64,000 bases of DNA from positions 1 through 64,000 of the forward strand of contig CAWALK010000012.1 in NCBI GenBank assembly GCA_963782915.1. Reading direction: 5' to 3'. The translations under genes and the position numbers were made by a program. Under the pieces are notes generated by a model that saw nothing but the letters and a program-made list of their open reading frames with translations, was not told where the DNA came from and did not search any database. This document shows, one piece after another, positions 1 through 64,000 of this stretch. The DNA comes from an uncultured archaeon. GTDB taxonomy: Archaea; Thermoproteota; Bathyarchaeia; Bathyarchaeales; Bathycorpusculaceae. The number at the start of each line of letters is the position of its first letter. Position 1 is the first letter of the stretch.

Positions 1-370
1 CACAGTTTTAGGAAAAAAGAATGTTGTTCTTTTCTTTTATCCGAGGGATGAGGACCTACGTATTGTAAAGAAGCTGAGGCTTTTAAGATGTCCATGAAGC
101 CTTCAAAGAAATCAATGCAGAAGTAATTGGCATAAATGCTCAAAGTGTAGACTCGCATAAGGGCTTGCCAACCACCATAATCTGCGATATATCTCATTGA
201 GCGACGCCGATAACAAGGTTAGACAGCTATACGGCGTTTCATCTACTCTGGGGGCGCCTGGAAGGGTTACATTCGTTATCGATGAGGAAGGCATTGTTAA
301 ACACGTTTTCGTCTCTCAAATTCATTTTAATAAGCACTCTAAAGAAGCCTTACAAGCATTAAGATTATAG
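1..370 (+). CDS. bcp: BCP-type peroxiredoxin, 5'-truncated by the window and frameshifted
   Basis: Manual translation across indels: VVLFFYPRD..CKEAEAF..EVIGINAQSVDSH..LSDADNKVRQLYGV..PGRVTFVIDEEGIVKH; stop TAG ends at 370. Confidence 0.8.
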
Positions 371-420
371 GTGATCTTTGTCTTTTCGGTCGCTATACAT
401 TGGAGAATTTACCTTCGACA

Positions 421-516
421 GTGAATCAATTATTTTATCTTGGCCGTCAATGTTATTCAAAAAACAAAGAACCAGCCCCCACTATAGCAACGCAAAGCGG
501 CGGTATTGGTGCAAGT
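421..516 (-). pseudogene. Relic of the 3' end of the P-type H+-ATPase gene (direct repeat of about 10219-10318)
   Basis: 461-516 matches 10262-10318 at 52 of 57 positions by hand alignment; minus strand reads LAPIPPLCVAIV/GWFFVF versus LAPIPPLYVVIVLGWFFVF. Confidence 0.8.
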
Positions 517-646
517 ACGTATTTTGAGTATCAATAAGCTGATTAATAAGCTGACATTCAATATATAGTAAGCTAACAATCACATAGACTTATTTCTAAA
601 AGGTAGCAAAAAAATGTGCGGCTTAAAAAACTAACGTGATGTTTAC

Positions 647-1400
647 ATGAATAAAGAGCCATCCTTATCAGATTCAATGCTTAGCGCACACGCCTATCGC
701 TTCCTCGAGTTGCGACGGCTATTTTCCGAAGTTTTAGGAACTTTCTTTCTAGTTTTAGTAGCCGCCGGAGGGGATGTTGTAAATACTGCGACACACGGAG
801 CCATTAGCCAAGTTGCTCTTGTCATTGCGCCTGGTTTAATGGTTATGGCAATCATTCTTTTTATGGGAAAGGTTTCGGGGGCTCATCTAAATCCTGCAGT
901 AACGATTGCGTTTGCTGCTAGAGGTGATTTCCCTTGGCGTCGAGTGCCTGGATACATTCTAGCCCAAATTGTCGGCGCTGTTATAGCATGTTCTTTTCTT
1001 GCACTAATATTTGGTGTGATTGGATCTTTTGGGTCCACTCAACCCGGAACTGGCTTTACGAGTTTGCAAGCAGTTTTAGTAGAGTTTGTTCTTACTCTTG
1101 GACTAATTAGTGTAATTCTTGGAACCGCTTCTCAAGCTCAAAACGTTGGACCTGTCTGCCCTTGCAGTGGGCGGTTATATTGCCTTGGCTGGACTTTGGG
1201 CAGCGGCTATATCAGGCGCATCAATGAACCCAGCGCGCTCTTTTGCCCCCGATCTTTTTCTTCTTAACTTTAATAACTATTGGATATATTTGGTTGGGCC
1301 TATAGCAGGGGCATTGCTTGCGGTGTTTTTCGCTTATCTTCTCCGTGGAGGTGGCAAGGACGTAACTGCGATTGAGGCAGCACAAGGTATCCCCCAATAA
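647..1400 (+). CDS. MIP/aquaporin family channel (one frameshift near 1150)
   Basis: SGAHLNPAVT in ORF 647-1267 and GASMNPARSFAP in ORF 1119-1400 give the two NPA motifs. Confidence 0.92.
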
Positions 1401-1550
1401 TCCAACTAATTAAGGTTTGCAATCTATTAGAGCCTTAGTTTCTTTAGAGATATAACCAACAATACGTTTATTAAACCTTGTCTCACTGATCGATGAAGGC
1501 CTTTTTGGATAGGGAAATTTCATGATACATTCGAGTTGCCTAAAAAAGTC

Positions 1551-2863
1551 TTAGATATTTGGTTTTATATTTTGCTCTTTTAGTTCTTCAGCAGTGTACT
1601 CTCTAATTATGCCATGTATGCCTTTGCTTATTATCCACAAAAAGATATAGGATAATACAAAAACTGTTACGAGAACTACCGGTATAGCAAACAATTGCAG
1701 CCCAAGTTGATGCAAGGCTTGCATACCACCACCAAATAACAGACCATCGGGTAATCCAGAGCCGCCTCCAAAAGAAGCGAACGAAAACTGCGTAAAGAAC
1801 GCCACCATAATAAAACCAAATATGCCACCAAGAAAGTGACCTGAAAAAAGACCAACTGGATCTGTAAACCATTTGACTCTTTGAAATAATTTCTCGCCTA
1901 AGATGAATACTATAGATCCTAATATTCCAAGAATTACTGCGCTACCCGGACCAACATAACCTGCCACGGGGGTGATAACAATTAAACCGATAAGTATGCC
2001 GTTCGCAGCATACATTAAACTTGGCAATTTTCTTATTTCCAGATATTTAAAAAACATAGTAAACATAAAGCCAGTCGCACAGCAAGAAAGTGATCAAAAC
2101 CACAATATATGATTGGATATTTAGCGCTAATGTGCTTCCTGGATTGAAACCAAACCAGCCAAGCCAAAGCAGAAGAATTGATATGACAGCCATGGCGTAT
2201 TTGGCTTAGGCTGTACTTGAGGGCTTTCTCGGAAGCCTTTCTTTTTTTCCTCTTGCCAAACTCTTAAAACAATAGCTAAACCTGCTGCTCCTGCAGCTCC
2301 ATGTACAACCAATCCGCCTGCAAAATCTCTTACACCCATCATATAGAGCCATCCTTGTGGGTTCCATATCCAGGCGGCTGGCAATGCCCAAATGAGAATA
2401 AAGTAAGGAATTGAAAAAAGAAAGAACGCTTGTAGCTTGATTTTTTTTAAAACAATCACACCAACTAACGCAAGGGTGACAGTGGCGAAAGCAGTTTCAA
2501 AGAAAAAATAAGACGGAAGTGTAACTAAATTATCAAAATACTGTGGACCCATCGACCACCAAACTTGCGTGAAAATATCTGCTGAATTGCTTTGAAAACC
2601 ACCCATGAACGGAAAATTATAAAATGGATTACCCATTAAACCCCCACCGATTGTGGGTGCAAAGGCGACACTAAAGCCAAGAAACGCCATGAAAAAGAAG
2701 CCTGAGCAAGATATCATAATATTCTTTAATAAGGCTCTATAGCACTTCTTCCAAGCTCACCTCTCTCCAGGATCCCAACAGAAATGGTCATAAGGAAGAC
2801 AAGGACGCCGCATATCAAGACCCATAGATTATTGAAGAGATTTCTGTTGGAAGAAGCAGACAT
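1551..2863 (-). CDS. amt: Amt family ammonium transporter (several frameshifts)
   Basis: N-terminus NNLWVLICGVLVFLM; FFETAFA; RDFAGGLVVHGAAG; WFGWFGFNPG; NGILIGLIVITP; DPVGLFSGH (both pore His residues present). Confidence 0.88.
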
Positions 2864-2878
2864 TCGGATCACACTCCA

Positions 2879-4037
2879 TTAGTGCAAAATTATTGAAGCA
2901 ATCAGTCCCAAATGATTCATCAATATCAATACCCCAGAATTGCCTATAGGCAATAAAGATAATGATGCTTGTGCTATTGCAGGAAAAATTTTCGCTCCTA
3001 AGATAATTAGCCATGCTGTAAATACAAATGGGCCTGTTAGCGTCGGTAGATTGAAGCGACTGGTTATTGTGCCGATGAAAGCCGTTACTACAGAAGAGAA
3101 GGCCGTGGCGAAAAGCATTATAAAGAAGTTAATTGGGGAACCGTTAAATGGATTTATTGGCCAAAGGAATCCAAGGAAAACACCCATGACGGCCAAAGCC
3201 GTTAAGGTTCCGTTAAAACCGTATAGTCCTCGTAGGATCGCGGTTCTGTCGGCTTGGAAAGCTATCGCTGCTAATGTTGCAGAAAGCGTTCCTATGAATG
3301 CTGTGATTCCAGCAAAGTATAATGGATATTGCGCTGGGAATCCATAGGGGGTTAATGAAAGGCTGGCGAATGTTAATCCTATGAAGATTAGAACGCCTGT
3401 CTTCCAATTTTCCTGGAAGAAAACTTGAGCGATTCCTGTAAAAATAAGTTTGATAAACCCTCCAGCAGTGAACTCATTTAGCCTTAAATATTCTTTTTTC
3501 CCCGTGTCATTAGGATTTTTGAGTAATGTGCTTATTTGTTTTGTTGGAGGTGGCGGCCCAGATAATTTCAGCCTAGGGAACTTGTAAGCCGCAAACAGGA
3601 AAATCCAAGTTGTTAGTACAAACGCTGAAGTTTCAACAGGAAGACCGAAAATTTTTGTGACCCAAATTAACGATGCAGTAATAAAACCGGTAACTAAAGC
3701 GCCTATAACCGCTGCGGTTGTTGCTGATCTTCCTTTTCTCAAGGAATGTATCCCCTAAGGCGATAGCCGTTAAAACCGAGTTAAACCCAAATATTCCATA
3801 AATTAGTGCATTATCCGGCGAAGACAAAGAAGCTGGCACCACCTCTATACCTAGAGCTAAACCAACCAAACCACCCGCTATTGATCCAATGATAGCAAAG
3901 GCAGCTGCCCTCTTTGAGTTAATTGCAAGAGCGATTACAAAGATAATTCCAACCAGAGGCGAACCCATAAAAAAAACTTGGGCAACTCCATTAAGAACAA
4001 AATTTATGGTCCCTGAAATTGGATCCAAAAAAATCAC
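2879..4037 (-). CDS. UT-family urea transporter (frameshift near 3735)
   Basis: Duplicated motifs [17 protein letters not shown] and GIFGFN/GLYGFN; LPTLTGPFV; divergent from the ure operon. Confidence 0.9.
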
Positions 4038-4075
4038 TCACTAGACAAAGGTGCTAACAAGCGCATTTATAGTTG

Positions 4076-4099
4076 TGTTGTGCAGGTTTTGATACAACA
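4076..4099. promoter_or_regulatory. Inverted repeat between the divergent urea transporter and ureA promoters
   Basis: TGTTGT-N12-ACAACA, flanked by TTTATA (4066-4071) and TTTTAAA (4103-4109). Confidence 0.35.
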
Positions 4100-4163
4100 T
4101 AGTTTTAAACCACGCTATGAAAGTCTTTCTAGTGTTGTTTTTTCAAAATTAAAAGGTGAAAAA

Positions 4164-4487
4164 ATGAAGTTAGTACCGCGTGAAGTAGAAAAAATGATGA
4201 TTTTCACTGCTGCACGAATGGCTGAGCGAAGAATGAAAGATGGGTTAAAACTGAACTACCCCGAAGCCGTCGCAATCATCGCTGATTATGTACAAGAAGG
4301 AGCTAGAAGGGGCGTAATGGTAGCTCAAATAGCCAAAGATGCAAGGCATGTTTTGACGATGGAAGATGTGATGCCTAACGTAGCGGATATGATAAGTTTG
4401 GTTCAGGTCGAGGCTACTTTTCCAGATGGCACCAAACTCGTAAGTGTGCATAACCCAATCCAACCCAAGGAGGAAGAGAAAAAATGA
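4164..4487 (+). CDS. ureA: Urease gamma subunit
   Basis: [40 protein letters not shown]; GGTGA RBS before the ATG at 4164. Confidence 0.97.
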
Positions 4488-4861
4488 GTTCTAACACAGT
4501 AGGGCAAATAACCCTTGGACAAGGAGACATAGAGGCATTCCAAGCAAGAAAATCAATTACATTGAAAGTAAGAAATACCGGCGACAGAGGAATTCAAGTA
4601 GGTTCTCATTTCCACTTCTTTGAGGCGAATAGGGCATTAGACTTCGAAAGAGAAAAGGCATACGGCATGAAACTTGCAATTCCAGCAGGCACAAGCGTGA
4701 GGTTTGAACCAGGACAAGAAAAAGAAGTTACGCTTGTCGAATATGGGGGCAAAAAGTACGTCCATGGATTCAACAACCTTGTTGATGGAAGCGTACGGAC
4801 TATCTACCGAAAGGATATGGCCCTAAGAAAAGCTAAGGAGCTTAAGTTCAAAGGAGCGTAA
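4484..4861 (+). CDS. ureB: Urease beta subunit
   Basis: [33 protein letters not shown]. Confidence 0.97.
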
Positions 4862-4865
4862 AAAA

Positions 4866-6581
4866 ATGAAAATTCCACGAAAACAATATTTAGACTTGTA
4901 TGGGCCCACAAAAGGCGATAAAATTCAATTGGCAGACACAAACTTGGTCATTGAAGTAGAAAGGGATGTTGCGACATTCGGCGACGAATTGGTCTTCGGC
5001 GGCGGAAAAAGTGCCCGGCAAGGAATGGGTTTAGCGGATGGCACAACACAGGCAGATGGAGCCCTTGACCATGTTATCACCAACGTTGTAGTGTTGGATG
5101 CAATATTGGGTGTTGTAAAGGCGGACATAGGAATTAGAAACGGGCTGATCGCTGGAATTGGAAAGGCTGGAAATCCAAACACGATGGATAATGTCAACGA
5201 AAACTTAGTGGTAAGTAACTCCACCGAAGTTACGGCTGGAGAAGGACTGATAGCTACTGCTGGCTTTTTCGATACACACGTGCATATGATATCTCCACAG
5301 CAAGTATTCCATGCCATAGGAAACGGCATAACAACATACGTTGGTGGAGGAACAGGTCCTGCCGATGGAACAAACGCAACTACTTGTACACCTGGACCTT
5401 GGAACATACGAAAAATGATTGAAGCTATTGAAGGATTACCAATCAACTGGCTTTTCTTAGGCAAAGCCAACGATAGCCGTCAAGAAACCTTAATTGAGGA
5501 ACTTGCCGCAGGCGCTGGAGGACTTAAAATGCATGAAGACTGGGGCGCCACTAGGGCATCTTTGGACACAGGTTTAAGCGTTGCAGACGAATATGACGTT
5601 CAAATAGCTATACACACAGACTCCCTTAATGAAGGAGGCTATGTTGACGACTCCATAGACGCCATAGATGGAAGGACAGTCCATACCTATCACACGGAAG
5701 GCGCAGGTGGAGGACATGCACCAGACATTATGAAAATAGCTGGAGAACCCAACGCTTTACCATCGTCGACGAACCCAACAAGGCCATACACTGTCAACAC
5801 TATCGATGAGCATCTCGACATGGTTATGGTAACCCACCACCTTAACCCAAAAGTTCCCGAAGATGTCGCCTTTGCAGAATCAAGAATTAGAGCCGAAACC
5901 ATAGCCGCTGAAGATGTATTCCATGATTGGGGCATTCTAAGCATGTATTCAGCTGATAGCCAAGCAATGGGCAGAACAGGCGAAGTTTCAACCAGATGCT
6001 GGCAGACTGCACACAAAATGAAGGCGCAATTTGGCAAACTAATGGAAGATTCCCCAGACAATGACAACTTTAGAGTTTTGAGATACTTGGCTAAGCTTAA
6101 CATAAATCCCGCCATAACCAATGGCGTTTCCGATTACGTGGGTAGCATGGAAAAAGGAAAAATGGCTGACATTGTACTGTGGGACCCTCGATTCTTCGGA
6201 GTAAAGCCAAACATAGTTTTCAAGGGAGGCTTCATAGCCTATGCAATGATGGGTGACCCCAATGCTTCAGTTCCACCAGTAGAACCAATCTTCTTTAGAC
6301 CAATGTTTGGAGGATTCGGTTTAGCAAGATCGACAACATCGGCACTTTTTACATCAAAATTGGCAATTGAAAATGGTATCAAAGAGAAATACGGCATACA
6401 ACGCCAAGTTCTACCGGTACACAACGTCAGAAACATAGGCAAACAACAGATGGTGCGGAATAGCACACTCGGCGAAATAAAAATCGATCCAGAGACATAC
6501 AAAGTAACATTCAATGGCAAGCCAGCAACTTGTGAACCTGCAAAAGAATTACCGTTAACTCAGCTCTACCATCTAATATAG
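4866..6581 (+). CDS. ureC: Urease alpha subunit
   Basis: [49 protein letters not shown]: Ni-ligand motifs intact. Confidence 0.99.
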
Positions 6582-6619
6582 ATGCTGAGTTTTTCCATCC
6601 TTTTTTTGGAGCACTTGAT

Positions 6620-6952
6620 TTGATTAGACATTTTACTTCTATTTCTAACGTGGAAAACGGAGCGATAATTGATCCTGAAAAAGTTAAGCATGGAGAAGTC
6701 ACCGCTCTTAAAATTTCAAATCTTTCCAGCTGGATTGATTCACAAACTCATTTGAATTTAGATTTTCCCAAACATCTCATGCGAGAAGTATACATAGCAG
6801 AGAACTTAGACATCGGCAGCAAGGTAATGCTCAAGGACGAAAGGTTTATGACAGCCCTTGTGAGTCCTCTAGCATACAAGCATTTTGGTTTTGTTGATGA
6901 AACCGAAAGGGCTGAACAGCTTAAAGTAGCCATTTTGAACAAAACAAAATAA
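6620..6952 (+). CDS. Hypothetical protein inside the urease operon
   Basis: 110-aa ORF filling the ureC-ureE gap on the same strand; no family recognised. Confidence 0.6.
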   Translation: MIRHFTSISNVENGAIIDPEKVKHGEVTALKISNLSSWIDSQTHLNLDFPKHLMREVYIAENLDIGSKVMLKDERFMTALVSPLAYKHFGFVDETERAEQLKVAILNKTK

Positions 6953-6967
6953 AAGACGGTTAAGCCA

Positions 6968-7446
6968 ATGATTGTTTTTGAAAAATTAGCGAATCAAGTC
7001 AGACGTCGAAAATACTAAAGAAGTTATAGCTAATAGGCAAGATGCAATGAGAGGTAGAGTAAGAACTAAGTTAAGCGATGGAGAAGACCTGATAATCAAT
7101 TTACCCAGAGGTCAACCTATAGGGCAAGGGGATATTTTCGGTCCTTCAGAAAAAGGAGATTTATTTCAAAATTCTCATCGAACCTGAACTTGTAATAAAA
7201 GTGACTTTAGACCAATCACAGGGCCAAGATGTTATAGAGAAAGCAGTAAAATTAGGTTACAATTTAGGTAATCGGCATCTTGAGGTTCTAATGGAAGATG
7301 ATGTTGTATTTGTTCCTGTTACAATAGGTGAAGAAAAAGTCAGGAAAATAATAGCATCAATGAAGTTGCCGATTACCGTCGAAGCAGTTCAAAAAGTAAT
7401 ATCCATGTCTTCATCAGGATACCATGCAGGAGAAGAAGAGGAATAA
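6968..7446 (+). CDS. ureE: Urease accessory protein UreE (frameshifted)
   Basis: RGRVRTKLSDGEDLIINLPRG..GDI from manual translation, plus LGYNLGNRH in ORF 7201-7446. Confidence 0.85.
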
Positions 7447-7449
7447 TCT

Positions 7450-8118
7450 TTGACTGAAGATGAAAAACTTTTAAATTTACTGAGAACATCTGATTCATTT
7501 TTTCCAATGGGATCATTCGCCATGTCGCAGGGCATGGAACAAATAATAAACGAAAATCTGTTGCCGAAAGAAAAAGTTGCAAAAATAATAAATATTTATT
7601 TAGAAAAAATTTGGAAAACATTCGACCTGGGCATTTTCTACAAAGCGTTAGAAGCAATTGAAAAGAAAGATATTGAATTACTGAAAAAAATTGATGAAAT
7701 CTGTTATTCTTCTAAAGTTACTGAAGAAAATAGGTCAGCCATCGTTAAAATGGGCAGAAGCATGATGAATACAACTGAATTCAACGACGACTCAATAGGC
7801 AAAACTTACAAGGGTCTTATCAAATCTGATGCTGCGTACGGAACCTACCCAGTTGTTTTAGCGCTTGTGTCCGTTCAGTTTAGTTTCAGAGATTTAGGCG
7901 CTTTATCCCTTTTGTACGTTAACCTAATGGAAGTCACAGCTTCGTTAGTCAGAATGGGCATAATCGATTACATAGAAGCTCAAAAGATACTTATTAAATC
8001 AGTAAAATCAATTCAAGTAAAGCCCTTAAAGTCAACTGATCTACACCAAACTTTTCCATTGGCCGACATCGCCTCAATGAGGCACGAATTAAGCCCAAGT
8101 AGAATGTTCATGAGTTAA
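7450..8118 (+). CDS. ureF: Urease accessory protein UreF
   Basis: SDSFFPMGSFAMSQGME and C-terminal DIASMRHE..RMFMS. Confidence 0.93.
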   Translation: MTEDEKLLNLLRTSDSFFPMGSFAMSQGMEQIINENLLPKEKVAKIINIYLEKIWKTFDLGIFYKALEAIEKKDIELLKKIDEICYSSKVTEENRSAIVKMGRSMMNTTEFNDDSIGKTYKGLIKSDAAYGTYPVVLALVSVQFSFRDLGALSLLYVNLMEVTASLVRMGIIDYIEAQKILIKSVKSIQVKPLKSTDLHQTFPLADIASMRHELSPSRMFMS

Positions 8119-8138
8119 AAAAAGGAGATTGACAAAAA

Positions 8139-8783
8139 ATGAGTAGAACCGTTAGAATTGGAATAGGCGGCGCAATAGGCTGCGGAAAAACTGAATTAAT
8201 TGAGAAACTAGTTCCAAAATTGGTCGAACAAGGCTTTAAGGTTGGCGCAATTTCAAATGATGTTTATTCCAAAGAGGATGCCCGAAGACTCGCAGCAAGA
8301 CTCGGCAAAGACATAGACCCCGATTTAATCTTAGGGATAGAAACAGGAGGATGCCCACATACAGCCGTAAGAGATGACCCGTCGATGAATATAGATGCTG
8401 CTGAGAAACTTGAGAAAGACAATCCGGGTTTAGATGTAATCCTGATAGAATCCGGGGGCGATAATATAACATTAACGTTCAGCCCCAAATTAGCTGACTT
8501 TTTCATTTACATGGTAGATGTGGCTGGCGGAGACAAAACCATACGGAAGGGCGGCTTAGGAATTAAAAAATCTGACCTGCTGTTAATAAATAAAATAGAC
8601 TTGGCTCCTTATGTTGAATCTACGATTCTAGACTCAGGCGTAAAGACAGCCAATCTTGACCTTATGATGCAAGATTCAAATAAATTAAGAGGTGATAAAC
8701 CTACTCTCTTGCTGTCACTAAAAGATGGGACAGGGTTGGATGAATTGGTGAAGATAATAAGAGAAAAGGCACTCTTCAAATGA
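8139..8783 (+). CDS. ureG: Urease accessory GTPase UreG
   Basis: GCGKT, ETGGCPHTAVR, IESGGDN, NKID. Confidence 0.96.
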   Translation: MSRTVRIGIGGAIGCGKTELIEKLVPKLVEQGFKVGAISNDVYSKEDARRLAARLGKDIDPDLILGIETGGCPHTAVRDDPSMNIDAAEKLEKDNPGLDVILIESGGDNITLTFSPKLADFFIYMVDVAGGDKTIRKGGLGIKKSDLLLINKIDLAPYVESTILDSGVKTANLDLMMQDSNKLRGDKPTLLLSLKDGTGLDELVKIIREKALFK

Positions 8784-9688
8784 CTCAGGAAGCCATTCAA
8801 AACTTGATTCAAGATTTAACGGGTTTGCCCTCAGCTTTCTCAGAATATGACGCAGAACAAACTAGACTTGCTGTTGGATCTTCAGGCAAAAACGCTGTTG
8901 CGGAATTAAGCTTCACTAAATTCGGCGATAAAACATATCTCACGGATATTTACAATGAAGTACCAGCAAAAATTCTCAGAGAACTCTACTATGATCCGTT
9001 TTTGCCAGGTTTGCCTTATATTCTTTTCATGAACCCAACGGGCGGAATAGTGCAAGGTGATCGCTATTTTTACAAGATCCTATTAAAAGAAGGCGCAGAG
9101 GCATTTATTACTGATACAATGGCAACAAAAATATACAAAATGGATTTGAACTATGCCAGCAAACAAGTAGATGTTTATCTTGGAAAGAACAGTCGATTAG
9201 AGTTTCTGCCAAGGGAAACTATGGTATTTGTTGATTCCCGTTGGCATCAAAGAGTAACGTTTCATGTTAGTGATGGCGCTAAATTCTTGTATTGTGAAAT
9301 ATTCTGCCCTGGACGGGTGGCTAGGGGTGAATTTTGGGATTTTGAAATTTATTCTTCGAAAGTAGTTATTGAACACGATAAAAAGCTCGTACTTAACGAA
9401 AGTACGATGTTCACAAAGCAAGACAAAGAGTCACTTGATGTTATTTTTGGTGATAACAAGTTTTACTTGAAAGCATATTGGTATTCCGAAAACGCTGTGA
9501 GGGCCAAGAAAGAAATCGATTTTGCAGATACTTATGGCGGAGCTACACAAATGCCAAATAATAAGGGGCTAACCATAAAAGCACTTTCAAAGGATTTAAA
9601 TGATTTACAGCGCCTTCAAGATGAAATTTGGAAGATTTTTCGAAAAACCGAGACAGGCAAGGGCGTTCCCTTACTTCGGATGTATTAA
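8780..9688 (+). CDS. ureD: Urease accessory protein UreD/UreH
   Basis: NPTGGIVQGD, ATKIYKM, LEFLP, PGRVARGE. Confidence 0.92.
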   Translation: MTQEAIQNLIQDLTGLPSAFSEYDAEQTRLAVGSSGKNAVAELSFTKFGDKTYLTDIYNEVPAKILRELYYDPFLPGLPYILFMNPTGGIVQGDRYFYKILLKEGAEAFITDTMATKIYKMDLNYASKQVDVYLGKNSRLEFLPRETMVFVDSRWHQRVTFHVSDGAKFLYCEIFCPGRVARGEFWDFEIYSSKVVIEHDKKLVLNESTMFTKQDKESLDVIFGDNKFYLKAYWYSENAVRAKKEIDFADTYGGATQMPNNKGLTIKALSKDLNDLQRLQDEIWKIFRKTETGKGVPLLRMY

Positions 9689-10206
9689 TTTGATGCCAAA
9701 GCTAACTTTGTTAGAATGTTTGAAGAGTAAAATGAAAAACGAAAAAACTAACTGAATTTGTTTCTTTTTCCCCTAACTCTAAAACCCAACCGTTTTGAAC
9801 CCACAAACGTTGACGTTTGCCTTGCTTTGTGCATTCACGTTAACAGCGGTAAAGCTTAGGCAACCAGAATTTGTCAAAATTAAGAGCATTGAACTAAAAA
9901 ATTTTTGAAGTATTTGCCATAAAAACATCAAAACCCAGAAATGATTTTTAGTTATGTGGTTTTGTTGCTATTGCAATTTGATGCCGTTTATACAACTATA
10001 TGATTTTGCCATATCTCTTCAATTTAGTAGATTTCTTGCTGTAACTCGCTTAAGCCTGAGCTGCCTGATTGGCCTAATTGTTTTCGTATAGGCAATGCTG
10101 AAGTAACTGCCCATGGGGCGAATTCTTATGGTGGGTTAGCCTCTTACATATCGCATCTTGCTATCCACCTTTACTTACCATTTTGATATGGTCAATACTT
10201 GGGAGT

Positions 10207-12633
10207 TTACGTTTGCTGATGAATCAGCCTCTTTTTTACCTGGTCATTTAATACTATTCCAAAAACAAAGAACCAGCCCAACACTATAACAACGTAAAGC
10301 GGCGGTATTGGTGCCAGTCCAGGGATACCGATTATGGATAGCAGCGAAGAGACGATTATATCAACTACGATTGCGATTATCAGGGGCTTACTAGGATTTG
10401 ATTCCCAAAAGTTACCTCTCTCGCGTACAACAAAAATTGTGAATAATCCGCCGAATAAGAGTATGTCAAAGGCAAAGGTGTTTAGCTGAGCAACATTTGA
10501 AAGATCCAGGTATGTCAACCCTATGTAGAGAAGCCCTAAAGATTCAGCAACAATAAAAAGGCCTAAGACTATTGATGCCTTAAGAAGTGAGGCTATATTC
10601 CAAGTTTCAGGTTTTTCAGAAGGTCTGGCATTGTCAGTAGCTAGTGATATGGTCACGAAGTCTACTAAAAACAGTAATAAGACAACTTGGAAAGCGTTGA
10701 CAACGAATAATCCCGTAAAGAGAAAAGCTAAAACAACAAAAACAACTATTTGGAATGTCTTAACTATTTTGTTAAATATCCAAGTTAGAATTCTTTGGTA
10801 AATCATTCGACCAGAAATAACGAGACTTAGAATGTTAGTTAGCCCAGGTTCGGTGAGAACGACGCTAGCAGCGCCTTTTGCTACATCTGTTGCATTACTG
10901 ACTGCTATTCCTACTTCAGATTGCTTTAGCGCGGGGGAATCGTTTATGCCATCTCCCGTCATACCCACAATATGCTTTGCAGCCTGCAATGCCTTTACGA
11001 TTTGGTATTTGCCTTCAGGGTAAATTTCGGCGAAGCCATCGCTTTGCTCAACGATCTCGGCTGCAACAATTGCGTCTTTGCTAGTGGCTTCTTTTATCTC
11101 AGGAGTTCGAGTTATCTTATCGCCCAAGTTTACTTCAGTAGCAACTTGTTTTGCAATCGGTAAAGAGTCACCAGTGAGCATTTTGACGGAAATTCCCAGT
11201 TCACGTAGTCTTTTTATGATACTTGCAGAGTCCGGTCTGGGTTTATCATGTAATGCCACTAGTCCTGCAAGTTGCATGCTTCTTCCTTGATGGCTAACTG
11301 CGACTGCTATAATGCGGTATCCTTTGCTGGCGAAGGCATTCATTTTTTCTTCTAAATTAGCAAACTCTTTTCCGGTTATCCCTGATAGCGGCGCTATCAC
11401 CGCAACCGCACCTTTTGTAACTCTCAGTTCGTCTTCGTTTTTTTGTAAGACTGCTTCAGTTCTTCTCGTTGATGGATCAAACGGTGTGAATTCTTTTGGG
11501 GTAAACTCTGTTAGTTGCAGGTTTTTTTCTTGGGCTGCAGTTAAGAAGGCTATGTCTATTGGATCTTGGTTAGCTTTTTGGGATGCTAAAGCGCCAAATA
11601 AAATGACGTCATCTTTTTTGTAGTGGCCAAATTCCAAGATGTCAGCTATTTTTAGCATATTCATTGTAAGAGTTCCAGTTTTGTCAACACATAGAACGTC
11701 CATGAGAGCGGCATCTTCAGAAGCGCTAAGACGTGTGACTAAAACGCCTTTCTTTGCAAGTTCTAGTGACCCAAGCGCCATTGTTACTGTGAACATTGTT
11801 GGCAGAGCAACAGGTATTGCCGATACCAACAGAATTAGGGCTAAAGACAGCATATCTAACAGATTTATGCCCCGTATCCAAGATACTGCAAACGCCATTG
11901 CAAGCAAAGAAACAACTAAAATTAATAGCCACTTCATTAACCCTGTGATGACTGTTTCCATATGTAATTTTGGCTTAGCAAGTTGAACCAATTGTGTTGT
12001 TTTGCCAAAATATGTGTGCACACCAGTAGAGGTTACCACTCCGGTGGCTTCCCCTTTGCGTATTATTGACCCAGAGTAGATGAGGTCGCTTTTTTTCTTC
12101 TCAAGAGGCATAGATTCGCCAGTAATGGCTGACTGGTCTACAGTGATTTCAGCGTCTATGATTTTTAGGTCTGCAGGTATAAGGTCACCAGACCTTACCC
12201 TAATAATATCGCCTGGAACTACCTCTGCTGCACTAATTGTTGACCATGATCCACTTCTTAGTGCTCTTGTTTGTAGTTGTAGCTTTTGTTTGAGTGATTT
12301 TACTGCTCGTGTTGCTTGTTGTTCCTGAAAAAAGCCTAAAACTGCATTTACAAGAAGCAGGGCTGCTATGATGTATAAGTCTAAATAGTTACCTAAAACA
12401 AATGAAATCAGTATTGCTATTTCTAGCATCCAAGCTGTTAGGCCCCAAAAACGTTTTAAAAAGGTAATAACTTGATTTGGCTGTTTTTCCTCTACTGCGT
12501 TAGGACCATATCGTTTAGTTCTTTGTTGTACTTCTGTTTGGGTCAAACCTGTCGATGGATTACTCTGCAATCGGCTAAAACTTTCATCTATTGTTAGACG
12601 GCTGAAGTCATCGACGGTTTGATTTTTATCCAT
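10207..12633 (-). CDS. P-type IIIA proton-efflux ATPase
   Basis: TGES, IPVALP, DKTGT, MLTGD, GDGINDSPALK; likely start MDKNQ at 12633. Confidence 0.93.
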   Translation of the reverse strand: MDKNQTVDDFSRLTIDESFSRLQSNPSTGLTQTEVQQRTKRYGPNAVEEKQPNQVITFLKRFWGLTAWMLEIAILISFVLGNYLDLYIIAALLLVNAVLGFFQEQQATRAVKSLKQKLQLQTRALRSGSWSTISAAEVVPGDIIRVRSGDLIPADLKIIDAEITVDQSAITGESMPLEKKKSDLIYSGSIIRKGEATGVVTSTGVHTYFGKTTQLVQLAKPKLHMETVITGLMKWLLILVVSLLAMAFAVSWIRGINLLDMLSLALILLVSAIPVALPTMFTVTMALGSLELAKKGVLVTRLSASEDAALMDVLCVDKTGTLTMNMLKIADILEFGHYKKDDVILFGALASQKANQDPIDIAFLTAAQEKNLQLTEFTPKEFTPFDPSTRRTEAVLQKNEDELRVTKGAVAVIAPLSGITGKEFANLEEKMNAFASKGYRIIAVAVSHQGRSMQLAGLVALHDKPRPDSASIIKRLRELGISVKMLTGDSLPIAKQVATEVNLGDKITRTPEIKEATSKDAIVAAEIVEQSDGFAEIYPEGKYQIVKALQAAKHIVGMTGDGINDSPALKQSEVGIAVSNATDVAKGAASVVLTEPGLTNILSLVISGRMIYQRILTWIFNKIVKTFQIVVFVVLAFLFTGLFVVNAFQVVLLLFLVDFVTISLATDNARPSEKPETWNIASLLKASIVLGLFIVAESLGLLYIGLTYLDLSNVAQLNTFAFDILLFGGLFTIFVVRERGNFWESNPSKPLIIAIVVDIIVSSLLSIIGIPGLAPIPPLYVVIVLGWFFVFGIVLNDQVKKRLIHQQT

Positions 12634-12709
12634 ACATACCAATTCAAATATTAGTAAAAAACTCGGGTTGCCCCGAATAGGATCGTTAAGTAAGGGGTTG
12701 CAGCGTCGG

Positions 12710-12994
12710 CTATAGGGTTTTTGCAACTTCACTTAACGGTTTAACTGGTCGCACTTCAACGGTCATTGGTCCAAAGAATTTTGTGATTGCTTCTGGGTTT
12801 TGCGCGTCTATGGTGAAGAAACCTTTGTGATCTACGCCTGTGTCTTGGGGGCAACTCATGTAGGCGGCTGTTAGGTTGATTCCGGCGTTTTTTATATTCT
12901 GTTCTGAAAAAAGCTGCTTTAGCATAGCTTTGCCTTCAGGTTTTAGCAAGGGGCATTGTGCGGCTGGATGAGTATGTGTCGCTTCATAAAGCAA
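12710..12994 (-). CDS. Hypothetical protein
   Basis: 94-aa ORF with GGAGGTGA RBS before a TTG start. Confidence 0.7.
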   Translation of the reverse strand: MLYEATHTHPAAQCPLLKPEGKAMLKQLFSEQNIKNAGINLTAAYMSCPQDTGVDHKGFFTIDAQNPEAITKFFGPMTVEVRPVKPLSEVAKTL

Positions 12995-13127
12995 AAAATC
13001 ACCTCCTTAGTCGTGAATAAAAATCAGTCAATTCTCTACATAATGGTACTAATCTATGGATTTAAAACTTCTTAAGTGCATAAAATCACAGGGCCTGGTT
13101 AAGTGCTTTGTTAGTAAGCATGCAACT

Positions 13128-13339
13128 GTTTTGCTCAACCTATCCCCCTCTATTTATAGACACAACAAGTGCTGACTCGCACAGGCGGATTATCAGTGTT
13201 CATTGGATTAGTGTGGTATTTTACGGGCGATTGTTAGCTGGAAGCCTGTGTTTGTTCTGCATCTGTTTTTGGCACTGATTAGTTTGGTTCCTAGTTGCCG
13301 TTTTGCTGCTCTCAGAGACCGCCCCTCCCCTATAAAAGG
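13128..13339. repeat. Two degenerate copies of the CCCCCTCCC-TATA motif family (13128-13161 and 13304-13339)
   Basis: Resemble 62634-62671 and the reverse complement of 46832-46869. Confidence 0.45.
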
Positions 13340-13364
13340 CTGAAAATCCGGTTGCCCTTGATGG

Positions 13365-14318
13365 TTATAGCAAATAGCGGTTTCCAACACTATTAAAAAT
13401 AAAAGCGCCAGGAAACGCTTCGCTTATGGCATAAAGCGCTCGCCAACCTGTACAATGCGACGGCACAATCAATTCGGGATTAACCTGTTTAAGCTCAGCA
13501 ACCGTTGCGGGGATTCTTTTCTCGAATTCTCTGCCGGACAAGTGGAAGCCCCCAAAAACAGCGTAAATCTTCGTAACTCCAGTTATCTGTTGAGCATACC
13601 GAACAGTGTTGATTATGCCAGCGTGAGCACACCCAGAAACCAAAACCAGACCTTTACTTTTGACGTTGAAAATTAAGGCGCGTTCATCCATTATCAGCGG
13701 ATCAGGCTGCCAAGATTCGCCACTGAAGATTCTGTTGTTAACCATGCCCTTCTCGAACTCTACCGTTCTTGGAATTTCTCCGCTGACACAGGCTAAATCT
13801 GAGGCAATCAACAGTGGCTTCTTTGTGTCCATAATTTTTGCGGGAGATAGGATTTTTTGATCTGGAAAGGTAGGGTATTGTCTTAAATCTCCTTTGGAGT
13901 TGGCTGACTGCTCGGGGTTTAACCATGTCTTCATGGGCTGATTATTTGTAAATCCGCCCTGTTAATTGCCTTAACTACGGCGGATAATCCGCCGAAATGG
14001 TCATAGTGTCCATGGGAGAGGACAACATAAGAAACGCTCGCTTAGGTCTATATCCATCAATTTAGCGTTCATACATACGCCGTTTGGGCTGGTGCCGGTG
14101 TCAAAGAGAATGCTAAATGTTTTGTCTTCACCGCAGACTCTGATGAGCATGGCAAAACCGTTTTCTGCCATTGGTAAACCCGTATGCCAATGAGCCGAAT
14201 GCTGAAAAGTCTGCACTTCTTTTCTGGTATTGCTCGAGAGAAAATCTACTGTGTTATCCATTAGCGAAATGATTTCAAGTTTAGATGCCTCTTTCAAAGA
14301 AACGGCTTTAGCAGTCAA
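13365..14318 (-). CDS. MBL-fold metallohydrolase (frameshift near 14030)
   Basis: LMDN, ILFDTG, SHGHYDHFGG (across frames), DERAL, SGCAHAG, GGFHL, PSHCTG. Confidence 0.88.
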
Positions 14319-14329
14319 GCCAGAGTCCT

Positions 14330-14899
14330 CTAAAGAGTGCCTCGATAATGCACTGTTGAGGGGCAACCGACACATTTTTTCTCTGCATACCGGGCACATG
14401 TGCAGCAGTCCACATTGCATGGTGCTTTATCTTTGCCTTTATGAGCTAAATATTCCCTGATCTGGAGATATTGCGGAAACTCATTTTCGCTAATGGGGTA
14501 GAATTCTGATCTGCGGATTCCTGGGCTGCTTCGTAGTGAGCACTTCTCAACGGATATGCTGTCTAGTGTGTCTCGGTTTTCTGCGATTACTAATGCGATG
14601 AGGTTGTATCCGCCGGTGGTTTTGAAGAAGTGGACTACGCGTGGGCACTCTTTGAATCTGTTCATGACGTCTTGCATTGCTTCGGCGTCTTTCATTTCTA
14701 GCAGTATCATGGCGGGTATGAGTCCGAAGGCTTTTGGGTTGATTAGGGCTTGGTTTTTTATGGTGCCGCTTTCCACTAGTTTTGTTAGTCTTTTTTTGAT
14801 GCCCATGCTGGTGAATCCTGTTATTTTTTCTAGGTCTTTGAGTGTTGTTCTTGCGTCCGCTTGGAGTTGGCAGATTATTTTTCGGTCAATTTCATCCAT
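14330..14899 (-). CDS. Lrp/AsnC regulator with Cys-rich C-terminal tail
   Basis: MDEIDRKII..LQADAR HTH, RAM-like domain (TTGGYNL), tail CNVDCCTCARYAEKKCVGCP. Confidence 0.9.
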   Translation of the reverse strand: MDEIDRKIICQLQADARTTLKDLEKITGFTSMGIKKRLTKLVESGTIKNQALINPKAFGLIPAMILLEMKDAEAMQDVMNRFKECPRVVHFFKTTGGYNLIALVIAENRDTLDSISVEKCSLRSSPGIRRSEFYPISENEFPQYLQIREYLAHKGKDKAPCNVDCCTCARYAEKKCVGCPSTVHYRGTL

Positions 14900-14914
14900 T
14901 TAACATCGCTACCG

Positions 14915-14962
14915 TGTTTACTTTCTAAACATAAACTATTAATATTGTTTACCTATTAAACA
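14915..14962. promoter_or_regulatory. Two palindromic operators TGTTTA-N5-TAAACA, 31 bp apart
   Basis: 14915-14931 TGTTTActttcTAAACA and 14946-14962 TGTTTAcctatTAAACA in the divergent intergenic region. Confidence 0.75.
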
Positions 14963-14982
14963 GTTGCATCTAAGGTGATATT

Positions 14983-15363
14983 ATGGCACAACGAATCGTG
15001 ATACCGGTTGAAGATAACTCCGGTTTAGACGCAAAAGTAGCTCAACATTTCGGCCGAGCACCATACTTCGCGTTAATAGAACTAAACGGAAGAGGACAAA
15101 TAACAAACACACAAATCGACCCAAACACCAATGAACACATGGGTGGCACAGGCCATCCACACGAAAGCCTTCTAGAACTAAAACCAGCAGTCATTATAGC
15201 CTGCGGCATGGGAATAGGTGGCCTACGCAGTTTCCAAGATGCAGGAATTAAAGTACTAAAAGCCCAAGGGAGCACTATAAACGAAGTTATGACGAATTTT
15301 AAAGAGGGCAAACTCGAACCTTTAACCGCAGGTTGCCCCCATGCGCATGAACACCACCATTAA
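14983..15363 (+). CDS. NifB/NifX-family (FeMo-co binding-like) protein with His-rich tail
   Basis: HFGRAPYF, GMGIGG, GIKV; C-terminus CPHAHEHHH. Confidence 0.9.
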   Translation: MAQRIVIPVEDNSGLDAKVAQHFGRAPYFALIELNGRGQITNTQIDPNTNEHMGGTGHPHESLLELKPAVIIACGMGIGGLRSFQDAGIKVLKAQGSTINEVMTNFKEGKLEPLTAGCPHAHEHHH

Positions 15364-15616
15364 TGGGCAATAAATGGGCTGAATGGTTTCTGGGCGAGAA
15401 AGTTACAGCTTTCAGGGTCTCTGCCCACTCCTTGAAACAGTCCCGTATTACGTCACGAGTAGCTCGTCCAGAACCCAGCAAACCTGACTCAGAAGCGCAT
15501 AAATCCATTTCCCAAGATGCCTGCGATAATGGAAAAAGCCAAAGAATAAAACCATATAAAATATATGCGAGCTTTCGCTTAAAAAAAGGCATAACACTCT
15601 TTGAGGTTTATTGTAC

Positions 15617-16383
15617 ATGAAAACTCTAGTTACAGTTGGTCGTGGTGGAACAGGAAAATCCAGCTTCACAGCCTTATGGCAAAAGCCTTCATAGAAGCAA
15701 AACAATCCCCAATCTTGCTGGTTGATGCTGACCCAGACCAGAACCTAGGCAGAAATGCTTGGTATAGACCTCAAAGAAGCAGGCAAATCCACAATAGCCG
15801 ACTTAATCGTTAGCACCTTTATCGAAAGCGGCGGCACCACAGTCGGCGTTGCACCAACCCAGCGCATAGAAGCCCGCATCTGGGAAAAAGGACTCTACGA
15901 AAGCCCAAATTTCGATTTTATGGCTGTCGGCAACAAATGGGTTGAAGGCTGCTACTGCATGCCAAACAGCGCACTCAAAGGCGCATTAGAATCATTAACT
16001 AAAAGCTACAAATACGTCATCGTTGATTCACCCGCCGGCTTAGAAAACCTCAACAGACGCATAACCTCCAACGTAAACGACATATTCGACATACTTAGAC
16101 CATTCCAAGAAATCCCAAGACCACGTCAGACGAGCTTACAAAATCGCCAAAGAAGTTGACATGAAATTCGAAAACTTTTACTTAATTGGCGGCTACCGTT
16201 TCCCAGCCTGAATTAGGCAAGAAAGCTGAGGAAGACTTAAAATTCAAATATCTAGGCAAAATCGATGCAGATGAGCAGTTAGACGAGTTTGTCCTTGACG
16301 GAGAATCACTTTTAGACCTGCCAAACACAAATAAAGCATACCTCTCAGTGAAGAAAATCCTCGAAAACTTAGGCTACTTATAA
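15617..16383 (+). CDS. cooC: CooC-type Ni-insertion ATPase (frameshifted)
   Basis: GRGGTGKS, VDADPDQNL, EGCYC, VDSPAGLENLNR. Confidence 0.88.
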
Positions 16384-16530
16384 ACACTTATAAGCGCTAA
16401 GTATTTTACATAATTTTTTAAAAACCCTACATTTCTCTTTTTCGAACCTGACTTTTACCTAAAGAATCTGGAAAGGTTTAAAAAGATTGTAATTGAGTTT
16501 AGAGGTAAACCTTTACAGAGGTTATTAGAT

Positions 16531-18880
16531 TTGACTAGTAAAAACGTCCATGTTAAAATAGACGAAATGAAGACCAACGCTGGTTCGATCAAGAATTTGG
16601 AAGTATCCATTGGCAAAGTTATCAATGATAACTATAACGAGCCCATGGGTCCAACTCCAATGCCCTCCGTCACTGCCCTGCGAGATTGGGACATGAAGCT
16701 TCTCAACAAATACAAGCCCTTTTACATGCCCGACTGCGATTCATGCTGCCTTTGCACTTTTGGCAAATGCGACTTGACCGCTGGCAAACGCGGCGCATGC
16801 GGCTTAGACATAGCAGCCCAATCATCACGTATTGTAATGATCGCTTGCGCAATCGGATCAGCATGCCACTCAGCACACTCACGCCACTTAGTTAATCATT
16901 TAATTGAGAAATACGGCCGCAGATACCCCTTAGACATCGGCGGAATGAACATAAAAGTTGAAGCACCAGTCACCCGCCTTGTTACTGGCATTAAACCTGA
17001 AACACTCGGCGACTTGGAAGATGTTCTATCTTATGTCGAAGAACAAATCACACAAATTCTTGCAGTAGCCCACACAGGCCAAGAATCCAGCGCCTTAGAC
17101 TTTGAGTCTAAAGCAATGCACGTCGGTATGGTTGACCACGTAGGTATGGAAGTCGGCGACATCGCACAGATTTCCACCTTAGGCTATCCAAAAGCTGACC
17201 CAGAAGCACCACTCGTGAAACTTGGCATCGGCAGCGTCGACCGCACCAAACCAGTAATCATGTGCATCGGCCACAACGTCGTTCCATCAGTCGGAATAAT
17301 CGACTATGCAAAAGACACTAAAGTTGACGATAAAATCGAAATAGTCGGCTTATGCTGCACATCACACGACATGACACGATACTACACTCGCGCAAGAATC
17401 GTTGGCCCAATCAGCTGGGAACTCAGATTCATCCGCGCAGGATTAGCAGACGTCGTCGTACTCGATGAACAATGCGTCAGAACAGACGTCGCAGAAGAAG
17501 CGGCAAAAGTTGATGCACCAGTCATCGCAGCCTCAGAAAAGAACTGTGTTGGCTTTAAGAACCGCACAAACGACTCAACAGACGCAATCGTCGATGACCT
17601 CGTTAGCGGCAAAGTTGCAGGTGTACTAATTCTTGACGCAGAAAAAGTCGGCGAAGTAGCAGTCCGTGTTGCACAGAAAGTTGCTCCAGTACGCAAACGC
17701 AAGAACGTTCTTCCAACAGCAGAAGAAGTTGTTGCAATCGCAAAGACTTGCACACAATGCAAGCAATGCCAACGCAACTGTCCACAAGACTTCTTCATTC
17801 CAGTAGCAATGAAAGCAGCAGCAGAAGGCGACCTATCCAAACTAACCGAACTCTATGAAGTCTGTATCGGATGCGCAAGATGCGAAAGCGCATGCCCACA
17901 AAAAATCAAGATCCACAGCCTCATCGTTAAAGCAGGCGAAAAAGCGATGTATGCCGAAGACAACCTATGCCGCAGTCGGCAGAGGTGCAGTCTCAGACGT
18001 CGAAATCCGCAACGTCGGCAGCCCAATCGTACTCGGAGAAATTCCAGGTATCGTTGCAATCGTTGGCTGCAGCAACTATCCAAAAGGCGGCAAAGACGTC
18101 TACGACATAGCCCGCGAATTCGCAAGCAGACGATACATCGTTGCACTATCAGGATGCAGCGCAATGTCAGCAGGCAGCTACCGCAACAGCGAAGGCAAAA
18201 CCATCTATGAAGAATTCCCAGGCGGATTCGAAGCAGGAGGAGTCTGCAACGTCGGCTCATGCGTCGCAAACAGCCACATCGCAGGTGCAGCAATCAAAGT
18301 AGCGAACATCTTCGCAAAACGCAGCCTAAGAGGCAACTACGAAGAAATCGCAGATTACATCCACAACCGTCTCGGCGCAGTCGGCTTAGCTTGGGGTGCA
18401 TACTCACAGAAAGCAGCCGCAATCGGCGCAGGCTTCTGGCGCTTAGGTGTACCAGTGCTTGTCGGCCCACACGGCAGCAAATACAGACGTATGCTCCTTG
18501 GCAGAAAAGAAGACCCAGAAAACTGGCAAGTTATCGATGCACGCACAGGCGACAAAGTCTACGTTGGCCCAACACCAGAACACCTCTTCAACGTCGCAGA
18601 AACCAAAGAAGAATGCATCGTTGCAATCGCAAAACTCTGCATGAGACCAAACGACACATGGAAAGGACGCAGCATAAAACTAAGCCACTATGTTGACCTA
18701 AGCAAACGCTACTTAGGCGTCATGCCAGATGATCTTCACTATTACGTCAGAACAATGGCTGATGTCCCCTCAACAATGAAAGACGAATTCCAAACCATCT
18801 TGGCAGAAAAGAACTGGAAAGAAACCATCATTCCAGACCCAACCTTGCTCCCAAGAATGGTCCGAAAGATGAAGGAGTAA
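16531..18880 (+). CDS. cdhA: ACDS alpha subunit, CO dehydrogenase (frameshift near 17970)
   Basis: LRDWD, CCLCTFGKC, GHN, CCT, DEQC, two ferredoxin-type motifs, GSCVAN. Confidence 0.97.
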
Positions 18881-18895
18881 ACGGAGGAGAAAACT

Positions 18896-19438
18896 ATGTC
18901 CTGTGAACCATGGCAATGTGCAGAAATCGCATCAACTAAAAAAGCAAACCCAATCCAGAAACCCGAAATCGCAGTCGCAATGATGAAGAAGGCTCAACGC
19001 CCTCTCCTTATTGTCGGCAGCAACGTAACAGAACGCTGGATGGAAGGCAAACAAGCAATCGAATACATCATCGAACTCGCAAACGCATCAAAAATCCCAG
19101 TAGTAGCAACCGCCCATATGGTCGGCGAATTCATCAAACGCGGCTATAAACCAGCAGCATTCATGAATGCTATGGAAATTAGCCAACGCGTCGGCGACCC
19201 AACATGGATGGGACTGGACGGCAAAGGTCACCCAGACCTAGTCATCTATGTCGGCATGCCCTACTACATGGAAGCACTGATACTGGCTGGACTCAAACAC
19301 TTCGCACCAGACCTAAAAACCATGACCATCGACAACATGTATCATGTACACGCAAGTTGGTCTTTTCCCAACGCAAGCCTAGAAGAATGGGCTGTAAACC
19401 TTAAAGTAATGACATCAAAATTTAGTGGAGGAAACTAA
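18896..19438 (+). CDS. cdhB: ACDS epsilon subunit
   Basis: KAQRPLLIVG, WMGLDGKG, LKHFAP, ASWSFPN. Confidence 0.95.
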   Translation: MSCEPWQCAEIASTKKANPIQKPEIAVAMMKKAQRPLLIVGSNVTERWMEGKQAIEYIIELANASKIPVVATAHMVGEFIKRGYKPAAFMNAMEISQRVGDPTWMGLDGKGHPDLVIYVGMPYYMEALILAGLKHFAPDLKTMTIDNMYHVHASWSFPNASLEEWAVNLKVMTSKFSGGN

Positions 19439-19442
19439 GAAA

Positions 19443-20849
19443 ATGTCTATGTTTAAAGATATACCTGTAGAAGTTGGCGTAATCTACGAAGGCGAACGTA
19501 TCCGCAGAAACGACATGCAAGTCGAACTCGGCGGTCCAACAGTCAAACAAAAGTTTGAACTGGCAAAAGTAAAACCCATGAATGAGATCGAAGATGGCAA
19601 AATCACCATACTCGGTCCAGACTTAAAAGACCTCAAAGAAGGCGGCGCATATCCATTCGGCATTCTAATCGAAGCGGCAGGCGCAAAACTCGATGCAGGC
19701 CTTGAAGGTGTCATTGAAAGACGCATCCACGGCTACCTAAACTACATCGAAGGCTTCATGCACCTAAACCAACGCTATGACATCTGGATACGCATCGGCA
19801 AAAAATCCTTCCAAAAAGGCCTAAACAGCTTTGACGCAATCGGCAAAGTCGTCTACAGACTCTTCAAGAGCGAACTACCAATCATCGAAAAACTCCAAGT
19901 TACCTTCATCACAGACCCAGCAAAACTAGACCAAATGACACCAGACGCAATCCAAGCCTATGAATCACGCGATGCAAAAGCCAGAGGCCTAAAAGACAGC
20001 GAAGTAGACACATTCTACGGCTGTGCACTCTGCCAATCATTCGCACCAAGCCACGTCTGTGTCATCACACCACAAAGATACAGCAACTGCGGCGCAATCA
20101 GCTGGTTCGACGGTAAAGCCTCAGCAAGCATCGATCCAAAAGGTCCAGTCTTCGCAATTCCAGCAGGCCAAATGATCAACGCCGAAAAAGGAGAATTCAG
20201 CGGCGTTAACGAAGCAGCAAAAAAACGCAGCATGGGCGAAGTAAACCAAGTCTGGCTATACACAGCCTTTGACCACCCACACACTTCATGCGGATGCTTC
20301 GAAGCAGTAACCTTCTACATCCCAGAAGTCGACGGATTAGGCGTTGTTCAAAGAAACTTTAAGGGCGCAGCAGTAAACGGCTTACCCTTCAGCACCTTAG
20401 CAGACTCCGCAGCAGGCGGCAGACAAATCGACGGATTCCACGGAATGTCCATCGAATACATGCGAAGCGCCAAATTCTTCGCAGCAGACGGTGGATGGAA
20501 CCGCATCGTTTGGGTACCAAAGGAAGTTAAAGAAAAAGTTAAAGAATTCATACCCAAAGACGTCGTTGACAAAATCGCCACTGAAGAAGACGCCAAAAAC
20601 ATTGACGAACTAAAAGCATTCCTCAAAGCAAAGAACCACCCAGTAGTCGCAAAGTGGGAAACAGAAGCACCAGCAGCAGAAACCGCAGCACTCACCGTTA
20701 ACGAGGAAGCAGCAGGCACAATGATGCCAGTTGCAACAGCAGGCTCACTACCAATCATGGCCGGCGGATTCAAGATCATACTCAAAGACGCCAAGATCTA
20801 CGCCAACAAAGTCATCATCACAACCGTCAAAGACGACAAGAAGCCATAA
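19443..20849 (+). CDS. cdhC: ACDS beta subunit (acetyl-CoA synthase)
   Basis: YEGERIR, ERRIH, CALCQSFAP, HTSCGCFE. Confidence 0.97.
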   Translation: MSMFKDIPVEVGVIYEGERIRRNDMQVELGGPTVKQKFELAKVKPMNEIEDGKITILGPDLKDLKEGGAYPFGILIEAAGAKLDAGLEGVIERRIHGYLNYIEGFMHLNQRYDIWIRIGKKSFQKGLNSFDAIGKVVYRLFKSELPIIEKLQVTFITDPAKLDQMTPDAIQAYESRDAKARGLKDSEVDTFYGCALCQSFAPSHVCVITPQRYSNCGAISWFDGKASASIDPKGPVFAIPAGQMINAEKGEFSGVNEAAKKRSMGEVNQVWLYTAFDHPHTSCGCFEAVTFYIPEVDGLGVVQRNFKGAAVNGLPFSTLADSAAGGRQIDGFHGMSIEYMRSAKFFAADGGWNRIVWVPKEVKEKVKEFIPKDVVDKIATEEDAKNIDELKAFLKAKNHPVVAKWETEAPAAETAALTVNEEAAGTMMPVATAGSLPIMAGGFKIILKDAKIYANKVIITTVKDDKKP

Positions 20850-20853
20850 ACCG

Positions 20854-22092
20854 GTGACCTCTACGACTCACCACGACACAGACAAAAAGAAAGACGCTGA
20901 AGGTCTTCAATTAAGCGAAGACCTCCTAGCAGCGCTTGCAAAGTTCAAGACGATCGAGTTGGAAGACTTCCAACTTGACGCCAAAGAACTGGAAATCCTC
21001 TTTGAGCCCGGCATGGCGGCAACCGTCCTGCCAAAACTCAAGCTTCCAGCAGGCGTCGTCGCAGGCGGCAAACCCACCAGCATGCTACAATCAACATTCC
21101 TGCCACCAATCGAGAAGTACCCCAACAAAATCGCAACAGTCAAACTAGGCGCAACAAAAAGCGAAGGCGGAACACGCGGCAAATCACTCACAGTCGGCGG
21201 AGAAGTTTCTCCAGCCTTCTATACCTTTGAGAATCCAATGCCCCACAAGCCAGTCATCACCTTAGACGTTTTCGACATGGAAGTCCCCCTGTCAAAGGCC
21301 GTTAAGATGCACGTTAAAGAAGTCGTCGGCGACCCAGCAGCATGGGCAAAACTTGCAGTCGAAAAGTTCGGCGCAGACATGGTTACAATGCACCTCATCA
21401 GCGTTGACCCCTTACTAAAGGATGCATCACCAAAAGACGCATGCAAAACCATAGAAAAAGTCTTGCAAGCAGTCGATGTACCACTCGTAATCGGTGGATG
21501 CGGTGACCCAGTTAAAGACACAGCCCTCTTCGAAGAAGTATGCGCACAATTCCCAGGTGAACGCTTCCTAATCAGCTCAGTTACACGCGACATGGACTCC
21601 GAGAAATGCGCTAAATTCATCAAGAAAGCAGGCCACGCAGTCTTAGCCTTCACACCAATGGACCTTAACTTTGCACGCGAACTAAACAGGCGCCTCTTTG
21701 ACAACCTCTCACGAGAAGACATCGTTATGGACTTAACAACCGCAGCCTTAGGTTACGGTTTAGACTACGCATTCACCAACATGGAACGCGCACGCACTGG
21801 CGGCTTAATGGGCGATCTCGAATTGGCACAACCCATGTCCTCTGGCACAACCAACGCATGGGCAGCCCGTGAAGCATGGCTCAAGATGTCAGCTGAATGG
21901 GAACCACGCGAACTCAGAGGTCCACTATGGGAAGTCACAACAGCACTCACCCTACTAACTGCAGGCGTCGACTTATTCATGATGATGCACCCCGCAGCAG
22001 TAAAGACCCTCAAAGACGTCACCAACTACTTAACAGCTAACAAGAAAGCAGACCCAGCCAAATTCCTTGATTGGGTCAAGGTAAAGGCTTAA
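20854..22092 (+). CDS. cdhD: ACDS delta subunit (CFeSP small subunit)
   Basis: LGATKSEGGTR, DVFD, TTAALGYGLDY, NAWAAREAW, MMHP; start codon uncertain. Confidence 0.95.
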   Translation: MTSTTHHDTDKKKDAEGLQLSEDLLAALAKFKTIELEDFQLDAKELEILFEPGMAATVLPKLKLPAGVVAGGKPTSMLQSTFLPPIEKYPNKIATVKLGATKSEGGTRGKSLTVGGEVSPAFYTFENPMPHKPVITLDVFDMEVPLSKAVKMHVKEVVGDPAAWAKLAVEKFGADMVTMHLISVDPLLKDASPKDACKTIEKVLQAVDVPLVIGGCGDPVKDTALFEEVCAQFPGERFLISSVTRDMDSEKCAKFIKKAGHAVLAFTPMDLNFARELNRRLFDNLSREDIVMDLTTAALGYGLDYAFTNMERARTGGLMGDLELAQPMSSGTTNAWAAREAWLKMSAEWEPRELRGPLWEVTTALTLLTAGVDLFMMMHPAAVKTLKDVTNYLTANKKADPAKFLDWVKVKA

Positions 22093-22098
22093 GGAGAC

Positions 22099-23532
22099 AT
22101 GACTGATATGGCAGAAAAGAAAAAAGGCGGATTAAAAGAACTCAGCCCAATCGCCATTTACAAGAACCTACCGAAAACTAACTGCAAAGAATGCGGCGTA
22201 GACAACTGTATGGCATTCGCCACAAAGATTGTCAACCGCGAAATGGAACTCGAAAGCTGCAAACCACTGCTAAAACCCGAAAACGCGAAACAATACGCTA
22301 TCCTAAAAGATATGCTAAAACCAGCAGTTAAAGAAGTCACCATCGGTGTAGGCGAGAAAGCCAAAAAAATCGGCGGCAAACTCGTCATGTACCGCCATGA
22401 ATTCACATACAAAAACCCAACCGCAATCGCCATAGACGTAACCGACGAAATGCCCGCGAATGAAGTTGTCGCCCGCGTACAGAAGACTGAAAACTTCAGC
22501 TTCGAATACATCGGCAACACCCTCAAACTTGACATGATCGCAGTTCGCTGCACAAGCGATGACGCAGACAAATTCAAAGCATGCGTCAAAAAAGTCACTG
22601 AAACCACAAAGCTACCTATGATCCTCTGCGCCATGAACCCACAAGTCATGGAAGCAGGCATAATGGCAGCACCTAAGGCACGCCCACTACTCTACGCAGC
22701 AAATGCAGCTAACTGGAAAGAAATGGCAGAACTCGCAATCATGTACGATGCACCACTCGTTGCATCCTCACCAAACGACCTCAACGGACTGGTATCACTG
22801 GCAAAAACTCTCATGGCCTATGGCGTGAAAGACATAGTCCTTGACCCAGGCACCTTTGCAAACGAAGGCTTAGCTGATACAATAAACAACTTTACCATGC
22901 TACGACGCGCAGCCACAAAAGGCGGCGAAGAACTCGCAGGTCTACCACTCCTCGGCATACCCATGGTCGCATGGGCAAACAAGGGCGAAACAGCAGACGA
23001 CCTCATAAAATGGCGCGAATCATACATCGCATCCATGCTCGTAGTGCGCTACGCAGATGCACTCATCCTACACGGAAACGACGGATGGAGCCTACTACCA
23101 CTCACAGTACTACGCCAAAACATCTACACTGACCCACGCAAACCAGTCGCAGTCGCACCAGGCCTCAAAGTCTTCGGTACACCAGACGAAAACAGCCCAG
23201 TCATGTTCACAAGCAACTTCGCATTGACCTACTACACAGTCGCCTCAGACATCGAAAGCAGCAAAACCAACGCATACCTAATCGTAGTTGACGCAGAAGG
23301 CAGCGCAATCGACAGTGGAGTCGCAGGACGCAAACTAACCGCAGAAAGAATCGCAGACGCAATCAAAGCAAGCGGCGTTGAAAGCAAAGTTAAGCACCGC
23401 AAAATCATCAGCCCAGGCAAAGCATCACGCATCAGCGGCGAAATCGAAGAATTATCTGGCTGGAAAGTGCTGGTTGGACCACGCGACAGCAGCGAAATTC
23501 CCAAATACATCATAGATAAATGGCAACCATAA
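22099..23532 (+). CDS. cdhE: ACDS gamma subunit (CFeSP large subunit)
   Basis: LPKTNCKECGVDNCMAFA, MYRHE, RQNIYTDPRKP, NFALTYY, GPRDSS. Confidence 0.97.
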   Translation: MTDMAEKKKGGLKELSPIAIYKNLPKTNCKECGVDNCMAFATKIVNREMELESCKPLLKPENAKQYAILKDMLKPAVKEVTIGVGEKAKKIGGKLVMYRHEFTYKNPTAIAIDVTDEMPANEVVARVQKTENFSFEYIGNTLKLDMIAVRCTSDDADKFKACVKKVTETTKLPMILCAMNPQVMEAGIMAAPKARPLLYAANAANWKEMAELAIMYDAPLVASSPNDLNGLVSLAKTLMAYGVKDIVLDPGTFANEGLADTINNFTMLRRAATKGGEELAGLPLLGIPMVAWANKGETADDLIKWRESYIASMLVVRYADALILHGNDGWSLLPLTVLRQNIYTDPRKPVAVAPGLKVFGTPDENSPVMFTSNFALTYYTVASDIESSKTNAYLIVVDAEGSAIDSGVAGRKLTAERIADAIKASGVESKVKHRKIISPGKASRISGEIEELSGWKVLVGPRDSSEIPKYIIDKWQP

Positions 23533-23566
23533 GCCATTCTTTCTTTTCCTTTTTGTTATCTATTTT

Positions 23567-24988
23567 TTAGAGCTTCTTGTTTACTGCAAGTTTGGTTTTC
23601 TTACGGTAAACCATCAAAGCAATGATTCCTATAACTACTGCAGTCGCCATAACAACTAACCATATGTTCTGGAAGGGCTTTTGGACGTTGAATTGGATGA
23701 TTTCTGAGGTTCCCTCGTTTCCGAAACTATCTCTGGCATAAACTATGACATTATGTAAACCCTCCTTTAGCCCACTTAAAGTAAAGTTTCCAAAAACAGT
23801 CACTTTTTCTTGCCCATCTAAGCTATACGTTAACTGGGTGAATGGTCTATTGATTGAGATATTAATGGACAGATTATCCGATGAAACTATGCTATTCTGT
23901 GGTGAAAGCACTGAAACAATGGGTGCAACGGTTCCATAGCCAAATGGCGTATACTTTTCGTTGGCTTCGTTCTGCACTCCTTCCAAACCAACTAACTTGT
24001 TTCCACTAAACATATAACGGTAACCGCTTCCCCCCATCATATACACCTCGTCGTCTACCACCGCTAAGGCGAATCCATCGAACATTTTGTGGTTTTTGCC
24101 TCGGGACCAACTGTCATTTACGGGATCATAGGCGGCAATCGCGTCTAATCCAAAAGTGTAGATTCTTTTTGGTGCCCAAATGCCTGTGGTGCTGACGGCT
24201 TCTTGCCCGACGTAAGCATAGTTCGGTGGAGGAGCACAGACAGTCCAATTATTGTTTTGTGGGTCAAAAGATAGTGTCATTTTTCTGTCTTGATAAGTAT
24301 CTTTGGCGCTGACGGTGCCTATCCAGTAGATTTTGTTGTCGAGGGCTGCTGAAATGCCATAGGCTCCGTTATAGGTTACGGGTGGCCAGCCATAGTTGAC
24401 TATTTCACTGTATTGAATGGGGCTTGCTGTTGTCCAGTTGTCAGCCAATGGGTCGTAAACCATGTTGAGGCTTGCGTCAGGTTCGCCTCCTACCAGATAG
24501 ATTTTATTGTTTATGGTATATGCGTCAAGTTGCCATCTGTCTATAGGCATAGGAGACTTAGTTTCCCATGTGTCGGTTGCTGTGTCATATACTTGGTTTA
24601 TGCCACTCGGTTGCCATGCTGTATCAGTCGAATTTTTGGTGTATCCCCCTATGCAGTAGATTTTATTTTGGTAAACTGCGGTGGCAAAATCTCTTCTTGT
24701 GATTGGAACCGGAGCTTTTGTTATCCATGTATTTGTTATGGGATCATACATTTCGTTGACTGTTAGCGTTTTGCCCCATTGGTTGTTTCCCGCTATAGTG
24801 TATATTCTGTCGTTTACTACTGCTATTCCAAGCAAAACTCTTGGTGTAGGCATCGTAGCCATTGTAGTCCATGAATCCTCTTGGGGTTTCTGGGAAGAGT
24901 TAGGTTCATCCAATGCCAAAGCGGGGCTGGCGATTATACTGGGAAAGAAGGCAATAAGTGCAAGGAGCGCTAACGCGGCTTTCTTCAT
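23567..24988 (-). CDS. Secreted Kelch-repeat protein with Ig-like domain and C-terminal TM anchor
   Basis: Signal peptide, repeats (WxTKAPMP, IYCIGG, YDP), YSLDG..HNVIVYARDSFGN, TM plus basic tail. Confidence 0.9.
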   Translation of the reverse strand: MKKAALALLALIAFFPSIIASPALALDEPNSSQKPQEDSWTTMATMPTPRVLLGIAVVNDRIYTIAGNNQWGKTLTVNEMYDPITNTWITKAPVPITRRDFATAVYQNKIYCIGGYTKNSTDTAWQPSGINQVYDTATDTWETKSPMPIDRWQLDAYTINNKIYLVGGEPDASLNMVYDPLADNWTTASPIQYSEIVNYGWPPVTYNGAYGISAALDNKIYWIGTVSAKDTYQDRKMTLSFDPQNNNWTVCAPPPNYAYVGQEAVSTTGIWAPKRIYTFGLDAIAAYDPVNDSWSRGKNHKMFDGFALAVVDDEVYMMGGSGYRYMFSGNKLVGLEGVQNEANEKYTPFGYGTVAPIVSVLSPQNSIVSSDNLSINISINRPFTQLTYSLDGQEKVTVFGNFTLSGLKEGLHNVIVYARDSFGNEGTSEIIQFNVQKPFQNIWLVVMATAVVIGIIALMVYRKKTKLAVNKKL

Positions 24989-25026
24989 GGCTATACACTG
25001 TTATACGTGTGGTCTGTGGTGGATTT

Positions 25027-25065
25027 AGTTCTATTCAAGGAACATGCTGTTCCCGAGTTGGAACA
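25027..25065. promoter_or_regulatory. Tandem GTTC-N8-GAAC operator, copy 1
   Basis: AGTTCtattcaagGAACatgctGTTCccgagttgGAACA. Confidence 0.85.
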
Positions 25066-25099
25066 CCTTTCGCTTGAAGAAGACAAAGGCGTAATTGCC

Positions 25100-26539
25100 T
25101 TAGGTTGATTGTCTCTTTTTTCTATTGAAGTAAACAAGCACCCCGGCAACGCAGACAATAACCGCCACCGTTGCACCCGCAATAATTCCTACTAAGAGCT
25201 GAGCCTCCACAGTAAAGCTGATGGTATCTGAGCCGCCTACGTTTCCAAAGCTATCGACGGCGTAGATTCTTATGTTATGCCAACCCAAAGCAAGCTCTGT
25301 TAAAGTAAAGTTCCCCGTGACAGTTTGGTTGTCTGCGCCGTCTAAACTATAGTATATACGTTGAGTCGGTTTGTTGACTGAATAATTAAAGGAGACATCC
25401 CCTCTAACGTTGACGCTGTTCTGAACTGAGACCGCAGATACCTCAGGTGGGATAGTTCCGTAGCCAAAAGGTATGTATTCTTTATTGTCAGCGGTTATTA
25501 CCTCTCCCGTAAAAATGGCAAAACCTGGAGCAACAACTCTCGTACTCATGTACCTGCCTCCGAAACAGTATATCTTGTCATTTACAACCGCATATCCTGA
25601 GCCATCCTGATATGGAATTTCTGTTCCCGAAGACCAGTTGCGGGTTGCTGGATCATACACTACTCTCACTGGGCTGACAACGTAGATTTGTTTAGGTGCC
25701 CACACGCCTGTTGTAGCAATTGCAGTTCGTAGAATGGCTAGGGCAGGTGGCTGAGTTCCAGCGCTCCAACTTTCATTTATTGGGTTATAAACAAGCATGA
25801 ACTGTCGACGATGATCTGTTGAACGCATATCGCCTATCCAATATATTTTTTCATCAAGCGTTACTGTGGATGCACAGCCAAAGTAGCTGTGGCCAGGTTC
25901 CACGGTAAACTGTGCTATTGACTGGTTGGTTTCTTGGTAGTATTGGATGGATGCTTTCGTGCTCCAGGTGTCCGTTTCTGGGTTGTAAGCCTCGTTGAGG
26001 GTTGCATTCGGGTTGCCGCCTATTACGTAGATTGAGCCATTGGCAACTTCGGCATTCATTCCTGCCCTTGTTATGGTGGGTAGTGGCGCTTTATTTTCCC
26101 AAGTGTCCGTTGCCGGATCATACACTTCGTTTACCCGCAGATACTGCCAATCACTAATTTTGTTATCGTAGACTGCTCCTCCAATATTTCCTCCGATGCA
26201 GTAGATTTTGTTCCGGTAAACTGCTATGGCAAAATCCGCTCGTGATGTTGGCATTGGTGCTTTGGTTGTCCCCGTGTTCGTTGCTGGGTCATACACTTCG
26301 TTGACCTGTAAAACCTTCCATTCTTTGTCGTATCCTCCTAACACATAGATTTTGCTGTTCACGACTGCCACCCGCATACCAAATCTTGGTGTAGGCATGG
26401 GTGCTTTTTCTGTCGATGTATTCTCAGTTACCCCTTCGTTTGTTGGGGAAGATGAACTGCCCAAAACCGGATTAATTACCGTTAAGCTTGAGGTTATTGC
26501 TAAAAAAAGAACTAGTAATGCGATATGTCGTTTATCCAA
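25100..26539 (-). CDS. Secreted Kelch-repeat protein (paralog 2)
   Basis: Same architecture as 23567-24988. Confidence 0.9.
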   Translation of the reverse strand: MDKRHIALLVLFLAITSSLTVINPVLGSSSSPTNEGVTENTSTEKAPMPTPRFGMRVAVVNSKIYVLGGYDKEWKVLQVNEVYDPATNTGTTKAPMPTSRADFAIAVYRNKIYCIGGNIGGAVYDNKISDWQYLRVNEVYDPATDTWENKAPLPTITRAGMNAEVANGSIYVIGGNPNATLNEAYNPETDTWSTKASIQYYQETNQSIAQFTVEPGHSYFGCASTVTLDEKIYWIGDMRSTDHRRQFMLVYNPINESWSAGTQPPALAILRTAIATTGVWAPKQIYVVSPVRVVYDPATRNWSSGTEIPYQDGSGYAVVNDKIYCFGGRYMSTRVVAPGFAIFTGEVITADNKEYIPFGYGTIPPEVSAVSVQNSVNVRGDVSFNYSVNKPTQRIYYSLDGADNQTVTGNFTLTELALGWHNIRIYAVDSFGNVGGSDTISFTVEAQLLVGIIAGATVAVIVCVAGVLVYFNRKKRQST

Positions 26540-26580
26540 CGCTCCTCACCGTATGATTGGTATATGTGGAAGCTCTCTTT

Positions 26581-26619
26581 AGTTCTACCCGAGGAACAAC
26601 CTGTTCCATCGCTGGAACA
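26581..26619. promoter_or_regulatory. Tandem GTTC-N8-GAAC operator, copy 2
   Basis: AGTTCtacccgagGAACaacctGTTCcatcgctgGAACA. Confidence 0.85.
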
Positions 26620-26634
26620 TAGCCCAACGGGCCT

Positions 26635-28080
26635 TTAGGGGACAAATGTTCTCAGGGCGAAGCTTTGCTTGGCTCCCCTGAAATAGACCAGTAAACCGGC
26701 AACAGCAATAGCTGCCACTGCCAACACAACCCCAACAATAATAAACGGAAAAGGCTCTGGCTCTACCGTGAAATAGAATGTTTCTGATATGCCTACGTTT
26801 CCAAACGTGTCAGCTGCATAGACCGTTATGTTGTGTGGTCCTGCCGGTACCTCGGATAGGGTGAGGTTTCCTGTGAATGTGACGTTGTTTTGTTTGTCTA
26901 AGCTGTAACTCATGGATGTTAAGGGTTTGTTTGTGGTGAAAATCAGTGAATCCTTCACTGTAAAGGTGCTATTCTGTGGCATAGCCGAGAGTATCGTAGG
27001 TGGAACAGTGCCGTATTGGGGCGGTGTAAATTGTTCATTATCCCCTGCTGAGGTTATGTATAAGAGTCCCAAGTTTTCGCCTGTGATATGGTATTGGAGA
27101 AAGCCTCCTCCGATAGCGTACACTTTGTCGTTTGCGACGCCAATACCGCAGTCTTCATGATAAAAGAAGTAATGTCTGCTAAGCGTCCAATTGTCCGCAG
27201 AGGGGTCATATGAAGCGGTCATGCTGTTTATGTCAAAGATGTAGATGCGCTTTGGTGCCCAAATGCCTGCTGTAGCGACGGCATTGTGTGGATTGGTGTT
27301 TACGGGGGGTTTTGCTCGTGGGCTCCAACTGTCATTTTCCGGAGTATATATTATAGTGACTATTTGGCTGCTGGAGGATTGGTGTACACGTCCTATCCAG
27401 TAGAGTTTATTGTCAATTGTAGCGGAAGCCCCGTCGCCAGTCGCCAAGAACAGGGTTGGAGAATTTATTTCATGATATTGAACGGGTGCCTTTGTTATCC
27501 AAGTATCCGTTGTTGGATCATAAGCTTCATTGAGAGTTCCGTTAGGTTCGCCACCCACTAGGTATATCATCCCGTTGATGACGTTTGCTTGGAGATGCCA
27601 TCTTGCAGTGGGCATAGGCGCCTTTGTGGTCCATGTGTTAGTGGCTGGGTCATAAACTTCGTTTACTGTGCAGCCAGTTCCCCAGGTTGCTTGGGTGTTA
27701 GAAAAATGCCCATCCAACCCACCGATGCAGTAAATTTTGTCCTGATAAACAGCTATGGCGAAATAGCTTCTATGGGTAGGCATTGGTGCTTTTGTTGTCC
27801 AGATATCTGTTTCTGGGTTATACATTTCGTTGGTGCCGGGGTTTCCACCGCCACCTGTGTTTCCGCCGATACAATAGATTTTGCCATCTACCGTAGCCAT
27901 TGCCAGTCCACTTCTTGCGGTAGGCATAGGTGCCTTTTGAGTCCATGTATTCGCAATTATTTCCTTTGTGAAGTTTGTGTCGCTTGTCCCTGCTGTGGTG
28001 GTAGCTATGGCAGAATTAATTATACTTGCACTTATGGTGATAAAGAATAGAACTAACACCAGGATTTTACTTTTTGTCAT
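26635..28080 (-). CDS. Secreted Kelch-repeat protein (paralog 3)
   Basis: Same architecture; EPFP before the TM helix. Confidence 0.9.
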   Translation of the reverse strand: MTKSKILVLVLFFITISASIINSAIATTTAGTSDTNFTKEIIANTWTQKAPMPTARSGLAMATVDGKIYCIGGNTGGGGNPGTNEMYNPETDIWTTKAPMPTHRSYFAIAVYQDKIYCIGGLDGHFSNTQATWGTGCTVNEVYDPATNTWTTKAPMPTARWHLQANVINGMIYLVGGEPNGTLNEAYDPTTDTWITKAPVQYHEINSPTLFLATGDGASATIDNKLYWIGRVHQSSSSQIVTIIYTPENDSWSPRAKPPVNTNPHNAVATAGIWAPKRIYIFDINSMTASYDPSADNWTLSRHYFFYHEDCGIGVANDKVYAIGGGFLQYHITGENLGLLYITSAGDNEQFTPPQYGTVPPTILSAMPQNSTFTVKDSLIFTTNKPLTSMSYSLDKQNNVTFTGNLTLSEVPAGPHNITVYAADTFGNVGISETFYFTVEPEPFPFIIVGVVLAVAAIAVAGLLVYFRGAKQSFALRTFVP

Positions 28081-28117
28081 CCTTGCATCGTGAGAGCATA
28101 TTAGAGAAGGCGGTTTT

Positions 28118-28156
28118 AGTTCTATTGAGGGAACGAAATGTTCCAGCTCTGGAACA
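28118..28156. promoter_or_regulatory. Tandem GTTC-N8-GAAC operator, copy 3
   Basis: AGTTCtattgaggGAACgaaatGTTCcagctctgGAACA. Confidence 0.85.
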
Positions 28157-28219
28157 GATAAATCGGTGGGAAGTAATTCTTTTATTTCTCGCTTGTTTTC
28201 TAGAATTTGGTGAATTTTA

Positions 28220-28618
28220 GTGGATCATACAATCGTTCATTTTGAGATTCCAGCTGTCGACATAGAGAAAATGCGCAAGTTCTACTCTGACCTCTTCGGC
28301 TGGACCATGAATAAGTATCCTGGACCAACTGCTTACTACCTCATCGGCACCGTACCAGTTGACGAGAATACCATGATGCCAATTCGCCCCGGCGTCAACG
28401 GAGGCTTGTATGAGAAGAAGGATGCCGCGATGCCTGAATTAGCCAAACCCATAAACTATGTCTCGGTTGAGTCAGTTGTTGATTACAGCAAGAAAGTCGT
28501 GGATTTGGGCGGGAAGATTGTGGTTGAGAAGATGGAGATTCCGGGTTTAGGCTGGTGGGCTCTGGCGCTTGACCCCGAAGGCAACGCCTTTGGGATCTTA
28601 GAGTACATGAAAAAGTAG
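28220..28618 (+). CDS. VOC/glyoxalase family protein
   Basis: IVHFEIP..FYSDLFGW, GVNGG, GGKIV, DPEGNAFG. Confidence 0.9.
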   Translation: MDHTIVHFEIPAVDIEKMRKFYSDLFGWTMNKYPGPTAYYLIGTVPVDENTMMPIRPGVNGGLYEKKDAAMPELAKPINYVSVESVVDYSKKVVDLGGKIVVEKMEIPGLGWWALALDPEGNAFGILEYMKK

Positions 28619-28795
28619 GGCCTAAGTCCATAAGAAGAAAAATAATCGGCCCACTATTATCCCACTTCTAGAAAAATCGAAATCTACAAGAAAACCTAAA
28701 ACCCCATCTCCAAGAGGACAACAGGCAATCATGCCTCTCTTTTTACGTTTGACAAGTTTCTTATACAACTACAAAGAAAAACCTATTGATCTAAA

Positions 28796-29284
28796 ATGAA
28801 AACGCTCATAGCCTTCTACACCCGCACAGGAAACGCAAAATTTGTGGCAGAAACTATAGCCGCAACCATCGGCGCAGATATCGAAGAAGTAGTTGACCTC
28901 AAGAAACGCAGCGGTTCATTGGGCTTCCTTTCAGGCGGCAAAGACGCAACACAGGGCAAGGAAACCCAAATAGGGGAAACCAAACGTTCACCGAAAGATT
29001 ATGATTTAATAATTTTGGGTACACCTGTTTGGGCTTCAGCACCAACACCAGCCCTACGAACCTACATCAACCACAGCGACCTCTCAGGCAAAAGAGTCGC
29101 TCTATTCTTTACTTGTGGTAAAGAGAACCAGAAAGCCATTGAAAAAACCAAAGCCCTACTCACCAACAATGAATATGTAGGTGTATTATCGTTAGTTGAA
29201 CCTCTCAAAGATAAGGAGACAACTGAGAGGAAAATCGCTGAGTGGTGCAAAGACCTTCCCGCTTTAACCTCCCATGCGGATTAG
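28796..29284 (+). CDS. Flavodoxin
   Basis: FYTRTGNA, YDLIILGTPVW. Confidence 0.9.
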   Translation: MKTLIAFYTRTGNAKFVAETIAATIGADIEEVVDLKKRSGSLGFLSGGKDATQGKETQIGETKRSPKDYDLIILGTPVWASAPTPALRTYINHSDLSGKRVALFFTCGKENQKAIEKTKALLTNNEYVGVLSLVEPLKDKETTERKIAEWCKDLPALTSHAD

Positions 29285-29401
29285 CGGTCAAGTTCAAACT
29301 GTTTGCTGTCAAAAAAACCATAGTATTTACTTAAATTTGTACTAAAAGCTGATAAACCCCCGCGTTCACTAATGCGCATTCACAGCTAGAAGGGACCAAA
29401 A

Positions 29402-30884
29402 ATGGGCTGCGGTATCTTTGGAGCAATAAATTACGATAATCAACCTGTTTTCCCCTATGTTTACTGGGGATTAAGGGCACAGAATCACCGAGGACACCAG
29501 TCGCATGGTTTCCTCACATTAACTAATGGAGAATTCAAAGCGTACAAGAGCTTGGATCTTGTACCGAAAGTGAAAAGCAGCGCCATAGACGAATGGTTCG
29601 GGCGACTCCCTGGCTCAATCGGCATCGGCAACGTCCGCTACACCACTTCAGGCAAATGCGACGACAAATCCATCGTGGAAGGCACACAGCCCTTCATAGC
29701 ATCGGCTGATGGAGTACAAGTCGCTTTATCCTTCAACGGCAACATCGTAAACACAGGGTCTCTCAAAAAAGAGATGCAAGACAATTTTGCCAACTTTATC
29801 TATAACTGCGACTCAGACCTTAGTCTGCCACAAATTCCTTCTTGCATACAAACAAAACAAAGACATTGTTGCAGCCGCTAAAGCTGTTATGGAAAGCTTA
29901 GACGGAGCCTTCTCAGTTACAGGCATAACCGGCGACGGCGACTTCTTCGCTTTCAAAGACCCACATGGCATAAAGCCTCTGTGCGCTGGACATGACCCCA
30001 ACGCCAAAACCTATGCGTTTTCCTCAGAAACCGTTAGTTTAGACATGAACAGTTTTGTCCGAGACTTCGAATTAAACCCCGGCGAACTCGTCATCGCCTC
30101 CAAAGACGGTTTTAAACGAATCCAAGTAATCCAGAACCCCAAGCATGCGTTCTGTGCTTTTGAGTTTGCTTATTTTGCAAGACCCGACTCGATTTTCAAC
30201 GGCAAATACGTCTATGAAATCCGAGAGGAATTCGGACGCAACATCGTAAAAGAGTACCCCGAAGTCGTCAAAGAATGTGACATGATTATGTCTGTTCCTG
30301 AAACCGGCGACGACTCCGCCATGGGCGTCCATGAAGAATCAGGGCTAAGATGGGAACGTTGCTCAAGGCGTCACCGCTACGTAACTGAACGTGCTTTCAT
30401 CTTGCTTAATGCGGAGCGGTATTCGACGATCGATAAGAAAATTAACATTTTAGGCTCCAAAGTCGCCGGCAAAAACGTCATCATCACCGAAGACAGCATC
30501 GTAAGGGGCGACACTACCAAAGTCATTATTGAGAAGATGCGTCAGGCAGGAGCCAAAAAAGTGTATGTCTCCGTAACTTTCCCAAGAATCATCGGTCCCT
30601 GCTTCTATGGCATCGACATGTCCAGCTACGGTCAACTTGTCGGCAGCAGGCACGATGCGGCGGAAATCGCTAAAATCATCGGCGCCGACGGCGTCCTCTA
30701 CCAATCACTCGAAGGCTTAATCCGAGCCACAGGCAAAACTGAAGACCAACTCTGCTTAGCCTGCGTCACAGGCAAATATCCCACGCCCTGCGCACAAAAA
30801 ATCGCTGAAGCCATGAAAAAACGGTTCCAAGAAGGCTACGAAGAAAAGGGCAGAATCTACGAGAACGAAGAAGTTCAGCCGTAA
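29402..30884 (+). CDS. purF: Amidophosphoribosyltransferase (frameshift near 29820)
   Basis: MGCGIFG, QNHRGHQ, RYTTSG, FNGN, CAFEFAYFARPDS, EDSIVRGDT, PCFYGID, CLAC. Confidence 0.95.
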
Positions 30885-30935
30885 CCGCTATAAAGCGACC
30901 CTTCACACAGTAGAGCAAGTAACGGTGTATCTTGG

Positions 30936-32351
30936 ATGGAAAAACTAGGTGTCCTACTGGTTTCTTACGGTGCAAGAGAAGTCGCTATGGCAGATACGCT
31001 TCTGAGAAGCAAAAACTATCAAGTGGAACTCTACGTCGCCGACAAACAATGCAACCCCTACAACGCTAAGCATGCCACAAAACACGCGGTCATTCCAAGT
31101 TTGGACGTTAATGAGATTTGCAAGTTTGCAGAGGCAAACAAGGACAAACTCAATTTTGTTTTAGTAGGCTCCGAGAATCCCATCATTAAGGGCATCCGTG
31201 ACTTAATCGAATCCAAAGTCGGCATCCCAGTTATCTGCCCCAAAAAGGCATACGCCATCGAAGAAAGCAAAGTAGCACAACGTGTGCTCTTCGAAGAGAT
31301 AGCGCCCGAAGCCAATCCAAGATTCAAAGTTTTCAATCCATCCGATTACAAAACCGAAGCCGACGCAAAAGTTGCCGTTTACAAGTGGCTCGACGAATTA
31401 GACAACCAAGCCGTAGTCAAACCCGACAAACCCGCATTGGGCAAAGGCGTCGGCGTCTGGGGAGACCACTTCGCAAACCGAGAACAACTCTGGGAACACT
31501 TCCTATCCAACTTCAAATACAGCTCAGTCATCATCGAGGAAAAAGTTCCAGGCGAAGAATCCAGTTGCATGGGCTTCTGCGATGGCAAACACTTCATCCC
31601 ATTGCCAGACACACGCGACTACAAACGCGCATTTGACGATGACCGTGGACCAAACACTGGCGGCATGGGTTCCTACAAGGACGCCAAAGATTACCTGCCA
31701 TTCCTAACAGCAGAGGACCGCAAAGCAGAATTGGCGTTAGCCGACAAAGTCTTCAGGGGCTGGAAAGCAAAAATCCCCGACGAAACCGCACTCCGCGGAG
31801 TCCCACTATACCTCGCCTTTATGCACACGGGCAAAGGCATCAAAATCTTAGAAATTAACAGTCGACCTGGCGACCCCGAAATCATGAACCTGCTCCCAAT
31901 CATAAAAGACGACTTCGCAGATGTCTGCCTCAGAATGGTAGAAGGCAACCTCAAGAGCGTCGCCATGGAAAAGTCAGCGACCGTGTTAACCTACAAGGTT
32001 CCAGCTGACTATGGCGGATACGCAGATGTGCACCCTAATTTGGTGGATAAAGCCACAGTCAATTCTCCCGTTGACCTCTCAAAAGCCGAAGCCCTAACCA
32101 AAAAATACGGCGACAAAATCCGCATCTACCCAGGGTCAATGGAACTCAGAGACGGCAAAAACTACGCCCTCAAATCCAGAGCCATCGGCATCTTAGGCAT
32201 CGGTGACAGCATCGAGGAAGCCCGCCAAATCAGCCAAGAAGGAGCCAAAGCCATAACAGGCGGCGCACTCTGGAACCGCACCGACGTCGCAGCCAAAAAC
32301 CACATCCAAAAAAGCGTCACTAACATGGAGCAGTTGAGGAACAAGGCTTGA
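30936..32351 (+). CDS. purD: Phosphoribosylamine-glycine ligase
   Basis: IEESK, VVKPD..GKGV, DYKRAFDDDRGPNTGGMGS, LEINSRPGDPE. Confidence 0.95.
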   Translation: MEKLGVLLVSYGAREVAMADTLLRSKNYQVELYVADKQCNPYNAKHATKHAVIPSLDVNEICKFAEANKDKLNFVLVGSENPIIKGIRDLIESKVGIPVICPKKAYAIEESKVAQRVLFEEIAPEANPRFKVFNPSDYKTEADAKVAVYKWLDELDNQAVVKPDKPALGKGVGVWGDHFANREQLWEHFLSNFKYSSVIIEEKVPGEESSCMGFCDGKHFIPLPDTRDYKRAFDDDRGPNTGGMGSYKDAKDYLPFLTAEDRKAELALADKVFRGWKAKIPDETALRGVPLYLAFMHTGKGIKILEINSRPGDPEIMNLLPIIKDDFADVCLRMVEGNLKSVAMEKSATVLTYKVPADYGGYADVHPNLVDKATVNSPVDLSKAEALTKKYGDKIRIYPGSMELRDGKNYALKSRAIGILGIGDSIEEARQISQEGAKAITGGALWNRTDVAAKNHIQKSVTNMEQLRNKA

Positions 32352-33430
32352 AGCGCCTCTTCGTCTCCGACTGCGAAGGACCCATCAGCAAAAACGACAA
32401 CGCCTTTGAGTTAGCGGAGAATTTTATTCCTAACGGCGACAAACTCTTCGCCAATATAAGCAAATACGACGATGTACTCGCCGATATTATTCATAAACCC
32501 GATTACTCGGCGGGCAGCACCCTAAAACTGATTTTGCCCTTCTTCAAAGCATACGGCATAACCGACCGCCAAATGGAAGAGTTCTCAGAACAAAACATCG
32601 TCTTAATCGCCAACAGCCAAACCACCCTGCAGCATGTGCAGCAGATAGCCGACGCCTTCATCGTTAGCACCAGCTACGAACACTACATCCGAGCCCTATG
32701 CAAAGCAGTTGATTTTCCATACAAGAACACTTACTGCACAAAAGTAAGCCTCGACAAAACCCCCATAACACAACAAGAAACAGAACAACTCAAAGTAATC
32801 GCGCAGGAAATCGCCCAAATGCGCATAATCGACATCCCCGCAAGCGTAACCTGCATTGAAGATTTTTCGCACTGCGACCAAACACTCATTCAGCGGTTGG
32901 ATGAAATTTTCTGGAGTGAAATCCCCAAAATGTTCGTGGGCAAATTGCTCACTGACGTGGTAACCGTTGGTGGGGAACAGAAAGCAGAATCCATCCGTGA
33001 CGCAGCAAAACGCCTCCACGCCGAACTTGCGGATGTTATGTATGTGGGCGACAGCATAACCGACGTAGAAGCCTTCAAACTGGTGCGGGCTAACGGCGGC
33101 TTATCGGTATCCTTCAACGGCAACAACTACGCCGTCAAAAACGCTGAAGTAGCAGTACAATCCGAAAGCAACATAGTAACCGCTGTAATCGCCGACTTAT
33201 TCTGCAAATACGGCAAAGAACAAACCATCAAAGCCCTGAGCGCATGGAACATTGAAACCCTAAAACAAAACCACGTAGACGAAGCATTACTCAAACAACT
33301 CACCAAACTATACCCAGAAACCCTGCCGAAGGTTCAAATAGTCACAACCAAAAATATGGACATAATAGTCAAAGAGAGCAGCGCGTTCAGAAAACAAGTT
33401 AGAGGCATAAGCATAGGAAGATTGGGTTAA
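32348..33430 (+). CDS. HAD-superfamily phosphohydrolase, EhaR-like
   Basis: Motif I SDCEGP..DNAFEL, STSY, YVGDSITDVEA, SFNGNNYA; start overlaps the purD stop. Confidence 0.8.
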   Translation: MKRLFVSDCEGPISKNDNAFELAENFIPNGDKLFANISKYDDVLADIIHKPDYSAGSTLKLILPFFKAYGITDRQMEEFSEQNIVLIANSQTTLQHVQQIADAFIVSTSYEHYIRALCKAVDFPYKNTYCTKVSLDKTPITQQETEQLKVIAQEIAQMRIIDIPASVTCIEDFSHCDQTLIQRLDEIFWSEIPKMFVGKLLTDVVTVGGEQKAESIRDAAKRLHAELADVMYVGDSITDVEAFKLVRANGGLSVSFNGNNYAVKNAEVAVQSESNIVTAVIADLFCKYGKEQTIKALSAWNIETLKQNHVDEALLKQLTKLYPETLPKVQIVTTKNMDIIVKESSAFRKQVRGISIGRLG

Positions 33431-34336
33431 TTGAATAAAAAAATTGATGATACTTACATTGAAGCATTCGCAGGCATTTTCTGCCGCGTAATCGTTACTG
33501 CAGACGATTTGGAAACCGTGCGGAAAGCAGCTGAAGATGCAACCGCAACACCATCCGTTGTGATTGGCAGAACCGAGGGCGGCATAGAAAAATACCTCAC
33601 CGAAAAACAAACCCCCGACGGACGCCAAGGCGCCATTTTACAGTTCTGGGGCGAAATCAACCCAAAAAAGACCTTCCCCGAATCACTCAAGAAATTCGAG
33701 ACTGAACTCTCTTACCGCATCCGCCAAGACATACTCGTTAAACCCTTCACAGCAGTCTACGATGCACTGCCAAGATCTGAAGGCAAACTCGACATGATGG
33801 AGCGTGTAGGTCACTGCGGCGACGGCTACGAATGGGTAGAGCAACGTAATGGCAGAGAAGTCATCGTTGTCCCCTTGATGGTTCCAGACTTCGTTATCGA
33901 ACGCTACATTGGCTATGCCCGCGGAGTTATGGGCGGCAACTTCTGGATAATGTGCACCACCAAAGACGCCCTCAAAGAAGCAGGCGCAAGAGCATTAAAG
34001 GCAATTCACAAAGTGCATGGCGCAGTAACCACCTTTGACATCTGCTCAGCAGGTTCCAAACCCGAAACCCATTTCCCACAGATTGGTCCCACAACCAACC
34101 ACCTCTATTGCCCCTCACTCAAGAAACGTTTAGGCAAGGAATCATTAGTTCCAAACGGAGTGGGCTACATCGCAGAAATCGTCTACGACGGAATGTCCCT
34201 TGATGCAATTAAAGAAGCCACTAAAGTAGGAATCAAAGCAGTCGTAGACATAGAAGGCGTAGTACGTGTCTCCGCAGGCAACTATGGCGGCAAACTAGGC
34301 GAATATAAAATACAATTAAATGAGTTGTTTGTATGA
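33431..34336 (+). CDS. Formylmethanofuran:H4MPT formyltransferase-like paralog (EhaS-like)
   Basis: [39 protein letters not shown]; [10 protein letters not shown] and GHCGDG differ from canonical Ftr. Confidence 0.88.
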
Positions 34337-35248
34337 CAAAGTTTGATGTTATCGGTTTCGGCGCACTCAACGTTGACACATTGCTAAAAGTTGACAAAAT
34401 CGCTGGTGCTGAAGAGGAAAGCTTCATCCGCGACTACACAGAAGCCTGCGGCGGTTCAGCAGCAAACACCATCGTTGGGTTAGCGCGTCTTGGCTGCAAA
34501 GTGGGCTTCATCGGCAAAGTCGCAGATGACCACGAAGGCAACCTCCAAATTGACTGCTTCAAAGCCGAAGGCGTAAACACCGACGGCATCATCCACTCGC
34601 CAAAAGGCAAAAGCGGCGTCTGCCTCGGCTTCGTAGACAAAAAAGGCGCAAGAGCACTCTACATTAACCCAGGCGTAAACGACATCATCGAACCCAGAGA
34701 ACTCCAATATGAATACGTTTCACAAACCGAAATATCTGCACCTGTCTTCCTTTGTTGGCGAAAAATCTTTCCGAGCCCAAAAGAAAGTCCTAAGCGGCTT
34801 GCCTGAAGGCGTCAAAATCAGCTTCGACCCAGGCTCCCTCTATGCACAGAAGGGCTTCTCAGCAATCGAACCCATAATCCAAAACAGCTTTGTGATGATG
34901 CCAAACGCCGTAGAACTTAAACTCATAACTGGCGAATCGGACATTCCCGAAGGCGCAGCTATGCTAATCGGTGCAGGCGTTAAAATCGTCGCAGTTAAAC
35001 TGGGCGATAAAGGCTGCTATGTCACTAACGGCGAAGAAAAGAAAACTATAGCGCCCTTCAAGGTTCCAGTAGTCGACACAACAGGCGCAGGTGACGCATT
35101 CAACGCAGGCTTCCTCTACGGTTTAATCCAGAACAGAACATTGGGCGAGTGCGGTAGAATAGGCAATTTTGTGGCGGCTAAAAGCGTAATGAAGATGGGT
35201 GCGCGCGACGGTTTGCCAAAAGAAGAAGATTTAGCATACCTCGGTTAG
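34333..35248 (+). CDS. PfkB/ribokinase-family kinase, EhaT-like (frameshift near 34725)
   Basis: [29 protein letters not shown]. Confidence 0.9.
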
Positions 35249-35289
35249 CATGTCGCTATCCAACCGCTTTCTCTTCCTTTTCAACTCTT

Positions 35290-35439
35290 TTATGCAATCG
35301 GTAAGGCAATAACCTGCCTTTTTCTCTTGTTTACGGTATGGTCAAGACCGCAAACTGGGCAAAAGACTATTTCGTGGTCAGAAAAGTTCTCGGGGTGAAA
35401 ATCGAATTTTCCGTCGCATCCAACACATTTTACCTTCAA
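35290..35439 (-). CDS. Small zinc-ribbon protein, 49 aa (below the ORF-track cutoff)
   Basis: MKVKCVGCDGKFDFHPENFSDHEIVFCPVCGLDHTVNKRKRQVIALPIA; TTG start with GGAG upstream. Confidence 0.7.
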   Translation of the reverse strand: MKVKCVGCDGKFDFHPENFSDHEIVFCPVCGLDHTVNKRKRQVIALPIA

Positions 35440-35463
35440 CTCGGTTTTCTCCTTACTCCTTAC

Positions 35464-35646
35464 TTAGAATTCGAAGTACTCCAGTTCTAAGCCTCTGCCT
35501 TTATTCACGGTAACTAAGTTGCCTCCACATACTGGGCATGGAACAAGCTGGTATTCCCCGACTTGGTCATACTCAAAGCTTTTTTCACATAGTGGGCAGG
35601 TGAATTTTATTGGGGTGGATTGAAGTGTTTGCATTTTGCTCTCCAC
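35464..35646 (-). CDS. Small LysW-like zinc-ribbon protein
   Basis: CPLC..CPVCG; ends ELEYFEF, without EDWGE. Confidence 0.75.
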   Translation of the reverse strand: MESKMQTLQSTPIKFTCPLCEKSFEYDQVGEYQLVPCPVCGGNLVTVNKGRGLELEYFEF

Positions 35647-35737
35647 TCTTTAATTGTCTATTTAGAGATAAGAGAAATATGTTAGTAGAAAATAGAAACT
35701 ATATAGAAAGATGAGTGTTCTAAAAGAGGAGCGGTAA

Positions 35738-35813
35738 ATGCTTCCACATCCACACCGCGGTGGTTTGTGCATGGAGCTATGTTGGGTGTGTGGAGAAAAA
35801 ACGATTATCCCAA
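35738..35813 (+). repeat. Dispersed CCACATCCACAC element, partial copy A
   Basis: Homologous to 56691-56865 and the reverse complement of 62401-62581. Confidence 0.7.
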
Positions 35814-35993
35814 CAGTTATCAAAATTCGGTTACCTGCTTGAGGAATCAGCCACAACCATCCTGCAATAAGGAAGGGACGCAGATGCTAAAAAGCAATCA
35901 AAAACACAAGCTGTTGGTTGTTGTTGTGTATAGCAGCTTTTCGCCAACAACACCCTGAGAAAAAACAAAAGAGGGGCTAAAAAAGTAGAAAGC

Positions 35994-36863
35994 CTAAATT
36001 TCGCTTCCAACTGGTACAGCAAACGTACTCCCAAATGTGCTCTTCGAACAAGTTTTGGTTAGTTTGTTGATGATGCTTTGGAAAATGTATTTTCCGTGAC
36101 CATACTGAAGCATCTGGCTTTCTTTTGTCCAGCCTGGCAGCTGCCACCAATACATCGCCCTCTCAGGATGCGGCATCAAACCGAAGATGTTGCCTTCCTT
36201 GTTGCATATGCCTGCTATGTCATAGAAGCTGCCGTTGGGGTTTTGGGGGTATTTGCCTTCTGCTACTGTGCCGTCTTTGCTGCAGTAACGGAAAACAAGC
36301 ATGTCCTCGTCAACGAGCTTCTTGAGCAATGCTTCTTCTTTTTCTTTGGGGAATAGTAGTCTGCCTTCGCCATGCGCAATTGGTAACTGGATGGTTTTGC
36401 CTTGTGGAATGCCGTCGGTGAAGGCGCATTTGCCTTTGTTCTCCTGTTTGAGGTAAACCCATTTACATTTGAAACCTGCTGGTTCATTAGTGGTCAATGT
36501 AGCTTCGGGGTAATCGCTGATGCCCTCGAAACCTGGTAGCAAACCGTATTCAACCAAGATTTGGAAGCCGTTACATATGCCAAGGATGGGTCTGCCTTCG
36601 TCAACGAAGCTTTGGATTTCTTTGCCCAGATTCGCTGAGAGGTGCCTTGCGAAGATGACGCCTGAACGCACATAGTCACCATACGAGAAGCCGCCTGGGA
36701 AAACCAGCATGCTATAGTCGAGTAGGTTGCGGCGTTTGATCATGTCGCTGACTTGGACAACTTCAGCTTGTACACCGAGTTCAGTGAATGCTCTTTGGGT
36801 TTCGGCGTCGCAGTTAGTTCCGCCAACGCGTAGTACGCAGACTTTGATGTCTTCGTGGTTCAT
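35994..36863 (-). CDS. purQ: FGAM synthase glutaminase subunit
   Basis: GTNCD, PGGFSYGDY, LGICNGFQ, IAHGEG, NPNGS, MPHPER. Confidence 0.97.
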   Translation of the reverse strand: MNHEDIKVCVLRVGGTNCDAETQRAFTELGVQAEVVQVSDMIKRRNLLDYSMLVFPGGFSYGDYVRSGVIFARHLSANLGKEIQSFVDEGRPILGICNGFQILVEYGLLPGFEGISDYPEATLTTNEPAGFKCKWVYLKQENKGKCAFTDGIPQGKTIQLPIAHGEGRLLFPKEKEEALLKKLVDEDMLVFRYCSKDGTVAEGKYPQNPNGSFYDIAGICNKEGNIFGLMPHPERAMYWWQLPGWTKESQMLQYGHGKYIFQSIINKLTKTCSKSTFGSTFAVPVGSEI

Positions 36864-39247
36864 TGTGTTGTCTCCTCTGGGTTGAGGGTTTTTTTCCAGC
36901 TTTGCCGCAGCTTATCCAGCGGTGCATCAACGACGATTTCGCCGTTTAAGCCAGTTATGCTTAGTTTTGGTTCTTTGGTTACTATGCCGATTTGGCTGCA
37001 GTTTTTGCCTTTCATAAGTTCTTCGAAGTCCTCTTTGTCCCTTTGTGCGACTTCGATTAGGAAGCGGCTGTTGGATTCTGAGAACAGCACAAAATCGTTG
37101 CGCGCTACATCTTTGACGGGTACCATTTGCAGGTTAATTTCTAAGCCTAAGCCGCTTGCAAACGCCATCTCCGCCGCAGCCACCGCCAATCCGCCCTCGG
37201 AGAGGTCATGGCACGATTTCACCATGCCAAAATCGATGGCTTTAGTAACCACATTAAACGTGCGTTTAGCTTTGCCGCCGTGCACTTTAGGCACAGACGC
37301 GCCTAAGTAACCTTTGAGTTTGTAATATTCGCTGCCGCCTAGTTCAGGATAGGTTTCGCCTATGATGTAGATGGGGTTGCCTGCTTCTTTGAGGTCAACG
37401 GAGACGGTTAATTCGATGTTGGGGTTAACGCCGATTGCTGTGATGAGCAATGTTGGGGTTACGGGTCCGAGTGGGGATTCGTTGTAGAGGCTGTCTTTGC
37501 CTGAGATAAACGGTGTTTTGAACATGACTGCAAAGTCGTAGCATGCTTCACAGGCGCGTACTAGTGAGCCGAGGCGTTCTGTTTTTTCTGGGTTGCCCCA
37601 GGTGAAGTTGTCTAAGATGGCGATTCTTCTGCCGCCTACTGCGATGTTGTTGCGTATGGCTTCGTCGATTGCTGAAGCTGCCATCCAGTATGGATCGATT
37701 TTGCCGTAGTTTGGGTTCATGCCGCAGCTGATGACTAAGCCTTTGATGGAGTCATCGACTGGTTTGAGCACTGCCGCATCGTTGGGTCCAGCATAATCGC
37801 CTTGCAATGGCTTGAGTAGGGTGTTGCCTTTGACTTCATGGTCGTAGGTGCGGATTACTGCTTCTTTGCTGGCAATGTTGGGCGCCGCAAGCAGTTGCAG
37901 AAGTGTTTCTGTGAGGTCAGCTGGCTCCGCAAACTCTGGTTCCACAAGTTTGGGTGTTTCGATTGTGGCGATTTTAGTGGTTTCACATGGGCTGAAGAGG
38001 AATTCCATGTCGATGTCTGAGACTAACTCGCCGTTGTAGCTGAGCTGCAATCGTCTCTCTGGAATAAGTTGACCAATAGCTGTTGCGAGGACATCTTCTC
38101 TTTCGAAAATCGTCATAACCCGCTCCAAGTTCTCGGCAGGTATAGTCATGAGCATGCGTTCTTGTGATTCAGAAAGATAAATCTCCCAAGGCGACAATCC
38201 CTGATATTTCAAGGGAACTTTGCCAAGGTCAACCGCGACTCCGCAGTTGAAGCGTTCACCTGTTTCGCCCACAGCTGAGGATAAGCCTCCGCCGCCTATG
38301 TCAGTTATAGCTGAGCCCAATTGTAAGTCTCGGATTGCAACCACTGCCCGTTTGACTTTCTCTTCCTCGATGGGATCGGCGATTTGGACTGCTGGGCGGC
38401 TGATTTCCTCTGATTTTTCGGTGAGTTCGGCTGATGCGAAGGTTACGCCGTGGATGCCGTCGCGTCCTGTTTTTCCGCCTGATAATACTATGTAGTCGCC
38501 GACTTTGGCGCTTTTAACGTATTTGTCGAGTGGGAGTAGTCCGATGCAGCCGCAGTAGACGACGACGTTTCCTGTGTAGGATTCGTCGAAGTATATTGCG
38601 CCGTTAACGGTTGGGATGCCCATGTTATTGCCATATGCGCTGATGCCTGCGGTGACGCCCCGATAGATGTATTTGGGGTGTTTTACGCCTGCAGGTAACT
38701 TGTTATAATCATAATCTAGGGGACCAAAACCTAAGACGTCTGTGCATGCGATTGGGTCTGCCCATACGCCTAAGATGTCTCGGATGACGCCGCCGACACC
38801 TGTTGCTGCACCGCCAAAAGGCTCCACCGCTGAGGGGTGATTGTGGGTTTCCACTTTCGCTGCGATGCCATAGCCCTTATCGAATTTGACAATCCCCGCG
38901 TTGTCTTCAAAAACGCTAAAGCACCATGGCGCCTTAATTTCCTTCGTTGCTTTGGCTAGGTATGTTTTGAATAGGCTGTTGATTTCTTTGCCGTCGAGTT
39001 TGATTTTGCCTTTGAAGGTTTTGTGGCAGCAGTGTTCACTCCACGATTGGCTAATCGTTTGCAACTCGACGTCGGTTGGGTTGCGGTTTTCTTTTTTGAA
39101 GTAAGCTTGAATAACCGATAGTTCCTCTGCACTGAAGCCCAATGCGAGTTCGCTGTTGATTTCAGCTAACTGCTCGGGTGTGGCTTTGGCTGTTTGGATT
39201 TCTAGAACAGGGCTGTTTTTGCGCTGTGCAATGAGGTCGGCGTTCAT
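36860..39247 (-). CDS. purL: FGAM synthase subunit PurL
   Basis: WSEHCCHK, ETHNHPS, GGAATGVGG, SESQERM, YDHEV, HDLSEGG. Confidence 0.98.
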   Translation of the reverse strand: MNADLIAQRKNSPVLEIQTAKATPEQLAEINSELALGFSAEELSVIQAYFKKENRNPTDVELQTISQSWSEHCCHKTFKGKIKLDGKEINSLFKTYLAKATKEIKAPWCFSVFEDNAGIVKFDKGYGIAAKVETHNHPSAVEPFGGAATGVGGVIRDILGVWADPIACTDVLGFGPLDYDYNKLPAGVKHPKYIYRGVTAGISAYGNNMGIPTVNGAIYFDESYTGNVVVYCGCIGLLPLDKYVKSAKVGDYIVLSGGKTGRDGIHGVTFASAELTEKSEEISRPAVQIADPIEEEKVKRAVVAIRDLQLGSAITDIGGGGLSSAVGETGERFNCGVAVDLGKVPLKYQGLSPWEIYLSESQERMLMTIPAENLERVMTIFEREDVLATAIGQLIPERRLQLSYNGELVSDIDMEFLFSPCETTKIATIETPKLVEPEFAEPADLTETLLQLLAAPNIASKEAVIRTYDHEVKGNTLLKPLQGDYAGPNDAAVLKPVDDSIKGLVISCGMNPNYGKIDPYWMAASAIDEAIRNNIAVGGRRIAILDNFTWGNPEKTERLGSLVRACEACYDFAVMFKTPFISGKDSLYNESPLGPVTPTLLITAIGVNPNIELTVSVDLKEAGNPIYIIGETYPELGGSEYYKLKGYLGASVPKVHGGKAKRTFNVVTKAIDFGMVKSCHDLSEGGLAVAAAEMAFASGLGLEINLQMVPVKDVARNDFVLFSESNSRFLIEVAQRDKEDFEELMKGKNCSQIGIVTKEPKLSITGLNGEIVVDAPLDKLRQSWKKTLNPEETTQ

Positions 39248-39495
39248 TTCTGTTCAACAACGCTGATTGTGTAGTTGTCTTTAGTTGGGTTAGCCAGTAG
39301 GCGTTTGCTCATTTCTTCCGCTTTCGCCTTCGCTTCAGCAGGAGAGGTTGCTTCCAAAAAGACAGTGTAGACTTTGCTGACATCAACGGCTTCTACTCTA
39401 TAGCCGAGTTCGATGAGGAGTCTTGCGGTGGTTTCGCCTTCCGGGTTGCTGTGTCCGGGTTTGAGGCTGACTTCGATTTTGGCAGCGTATTTCAT
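39244..39495 (-). CDS. purS: FGAM synthase subunit PurS
   Basis: VSLKPG..NPEG..RLLANP. Confidence 0.95.
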   Translation of the reverse strand: MKYAAKIEVSLKPGHSNPEGETTARLLIELGYRVEAVDVSKVYTVFLEATSPAEAKAKAEEMSKRLLANPTKDNYTISVVEQK

Positions 39496-39553
39496 AGTCC
39501 TCTAAATTAAGCAATCGGGATTTAAACGCTTTCGCCACAAACACTGCAAAACT

Positions 39554-40636
39554 CTACGATAGAATCATGTGTTTCTTACCGTGCTCTATCTCGACGACGC
39601 GTTCTTTGTTGGTTACTTTGCCGATTCGCTGTGGTGTGATGCTGTCCTGTTCCAGTACATTCATGGCTTTGTCGATGTCGCTTTTGTCGACGATGATGCC
39701 AAAGCCCCAGCCCATGTTAAAGGTTTTGAACATTTCCTCGTCAGTTACTGTGTAACCTAATTCGGCGGCGGTTTTCTGGATTAAGCCAAAGATTGGTTGG
39801 GGTGTGAAATTGGTGAATTTGAAGCCGATGCCCGGTGAGAAGTTGGCGAGGTTGTTGAATTTGGTGTAGCCGTCGCCTGTAATGTGGACTGCGCCTTTAA
39901 CCTTGACTTCCCGTGCTAACTTGAGCAGCGCTTTAACGTAGATTTTGGTGGGTTCCAAAACTTCAAGCGCTACTTCGCGGTCTAAACCCTCTGGGATGTC
40001 GGTCGCGTCGTATTTGCCTCCCCACTGCTTGAATAGAATCTTGCGTACAAGCGTGATGCCATTGCTGTGGACGCCGCTGCTGGCTAATCCGATGATGGGG
40101 TCGTCTGGTTTTATGTCTTCGCCGGTTATGATGTTTTGGCGCTCCACTTTGCCCACGCAGGAGGCAACCATGTCAAAACCTGAGTTGGGTTTAATGCCCT
40201 TGATGATTTCTGCGACGTCACCTGTTTCGCCGTTCACTATTGGGCATTCGGATTGCTCTGCGCCCGAGATTAAGCCTTTGAGCCATGCGTTGACGAGTTT
40301 AGGTTCACTCGCTACTGCGTGAATGTTATCTGCGAGGGCGAGCGGTGTTGCGCCGCTGCGTATAACATCATTTACCACCATAGCTACGGCGTCGATGCCG
40401 ATGGTGTCATATTTTTCGGCGAGTTCAGCGATTAGGACTTTAGTGCCGACACCTTCGATCTCAAGGTCCAAAAACGTGTCTTCACCGACTGGAAAAATGT
40501 TACTGTAGGGCAAATGCATGATGCCGCCGAAGCCAATGTGCTTATAGGTTTCTTTGAGGCTTGAGAGTGCTTTTTTGGATTCGACGCGTTGGGCTCGGTT
40601 GACGCCGGCGTCTGTGTAGGTGTAGTTTTTGGGCAT
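39554..40636 (-). CDS. purM: AIR synthetase
   Basis: YTDAGV, EGVGTK, GIDAVAMVVND, GET, SSGVHSNG, HITG, TFNMG; likely start at 40636. Confidence 0.96.
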   Translation of the reverse strand: MPKNYTYTDAGVNRAQRVESKKALSSLKETYKHIGFGGIMHLPYSNIFPVGEDTFLDLEIEGVGTKVLIAELAEKYDTIGIDAVAMVVNDVIRSGATPLALADNIHAVASEPKLVNAWLKGLISGAEQSECPIVNGETGDVAEIIKGIKPNSGFDMVASCVGKVERQNIITGEDIKPDDPIIGLASSGVHSNGITLVRKILFKQWGGKYDATDIPEGLDREVALEVLEPTKIYVKALLKLAREVKVKGAVHITGDGYTKFNNLANFSPGIGFKFTNFTPQPIFGLIQKTAAELGYTVTDEEMFKTFNMGWGFGIIVDKSDIDKAMNVLEQDSITPQRIGKVTNKERVVEIEHGKKHMILS

Positions 40637-40918
40637 ACTGGTTCGCCTGTACGCTAATTGTGTAGGTTTCTGTCTGATAACGATTACGTTTGGGGCTGGT
40701 GTCTGTGGATGCTGGGTTGTTTGATTTTTGGTTTTTCTAGTCTTAGAAGAAGGCAGAGACCTCCTATACCCTTCTTCTTCCCGTGGGCTTTGCTGACGGC
40801 TGCTTTTTGGGTTCTGCATTTGCTTTGGGTTGAAGGTTGGTTATGGAGCAAACCGCAAACAGAAGGCAGCAGGGCAACGTTTTAGTGCACATAACCAGCA
40901 CAATACACTTTGATTCAC

Positions 40919-41743
40919 ATGCCGACGCCCAAATACCACATCTACATAGAATACAGTGAAACGGAAAAAGGCGGATTCCGATTCAACATCACCCAAGAAG
41001 AACTAGTGCGCACTTTTTCAGAACCCTTCAGTGCCGGCAAACCCTTCTGGTTTCTGGGCAGGCTCCTTAACCCCCTCAAAGTCACTAAAACCGTCCTGTT
41101 CTGGTCCTACGAATCTGCCAACATGCTATGGTTGCCCAACCAAGAGACGCTTATAGCTGCCAAAGACAAAAAATACGTAGTAGACAGCATCGAAAAAGGG
41201 AAAGTCAAAGGCGCCTATCTTTGCACAGAAAAATATTTGGCTAAACCCCAAACAGTAACCGCACAGTCGGTAGCATCCTCTTCGGCAAAACGCAGGATCC
41301 TTGTGGTTTGTGGCGCAGACGATGAAATGAAAAAAGCAATAACCTCAGCTCTGAGTAAGCTTTGGCTCATTCCTGTCCTGTTATGTGAGGAGCCAAGCCA
41401 CGGCAGAAAACTCCTAGAACGCTCTGCAGACTATGCCGATGTCGGTTTTGCCGTGGTTTTGCTGTCGCCTGACGATTTTGCTTACGCCAAAAACGAAGAC
41501 TCTACCACACGCAAGCTTAAGCCCCGGCAAGAAGTGGTTTTCGAATTAGGCTACCTGCTGGGCAAACTCGGAAAGGCAAATGTGCTTGTTTTCTTTAAGG
41601 AATGCTTGAACTTTGAGCCGCCCACTGATTTTGAAGGCATGAAAACGGTAGCGTTTGATGCGCTTGATAGCTGGAAGCTTGCCCTCATCCGTGAACTGGG
41701 CAATAGTGGGTACGTGGTGGATGCGGGTAGGATACTGGAATAA
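40919..41743 (+). CDS. TIR-like nucleotide-binding domain protein with unknown N-terminal domain
   Basis: FAVVLLSPDD, PRQEVVFELGYLLGKLG and PTDFEG resemble CAP12/Pycsar-type TIR motifs. Confidence 0.85.
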   Translation: MPTPKYHIYIEYSETEKGGFRFNITQEELVRTFSEPFSAGKPFWFLGRLLNPLKVTKTVLFWSYESANMLWLPNQETLIAAKDKKYVVDSIEKGKVKGAYLCTEKYLAKPQTVTAQSVASSSAKRRILVVCGADDEMKKAITSALSKLWLIPVLLCEEPSHGRKLLERSADYADVGFAVVLLSPDDFAYAKNEDSTTRKLKPRQEVVFELGYLLGKLGKANVLVFFKECLNFEPPTDFEGMKTVAFDALDSWKLALIRELGNSGYVVDAGRILE

Positions 41744-41819
41744 CCCTGCGGTTGGATGCATGGGTTTTTAGGGTGTTGGGGTATGCTATCGTATACGGAA
41801 TTGAGTAGTTTATGTTAAC

Positions 41820-42182
41820 TTACTCATGTGCACCCTTGGTTTTTTGCTCTATAATAGCCAACAACTCCTGAGGCTTTACAGGTTTCAATAAGTACGCATC
41901 CGCCAATTCAGCACTATTGGACACACTCACAATAGAACTTGTGAGGACTATCCTCGCCGTTTCGTTATCCCTTTCCTTTAGCTTCTCAAGAAAGCCTAAG
42001 CCCTCAGTGTCGGATAGGCAGAAATCAACCAACGCCACATCATAATGATTCAAACCCATCTTCTGCAATGCCTCCTCTCCGCTATGCGCAACATCCGCAC
42101 TGTAACCGTTCCTCTCCAAAATCCGTTCAAACGTCCGCGTAATGCCGGCATCAGCATCGATAATCAACACTACTTTACCCAA
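41820..42182 (-). CDS. Stand-alone response regulator receiver
   Basis: VLIIDAD, LVD, LTS, YLLKP. Confidence 0.88.
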   Translation of the reverse strand: MGKVVLIIDADAGITRTFERILERNGYSADVAHSGEEALQKMGLNHYDVALVDFCLSDTEGLGFLEKLKERDNETARIVLTSSIVSVSNSAELADAYLLKPVKPQELLAIIEQKTKGAHE

Positions 42183-42327
42183 CCTTACTCCTCCTCGAGT
42201 TACCGATTAGTTGATTCTTCTCCAATCTCTCAATAAAGCTCAAAGATATAAAGCACTATTATTGAACTTGAATACTCTACAAGAACCAATATATTCCCCG
42301 AAACCCAACAAAAAACAAGCAACACGT

Positions 42328-42403
42328 GCGGCTGTAGTCTAGCTCGGTAGGACTCCAGCTTCCCAAGCTGGCTACCCGGGTTCAAATCCCGGCAACCGCA
42401 CCA
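42328..42403 (+). tRNA. tRNA-Gly(CCC) with encoded CCA
   Basis: Anticodon arm CCAGC-TTCCCAA-GCTGG, T arm CCGGG-TTCAAAT-CCCGG, 3' ACCA. Confidence 0.96.
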
Positions 42404-42501
42404 ACTCTAATTTTCACTTTCGTTTCAGGGTATATTTTATATTACGAATCAGCGCTAATGCGTTTACAATAAACAAGAAATTCAGGGGAAACGAAAGCAA
42501 A

Positions 42502-43818
42502 ATGAAAAAAACAAGAAAATTAGCAATTTTACTATTAATCAGTCTCCTATGCTTAGGAGTAACAACACAACTGTCTCAAGGGGCAACCACAGGCATATGG
42601 ACCTACGGTGAAAGCCAATACGACGGCGCAATATGCAACATTGGAATCATGGATGGCGGTCACATCATAGTCGGTAGCACAGAAGGCTACGGTGCAGTCG
42701 GTGAAGATTTATGGATGTTCAAAGTCAACAGCGACGGAGCAGTAGCTTGGAATAAGCACTATGGTGGAGCAGGCAACGAATCCGGATTCAACGTAATCGG
42801 AACAAGTGACGGCGGCTACGCGGTGGTAGGTGCCACCACCTCCTACGGAGCAGGAGAAGAGGATATTTGGCTAATAAAAACTGACTCAGAAGGTAACATG
42901 CTATGGAACCAAACCTATGGCGGCGTATACGACGATGAAGGCTGGATGCTACTCCAGACCTCTGACGGCGGCTACCTCGTAACAGGGTTAACCTGCACCT
43001 CAGAAGGCATAGCTGACGGTTGGCTACTAAAAGTCGACTCATCCGGTAACCTGCAATGGCAGAAAACCTATGGCGGAAATGGTGACGACGGTTTGTACGG
43101 CATAACAAAAACCTCTGAAGGCGGATATGTCCTGGCTGGCTTCACAAACAGCACCGGCGCAGGCAAATACGATGCTTGGGTCATAAAAGTCGATTCCGCA
43201 GGCACTCAGCAATGGGCCAAAACCTACGGCGGAGCAGACGTAGATGTAGCCTATCAGGCCTTTGAAACCACTGGCACCGATTATGTAATCGACGGCATAA
43301 CCCACTCTTTCGGTGCAGGCGAAGCCGACATATGGCTATTTATGACTGACGCAATGGGCGGCATGATGTGGAACTACACCTACGGCGGACCACAAGACGA
43401 CAGCGGCTGGTACGGCGTCAAAACACCCGACGGCTACGCATTAGGCGGCTACACATACTCTTACGGCACAAACGGTAACGCTGCGGCGTGGCTGGTTAAA
43501 GTCGATGTAAACGGCATGACAATGTGGAACAAAACCTACGGCGCAGACAAAGACTACTACGGATGGGCTGTAACACAAACCGCTGAGGGCGGCTACGCAA
43601 TATCTGGCGAAGTAGAATCTGCGGATTCATCGACGTGCCATGCGTTCCTTATTGTTACCGACGCATCAGGCGTTGCAGCAATCGAGAATGGCCCAATGGC
43701 TGGGGGAATTCCGTTTTGGATAATCGGCGCAATCATCGCAATAATAATAGTGGTATTATTGGCTGCTGTTGTTGTGCTGATGAGAAGAAAAAAGAAACAG
43801 CCTCAGCCTCAACCATAA
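42502..43818 (+). CDS. Secreted WxxTYGG-repeat (beta-propeller-like) protein with C-terminal TM
   Basis: Signal peptide; repeated W-L-x-K-x-D..W-x-x-TYGG..TSDGGY units; TM plus RRKKK. Confidence 0.88.
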   Translation: MKKTRKLAILLLISLLCLGVTTQLSQGATTGIWTYGESQYDGAICNIGIMDGGHIIVGSTEGYGAVGEDLWMFKVNSDGAVAWNKHYGGAGNESGFNVIGTSDGGYAVVGATTSYGAGEEDIWLIKTDSEGNMLWNQTYGGVYDDEGWMLLQTSDGGYLVTGLTCTSEGIADGWLLKVDSSGNLQWQKTYGGNGDDGLYGITKTSEGGYVLAGFTNSTGAGKYDAWVIKVDSAGTQQWAKTYGGADVDVAYQAFETTGTDYVIDGITHSFGAGEADIWLFMTDAMGGMMWNYTYGGPQDDSGWYGVKTPDGYALGGYTYSYGTNGNAAAWLVKVDVNGMTMWNKTYGADKDYYGWAVTQTAEGGYAISGEVESADSSTCHAFLIVTDASGVAAIENGPMAGGIPFWIIGAIIAIIIVVLLAAVVVLMRRKKKQPQPQP

Positions 43819-43844
43819 TCTTTCTTTCTTTTTCTTTTTATTTT

Positions 43845-44060
43845 TTACTGTTTTTGTCCGCATTCAGGGCAAAAATGCGCTGCTTCAGGAATTCGGTTCT
43901 TGCATTTTGGACAGATTTTTAGAATAATCTGCGGCGGTTTGAGTGCTGTGCCACAGTAGTTGCAATAGTTAGAAACTGCGGTTACCTGTGAGCCACATTT
44001 TGGGCAAATTATGTATTCGGTGTATGTTGGGACTGGAATTAGGATTGATGCAGAAAGAAT
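43845..44060 (-). CDS. Double zinc-ribbon small protein (missed by the ORF track, no canonical in-frame start)
   Basis: CPKCG..CNYCG..CPKCK..CPECGQKQ*, 71 codons open. Confidence 0.8.
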   Translation of the reverse strand: MLSASILIPVPTYTEYIICPKCGSQVTAVSNYCNYCGTALKPPQIILKICPKCKNRIPEAAHFCPECGQKQ

Positions 44061-44167
44061 TAGGCATCACCACATAAAATAGTGATAATGATGTCTTTAA
44101 CTTTTTAGCTCTGTTAAAACAGCAAAAGTTCATTTTCAAGCAGTCCCAAGTGACTAGTGAGGATGTA

Positions 44168-44881
44168 ATGAGCGAATTTTTAAAAATCATCCAACACCGC
44201 CAATCCGCCCGCATACCCTTCGACCCAAACCATCCGATACCAAAAGACCACTTAAAACTCATCTTAGAAGCCGCAAAATGGACCCCAACCGCCCACAACA
44301 TGCAAAACTACGAAATCATAGTAATCGACGACAAAGCCGTCCTTGAAGAAATCGGAAAAATCAAGCAGCACATCTCAGAAGAATTCCTCCGCGAAAACTA
44401 TGAACAACTCTCCTTCACAAAAGAGGAACTGTCAGAGAAGAAAACTGGAATTTTAGCATCTGGTTTTCCTCCAGCTTGGGTTGACCCAGCCAAAATCCCT
44501 CAAGTCGCCGCAGAAGCCGCATCTATACCGCTTACCCAATCCGTCAGGGGCAGCCCAACCCTGCTATTGGTCCTATATGATTCCCGCAAAAGAGCCCCTG
44601 CATCAGGCGGCGACGTTTTAGGCTTCATAAGTTTAGGGTGCCTTATGGAAAACATTTGGCTCATGGCTCAATCTTTGGGCGTTAGCATGCAGATTCTGAG
44701 CTCATTTGCCACTGCACCCGTTGAGACTGAACTAAAACAGCTACTAAATGCACCTGAATTCCTAAAAATTGCTTACGCATGCCGCTTAGGATACCCAACA
44801 GCAGCAACCAAAAGCTTCAGGGTCCGCCGCAACATAGAAGACTTCACCCATCACAACAAGTTCGGCACCAAAGGCATCTAA
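44168..44881 (+). CDS. Nitroreductase family protein
   Basis: RQSAR, ILEAAKWTPTAHNMQ, ENIWLMAQSLG, LGYP. Confidence 0.9.
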   Translation: MSEFLKIIQHRQSARIPFDPNHPIPKDHLKLILEAAKWTPTAHNMQNYEIIVIDDKAVLEEIGKIKQHISEEFLRENYEQLSFTKEELSEKKTGILASGFPPAWVDPAKIPQVAAEAASIPLTQSVRGSPTLLLVLYDSRKRAPASGGDVLGFISLGCLMENIWLMAQSLGVSMQILSSFATAPVETELKQLLNAPEFLKIAYACRLGYPTAATKSFRVRRNIEDFTHHNKFGTKGI

Positions 44882-44949
44882 TCCGTTGCTGATTCTCTCC
44901 AATCACAAAGTATTATTATCCTTTTGCAGATTGTTGTTTTGGTGAATTT

Positions 44950-45180
44950 TTGGGTAATATAGTTCCAGACAATCAAGAAAACGTACAGCTTTGCATATGC
45001 CCTTCTTGTCAAACATACACGAAATCGAAGTTAACGGATACTCTTTTTTGTGCTAGGGGTAAAGCGAAAGAAAAAGCCAAATCCGATGGTTGCACTTGCC
45101 CCACTTGCCCAGTCTGGAAAAATGATTCGCTAAACCAAATGTATTACTGTATCCAGGGCAAATCCACAGATATTAAGTGA
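44950..45180 (+). CDS. Cys-rich small protein (DUF2769-like)
   Basis: CICPSCQTY..LFCARGK..CTCPTCPV..YYC. Confidence 0.75.
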   Translation: MGNIVPDNQENVQLCICPSCQTYTKSKLTDTLFCARGKAKEKAKSDGCTCPTCPVWKNDSLNQMYYCIQGKSTDIK

Positions 45181-45188
45181 TAACTTGC

Positions 45189-46181
45189 CTATTTTTTCTG
45201 TGTTTGTTTCTTGTAGACGACAGCCAACACGATGACAGCTAACATTATGGCTATTAGGATTTGGATTGCTGGGAATTCTGGTGCTGTTGGCGTCTGGGAA
45301 GGCGTAATAGTGGGTGATGTTGCAGGCGTTGGCGCCGCAGTGGGACTGGCGGTTGGAGTTGGCGTTACTGCAGGGCTTACTGCCGAAGTAGGCGTTGGTG
45401 CAGGCGATGAGTCCATATAGAGCGTATGCAAAACATCCGCAACGGCATTCACAGCCAGATTCAGCGATTCCCCACAACGGTCCTTAAAACTGCGACTGCT
45501 CCAATCGTAATTGGCATTCATCCAAGTACATGTTAAGGAGCCGCTATCCCCAAAAGTGGTGTTGTAAGCAATATTTTTCGCCGCGTCAAATGCGGAACCA
45601 GTGGTTAGGCTGCCGTCGAAATGCAAGTACACATCAAAGCTTGAATCATACATATCGGTTTTATCGGTTACGTAGTTTTCATAGTTTGAATGTGTATTGT
45701 CGCCTTCTGCACCCCAATCGGTGTTCACACCCATAACATGCCCAAACACTGCTACATCTGCAATGTAGTGGGTCATTGTTCCAGCAGTTCTTGAGGCGTT
45801 CACGAAGTCATTGGCTTTTAGAAACGCCAAGGCTTTGCCATATTCGGTTTGGGCTCGCTGTGCAGAAGCATTATCCATCAAGACGCCTGCAGCCGAGTAG
45901 TAAACATGGTGTTTTGTGGTGTCGCCGATGCCGCCTTGAGTGGTTGGGAGATCGGGCAATTCTGTGCCATAGAGGTAAGTTGCTAAATTGCCGGTGATGT
46001 ACTGTTTTTCCTCTGCTGGGAGGTAATCGAGGGCGTGCTGGGCTATCCAGTCATGGGTTCCATAGTCGGGGTGGGTTGTGTCTGCTGAGTAGCCGCCGTT
46101 GCTCCAGCACAATGCAGGCGACAGACTGGCTAAGAGAGCTGCTGTCAAAAGGATTGGTAGAATAATTCTAGTGATCTTCAA
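45189..46181 (-). CDS. Zn-dependent phospholipase C/S1-P1 nuclease family surface protein with PEF-CTERM-like tail
   Basis: Signal peptide then WSNGG..THDWIA, PD, HH, HYIAD..GH, H..YE; P/T linker; PEFP-TM-basic tail. Confidence 0.85.
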   Translation of the reverse strand: MKITRIILPILLTAALLASLSPALCWSNGGYSADTTHPDYGTHDWIAQHALDYLPAEEKQYITGNLATYLYGTELPDLPTTQGGIGDTTKHHVYYSAAGVLMDNASAQRAQTEYGKALAFLKANDFVNASRTAGTMTHYIADVAVFGHVMGVNTDWGAEGDNTHSNYENYVTDKTDMYDSSFDVYLHFDGSLTTGSAFDAAKNIAYNTTFGDSGSLTCTWMNANYDWSSRSFKDRCGESLNLAVNAVADVLHTLYMDSSPAPTPTSAVSPAVTPTPTASPTAAPTPATSPTITPSQTPTAPEFPAIQILIAIMLAVIVLAVVYKKQTQKK

Positions 46182-46334
46182 CTGTTTGCTTCACTCAGAC
46201 CCTGCCTATGCCTTTGACCGCTTAAATGCTTTATCAATCAAGCCCCCGCTATGTTACCCGCACATCACTGCTACAAACAACCATTAGCAAACAATTTTTT
46301 ACCTTGAAACCCTTAACATAAACTGGGAATACCA

Positions 46335-46697
46335 ATGACTGTTTTTCTTGTAAGAACCTACGTTGTTAAACCAGACAAACTCAGTGAACACAATGCTTGG
46401 GGCAAAAAGCTGGTGTCTTCGATGAAGAAGCAGCCGAACCTGTTTAGGGGTGTTAAGTCGCTTAGGGTTTTAAGCCACAAATATGGCGGATGTGTCGGCG
46501 GGTTTACGGCTATGTGGAAATTTGAGAGTTTAGCCGAGGCTGAATCGTGGGAGAACGGTTTTGTTGAGGTTGTGGGGCAGCCTAATTTGCGTTCTGAATT
46601 TATGGATTTGATTGTGCCGGGGTCGTATTCTGAAGTTATCTGGGAACCGGTGAGAACTATTAATCGTAAATCCAAAAAACAACGCTGTCTCCCATAG
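46335..46697 (+). CDS. NIPSNAP-like/dimeric alpha-beta barrel protein
   Basis: RTYVVKPDK..WKFESLAEAE. Confidence 0.6.
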   Translation: MTVFLVRTYVVKPDKLSEHNAWGKKLVSSMKKQPNLFRGVKSLRVLSHKYGGCVGGFTAMWKFESLAEAESWENGFVEVVGQPNLRSEFMDLIVPGSYSEVIWEPVRTINRKSKKQRCLP

Positions 46698-46831
46698 CTG
46701 ATCCGCTATCTTGGAATCGCACGGGTGGCAAACGTGCACTAAGCACAAGCTAAACCCAACAAGCATTGCATTTGCATAGTGAATATTCAATGAATGCCGT
46801 TGTTTCATTGGGGTTAAGCTGCATTTGTTAT

Positions 46832-46869
46832 TCTATATATAAGGGAGGGGGGTCCTCGGCAGAGCAACA
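46832..46869 (-). repeat. CCCCCTCCCTTATATATAGA motif family copy
   Basis: Reverse complement TGTTGCTCTGCCGAggacCCCCCTCCCTTATATATAGA is nearly identical to 62634-62671. Confidence 0.75.
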
Positions 46870-46884
46870 AAGCTTAGTACCGCT

Positions 46885-49209
46885 TCATCTTAGGATTTTA
46901 AAAATCACATATCGGTCGTTAGAGTAAACCAACTGCAACAGCTTGCTGTTAATCACCTGAGTATCCAACTCATTCTTGTCATACACAATGAAGCCGATGT
47001 TGTTGGCTGCGATGTAATAACTAAAGTCCCGTGATTTAACCGCAAACTCTGCTGCTTTATAATCGAATAATCCCTGCAGCGCTTCACGGTTAAGTGTGGG
47101 ATAACTGCTCCCTGACAAAGACAACTCCTGATAAGACCTCATAACCGTCTGGTTAGCTGCGATGTCGCCGAAGTTGTATTGGAACCTGACTGCATCAATT
47201 TGGCGATTGCCCAATGCACCGATGTTTCCCCAATCAGGCAAATCCACAAACTTGAACGCAAACCCAATCTGGTTAGTGCCATCGTATACGCCAAGGTAGT
47301 TATCTTTCAAGTTTACACCTGCAAAAGAAGCCACTGCCCACGAATTTTGCTCCCCATAGTTTCCGTTTGCTGTCTTGATGGGTGCAGGTGCATCCCAAGG
47401 ATTAACCCAATCCAACAAACCCGGAATATCCGCTTGTTCAAACTGCCAACGCAAATCAAAATTCGTCGTTAAATACAAACTGGCATCGCTAACTTGACCC
47501 TTAAGCGGAGTCAAAGTCCAAGACACGTCTAAGGGGTAACTGGTGTTTTGGATGGTTATGGTTTTGGTTACTTCTATGTCGTTGTTTGAGAAAACAAACG
47601 TTAAGCTTTTGGGCGAAGTTTGGTTTTGGAAAACGATTTCTTTGCTTAACTCTGAAAGCCGATACTCATGGTTCACGCCGTTTAAGGTGTAGTTGAGGGC
47701 GTCGCCGCTTCCCGAAGTAGATGAAACCCGAGTCCAAATCTCATCTATAGAAACATAGTTCTCATCTAGCGTGTCGCCTTTGGCTTGGTAGGCTTTAAAC
47801 AAAGTTTGTGGGTGCTCCAACTCATAGGATAAAGTCAAAACAGCTTCAGCGATTTCTGTTCGCTGCACCGTCAAATCCGTCTGCGCAATCACATCTTTGC
47901 CCGAGAATTCTTGGAACCAGAACCCAGGAACCTCAGTTGCAACCACCGTGGTATTCTCCGGATAGTGCTCTTTTAGCCAGAGCCCTGCATCCATCGCTTT
48001 CAAATCAGTAGTGGAATAATAAACGCCGGCTTCCATTATTCTGCCGTAAACTATGTCGGAACGGTAAACAACCATCACAGACATAGCAACGATTAAGCAC
48101 ACTACCACGGTTCTGACCCAATTTTTCTTGAAAGCAGATCGATGTTTACCATAAAACGCCCAGACTCTATCGCCGGCGAATACAACAGTGACAGCCGCAA
48201 GAATCGCCAACGGCGCAGTCATGTAATAGATGAACCAACCAAACGGCATATAGAAACCGACTAAGTAGGATTCAGCGAAGAAGAACGGCACAAACAAAGC
48301 CAGTACCAATATGAGCCAATACAGAGGCTTCTTCTGCTTACGCAGCAAATAAAAAGAGATTCCCACACCGGCTAGTCCCAGGAAGAAAATAAACCCATAA
48401 TTAGTCATCAAAGCACTAAAGCCGGCTGCCGGAATCTGGTAAGCATACGTTTTAATCGCAAAAAAAACGTAGAGGATGACTAAGTCAAGGTAGGCGAACA
48501 TAGCTTGGAAATAGTAGAGGAAAAACGCTATACCACCGCCAAAAACTAAGGCGAGGACAACTTTGAGGTTTTTACCCCGCGATTTTATGAGCATAAACAA
48601 AAGAATCGGCGGCATAATGAACGCTGCCAAAAACGCTCCTAACTGGTGACCTAGCACAAGCGAGAAAGCCGCAAAAAACGCGACTACAAGATAACCTAAC
48701 TTATCCACCGCTAAAGGCGTGTACAATAGCACCAAAAGCATAAACGCCAACGCCAAAACCGTTGTGTAACCGCCAAACTGGTTAGCTTCAAACACCGGAA
48801 AACACATCAGCAACAAAACAACTGCTACCATGGCAACTTTTTTGTTAAAAAATCGGCTGGCAACCAAATAAACTGACATGAACAGCAGCCAATCCATAAC
48901 CGCCGTCAGAACTCTCAGAACAACGATGTACTGCCCAATTTCAGCTGCACCGGTGAAAGAGATGATCATGGCAAGGACAATCTGGTACATCGGCGGCGTC
49001 CAACCCAAATTAGCCAAAGAGATTTCGCCTGTGTTTAGGAAAATCTGGGCTTTCTCAAGATGCACCGCTGGGTCATTGCCCAATACTACACCATTCATTG
49101 AGATGACGATGTAGAATGTGGCAAGGATAATCACTGAGAAAACGGTTATGAAGGCTACTTCAATTTTTTTTTCTTTGGGCATTGCGTTTAGCAAGGCGAC
49201 TTTGTTCAC
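46885..49209 (-). CDS. Polytopic GT-C-like membrane protein with large extracellular domain
   Basis: GNDPAVH and TPP in the first loop, many TM helices, C-terminal LVYSNDRYVIFK. Confidence 0.75.
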   Translation of the reverse strand: MNKVALLNAMPKEKKIEVAFITVFSVIILATFYIVISMNGVVLGNDPAVHLEKAQIFLNTGEISLANLGWTPPMYQIVLAMIISFTGAAEIGQYIVVLRVLTAVMDWLLFMSVYLVASRFFNKKVAMVAVVLLLMCFPVFEANQFGGYTTVLALAFMLLVLLYTPLAVDKLGYLVVAFFAAFSLVLGHQLGAFLAAFIMPPILLFMLIKSRGKNLKVVLALVFGGGIAFFLYYFQAMFAYLDLVILYVFFAIKTYAYQIPAAGFSALMTNYGFIFFLGLAGVGISFYLLRKQKKPLYWLILVLALFVPFFFAESYLVGFYMPFGWFIYYMTAPLAILAAVTVVFAGDRVWAFYGKHRSAFKKNWVRTVVVCLIVAMSVMVVYRSDIVYGRIMEAGVYYSTTDLKAMDAGLWLKEHYPENTTVVATEVPGFWFQEFSGKDVIAQTDLTVQRTEIAEAVLTLSYELEHPQTLFKAYQAKGDTLDENYVSIDEIWTRVSSTSGSGDALNYTLNGVNHEYRLSELSKEIVFQNQTSPKSLTFVFSNNDIEVTKTITIQNTSYPLDVSWTLTPLKGQVSDASLYLTTNFDLRWQFEQADIPGLLDWVNPWDAPAPIKTANGNYGEQNSWAVASFAGVNLKDNYLGVYDGTNQIGFAFKFVDLPDWGNIGALGNRQIDAVRFQYNFGDIAANQTVMRSYQELSLSGSSYPTLNREALQGLFDYKAAEFAVKSRDFSYYIAANNIGFIVYDKNELDTQVINSKLLQLVYSNDRYVIFKILR

Positions 49210-51635
49210 CCTTGATTGAGGTCCCCATTTACCTTGTAGATTGCTACTTCTTCGTTAATAAAGACAAGGCTAAACAAGGGGTCATAGACGGAATTTGTGG
49301 TAAACATCGATTTTCAGTTTTATCTGGGATATCATTTTTACTGCAATCCGCAAAGCAATGTAAGAGATGTCGGCGATTGATCAAGTTCTTGCTGATAATC
49401 AAAGACCGTAAAGCCATGATCTACAGGTATGCAATCCATTGATGTACCTAGGTTGTTTTTAACGATTTCGTCAAGAAATAGTTATCCCTTGCATGTTGAT
49501 TCAACGTAGTAGCTTGGATCATTAGATACTGAGTATGCGCCCATGCAAGCAGCTGAAATTGACGCTTGAGTCTTGCTTTGGGCAAAGAAGTATGTATACA
49601 TCAACTGGTTTTACGGTTGATCACTTACTTTTGAGCGGATGCAATGGTTTCTGGGTACTGTATTGAAAATCAGTTGACCAAATGACTTCATGCCTATATC
49701 CACCAAACCAATGTTCGAATTGTCATCACTATATTACTTGGTGAACCTGTTCGTTTGAATTTCCATGTTAAATCGTCTAAAGTTACGAGAATGCAGGGTT
49801 AGTCAGTACTAATTATTGTCAGTTATTTACAAATCTGTGACACCTCGTAAGTGTGGTTAATAGTGTGTAATTGAAGTCATCATTGCCATGAGTGACGATA
49901 ATGGTGGCAGTGTTGGCTGTCATTTTCCATATGCATATCTATAACTGGAAGGTCTTCAACGGATGACATTAGTTCGGTTGTTATACGCCATTTATTTGGT
50001 ACTCCATATGGCGTAGTTGTTAAAATTGAAGAATGGGTATGGATAGTATGTCCAGTTTTGTTTAACTAAAATCTCTGGGTTATGCCTTAAAGATATCCGC
50101 CGTCTTCCCGAACTTGGATATAATTGTTATCAATTAAATAATCAGTATCCAAGTAATTTACTGGCGAAGGTGGCATTATCCACTTCACGTTTAAGCGGTC
50201 AAATATGCAGGCTCAACAGCACTCAAAGTTGGCCGCTGCGCAAACCCGCCAAACCACCAACCATACCATGCATCAGCAACAAACACCGCATCCTTCAGTT
50301 GTATTCTGTTTAAGCCCACTGCAGCTTCCCAATTTGGGCTATCCATCGTTTGATAGAAGTTCTGGAAGACTGTCCCAACATTGATAAAAGTGGCTGTCAT
50401 AAAAATTGGTAAAGCAACAAAACGAGAAAACAAGAAAATTAACACAAAAATACTGGTAAAGATTCTTCTGTGTCGAAGCAGTTGATATTCGTCTTGAAGC
50501 GTTTATGCAAGTATTTCTCTGTGCGTTGGATTCCTGTTAACCTTTATTTGGTTAACGTCCAGATTGACTGTACCCTGTATCTGTCGATCTCGAGTGCAAA
50601 AGTTTCTGAGCCATAATCAATCAGAACCGCCAATAAACATCAACAATTGGCAGAACCAAGAAGTAAAGAAAACGGTTATAATCAAAGCGGAAACTCAACC
50701 AAGTAGCCTTGAGTAAAAATTAATGACACAAAAACCCAGACTGCAACAGAAAAGTTGGAATCGTGAACCATCTGTTGAAAATATTTTAAAGAGAACAGCG
50801 AAAGCTGGCAACTACACCGAAAAGCGGTAATAACCAACGGCAGATTTAAGGTAAGATGCTTTCCGATGTCGCTGAGCCAGTTGAGCATTAGAACATACTT
50901 ACACTTGAAGATAAGCTGGTATAACTTGAATAAGGAATGGTGAAACCAAGCAACGCACCAATATACAATTGGTAGAATCCAGTAAAGAACATTTTTCTCT
51001 TAGCTCCCATGTTTTTAGGCAAGAGCAAAACAAAGAGAACAGCGGGTGCTAAAATGGCAACAAACATCGCTGCACTCAACGAATGGGTTAGGAAGAATGA
51101 GCCTACCAAAATTGATGTGGAAACAAAAAAGGGCACTTTTGAGAAACGATCTTTTTCTAGATACAGATAGAAAGTTAGGGGAATAAGCAATAAAGTTATG
51201 ACGTTGGGGTATCCTGCCCACAGCAGCATTTCTATATCAAACCGTGAAATAATCGCCAAAAAGGCAACGATATAAGCGGCTGAAGTAGACCATACCCGTT
51301 TCGTTACCAGAAACGCGCATAACACAATGAGTGAAGAGAACAATGAGACAACTGCTGCATGTGCAACATACTCCTGGCAGCCCCGTGAGCATAATTACGC
51401 TTGCAGTAAAGATGTGGTAGCCTGGAAAAGTCAGCGATATCCGCCGCCAATGTGGTAGAAGTTATAAAGAAAATCCACATTAGCCCGAGCCAGTTATCGA
51501 GTAAATAACGCTATTATGCAAGCCTATGTCTGCGCCTGGCGGAAACCCCGCCCAAAGCATCAAAAGCATACGATACACAAACGAGAAAGTGAAAATTAAC
51601 AACAGCACGATGTATGATCTGTTTGCTTTGAGCAT
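49206..51635 (-). pseudogene. Second GT-C-like membrane protein, heavily frameshifted
   Basis: N-terminus MLKANRSY..FPPGADIGLH; fragments WAGYPN, THSLS, VADAWYGWW; C-terminus FSLVFINEEVAIYKV; stop overlaps the next GTG. Confidence 0.7.
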
Positions 51636-51742
51636 TTACTTTCCCGCTTAATATGCCAAGGTTTGAATTATTGGTAAAAGGTTAAATATGAAACTCGAGT
51701 ATAAAAACCCCCAGAGTATCAAAAGGAAAAAAGGTGTTTAAT

Positions 51743-52168
51743 ATGTCTTGGCTTAAATCTATGATGGAAAAAGAACCACCAGAACCAGAGAATCCACTCG
51801 GCATAGTCGTTATCGGTAACATTGAACCAGACATGCACGACACAGCTAAAGAAGCAGTCAGACGCAGTCTAAAACGCGCAGGCTTCAAAACCATTGACGT
51901 CGGAAAAAGCGTTGCACCACAAGTATTCATTGACAAAGTCAAAGAAAACAATGCAAACTTGATCGCAGTCTCAGTTAACACTGTTCCAGCAAAGAACAAC
52001 CTAGCAAAACTAGACGAACTCCTCAAGGCAGCAGGCCTTAAAGACAAAGTCGGCATCATCATGGGCGGCGCAGCCGTTAAAAAAGAAGATGCTGATGCAC
52101 TAGGTGCACTCTTCGGCAAGAACAAAGAAGAAGCTCCAGAACTGGCAAAGAAAGCACTCAAGAAATAA
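51743..52168 (+). CDS. Stand-alone cobalamin-binding (corrinoid) protein
   Basis: GNIEPDMHDTAK (variant of DxHxxG), AGFKTIDVG, IMGGAAV; no cap domain. Confidence 0.88.
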   Translation: MSWLKSMMEKEPPEPENPLGIVVIGNIEPDMHDTAKEAVRRSLKRAGFKTIDVGKSVAPQVFIDKVKENNANLIAVSVNTVPAKNNLAKLDELLKAAGLKDKVGIIMGGAAVKKEDADALGALFGKNKEEAPELAKKALKK

Positions 52169-52188
52169 GTCCATCAGAAGTGGAAGTA

Positions 52189-53100
52189 ATGTCCTTCAAA
52201 TTCAACACAAACCAAAATATCTACACAGTTGGTAAAGCAAAAGTAGGCGGTCAGCCAGGAGAACTACCAACTTTCCTGATCGGTTCTATCTTTTGGCTAG
52301 GCCAAAAAATGGTCCAAGATGCCAACAAAGGCATTTTCGATGCAAAAGCAGCTGAACAAATCATCAACACAATGCAAACTCAAAGCGACATAACAGGTGT
52401 ACAATTTGCACTTGACATTGTCGGCACCACTGAAACTGCATTCGAAAAATACATTGACTTCGTCCCACAACACACTGACGCACCACTCATGCTCGACGCA
52501 ATGAGTCCAAAGACCAGAATGGCAGCAGCTAACTTAGCAAAGAAAATGGGCCTAACAGATAGATGCCTCTACAACTCAGTCTATAAAGGCGTAACCGATG
52601 CAGAATTGGCAAACCTCAAAGAAAGTGGCATTAAAATGTCCATTGTTCTAGCTGACGATCCTAAAGACACCACAATGGAAGGCAAAATGAAGGTTATAGT
52701 AGAAGCCTTAGCATTAGCCGAAAAAGGCGGAATCACAAAACCACTCATCGACACTGCCATTCCAGCATTCGAACCAGACATGGGCACAGCCGTCAGAACC
52801 ATTCCAATCATGAAAGAGAAGTATGGTCACCCTGTAGGCTTAGGCAGCGGTAACGTTGTCACAACCATGGGTTGGGTCAAAGCAAACGTTGCAAAAGAAT
52901 TCCGCAAGGGAACAGTAACTGCCACAAACACTATCATGCAAATGGCAGGCGCCAACTGGCTCATGATCGGACCAGCCGAACAAGCAGAATGGGTCTTCCC
53001 AGCCGTCGCAGTGACAGACACATACATTGCATCTGCCGCAGCGGACCTAGGAACACGTCCACTCGAAGAATCGCACCCGATCTACAAAGCTTTCATGTAA
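52189..53100 (+). CDS. MtrH/MtxH-family H4MPT:corrinoid methyltransferase
   Basis: VGGQPGELPTFLIGSIF, KGIFD, KYIDF, LYNS, PLIDTA, GHPVGLG, IGPAE. Confidence 0.88.
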   Translation: MSFKFNTNQNIYTVGKAKVGGQPGELPTFLIGSIFWLGQKMVQDANKGIFDAKAAEQIINTMQTQSDITGVQFALDIVGTTETAFEKYIDFVPQHTDAPLMLDAMSPKTRMAAANLAKKMGLTDRCLYNSVYKGVTDAELANLKESGIKMSIVLADDPKDTTMEGKMKVIVEALALAEKGGITKPLIDTAIPAFEPDMGTAVRTIPIMKEKYGHPVGLGSGNVVTTMGWVKANVAKEFRKGTVTATNTIMQMAGANWLMIGPAEQAEWVFPAVAVTDTYIASAAADLGTRPLEESHPIYKAFM

Positions 53101-53143
53101 AGCTTTTTCCTTTCTTTTCTTTGTTTAGAAAAAAATATTTGAA

Positions 53144-53560
53144 GTGTTTGCCCTGAAACCGCTTAGATGGTTTGAAATCGTCGTTTCGTTTACAGTATTA
53201 ACGTTAGTCGCTACTTATCTTATCTCAGCAGATTCTTACTTGGTTGGTATCCGCTATGTTTTAGGATACTCCTTCATCGTATTTCTACCAGGCTACTGCC
53301 TAGTCAACATACTCTTCCTGGGCAAAAACCGCATAGACTTCGTCGAAACCCTCGTGCTATCAATTGCCCTAAGCTTCGGCTTAACCGGCATAGTCGGCTT
53401 ATTCCTTGGCCTATCTCCTATAGGAATAACATTCGTTCCCATCACAGTATCATTAGGTACACTGGTGCTCGCTTTAGCAGCAATAGCATACATAAGAAAA
53501 AATAAGGAAAAAGAGCTACCAGTACTTCAAGTGCAAAGCCCGCAGCAAATAAGCGCCTGA
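53144..53560 (+). CDS. Membrane protein (DUF1616-like)
   Basis: RYVLG..FLPGY..IDFVETLVLSIALS. Confidence 0.75.
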   Translation: MFALKPLRWFEIVVSFTVLTLVATYLISADSYLVGIRYVLGYSFIVFLPGYCLVNILFLGKNRIDFVETLVLSIALSFGLTGIVGLFLGLSPIGITFVPITVSLGTLVLALAAIAYIRKNKEKELPVLQVQSPQQISA

Positions 53561-54898
53561 AGTTCTAACCGCTGATTTTCCGTAAGTTCCGCCTTTACGC
53601 ATCATATGCAGAACATATCCCGGGCGGAGATAGAATTGTTGGTAAGCTTTGCCTCGGAGTTCAGCTAGTTTCTCCATGCTTAACTGGGGAGTTTCAAAGG
53701 TTGGTCCGGCTGTATCGAATTTGTCAAAGTCACTGATTTTTAGCCAGCCATTCTTAACGACTTGCTCATACATTGGCGTTCCCGGATAAGGTGTTGCTAC
53801 ATAGAATCCTACGTCGTCAGGGTTAACTTTTTTCACGAATTGGATGGTTTGCTTAGCTGTTTGTTCTGTTTCGCCTGGGAAACCCAACACCACGTTTGCG
53901 ATTGTTATTAAGCCGACTTTTTGGGCTGTTTTGAAGGCTTTGAGTGTTTGATCCAGTTTAATGCTCTTGTTCATCGCTCCCAATATGGCTTCGGAGCCTG
54001 ATTCCACGCCCATCCAAACAGCGATGCAACCAGCTTTACGCATAGTCGTCATTAGTTCCCGGTCAACCATGTCAACGCGTGTGCCGCAATCCCACATTAA
54101 GTTGAGTTTTCGTGCGTTGAGTTCCTCGCAGATTTGAAGCACTCGGTTGCGGTCTACGCTAAAAGCGTCATCGTAGAAAGTAACTTGGTCGACACCGTAT
54201 TTTTCGTGGACAAACTGCATTTCATCAACCACGTTTTTGGCGCTACGCATGCGGTAACCCCTGCCAAACATTCGCACAGTGCTGCAGAAGTCACACCAAA
54301 ACACGCATCCGCGGCTGCTGACGAGTGGGACGAGAAGTTTGCCATTATGCTTGAGGTTATCAAGAGGCATAAGATGATGAGCGGGGAAGGGGATGCTGTC
54401 GAGGTCTTTGATGTATGGCCGATCAGGGTTGCGAATGGTTTTGTCGCCGTCACGATAAGTAATACCTAATACGCCATCGAGTTTGGCGCCGCTTTCGAGT
54501 TTCTCGGCTAGTTCCACAAGGGTTAATTCGCCTTCGCCTCGGACGATGATGTCAACTGCTGGGTACTCTTTGAGTGCGTTTTCATCCCAGAAAGTGCCAT
54601 GGCTTCCACCGAGGGCAATGGTGGCGTTGGGTTGAGCTTCTTTTGCGATGGTGAGAATGTGCATGGCGGATTTATAGAGAAGCGTCGTGGAGGTTGCCCC
54701 GATAAAGTCTGAAGGTGTTTCAGCGATGCGACTGCGGAAGGTTTCATAAGTTAATTTTTCGGCTTGGCAATCAATAACTTTGACTTGGTGGCCTGCTTTC
54801 TCGGCGACTGCACCCAAATATGCTAATCCCAATGGGATGAAGGGTGGATGGGAATGGACGCTTGGCGGATAAGGTGGATTGACGAGGGTAATTTTCAT
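53516..54898 (-). CDS. Cobalamin-dependent (class B) radical SAM enzyme
   Basis: LVNPP, PLGLAYL, GGSH, RGEGE, SRGCVFWCDFC, FYDDAF, GVESG, TPYPGT. Confidence 0.93.
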   Translation of the reverse strand: MKITLVNPPYPPSVHSHPPFIPLGLAYLGAVAEKAGHQVKVIDCQAEKLTYETFRSRIAETPSDFIGATSTTLLYKSAMHILTIAKEAQPNATIALGGSHGTFWDENALKEYPAVDIIVRGEGELTLVELAEKLESGAKLDGVLGITYRDGDKTIRNPDRPYIKDLDSIPFPAHHLMPLDNLKHNGKLLVPLVSSRGCVFWCDFCSTVRMFGRGYRMRSAKNVVDEMQFVHEKYGVDQVTFYDDAFSVDRNRVLQICEELNARKLNLMWDCGTRVDMVDRELMTTMRKAGCIAVWMGVESGSEAILGAMNKSIKLDQTLKAFKTAQKVGLITIANVVLGFPGETEQTAKQTIQFVKKVNPDDVGFYVATPYPGTPMYEQVVKNGWLKISDFDKFDTAGPTFETPQLSMEKLAELRGKAYQQFYLRPGYVLHMMRKGGTYGKSAVRTSGAYLLRALHLKYW

Positions 54899-55019
54899 GT
54901 TAAGTCGGCCTTGTAGAGTGATTTCTAATGTCAGATGCCATATATTGCTTTCTTAAAAAAACGGTGCCGACAGAGAAATGAGAAAAGACCGCTTTAGCGG
55001 CCAATACCCTGAAATGGGT

Positions 55020-56405
55020 TTAGGAGAGTTTTACGTGCATTGCGCGAAGTGCATAAGCCGCAGATGTTTTCAGTCCGGATCGGCCGTATGTTCCGCCTCT
55101 GCGCATCATCTTGAGCATGTAGCTTGGTCTTAGGTAGAATTTTTGGTGGGCTTTGTATTTGATTTCTCTGAGGAGTTCCATGCTTAGCTCTGGGGTTTCG
55201 AATGTTGGGGTTGCTGTGTCGTATTTGTTGAAGTCTGTTACTCTTAGCCAGCCGTTTTTGACGACTTCCTCGTACATTGGTGTCCCAGGGTATGGTGTGG
55301 CGATGTAGCAGCCGATGTCGTCTGGGTTAAGTGAATTGATGAAGTTGATGGTTTCCCATGCGGTTTCTTCTGTTTCGCCGGGGAAGCCGATGACTGCCGA
55401 GGCGATGGTCATCATGCCTGTTTTCTGCGCAGTTTTGAAGGCGTCTTTGACTTGTTCACGGTTAATTTTCTTATGCATCTTTTCAAGGATCTTGGTTGAG
55501 CCGGATTCTACGCCGAACCAAACCGTAATGCAGCCTGCTTTACGCATGATTTCAAGCAGTTCTTTGTCGACTGCGTCTACGCGTGTTTCGCAGTCCCACT
55601 CGACTTTTAGTTTGCGGTCGAGGATGTCTTGGCACATTGCGATTGTATGATTGCGGTTGATGGTGAATGCGTCGTCGTAGAAAGTGAATTGGCTTTCGCC
55701 GTATTTGTTATGGAGGGCTTCCATTTCGTCTACGACTTTGTGGGGGTTGCGAACTCTGTATCCTCTGCCGAACATTCGCACAGTGCTGCAGAAGTCGCAC
55801 CATTGTACGCATCCTCTGCTTGTGACTAGTGGGAAGATGGTTTTGCCCATGCGGTGGAATGCGTCTACTGGGAGAAGGTGGTAGGCTGGTGATGGGAGGC
55901 TGTCGAGGTTCATGAGGAATGGGCGGTCTTCATTTCGGATGATGGAGCCGTTTGGTCCCCGATAGGTTATGCCCAAAATGCTTGCAAATGATTGTTTATT
56001 TTGTAGGGCTGATAAGAGTTCGGTGAATGTGTTTTCGCCTTCGCGTCGGACGATAACGTCGATTGCGGGGCATTCGTTTAGGGCGTTTTCGTCCCAGAAG
56101 GTTACGTGGCTTCCGCCGATCATGGTGGTTGCGTTGGGGTGGACTTCTTTGGCTGCTGTTATGATGGCTTTAGCTTGGTTATAGAGCAGCGTGGTTGAGG
56201 TTACGCCGATAACATCGGGTTGTACTTGGCCGATTCGGGCTCGGAATGCCTCGACGGTGAGGCGTTCGGCTTGGCAGTCAATAACATTTACTTCATGTCC
56301 AGCCTGTTCTGCAACAGCGCCCAAATAAGCTATGCCTAATGGGATGAATGGTGGATGTGAATGAGCATTTGGAGGATAGGGTGGATTGACAAGAGTAACC
56401 TTCAC
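55020..56405 (-). CDS. Cobalamin-dependent (class B) radical SAM enzyme, paralog
   Basis: Same motifs, SRGCVQWCDFC; collinear with 53516-54898. Confidence 0.93.
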   Translation of the reverse strand: MKVTLVNPPYPPNAHSHPPFIPLGIAYLGAVAEQAGHEVNVIDCQAERLTVEAFRARIGQVQPDVIGVTSTTLLYNQAKAIITAAKEVHPNATTMIGGSHVTFWDENALNECPAIDVIVRREGENTFTELLSALQNKQSFASILGITYRGPNGSIIRNEDRPFLMNLDSLPSPAYHLLPVDAFHRMGKTIFPLVTSRGCVQWCDFCSTVRMFGRGYRVRNPHKVVDEMEALHNKYGESQFTFYDDAFTINRNHTIAMCQDILDRKLKVEWDCETRVDAVDKELLEIMRKAGCITVWFGVESGSTKILEKMHKKINREQVKDAFKTAQKTGMMTIASAVIGFPGETEETAWETINFINSLNPDDIGCYIATPYPGTPMYEEVVKNGWLRVTDFNKYDTATPTFETPELSMELLREIKYKAHQKFYLRPSYMLKMMRRGGTYGRSGLKTSAAYALRAMHVKLS

Positions 56406-56690
56406 GATTCTTAGCCCCAATATGTGACTGCTTAGACGTTAAAACGCCATATAATGTTTACGATAAAACGGTAAAACTTGGGTTTTGGCTGTGGATTGCT
56501 GTTGAGGCTGTCTTGGTTGGTGCTTTTGTAGTCGGTTGGTTTTTTATTAGTAGTTGTTGCTGTGGCTCCTTCTTATTTCGCATTGAATCAAAAGCTTGTT
56601 TGTTTGTCTGGTCAATTTTTAGCCACTTTTTAGTTCCTACACTTTACCGCGTAAGGGCTCGTGTAAAAATTATTCTACCCGATATGTATC

Positions 56691-56865
56691 TCCACATCCA
56701 CACTGCGGCCGCTTCAACATAGAGCCATGTATGGCATGTGAAGAAAAACCAATATCCCACACCGAAACAGGCGCTAAAAAACGTTGCAATCCCAAGAAGG
56801 AACCTCGGAAGCAAGCCATCTTGTGGAGAATTAAAAACCGCCACATCCACATAAAGACAAAAAAC
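56691..56865 (+). repeat. Dispersed CCACATCCACAC element, copy B
   Basis: Shares CCCACACCGAAACAGGCGC, CGTTGCAA, TCTTGTGG and CCACATAAAGA with the reverse complement of 62401-62581. Confidence 0.85.
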
Positions 56866-56895
56866 AAGTCCAAGAAATGGAACGTTTTGGGTTGT

Positions 56896-57516
56896 TTAAG
56901 CTTCTCGGATAAAATCCCTAACCAACATTAAACCCTCTTCAGTTAAGCTAAACGGTCTATTCCTATGCTGCACCGCCGAAGAAGACACCACAAAGCCTGA
57001 CCTTCGAAAATCCACCAAGATACTGCCTAAACTATTATCTGGCAAGGGATACTTGTTGAATTCACTCAATATTCTTTTGAATACTGCCAAATCAATCTGT
57101 TCCTGCTGCAAACCCATCTGAAGAGCATAAGCCACTATTCTTATAGCATCTCTTTGAGCCGGATGCGCTGTTAGAATAGGTACCCAATCTTCAGAGTCAG
57201 GTCTCTTTTGGAAGGTGAGAACCTTCTGTAGTTGCTCAACGGAGACACCTGTGTCTACGCAGATTCGCTGGTAACCTTCAAAGTCCACGTTACTGTCAAT
57301 CGGCATCTCTCCTTTGAATTTCACTTCACCCAGTCTGTCGTTGAAAATTGGTAGGCTCTCGATTATTCCTGTTTCAGGGTTCTTCTGCACATACTCAAAC
57401 ACTGTTCTAAACAGGTCTTTGCTTGAGTCTCCAAAGTACTCTATCTCTTTATTGCCCCATTTAATTCGAAAACCTAACTGCCCCGTATTACCATTGACGG
57501 CTGACATACCGCTCAA
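56896..57516 (-). CDS. Hypothetical protein (possible winged-helix C-terminus)
   Basis: 206-aa ORF; C-terminal LGSILVDFRRSGFV..FSLTEEG. Confidence 0.65.
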   Translation of the reverse strand: MSGMSAVNGNTGQLGFRIKWGNKEIEYFGDSSKDLFRTVFEYVQKNPETGIIESLPIFNDRLGEVKFKGEMPIDSNVDFEGYQRICVDTGVSVEQLQKVLTFQKRPDSEDWVPILTAHPAQRDAIRIVAYALQMGLQQEQIDLAVFKRILSEFNKYPLPDNSLGSILVDFRRSGFVVSSSAVQHRNRPFSLTEEGLMLVRDFIREA

Positions 57517-58190
57517 TCCTTATTCAAACGTTTAAGCATATAAATTTTGGCAAATAATGGCGGTGCCTGTACACAAAATAAAGCGACCAAAGAATTATCG
57601 CCCGAAAACATAACGGGCATCTGAGAAATATAAGAGAAAGCTTGAAAATTTGCCTATGCTTCCTTAACATTCGTATTGATTATTTTTATTCTCAAAAATG
57701 AGGGTTATTTGTTTTTAGCGCTTGAAGGTAAGCAAGTACGTTTTATGAGCAACCATTCTGTGCGTACGTAACTCGTCAGGATTTTTAAAATGAGCCGAGC
57801 ATATCCTGCACTTATAATTTTCTTGAAGATAAGATTTGTAATCCAACATTGAGGTATCACCTTCAAACTGTTTCTTGCAAAAACCGATTCTTTACAAGCC
57901 ATTAAAGAATGGGTTTGCCGACTTATAAAGAAAAGATTTTCTGGCAAATTTTGAGGGCACAAAAATTTTTTTTGTTCTGCTGTTAGGGCTTAATTGTTAT
58001 TGTCTTTAGTGTTTTTCATTTAATACGCTTATTAGCGTGATGGCATACTGTTAAATAAAATAAAGAGTTAGCTCATTCTTGGATTCAACCAATTAAGTGG
58101 TTGATCTTTGCGAATTCTTTCAGGTAGTGGTTTAATGAAAACAAATAAAAACGCAGCGAATAATGATCGCTTTACAGGCAAGGACCAGTT

Positions 58191-58310
58191 TTGAGTCGAC
58201 CTCACCAAAGACGTTTTGAAAGACCTGAATGCAACGGTTGCATGTACAAATCAAGCCCCTACTGCTACAACCAATGCTCGCTTAATATCTGGAAAAATCA
58301 ATACCAATAA
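58191..58310 (+). CDS. Putative 39-aa Cys-rich microprotein
   Basis: MSRPHQRRFERPECNGCMYKSSPYCYNQCSLNIWKNQYQ; AAGGA upstream of TTG. Confidence 0.4.
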   Translation: MSRPHQRRFERPECNGCMYKSSPYCYNQCSLNIWKNQYQ

Positions 58311-58314
58311 ATAA

Positions 58315-58557
58315 TCAAGTTATCCCATTGGGATTCTTAGTCAATAGCTTCAAGGCGAAAGCTTCTGCTTTAGATTCAGTTGGAAAGTCAGGTGAAATTA
58401 CTTTGGCATCTTTTTGTTCAGTTTCTTGTCCTACAAAGACAATGACATGGTAGTCACAGCTGAATTGTTTCTGAACTACCATCAAGGTTTGTCCTGTGCA
58501 TTCGTTAATGTAGCCGCCTTCGTGTTTTAGTCTCTTCCAGCCTTTGATTGTCTTGAT
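58315..58557 (-). CDS. Hypothetical 80-aa protein (missed by the ORF track)
   Basis: IKTIKGWKRLKHEGGYINECTGQTL..ISPDFPTESKAEAFA..NPNGIT; GGTGA 6 nt upstream of an ATC. Confidence 0.6.
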   Translation of the reverse strand: MKTIKGWKRLKHEGGYINECTGQTLMVVQKQFSCDYHVIVFVGQETEQKDAKVISPDFPTESKAEAFALKLLTKNPNGIT

Positions 58558-58632
58558 AAATTTTCACCTATTATTAATAAATTAGAACATGGGCAAAGCC
58601 CACGTGAGATTTTGGAATGGTTTAGGATGGAT

Positions 58633-58902
58633 TTAGCTGTGTAGTTCAACAATTGTTCCCAGTGCTTCACCAGGAACGCCATGTCGGAATTTCACTTTAA
58701 CCATGCCGTTTTTGCCATGGGCACCTTTAACTTTTCCTTGAAGCATACTTTTTCCTGCTTTCCAAGTTACTTTTTGTCCGACTAATCTGCCTGCTAACGC
58801 TGCAGAGTCTATGCCTTGGAATTCTATTAGGCATTCACTTGGTGTTTGTGATTTAGGGCCCATTCGGTAATTGGTTATTCTACCGTAAACTTTTTGTGAC
58901 AA
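58633..58902 (-). CDS. rpl35ae: 50S ribosomal protein L35Ae
   Basis: YRMGPKSQ, LVGQKVTW, GKVKGAHGKNGMVKVKF..PGEALG. Confidence 0.95.
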   Translation of the reverse strand: MSQKVYGRITNYRMGPKSQTPSECLIEFQGIDSAALAGRLVGQKVTWKAGKSMLQGKVKGAHGKNGMVKVKFRHGVPGEALGTIVELHS

Positions 58903-59058
58903 AATTATTTCCCCGTTTTAGTGGCTTTCTAAAGGTTATGCTGGCTTTTAAATATGCAGTATTCGAAACATCATTCTAAAATCATGTAGACGCTTAAGAC
59001 GCAGAAAATCGCTCAAATTGTTAAAAAGAAAAAATAAGCTTTGCCGCTTTTCGAGCAG

Positions 59059-61135
59059 CTAAAGATTAGTAGGCCAAGTTAAGGGCTCTATATTTTTAGA
59101 AGGTTTTCTACGCTTAACCAACACTATGCTAATCACTGCAATAACAACAACTATTACGACTGCTCCGATTATTAGCAATGTGTTATCGCTTTGAGGCTCG
59201 GCAGACAGCATCAGCACTACTGCCCGGGGGTTACCCTTGAACTCAAATGTTTGCTCTAATGGCGCATACCCTGTTTTCGTAATTTCAAAAGTATACGACC
59301 CATTAGCTACATTTTTGAAGGTAACATAGCCAGTTGCATTTGTGGTACCAGACAACGCCCTTGATCCAGCGGATTGGTTGACTGCACTAACCAATGCATC
59401 GCTAACGTAGTTGCCATTGCTATCTTTGATGTATAACTGTAGTTTATTCGAAACGCTGTTACCAGTTGAATTAACATTGGTGCCTGCCGTTGGAGGGAGT
59501 ACAACGGTAATTTGAGTGGTTCCAAGGGCGCTCAAGAATCCTGTTTTTGAACCATTTACAGTTATTATGCAAGTTGTTGTCTTTGAGACGGACGGTGCTG
59601 TAAAGGTTGTTTTATAGTAGCCTGCTTGGTCTTCTTGGGTTTCAGTGAATGTTCCATTGCTGTTTGATGTGAATTGCAGCGTTGCTCCTGTTATGGGGTT
59701 GTTTTCCGCTGATATGTAAGCAGTGATTTCTGTTGTGTTTGCGTTGAAAATACTTTGTGGGTTAGCTGTTAGAGTGATGGCTAATTTTGAGAAGTCGATG
59801 GTATAGGTTGTTAGTGTTGCTTGGCCTGTTGTGTACCCTGAAGCTTGGGCTGTAACAGCTGCTTCGCCGGGGACATTTGTCACGGTTAATGTTCCAGTAG
59901 TGCAGGTTTTCCCGAAAGGTATTGTTACCGTTGGGTTTACTGCAGCTACGGTTGGTTGAGAAGAGAACAGATTTACAGTTAAGTCCACTGGAGCTTTTGC
60001 CGGCCGTCCCTGTGCGTCCTGAAGTTGCACTTGGACCGCTCGATAAGCTGCTTTATCTGAAGGTAATGTCGATAGAGCACAATATACGGCTAGTTTTGAG
60101 GCGGTATAACCTGTTGTAGTGATGGTTTGGCTGGCGACTTCAAAGTTGGTTGCAGCTGCGGTAATAGTAGTTGCGCCAGCTTTGTAGGTTGAACTCAATG
60201 TGGCCAGTGCATAGGTCTTTGAAACCGGAATTGTTATTTTGGTTTCTGTTTTGCCTATGCTTTCATCGGCCGATGCTATCGTTACTGCCAGATCCGAAGA
60301 CGCCGATACCAAGGCGCCTTCATACATTATTTGAACTGCAATCTGCTTGTATGCAGAGTTATCGGCTAGAACCTTTCGTTGGCCCAGTTGAAATCACAAG
60401 TTTGCCCGAGTTTCTGATGGTTTGAGGCATGGTTGTGATGGTGGTACTTGTGGCTCCATAATCGCTGGCAATGGCAGTAACAACTGCCTGACCAGTTGAT
60501 GATGTGGTGTAAAAGGTAGCCGTGGCATAAGTTTGCCCCTCAGGAATTGTGACTTTTGCGGTAACATCCCCTACAGTTACGTTAGAGCAAGAAAGAGAGA
60601 CTTCCGTGCCTCCTCTGGGTGCTTTAGCAGGTGACAAACTAGAATCTTGCAGTTGCACCATTACCGCCTCATAGGCTCCTGCATCGGCCGGTAAAGTAGC
60701 CGGGAACCCATAGACTCCTATTGTGTAGGGTTTTGGACCAACCGTTGCTACCGGCGATTGCACGGTTGCGTAGCCAGTGGCAGCGGCTGTTATGATTGTG
60801 GTGCCGGGTGTGAATGTAGCGTAAAAGTTTGCTGTTGTGTAGGTGGCGCCTTTTGGTATGGTTGCTGTCTGGTCTACTGTTCCGATTTCTGTGATGGAGG
60901 TTGAGAGGCTTATGGTTGTGTCTTGGAGGGCTCGGGCGGGGTTTCCGTTTGTATCTTGCAATTGTACAAAAATGCAGTTGTATGTGCTGTTGTCTGCGGG
61001 TAGGCTTGGTGGGTTTACGCTGATTTCCAGTTTTGTTGGGTTATAACTTATGTCGGAGGAAACTTGCCCAATGAGTAGTGAGGAGCAAATGATCATGGAA
61101 ATTATTATAATAGCGGTTAGTATTTTTCTGCTCAT
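59059..61135 (-). CDS. Large Ig-like repeat surface protein (frameshift near 60370)
   Basis: Signal peptide; repeated LPAD..Y..VQLQD..PAxA units; carboxypeptidase-regulatory-like segment; TM plus basic tail. Confidence 0.85.
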
Positions 61136-61358
61136 TCTCTGTTTCTCCTTTTTTGTTAACTGTAATTCTGTATTACTAGTATACAGCAAGTAAAAATTGC
61201 AGCGTGTAATAAGACTTGCTATATTATATACAGTTTGTAGTCTTGTCCTAATGTTGTACAAAAGGTTGATTTTATACGATCATAATTTTGCGAGAAAACA
61301 GCACACGAGAAAGGAATGTTAAAACTAAAAAAAATAAAACAAAAAGGAAAGGGGAAAA

Positions 61359-62261
61359 CTATTTGTAGAGTTTTTCCCAGCGGGCGAACAATTCCAAAAC
61401 GTCGTCGCCGTTGTGGTCCTTGAGGAACTCACGTGTTTCTTTGTCTGCGGCGGCTTCTTTCTGGAATTTCTGGATGTATTCAGCTTTTTCTGCTAGGAAG
61501 ATGATGCCGTCTACGCCTTGTCTTGCGACGCGGGTTGCTACTGTCATGATTTGTTTTGTCGGTGCAACTGTGTCCCATGTTTCGTTTGGTCCGCGGACAT
61601 AGAAGTTTACCATGACTGGCTTCTTTAGGAAGCTCTTGTAGCCTCTTGCGATGGTTTCCCAGTACCAGGGTGTTGGGTATGCTTTGCTGAACATTGGAAT
61701 GACGAAGTAATCTGCGTATTGTGCCATTGCTTCGAAGTCATAGCCAAAGCGTTCTTTGCCCATCAATGGGTCTGGTAGGCAGTTTACGAAGAGTGGTTTA
61801 CCTTGGACGACTTCTTTAACTTCTGCTAGGAAGTCAGTTACTACTTTTGCTCTCCATTCAACCCATTTGAGGCCGCTTTTGCGTTGCTGCTCGATGCATC
61901 TTGGGCAGGTGCAGAAGCCTTGGTCTGCGAAGTGTTGGCTGCTGATGCTGATTCCTGGGCTGATTTTGGCTGTTTCAGCGATGATTTTGAGGTTGTATTC
62001 TCTTGCTTCTGGGTTAGTCATGCAGACTACGTCCCAGCGGAGGTTATAGTGCTTGTTTGTACGGAGTGCTGGACCGTATGAGCTTGTGGATACCCAGTCT
62101 GGGCGTTTTGCTGCCATGTTATTGTCGCCGAAGACTGCGATGTTAGTGTACATTTTAGGGTTAGCTTTACCGACTATGCCGGATTCAGATTTCTGTCGGT
62201 AGAAGTTATAGTCGACGCCTTCAACAGGCTCAGGTTGGTATAGGAATACGCCGAATTTCAA
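61359..62261 (-). CDS. Conserved-looking hypothetical protein, possibly glycoside-hydrolase-like TIM barrel
   Basis: RPDWV, CMTNPE, FCTCPRC, EWRAKVVTDF, RFGYDF, IPMFS; TTG start at 62261. Confidence 0.65.
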   Translation of the reverse strand: MKFGVFLYQPEPVEGVDYNFYRQKSESGIVGKANPKMYTNIAVFGDNNMAAKRPDWVSTSSYGPALRTNKHYNLRWDVVCMTNPEAREYNLKIIAETAKISPGISISSQHFADQGFCTCPRCIEQQRKSGLKWVEWRAKVVTDFLAEVKEVVQGKPLFVNCLPDPLMGKERFGYDFEAMAQYADYFVIPMFSKAYPTPWYWETIARGYKSFLKKPVMVNFYVRGPNETWDTVAPTKQIMTVATRVARQGVDGIIFLAEKAEYIQKFQKEAAADKETREFLKDHNGDDVLELFARWEKLYK

Positions 62262-62400
62262 GTTTAATACACCATTTATGATTTTGTTCAAAACATGATT
62301 CTGCAACCTTATTAAGTCTTCGCAGGATGTCTCTGTTAGGTTGTTTTTTATTTTTTGGGTTGCTGGTTTGTTTATTTTGTGTTAACTTCAACTTTTAGGC

Positions 62401-62581
62401 GTTTTTTCTCTCTTTATGTGGGTATGGCGAGTTTTAATTTTCCACAAGACTGTTGGGGAAGGCGACTGCTTTTGTGGTTTGCAACGGTTTTTGGCGCCTG
62501 TTTCGGTGTGGGGTAGAGTTTTCCTTCACACGCGATACATGATTCCATGTTGAAGCAGTCGCGGTGTGGATGTGGAAGCAT
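62401..62581 (-). repeat. Dispersed CCACATCCACAC element, copy C (inverted)
   Basis: Reverse complement aligns with 56691-56865 along its length. Confidence 0.85.
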
Positions 62582-62633
62582 GCACAGAGCGATTATTCTG
62601 CCACAGTTTATCAGGCAACAACAAGAAGGTGTC

Positions 62634-62671
62634 TGTTGCTCTGCCGACCTACCCCCTCCCTTATATATAGA
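62634..62671 (+). repeat. CCCCCTCCCTTATATATAGA motif family copy
   Basis: TGTTGCTCTGCCGAcctaCCCCCTCCCTTATATATAGA. Confidence 0.75.
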
Positions 62672-63059
62672 CTCAGTATCTGTTGGCTAAGCAATTGGGT
62701 GCATATGCATCTGTAAAGATGACCCTTATTCTGATAGGCGCTTGTTGGATGAGACTGATTTTTTGTGAGCATTTGCCGCAGTACTGCAAGCGGAAAAGAC
62801 AAACAGACGCAGATAAGCATCTACCGCGAAAGGTGAGTGTCCTAATTAGCCGAATGCCAAAAACAACAGTAGGCGAGTTGCAACTGGCAAAGCAACTTAT
62901 TTTCTTGGTTGATAACTCAGCGAAGTGTTCCTCTTCGCAAGCAAAGACTCTGTAATCACCTGCCAAGTTTAATCAAGAAAGCTTGACCTGTTAAAGTCAA
63001 GACTTGTATACAAGAAACTTTTAATTGCCTCAACTGTTAAATCGCTTGATGAGCAAAGA

Positions 63060-63974
63060 ATGCCCAGCAATCACTCGATCTTAGCTGCTGTTTTGTTCGT
63101 CGTCTTAGTCATGATGGTCGTCTCGCAGTCAATAGGCGATGCACAAGCCAATCCCTATATTAGGGAACGTAAAAGTGAAGGAACAATACCTGCACCGACT
63201 GGTACAGAACCGCCCACAATCACCGTCGTTACTCCGGTAAACCAAAGCGACAACTACGTCAACAACGTTTACCTTAATTTTACGGCTGCTATAGAAAACT
63301 CGAATAGCACATCATTCACCGTAACCGAGGTATCTTATAGAGGAAGCTGGCAAAAAATGAAAACAGAAATCGACCCCTTAACCATCTTCGCAAGAAACCT
63401 CCAAAGAGGTATCCGTGAGTGGCCTTCAAATTTTTCAGCTAATATAACCGATATTCCGCCGGGTCCACATTGGATAGAAATCACTGTAACCGTCACTACT
63501 GCAGCGTATGATACCCGAACCGAAATCGACGGAATTTTCTACACTCAGTACTTCATTAATTACGCCATAAGCAGTACATCGACTGTTTATTTCACAACTG
63601 GAGACATCCCGAGAATCCAATCTGTATCCGTGGAAAATAGGACTTTCATTTCACAGGATGTACCGTTAACTGTTATGTTTGAAAAGAAAGTCAAGGAAGC
63701 ATATTATAATCTGGATAATAGGGGCAATGTAAGCTTCAGCGGTAACACCACACTGATTGGGTTGGAAAATGGGTGGCACAACGTGACTGTTTATTCAACC
63801 AATGACGGTGGTTTTGCTGGAGTCCCAAAAACTGTGTGCTTTAACGTTGAGGTGCCGCTATCGTTTTGGCCTGTAGTGGCAGTTTTTATTTTGATTATTT
63901 CGGTTATAGTGACGGTTGTGTGGTTTTTTAGGTTTTACCTTAGTAATGAGGCAAAAGAGAGGTCTAAGGATTAA
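63060..63974 (+). CDS. Secreted protein with Ig-like domains and C-terminal TM
   Basis: Signal peptide (AQANP); YNLD..GLENGWHNVTVY domain shared with the Kelch proteins; TM. Confidence 0.85.
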   Translation: MPSNHSILAAVLFVVLVMMVVSQSIGDAQANPYIRERKSEGTIPAPTGTEPPTITVVTPVNQSDNYVNNVYLNFTAAIENSNSTSFTVTEVSYRGSWQKMKTEIDPLTIFARNLQRGIREWPSNFSANITDIPPGPHWIEITVTVTTAAYDTRTEIDGIFYTQYFINYAISSTSTVYFTTGDIPRIQSVSVENRTFISQDVPLTVMFEKKVKEAYYNLDNRGNVSFSGNTTLIGLENGWHNVTVYSTNDGGFAGVPKTVCFNVEVPLSFWPVVAVFILIISVIVTVVWFFRFYLSNEAKERSKD

Positions 63975-64000
63975 CTAAGGCTCAAATGTAGGTTACAACC

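Follow-up and report, generated by a model that had tools for sequence, protein, structure and literature searches.

The HAD-Ftr2-PfkB module, encoded within a purine gene cluster of a Bathyarchaeia genome, probably supplies the formylation of GAR to FGAR (purine step 3); if this is true, the module accounts for a step of purine synthesis that lacked an enzyme in many archaea. The initial annotation had proposed the triad as an alternative route of GAR formylation, and this was supported by a distribution complementary to that of PurN and PurT, by synteny with pur genes, and by a swap of the formyltransferase, all of which are observed, as are the gene identities. On the other hand, we infer the substrate, the donor, and the order of reactions, including the path through ribosides that the annotation had also put forward.

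In the proposed function, the module would work in archaea that lack PurN as well as PurT. Ftr2 would be the formyltransferase, drawing on the H4MPT/methanofuran C1 pool for its donor (N5-formyl-H4MPT or formyl-methanofuran) and formylating the glycinamide amino group, a primary amine like that of methanofuran. A route via ribosides is plausible and, although put forward tentatively, is the likeliest part for HAD and PfkB to play: HAD would strip the 5'-phosphate from GAR, the formyltransferase would act on glycinamide riboside, and the ribokinase-type PfkB, with ATP, would restore the 5'-phosphate to yield FGAR for canonical PurL. One ATP would be spent, as for PurT, and a near-isoenergetic formyl transfer would be made irreversible. 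We know of no such dephosphorylation-rephosphorylation detour in purine synthesis, and a text search of one literature collection found no occurrence of "glycinamide riboside" and no paper linking the module to GAR formylation.

The purine locus and its gene products

In the window (the whole stretch of DNA analysed, 64,000 nucleotides), the ORF list and profile matches revealed a gene run, purF-purD-HAD-Ftr-like-PfkB, that converges on purM-S-L-Q:

29402..30884, + strand: purF, amidophosphoribosyltransferase (TIGR01134), split into ORFs 29402-29881 and 29787-30884
30936..32351, + strand: purD, GAR synthetase of a diverged type (PF01071, PF02844, PF02843)
32348..33430, + strand: EhaR-type HAD-superfamily protein of 360 aa, putative phosphatase (weak Pfam HAD matches)
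33431..34336, + strand: Ftr2 (Ftr-like, EhaS type), a diverged Ftr paralog (PF01913 and PF02741)
34333..35248, + strand: PfkB/ribokinase-family kinase (EhaT type; PF00294), split into ORFs 34333-34806 and 34709-35248
35994..36863, - strand: purQ (NF002252, 314.4 bits; cut-off 298)
36860..39247, - strand: purL, canonical FGAR amidotransferase (TIGR01736, 683 bits; cut-off 525.75)
39244..39495, - strand: purS (TIGR00302, 67.2 bits; cut-off 39)
39554..40819, - strand: purM (TIGR00878, 271 bits over residues 67-404; cut-off 236.35)

The gene content, order, and strands in the initial annotation were borne out by the ORFs and family profiles, and its tight junctions by the ORF coordinates: the purD stop and the TTG start of HAD overlap by 4 bases, the HAD stop directly abuts the TTG start of Ftr2, and the Ftr2/PfkB junction is an ATGA overlap. 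The canonical PurL is the consumer of FGAR. The score of purD with TIGR00877 (234.9 bits) was below the cut-off of 288, and the true start of purM may be downstream of the listed ATG because the family profile aligns from residue 67 onward. No hydrogenase subunit was found among the annotated ORFs, a subset of those in the window, in agreement with the previous reading.

TIGR01134 matched purF in two pieces (66 and 243 bits; residues 3-144 and 16-332 of the two ORFs, corresponding to model positions 1-133 and 132-432), and PF00294 matched PfkB at model positions 4-139 and 174-301, one per ORF. In comparison with four close relatives, each gene was frameshift-split by one extra base (near 29821/29822 in purF and 34729-34734 in PfkB), which had been overlooked in the initial annotation. 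A ~93%-alike public contig lacked the base at 29822 and a ~98%-alike contig that at 34734; among related loci, 73 extend as far as purF, which was unsplit in 72 of them, and PfkB was a single ORF in 74 of 77. Since relatives keep both genes intact, and cdhA and a PurP gene in the same assembly are also split, the splits were probably caused by assembly indels.

Profiles were also run against the full assembly (3.28 Mb in 25 contigs, 93.5% complete). PF00551 (PurN family) had no match, TIGR01142 (PurT) reached 41 bits at best with its cut-off at 502, and no PurH was found; the absence of purN and purT first noted at this locus therefore holds genome-wide. PurF, PurD, PurL/S/Q, PurM, and PurP were present, together with FwdC and a second, canonical Ftr (Ftr1) on contig C20.

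Ftr2 was ~40% identical to solved Ftrs (E = 1e-46 to 1e-52), and scored above the cut-off of NF002554 (330.9 against 297 bits) and below that of TIGR03119 (227.9 against 292.6). In the tree, it lay in a clade set apart (SH-aLRT 99) from that of the canonical Ftrs, to which Ftr1 of the same genome belongs, and every pur-linked Ftr2 copy fell into one clade apart from Ftr1. Residues R98, C129, W73, W172, C205, G219, P220, and C227 were clade-specific and invariant, the positions of C129 and P220 being occupied by Phe in 84% and Ala in 88% of Ftr1, respectively; the three motifs previously quoted were all found in the translation. R47 is also clade-specific, and R47 and R98 could be phosphate binders. 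Against the whole proposal, Ftr2 could still catalyse the ordinary Ftr reaction because it passes the NCBI Ftr subfamily cut-off (NF002554) and keeps the Glu of solved Ftrs.

The conserved motifs of HAD (D8-x-E10-G-P, S107-T-S, K212, and G234-D-S-I-T-D239) retain the Asp nucleophile, motif II Ser/Thr, Lys, and GDxxxD, with Glu instead of Asp two residues past the nucleophile; this Glu and the two Ftr2 arginines were counted against the riboside route. The HAD structure model (pLDDT 94.9) best matched 1Y8A, AF1437 of A. fulgidus (Foldseek TM 0.82/0.94). The nearest solved proteins to PfkB were YdjH, ribokinases, adenosine kinase, and MJ0406, and it retains the ribokinase-type sugar-binding and catalytic motifs (N-x-D, GG, N, GAGD).

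Distribution among archaeal genomes

The class sample consisted of 121 Bathyarchaeia genomes (97 with purD and 24 without), in which Ftr2-type matches scored at least 276 bits and Ftr1-type matches at most 193 bits. Among the purD genomes, 41 carried Ftr2 only (plus one with an ambiguous fragment), 36 a PurN-family gene only, 12 a PurT-like gene only, one (G001) Ftr2 with a weak PurT-like match (175 bits), and six none of these, four of the six being 61-90% complete; the genomes are related, not independent, and the underlying evolutionary events are fewer than these counts suggest, while all PurT-like matches were below the curated cut-off, as were most PurN-family matches for TIGR00639. Ftr2 and a PurN-family gene never occurred together in the 121 genomes: the triad was exclusive, with a PurN-family gene in 0/44 and a weak PurT-like match in 1/44 Ftr2 (triad-bearing) genomes, and neither this genome nor most triad-bearing genomes had purN or purT. 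These states were mixed within coded families, one (f10) containing Ftr2, PurN, and PurT genomes and another (f20) Ftr2 and PurN-like genomes.

Among the genomes without purD, 19 of 24 had none of Ftr2, PurN-family, and PurT-like genes, many of them retaining Ftr1, so that Ftr2 tracks purine synthesis rather than the use of H4MPT. Ftr2 was absent in 14 Ftr1-bearing Bathyarchaeia without purD, and present despite the lack of purD in two genomes, G067 (at a contig edge) and G081. A survey of 301 Thermoproteota added 36 Ftr-bearing genomes outside Bathyarchaeia; the 32 with purD had PurN (14), PurT (16), Ftr2 (one, G368), or none (one, 72% complete), G368 being both the only Ftr2 genome and the only complete one without PurN and PurT. 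All four without purD lacked Ftr2, PurN, and PurT. The Euryarchaeota part of the argument is taken from passages of two papers. In those of Brown 2011 (PMC3261824), no GAR formyltransferase was found in two Archaeoglobi, M. kandleri, and four species of Methanobrevibacter, Methanosphaera, and Methanothermobacter; those of Chadwick 2022 (PMC9012536) describe a divergent Ftr2 in Archaeoglobales, M. kandleri, M. marburgensis, and ANME-1, and the absence of PurN and PurT from ANME-1, which they do not connect to Ftr2.

This distribution bears on the possibility that Ftr2 is a second Wood-Ljungdahl Ftr isoenzyme and that GAR is formylated by another enzyme, such as a formate/ATP-using PurP paralog. 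The NF002554 score and the aligned glutamate fit such a role, as does G031, in which the sole Ftr copy is Ftr2-like, beside FwdC and Mch, and may also serve the C1 pathway; furthermore, two PurP copies were found in 29/44 Ftr2 genomes against 4/12 PurT-only genomes. However, an isoenzyme would not be expected to exclude PurN-family genes and nearly always PurT, to be missing from the 14 Ftr1-bearing genomes without purD, to keep its link with purD across several different gene orders, or to have its role in the cassette taken by a PurN-like gene (see below). PurP was single in 14/44 Ftr2 genomes, in which it is already needed for AICAR formylation, and PurT genomes can also have two PurPs. We consider this explanation very improbable.

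Even less credence is given to a model patterned on the methylotroph Fhc complex, in which the module would free the formyl group of formyl-H4MPT or formyl-MFR as formate for use by PurP, a formate-dependent enzyme. FhcD is homologous to Ftr (PDB 6S6Y match, E = 2.9e-25), PurP occurred in 44/44 Ftr2 genomes, and a passage of Kaster 2011 reports that Methanothermobacter needs formate for purine C2. Nevertheless, two steps depend on formate in PurT genomes, which lack Ftr2 and HAD, and a formate supplier would be expected alongside PurT, not to exclude it; the ribokinase-type kinase would have no role, the cassette variant with PurN-like and FolD genes but no PurP would be unexplained, and purine step 3 would stay unfilled.

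Gene order and the formyltransferase swap

Of 80 close loci, 76 had HAD-Ftr2-PfkB with purD upstream and four were truncated, and a contiguous purD-HAD-Ftr2-PfkB run was found in 16 of 20 diverse Bathyarchaeia loci, with rearrangement in the remaining four. Among 17 metagenome loci, pur genes adjoined Ftr2 in 11, in arrangements including purQ-purL-purF-purD-Ftr2 and HAD-Ftr2 adjoining purD and purF. The pur synteny of the triad thus recurs in several distinct gene arrangements.

EhaR-type HAD was found in 48/121 Bathyarchaeia, namely all 44 Ftr2 genomes and four others (G002, G010, G034, and G028), and in none of the canonical PurN genomes of the class sample. These four lack Ftr2, and in their cassette a very diverged PurN-like gene, with FolD after it, occupies the position of the formyltransferase; the order in G034 and G028 is purF-purD-PurN-like-HAD-PfkB-FolD. 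In two families, the cassette formyltransferase is PurN-like and followed by FolD, while the same HAD and PfkB remain. The best solved matches of this PurN-like protein were GAR transformylases, and the catalytic N-x-H and D were retained; its N-terminal G-x-G-S/T-N loop, which in E. coli PurN holds the GAR phosphate, reads G-R-D-A-A. Because HAD and PfkB are kept when the PurN-like protein replaces Ftr2, these two proteins track the acceptor side and not the C1 carrier, and the swap makes the phosphatase-formylation-kinase idea more credible.

Ftr2 may instead formylate the nucleotide GAR directly, with HAD and PfkB as accessory and not obligatory proteins (for recapture or proofreading of dephosphorylated GAR/FGAR, or for regulation). 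This mechanism is simpler and has no ATP cost, and would give a role to the clade-specific R47 and R98. It also accommodates the observations that weigh against the riboside route: three metagenome loci (L131, L132, and L134) have purQ-purL-purF-purD-Ftr2 operons without HAD or PfkB nearby, and G368 has a HAD-like gene and Ftr2 without an adjacent PfkB. However, the metagenome loci are fragments, and HAD and PfkB may be located elsewhere in those genomes. The presence of HAD in every Ftr2 genome of the class sample, the overlapping or abutting start and stop codons of HAD, Ftr2, and PfkB, and the retention of HAD and PfkB with a PurN-like protein that lost the G-x-G-S/T-N loop all argue for an obligatory function, and we regard direct formylation as rather unlikely.

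The diverged PurD allows a further scheme, in which the formyltransferase acts on free glycine and PurD ligates N-formylglycine to phosphoribosylamine, yielding FGAR directly. PurDs beside the HAD module mostly scored 220-270 bits, below the TIGR00877 cut-off, against 300-505 bits in most other PurN-family/PurT genomes. On the other hand, G031 and G368 pair Ftr2 with high-scoring PurDs (397 and 385 bits, respectively), family f14 has a diverged PurD without HAD, and neither HAD nor PfkB would have a role; this scheme is very improbable.

Comparison with known systems

The preferred module, HAD-Ftr2-PfkB acting on GAR, consists of the same three families as EhaR, EhaS, and EhaT, encoded by the last genes of the Methanothermobacter eha operon and without an assigned function. 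Passages of Kaster 2011 and the label given by JGI to homologs of HAD ("energy-converting hydrogenase A subunit R") underlie this assignment, which was matched by description, not by Methanothermobacter sequences. In contrast to the eha operon, the genes here and in the relatives examined lie in purine clusters, and no hydrogenase gene was found among the annotated ORFs of this window and of the relatives' loci. The only solved homolog of HAD, AF1437 (PDB 1Y8A; profile E = 1e-48, 27% identity), is a structural-genomics protein without a known function; it is shorter (332 aa), and shares the D-x-E-G-P, STSY, GDSIxD, and FNGNxYA motifs and the C-terminal RG...G-LG tail.

Similar to Ftr (PDB 1FTR, 1M5H, and 1M5S), Ftr2 has the two-lobe pair PF01913 and PF02741 at full length, and its conserved E249 corresponds in the alignment to the glutamate of A. 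fulgidus Ftr. Ftr2 differs from canonical Ftr in a ~9-residue insertion and the clade-specific invariant residues, in being a second copy located in pur operons and mutually exclusive with PurN and PurT, and in its proposed acceptor, which would be a glycinamide (ribo)nucleoside or nucleotide in place of H4MPT/MFR.

The proposed net reaction (GAR to FGAR, with formyl from a pterin carrier) is that of PurN, and a PurN-like gene occupies the same HAD-PfkB cassette in four genomes, although PurN has an unrelated fold and uses 10-formyl-tetrahydrofolate as the donor. In folate-free archaea, PurT fills this step and, as the riboside route would, spends one ATP, but it is an ATP-grasp enzyme using free formate; PurT-like genomes exclude the module except for 1/13, and PurT was not found in this genome. 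In the riboflavin pathway, ARPP is dephosphorylated by a HAD phosphatase ahead of the lumazine synthase step, and a later step is catalysed by riboflavin kinase. The proposed route would follow the same logic: phosphatase, group transfer on the dephospho form, and then kinase.

Gene content of the purine locus and of its genome

The window came from a Bathyarchaeia genome, according to the names under which nearly identical proteins and loci are recorded. Five genes on the forward strand, three of which formed the HAD-Ftr2-PfkB module (EhaR, EhaS, and EhaT types), converged with four purine genes on the reverse strand:

29402-30884, forward strand: purF, split into two overlapping ORFs
30936-32351, forward strand: purD
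32348-33430, forward strand: HAD-superfamily gene (360 aa)
33431-34336, forward strand: Ftr-family gene (Ftr2; 301 aa)
34333-35248, forward strand: PfkB kinase gene, split into two overlapping ORFs, both of which matched PF00294
reverse strand: purM, purS, purL, and purQ, converging on the five genes above

ORF coordinates and translation reproduced the gene content, order, and strands of the initial annotation, the overlaps or abutments of the last four genes, and the motifs quoted there; the splits in purF and the PfkB gene had been overlooked. Comparison with four close relatives traced each of these splits to a single additional base: base 29822 (purF) was absent from a public contig of ~93% likeness, and base 34734 (PfkB) from one of ~98% likeness. 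Since purF and PfkB were single ORFs in 72 of the 73 related loci reaching purF and in 74 of 77, respectively, and since cdhA and a PurP gene were likewise split in the same assembly, the breaks were probably caused by assembly indels rather than gene decay. The split cdhA (two overlapping ORFs at 16531-18210 and 17855-18880; likely an indel) was the cdhA-like gene of a CODH/ACS cluster on the forward strand (16531-23532) that also contained cdhC and two cdhD-family genes.

Several other features were found near the locus. The reverse strand encoded three Kelch-repeat paralogs in tandem (473-481 aa; 23567-28080). A CAP12/Pycsar-type TIR domain protein (PF10137, 76.6 bits) was encoded on the forward strand adjoining purM (40910-41743), with a homolog at the same position in ~20 of 80 related loci. 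Between the converging operons, 3' of purQ and on its strand, two ORFs of 49 and 60 aa (35290-35439 and 35464-35646, reverse strand) each contained two CxxC pairs (zinc-ribbon-like). An Rfam scan of 28-43 kb yielded no RNA family beyond a tRNA-Gly (CCC) at 42328-42403 (forward strand), and a scan for bacterial-type promoters and terminators was not above shuffled expectation, its bacterial models being ill-suited to an archaeal host.

The initial annotation had seen neither purN nor purT in the window, and this absence extended to the whole genome (3.28 Mb, 25 contigs, 93.5% complete): there was no genome-wide match to PF00551 (PurN family), and the best PurT match was 41 bits (cut-off, 502 bits). 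PurH was also absent from the genome, and none of the HAD, Ftr2, and PfkB proteins matched PF00551 or ATP-grasp PurT. On the other hand, the genome contained two tandem PurP genes (G000:C18:213112-214758, reverse strand; one was broken into two matches, a probable indel), FwdC, and, as had been proposed for checking, a further Ftr gene, located on a different contig. This canonical formylmethanofuran:H4MPT formyltransferase (Ftr1) scored 183 bits with the Ftr Pfam model, higher than the 148.5 bits of the window copy. Because of PurP, FwdC, and the second Ftr, AICAR formylation is covered and an H4MPT C1 pathway is present. Judging from the assembled sequence, GAR formylation (purine step 3, GAR to FGAR) is without any known enzyme in this genome.

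Properties of Ftr2, HAD, and the kinase

Ftr2 possessed both lobes at full length (PF01913, 146.7 bits; PF02741, 177.7 bits; residues 4-299) and was ~40% identical to solved Ftrs. Among curated models, it scored above the cut-off of NF002554 (330.9 vs 297 bits) and below that of the equivalog TIGR03119 (227.9 vs 292.6 bits). In a tree of representatives, Ftr2 belonged to a 17-member clade apart from a 38-member clade containing the genome's own Ftr1 (SH-aLRT 99), and a second tree, which included 52 Ftr2-type sequences of varied genomic context, divided in the same way; in neither tree did Ftr2 group with the characterised (Ftr1) enzymes. The Ftr-like protein was therefore neither the sole copy nor a member of the canonical clade, the combination named beforehand as fatal to the initial reading. 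A score gap also separated the two types: 276 vs 193 bits with a protein query and 345 vs 283 bits with a profile. Invariant residues of the Ftr2 clade were R98 in "RIRQ", C129 in "CGDG", W73 in a short insertion, W172, C205, G219, P220, and C227; the positions of C129 and P220 were occupied by Phe and Ala in 84% and 88% of Ftr1, respectively. E249, invariant across 33 Ftr2 sequences, aligned with the Glu of "YEIVINGL" in 1M5H, which we take to be the catalytic glutamate (Glu245 of Methanopyrus kandleri Ftr).

The few names among Ftr2-clade representatives were Thermoproteota, Aenigmarchaeota, and Promethearchaeota, and no methanogen EhaS was identified among them; a protein atlas contained generic Ftr clusters only. 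Long Ftr-family proteins, examined for fusions with HAD, PfkB, or Pur domains, contained only FwdA-like and FwdC-like fusions. A complex prediction for Ftr2 and HAD scored 0.00, which speaks neither for nor against an interaction. A long-branched group on the Ftr2 side of the tree (P0298 and P0312) included "hypothetical proteins" (NCBI) of Promethearchaeota (Asgard) MAGs. Two Bathyarchaeia-type Ftr2 contigs (L063 and L090; 79% and 74% identical to that of the window) were filed under bacterial MAGs (Limnocylindrales and Desulfobacterales), probably by mis-binning.

The HAD protein, a putative phosphatase from its motifs and fold model (pLDDT 94.9), retained all four motifs: D8 in at least 90% of sequences, and S107, K212, and G234-D-S-I-T-D239 invariant in 28 sequences. 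The nucleophile was located in D-x-E-G-P, in which the residue two positions later was Glu, not the Asp of DxD. Its only close solved relative was AF1437 of Archaeoglobus fulgidus (1Y8A; TM 0.82/0.94, profile E = 1e-48), whose function is not assigned, and the next-nearest folds were phosphoserine phosphatases (TM ~0.45). The kinase belonged to the ribokinase family, with ribose-binding N-x-D, GG, and N motifs and a catalytic GAGD (N12, D14, G39-G40, N44, and T247-G-A-G-D251 conserved in 20 intact homologs). Profile matches to ribokinases had E-values of 1e-39 to 1e-48; the nearest solved relatives were YdjH, ribokinases, adenosine kinase, and the Methanocaldococcus jannaschii nucleoside kinase, and the best NCBIfam matches were ribose-1-phosphate kinases and ribokinase. 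All of these enzymes phosphorylate the 5-hydroxyl group of a ribofuranose, which may bear a substituent at C1. The EhaR, EhaS, and EhaT labels are tentative: the first is based on the JGI name of HAD homologs, "energy-converting hydrogenase A subunit R", and the other two on the families given in Kaster 2011.

Distribution of the module and of known GAR formyltransferases

The initial annotation had named pur synteny and mutual exclusivity with purN and purT as supports for a role in step 3, and both were found. Of 80 loci in close relatives (Bathyarchaeia only, at least 74% identity, by a search with a six-sequence Ftr2 alignment), 76 had HAD-Ftr2-PfkB with purD upstream, and the other four were truncated at contig ends. 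Among 20 more distant Bathyarchaeia (Ftr2 45-68% identical), purD-HAD-Ftr2-PfkB was contiguous in 16; the variants had two ORFs inserted ahead of PfkB, purD-HAD and Ftr2-PfkB divergently placed, HAD-Ftr2-PfkB adjoining purF without purD, or 16 kb between Ftr2-PfkB and purD-HAD. On metagenome contigs with distant Ftr2, pur genes adjoined Ftr2 in 11 of 17; the new arrangements included purQ-purL-purF-purD-Ftr2 without HAD or PfkB and HAD-Ftr2 adjoining oppositely oriented purD and purF (three loci each). In three of the 17, Ftr2 lay amid unrelated genes.

We searched 121 evenly drawn Bathyarchaeia genomes with Ftr2, PF00551, a PurT model, and a PurD model. Ftr2-type matches had ≥276 bits and ≥48% identity, and Ftr1-type matches ≤193 bits and ≤43% identity; four Ftr2 calls were fragments, three of which were assigned by identity (54-71%) and one (G101) kept apart as ambiguous. 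The PurT-like matches (175-303 bits) were all below the curated cut-off, and most PurN-family matches were below the PurN equivalog cut-off, yet PurN was their best family.

Table. Number of Bathyarchaeia genomes with each gene set (purD present, 97 genomes; purD absent, 24 genomes)
Gene set; purD present; purD absent
Ftr2 only; 41; 2
Ambiguous Ftr2 fragment; 1; 0
PurN-family only; 36; 3
PurT-like only; 12; 0
Ftr2 and PurT-like; 1; 0
None of Ftr2, PurN-family, and PurT-like; 6; 19

Ftr2 and a PurN-family gene were never found together (0/121), and Ftr2 and a PurT-like gene in one genome. Four of the six purD genomes without all three were 61-90% complete (G053, G074, G079, and G105), and two were 94-98% complete (G042 and G108). 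Ftr1 was still present in 14 of the purD-less genomes, so that Ftr2 went with purine synthesis rather than with the use of H4MPT. Gene sets also varied inside coded families (Ftr2, PurN, and PurT genomes in f10; Ftr2 and PurN-like genomes in f20); these counts overstate the number of events because kin are not independent.

PurD fell into two score classes: mostly 220-270 bits (below the TIGR00877 cut-off) beside the HAD module and in family f14, and 300-505 bits in most other PurN-family or PurT genomes. One reading of this is that free glycine is formylated and then joined by a diverged PurD; it is disfavoured by two genomes, G031 and G368, that pair Ftr2 with high-scoring PurDs (a third, G087, had both PurD types). 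G031 (96% complete) contained FwdC and Mch, and its single Ftr-family gene was the Ftr2-like copy in the pur cassette (L108; 48% identical to that of the window), which may cover the roles of both Ftr types or represent a transitional form. In another genome, two distinct PurN-family genes, scoring 81 and 151 bits with TIGR00639, and then FolD came after purD (L123, G111:C22:4000-9000, 908-4721). Two adjoining PF00551 genes were also present in G048, and the lower-scoring type of the L123 pair was the only PF00551 type listed for family f17 genomes.

The HAD profile matched 48 of the 121 genomes: all 44 Ftr2 genomes, three of family f7 (G002, G010, and G034), and one of f20 (G028). The last four were without Ftr2, and their PF00551 proteins had diverged further than any others sampled (42-66 bits). 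The gene order in G034 and G028 was purF-purD-PurN-like-HAD-PfkB-FolD, while in G002 and G010 HAD, PfkB, and FolD were near one another and apart from purD. The two folate-type twin cassettes were as follows:

L117 (G028:C17:7600-27000), 5756-12478, reverse strand
L125 (G034:C8:1-10000), 3341-10000, reverse strand

Among solved structures, the PurN-like protein best matched GAR transformylases, and the catalytic N-x-H and Asp were kept; in place of the N-terminal G-x-G-S/T-N loop, which presumably binds the GAR phosphate in Escherichia coli PurN, it had G-R-D-A-A. HAD was absent from all other 35 PurN-family genomes and was found in one of 13 PurT-like genomes (G001, which also has Ftr2). Unexpectedly, the HAD-plus-kinase pair is thus an accompaniment of two unrelated formyltransferases. 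What stays constant in the cassette is purD, HAD, and the kinase; the family of the formyltransferase and the enzyme supplying C1 units are both exchanged. This points to a role in formylating a glycinamide intermediate, with HAD and the kinase on the acceptor side.

This distribution also bears on other functions. If the module released formate, it should accompany PurT; the PurT genomes, which need formate most, are without the module, and this reading is disfavoured. A role in H4MPT or methanofuran biosynthesis was set aside because the module follows purD, not Ftr1, and is retained where the formyltransferase is of the folate type and accompanied by FolD. Another reading, in which Ftr2 is just an additional isoenzyme of Ftr and step 3 is left to a PurP paralog, is likewise disfavoured: the phylogenetic profile, the pur synteny, and the formyltransferase swap speak against it, as does the single PurP in 14 of the 44 Ftr2 genomes; a PurP paralog as the missing step-3 enzyme was not supported, and only a slight chance is left to it.

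In a second sample of 301 Thermoproteota genomes (profile scores of ≥345 bits for Ftr2-type and ≤283 bits for Ftr1-type), Ftr was found in 36 genomes outside Bathyarchaeia. Among the 32 with purD, PurN was present in 14 and PurT in 16, with no overlap; one was without PurN, PurT, and Ftr2 (72% complete), and the sole Ftr2-type carrier, G368 (95% complete), had neither PurN nor PurT. Its Ftr2 adjoined Ftr1 and CODH/ACS genes, and an overlapping upstream ORF (374 aa) weakly resembled HAD around motifs III-IV. The four purD-less genomes had none of Ftr2, PurN, and PurT.

A possible route through glycinamide riboside

Formylation of GAR to FGAR is probably the task of the module, in which Ftr2 would transfer formyl groups taken from the H4MPT/methanofuran pool; this interpretation, put forward in the initial annotation, passed every computational test applied. 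The glycinamide amine of GAR is a primary amine, as in methanofuran, and the Ftr reaction is near equilibrium and could therefore proceed from N5-formyl-H4MPT to a primary amine. In five Ftr2 genomes, FwdC was above the cut-off in four (with a weak match in G089) and Mch was present in all five, a pattern that does not separate formyl-H4MPT from formyl-MFR as the donor.

Within this claim, the order of reactions is more tentative. The EhaR-type HAD would remove the 5'-phosphate of GAR to give glycinamide riboside, Ftr2 would formylate the riboside from the H4MPT/methanofuran pool to N-formylglycinamide riboside (in some lineages, the phosphate-loop-less PurN-like enzyme would do so with formyl-folate as the donor), and the EhaT-type kinase would rephosphorylate the product to FGAR, at a cost of one ATP, the same as PurT. 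This route fits the gene order, the strict co-occurrence of HAD and Ftr2, the kinase type, the retention of HAD and the kinase with a PurN-like enzyme without the G-x-G-S/T-N loop, and the need of canonical PurL for FGAR; a precedent for dephosphorylation and rephosphorylation exists in riboflavin synthesis. We place it somewhat short of an even chance because some Ftr2 operons are without a nearby HAD or kinase and the clade-specific arginines (R47 and R98) might hold a phosphate. Direct formylation of GAR by Ftr2, with HAD and the kinase as accessories, would leave the core claim intact and is a serious alternative. If the riboside route holds, it would be a third, non-homologous solution for GAR formylation, and glycinamide riboside and N-formylglycinamide riboside would be intermediates so far not known from purine synthesis; this fuller reading, with the PurN-like variant, is put forward with a little more reserve than the route itself.

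The euryarchaeal distribution of Ftr2 relative to PurN and PurT is taken from two papers. Brown 2011 (PMC3261824) listed the enzyme for GAR formylation as missing from two Archaeoglobi, from Methanopyrus kandleri, and from four Methanothermobacter/Methanobrevibacter/Methanosphaera methanogens, and described M. thermautotrophicus as a purine prototroph. Chadwick 2022 (PMC9012536) assigned Ftr proteins of ANME-1, ANME-2a/b, Archaeoglobales, M. kandleri, and M. marburgensis to a divergent Ftr2 clade and noted, separately, the absence of PurN and PurT from ANME-1, Archaeoglobales, and Methanobacteriales, leaving their GAR formyltransferase unidentified; in its available text, the two observations are not connected with each other. 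ANME-2a/b has Ftr2 and PurN together, an exception to strict exclusivity (PMC9012536). In the main texts of openly accessible papers, neither a connection between GAR formylation and Ftr2/EhaS, EhaR, or EhaT nor an account of the ligand contacts of Ftr or PurN came to light.

The locus and its relatives represent a specific, testable candidate for the long-missing archaeal enzyme, backed by a near-complementary phylogenetic profile and synteny. If true, it would supply a step that metabolic models of methanogens, methanotrophs, and Bathyarchaeia lack, tie purine C8 directly to the Wood-Ljungdahl/H4MPT C1 pool, give a role to three "hydrogenase subunits" and the solved protein 1Y8A, and may add a nucleoside-level detour to a textbook pathway. 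The gene is annotated as an ordinary Ftr in many genomes and can therefore mislead inferences on C1 metabolism. The Eha hydrogenase is reported to refill the methanogenic C1 cycle when intermediates go to biosynthesis, and the riboside route, if true, would account for the presence of ehaR, ehaS, and ehaT in the Eha operon. In the window, the module is flanked by pur genes, as it is in 76 of 80 close, 16 of 20 diverse, and 11 of 17 metagenome loci, whereas EhaR, EhaS, and EhaT are encoded at the end of that energy-converting hydrogenase operon.
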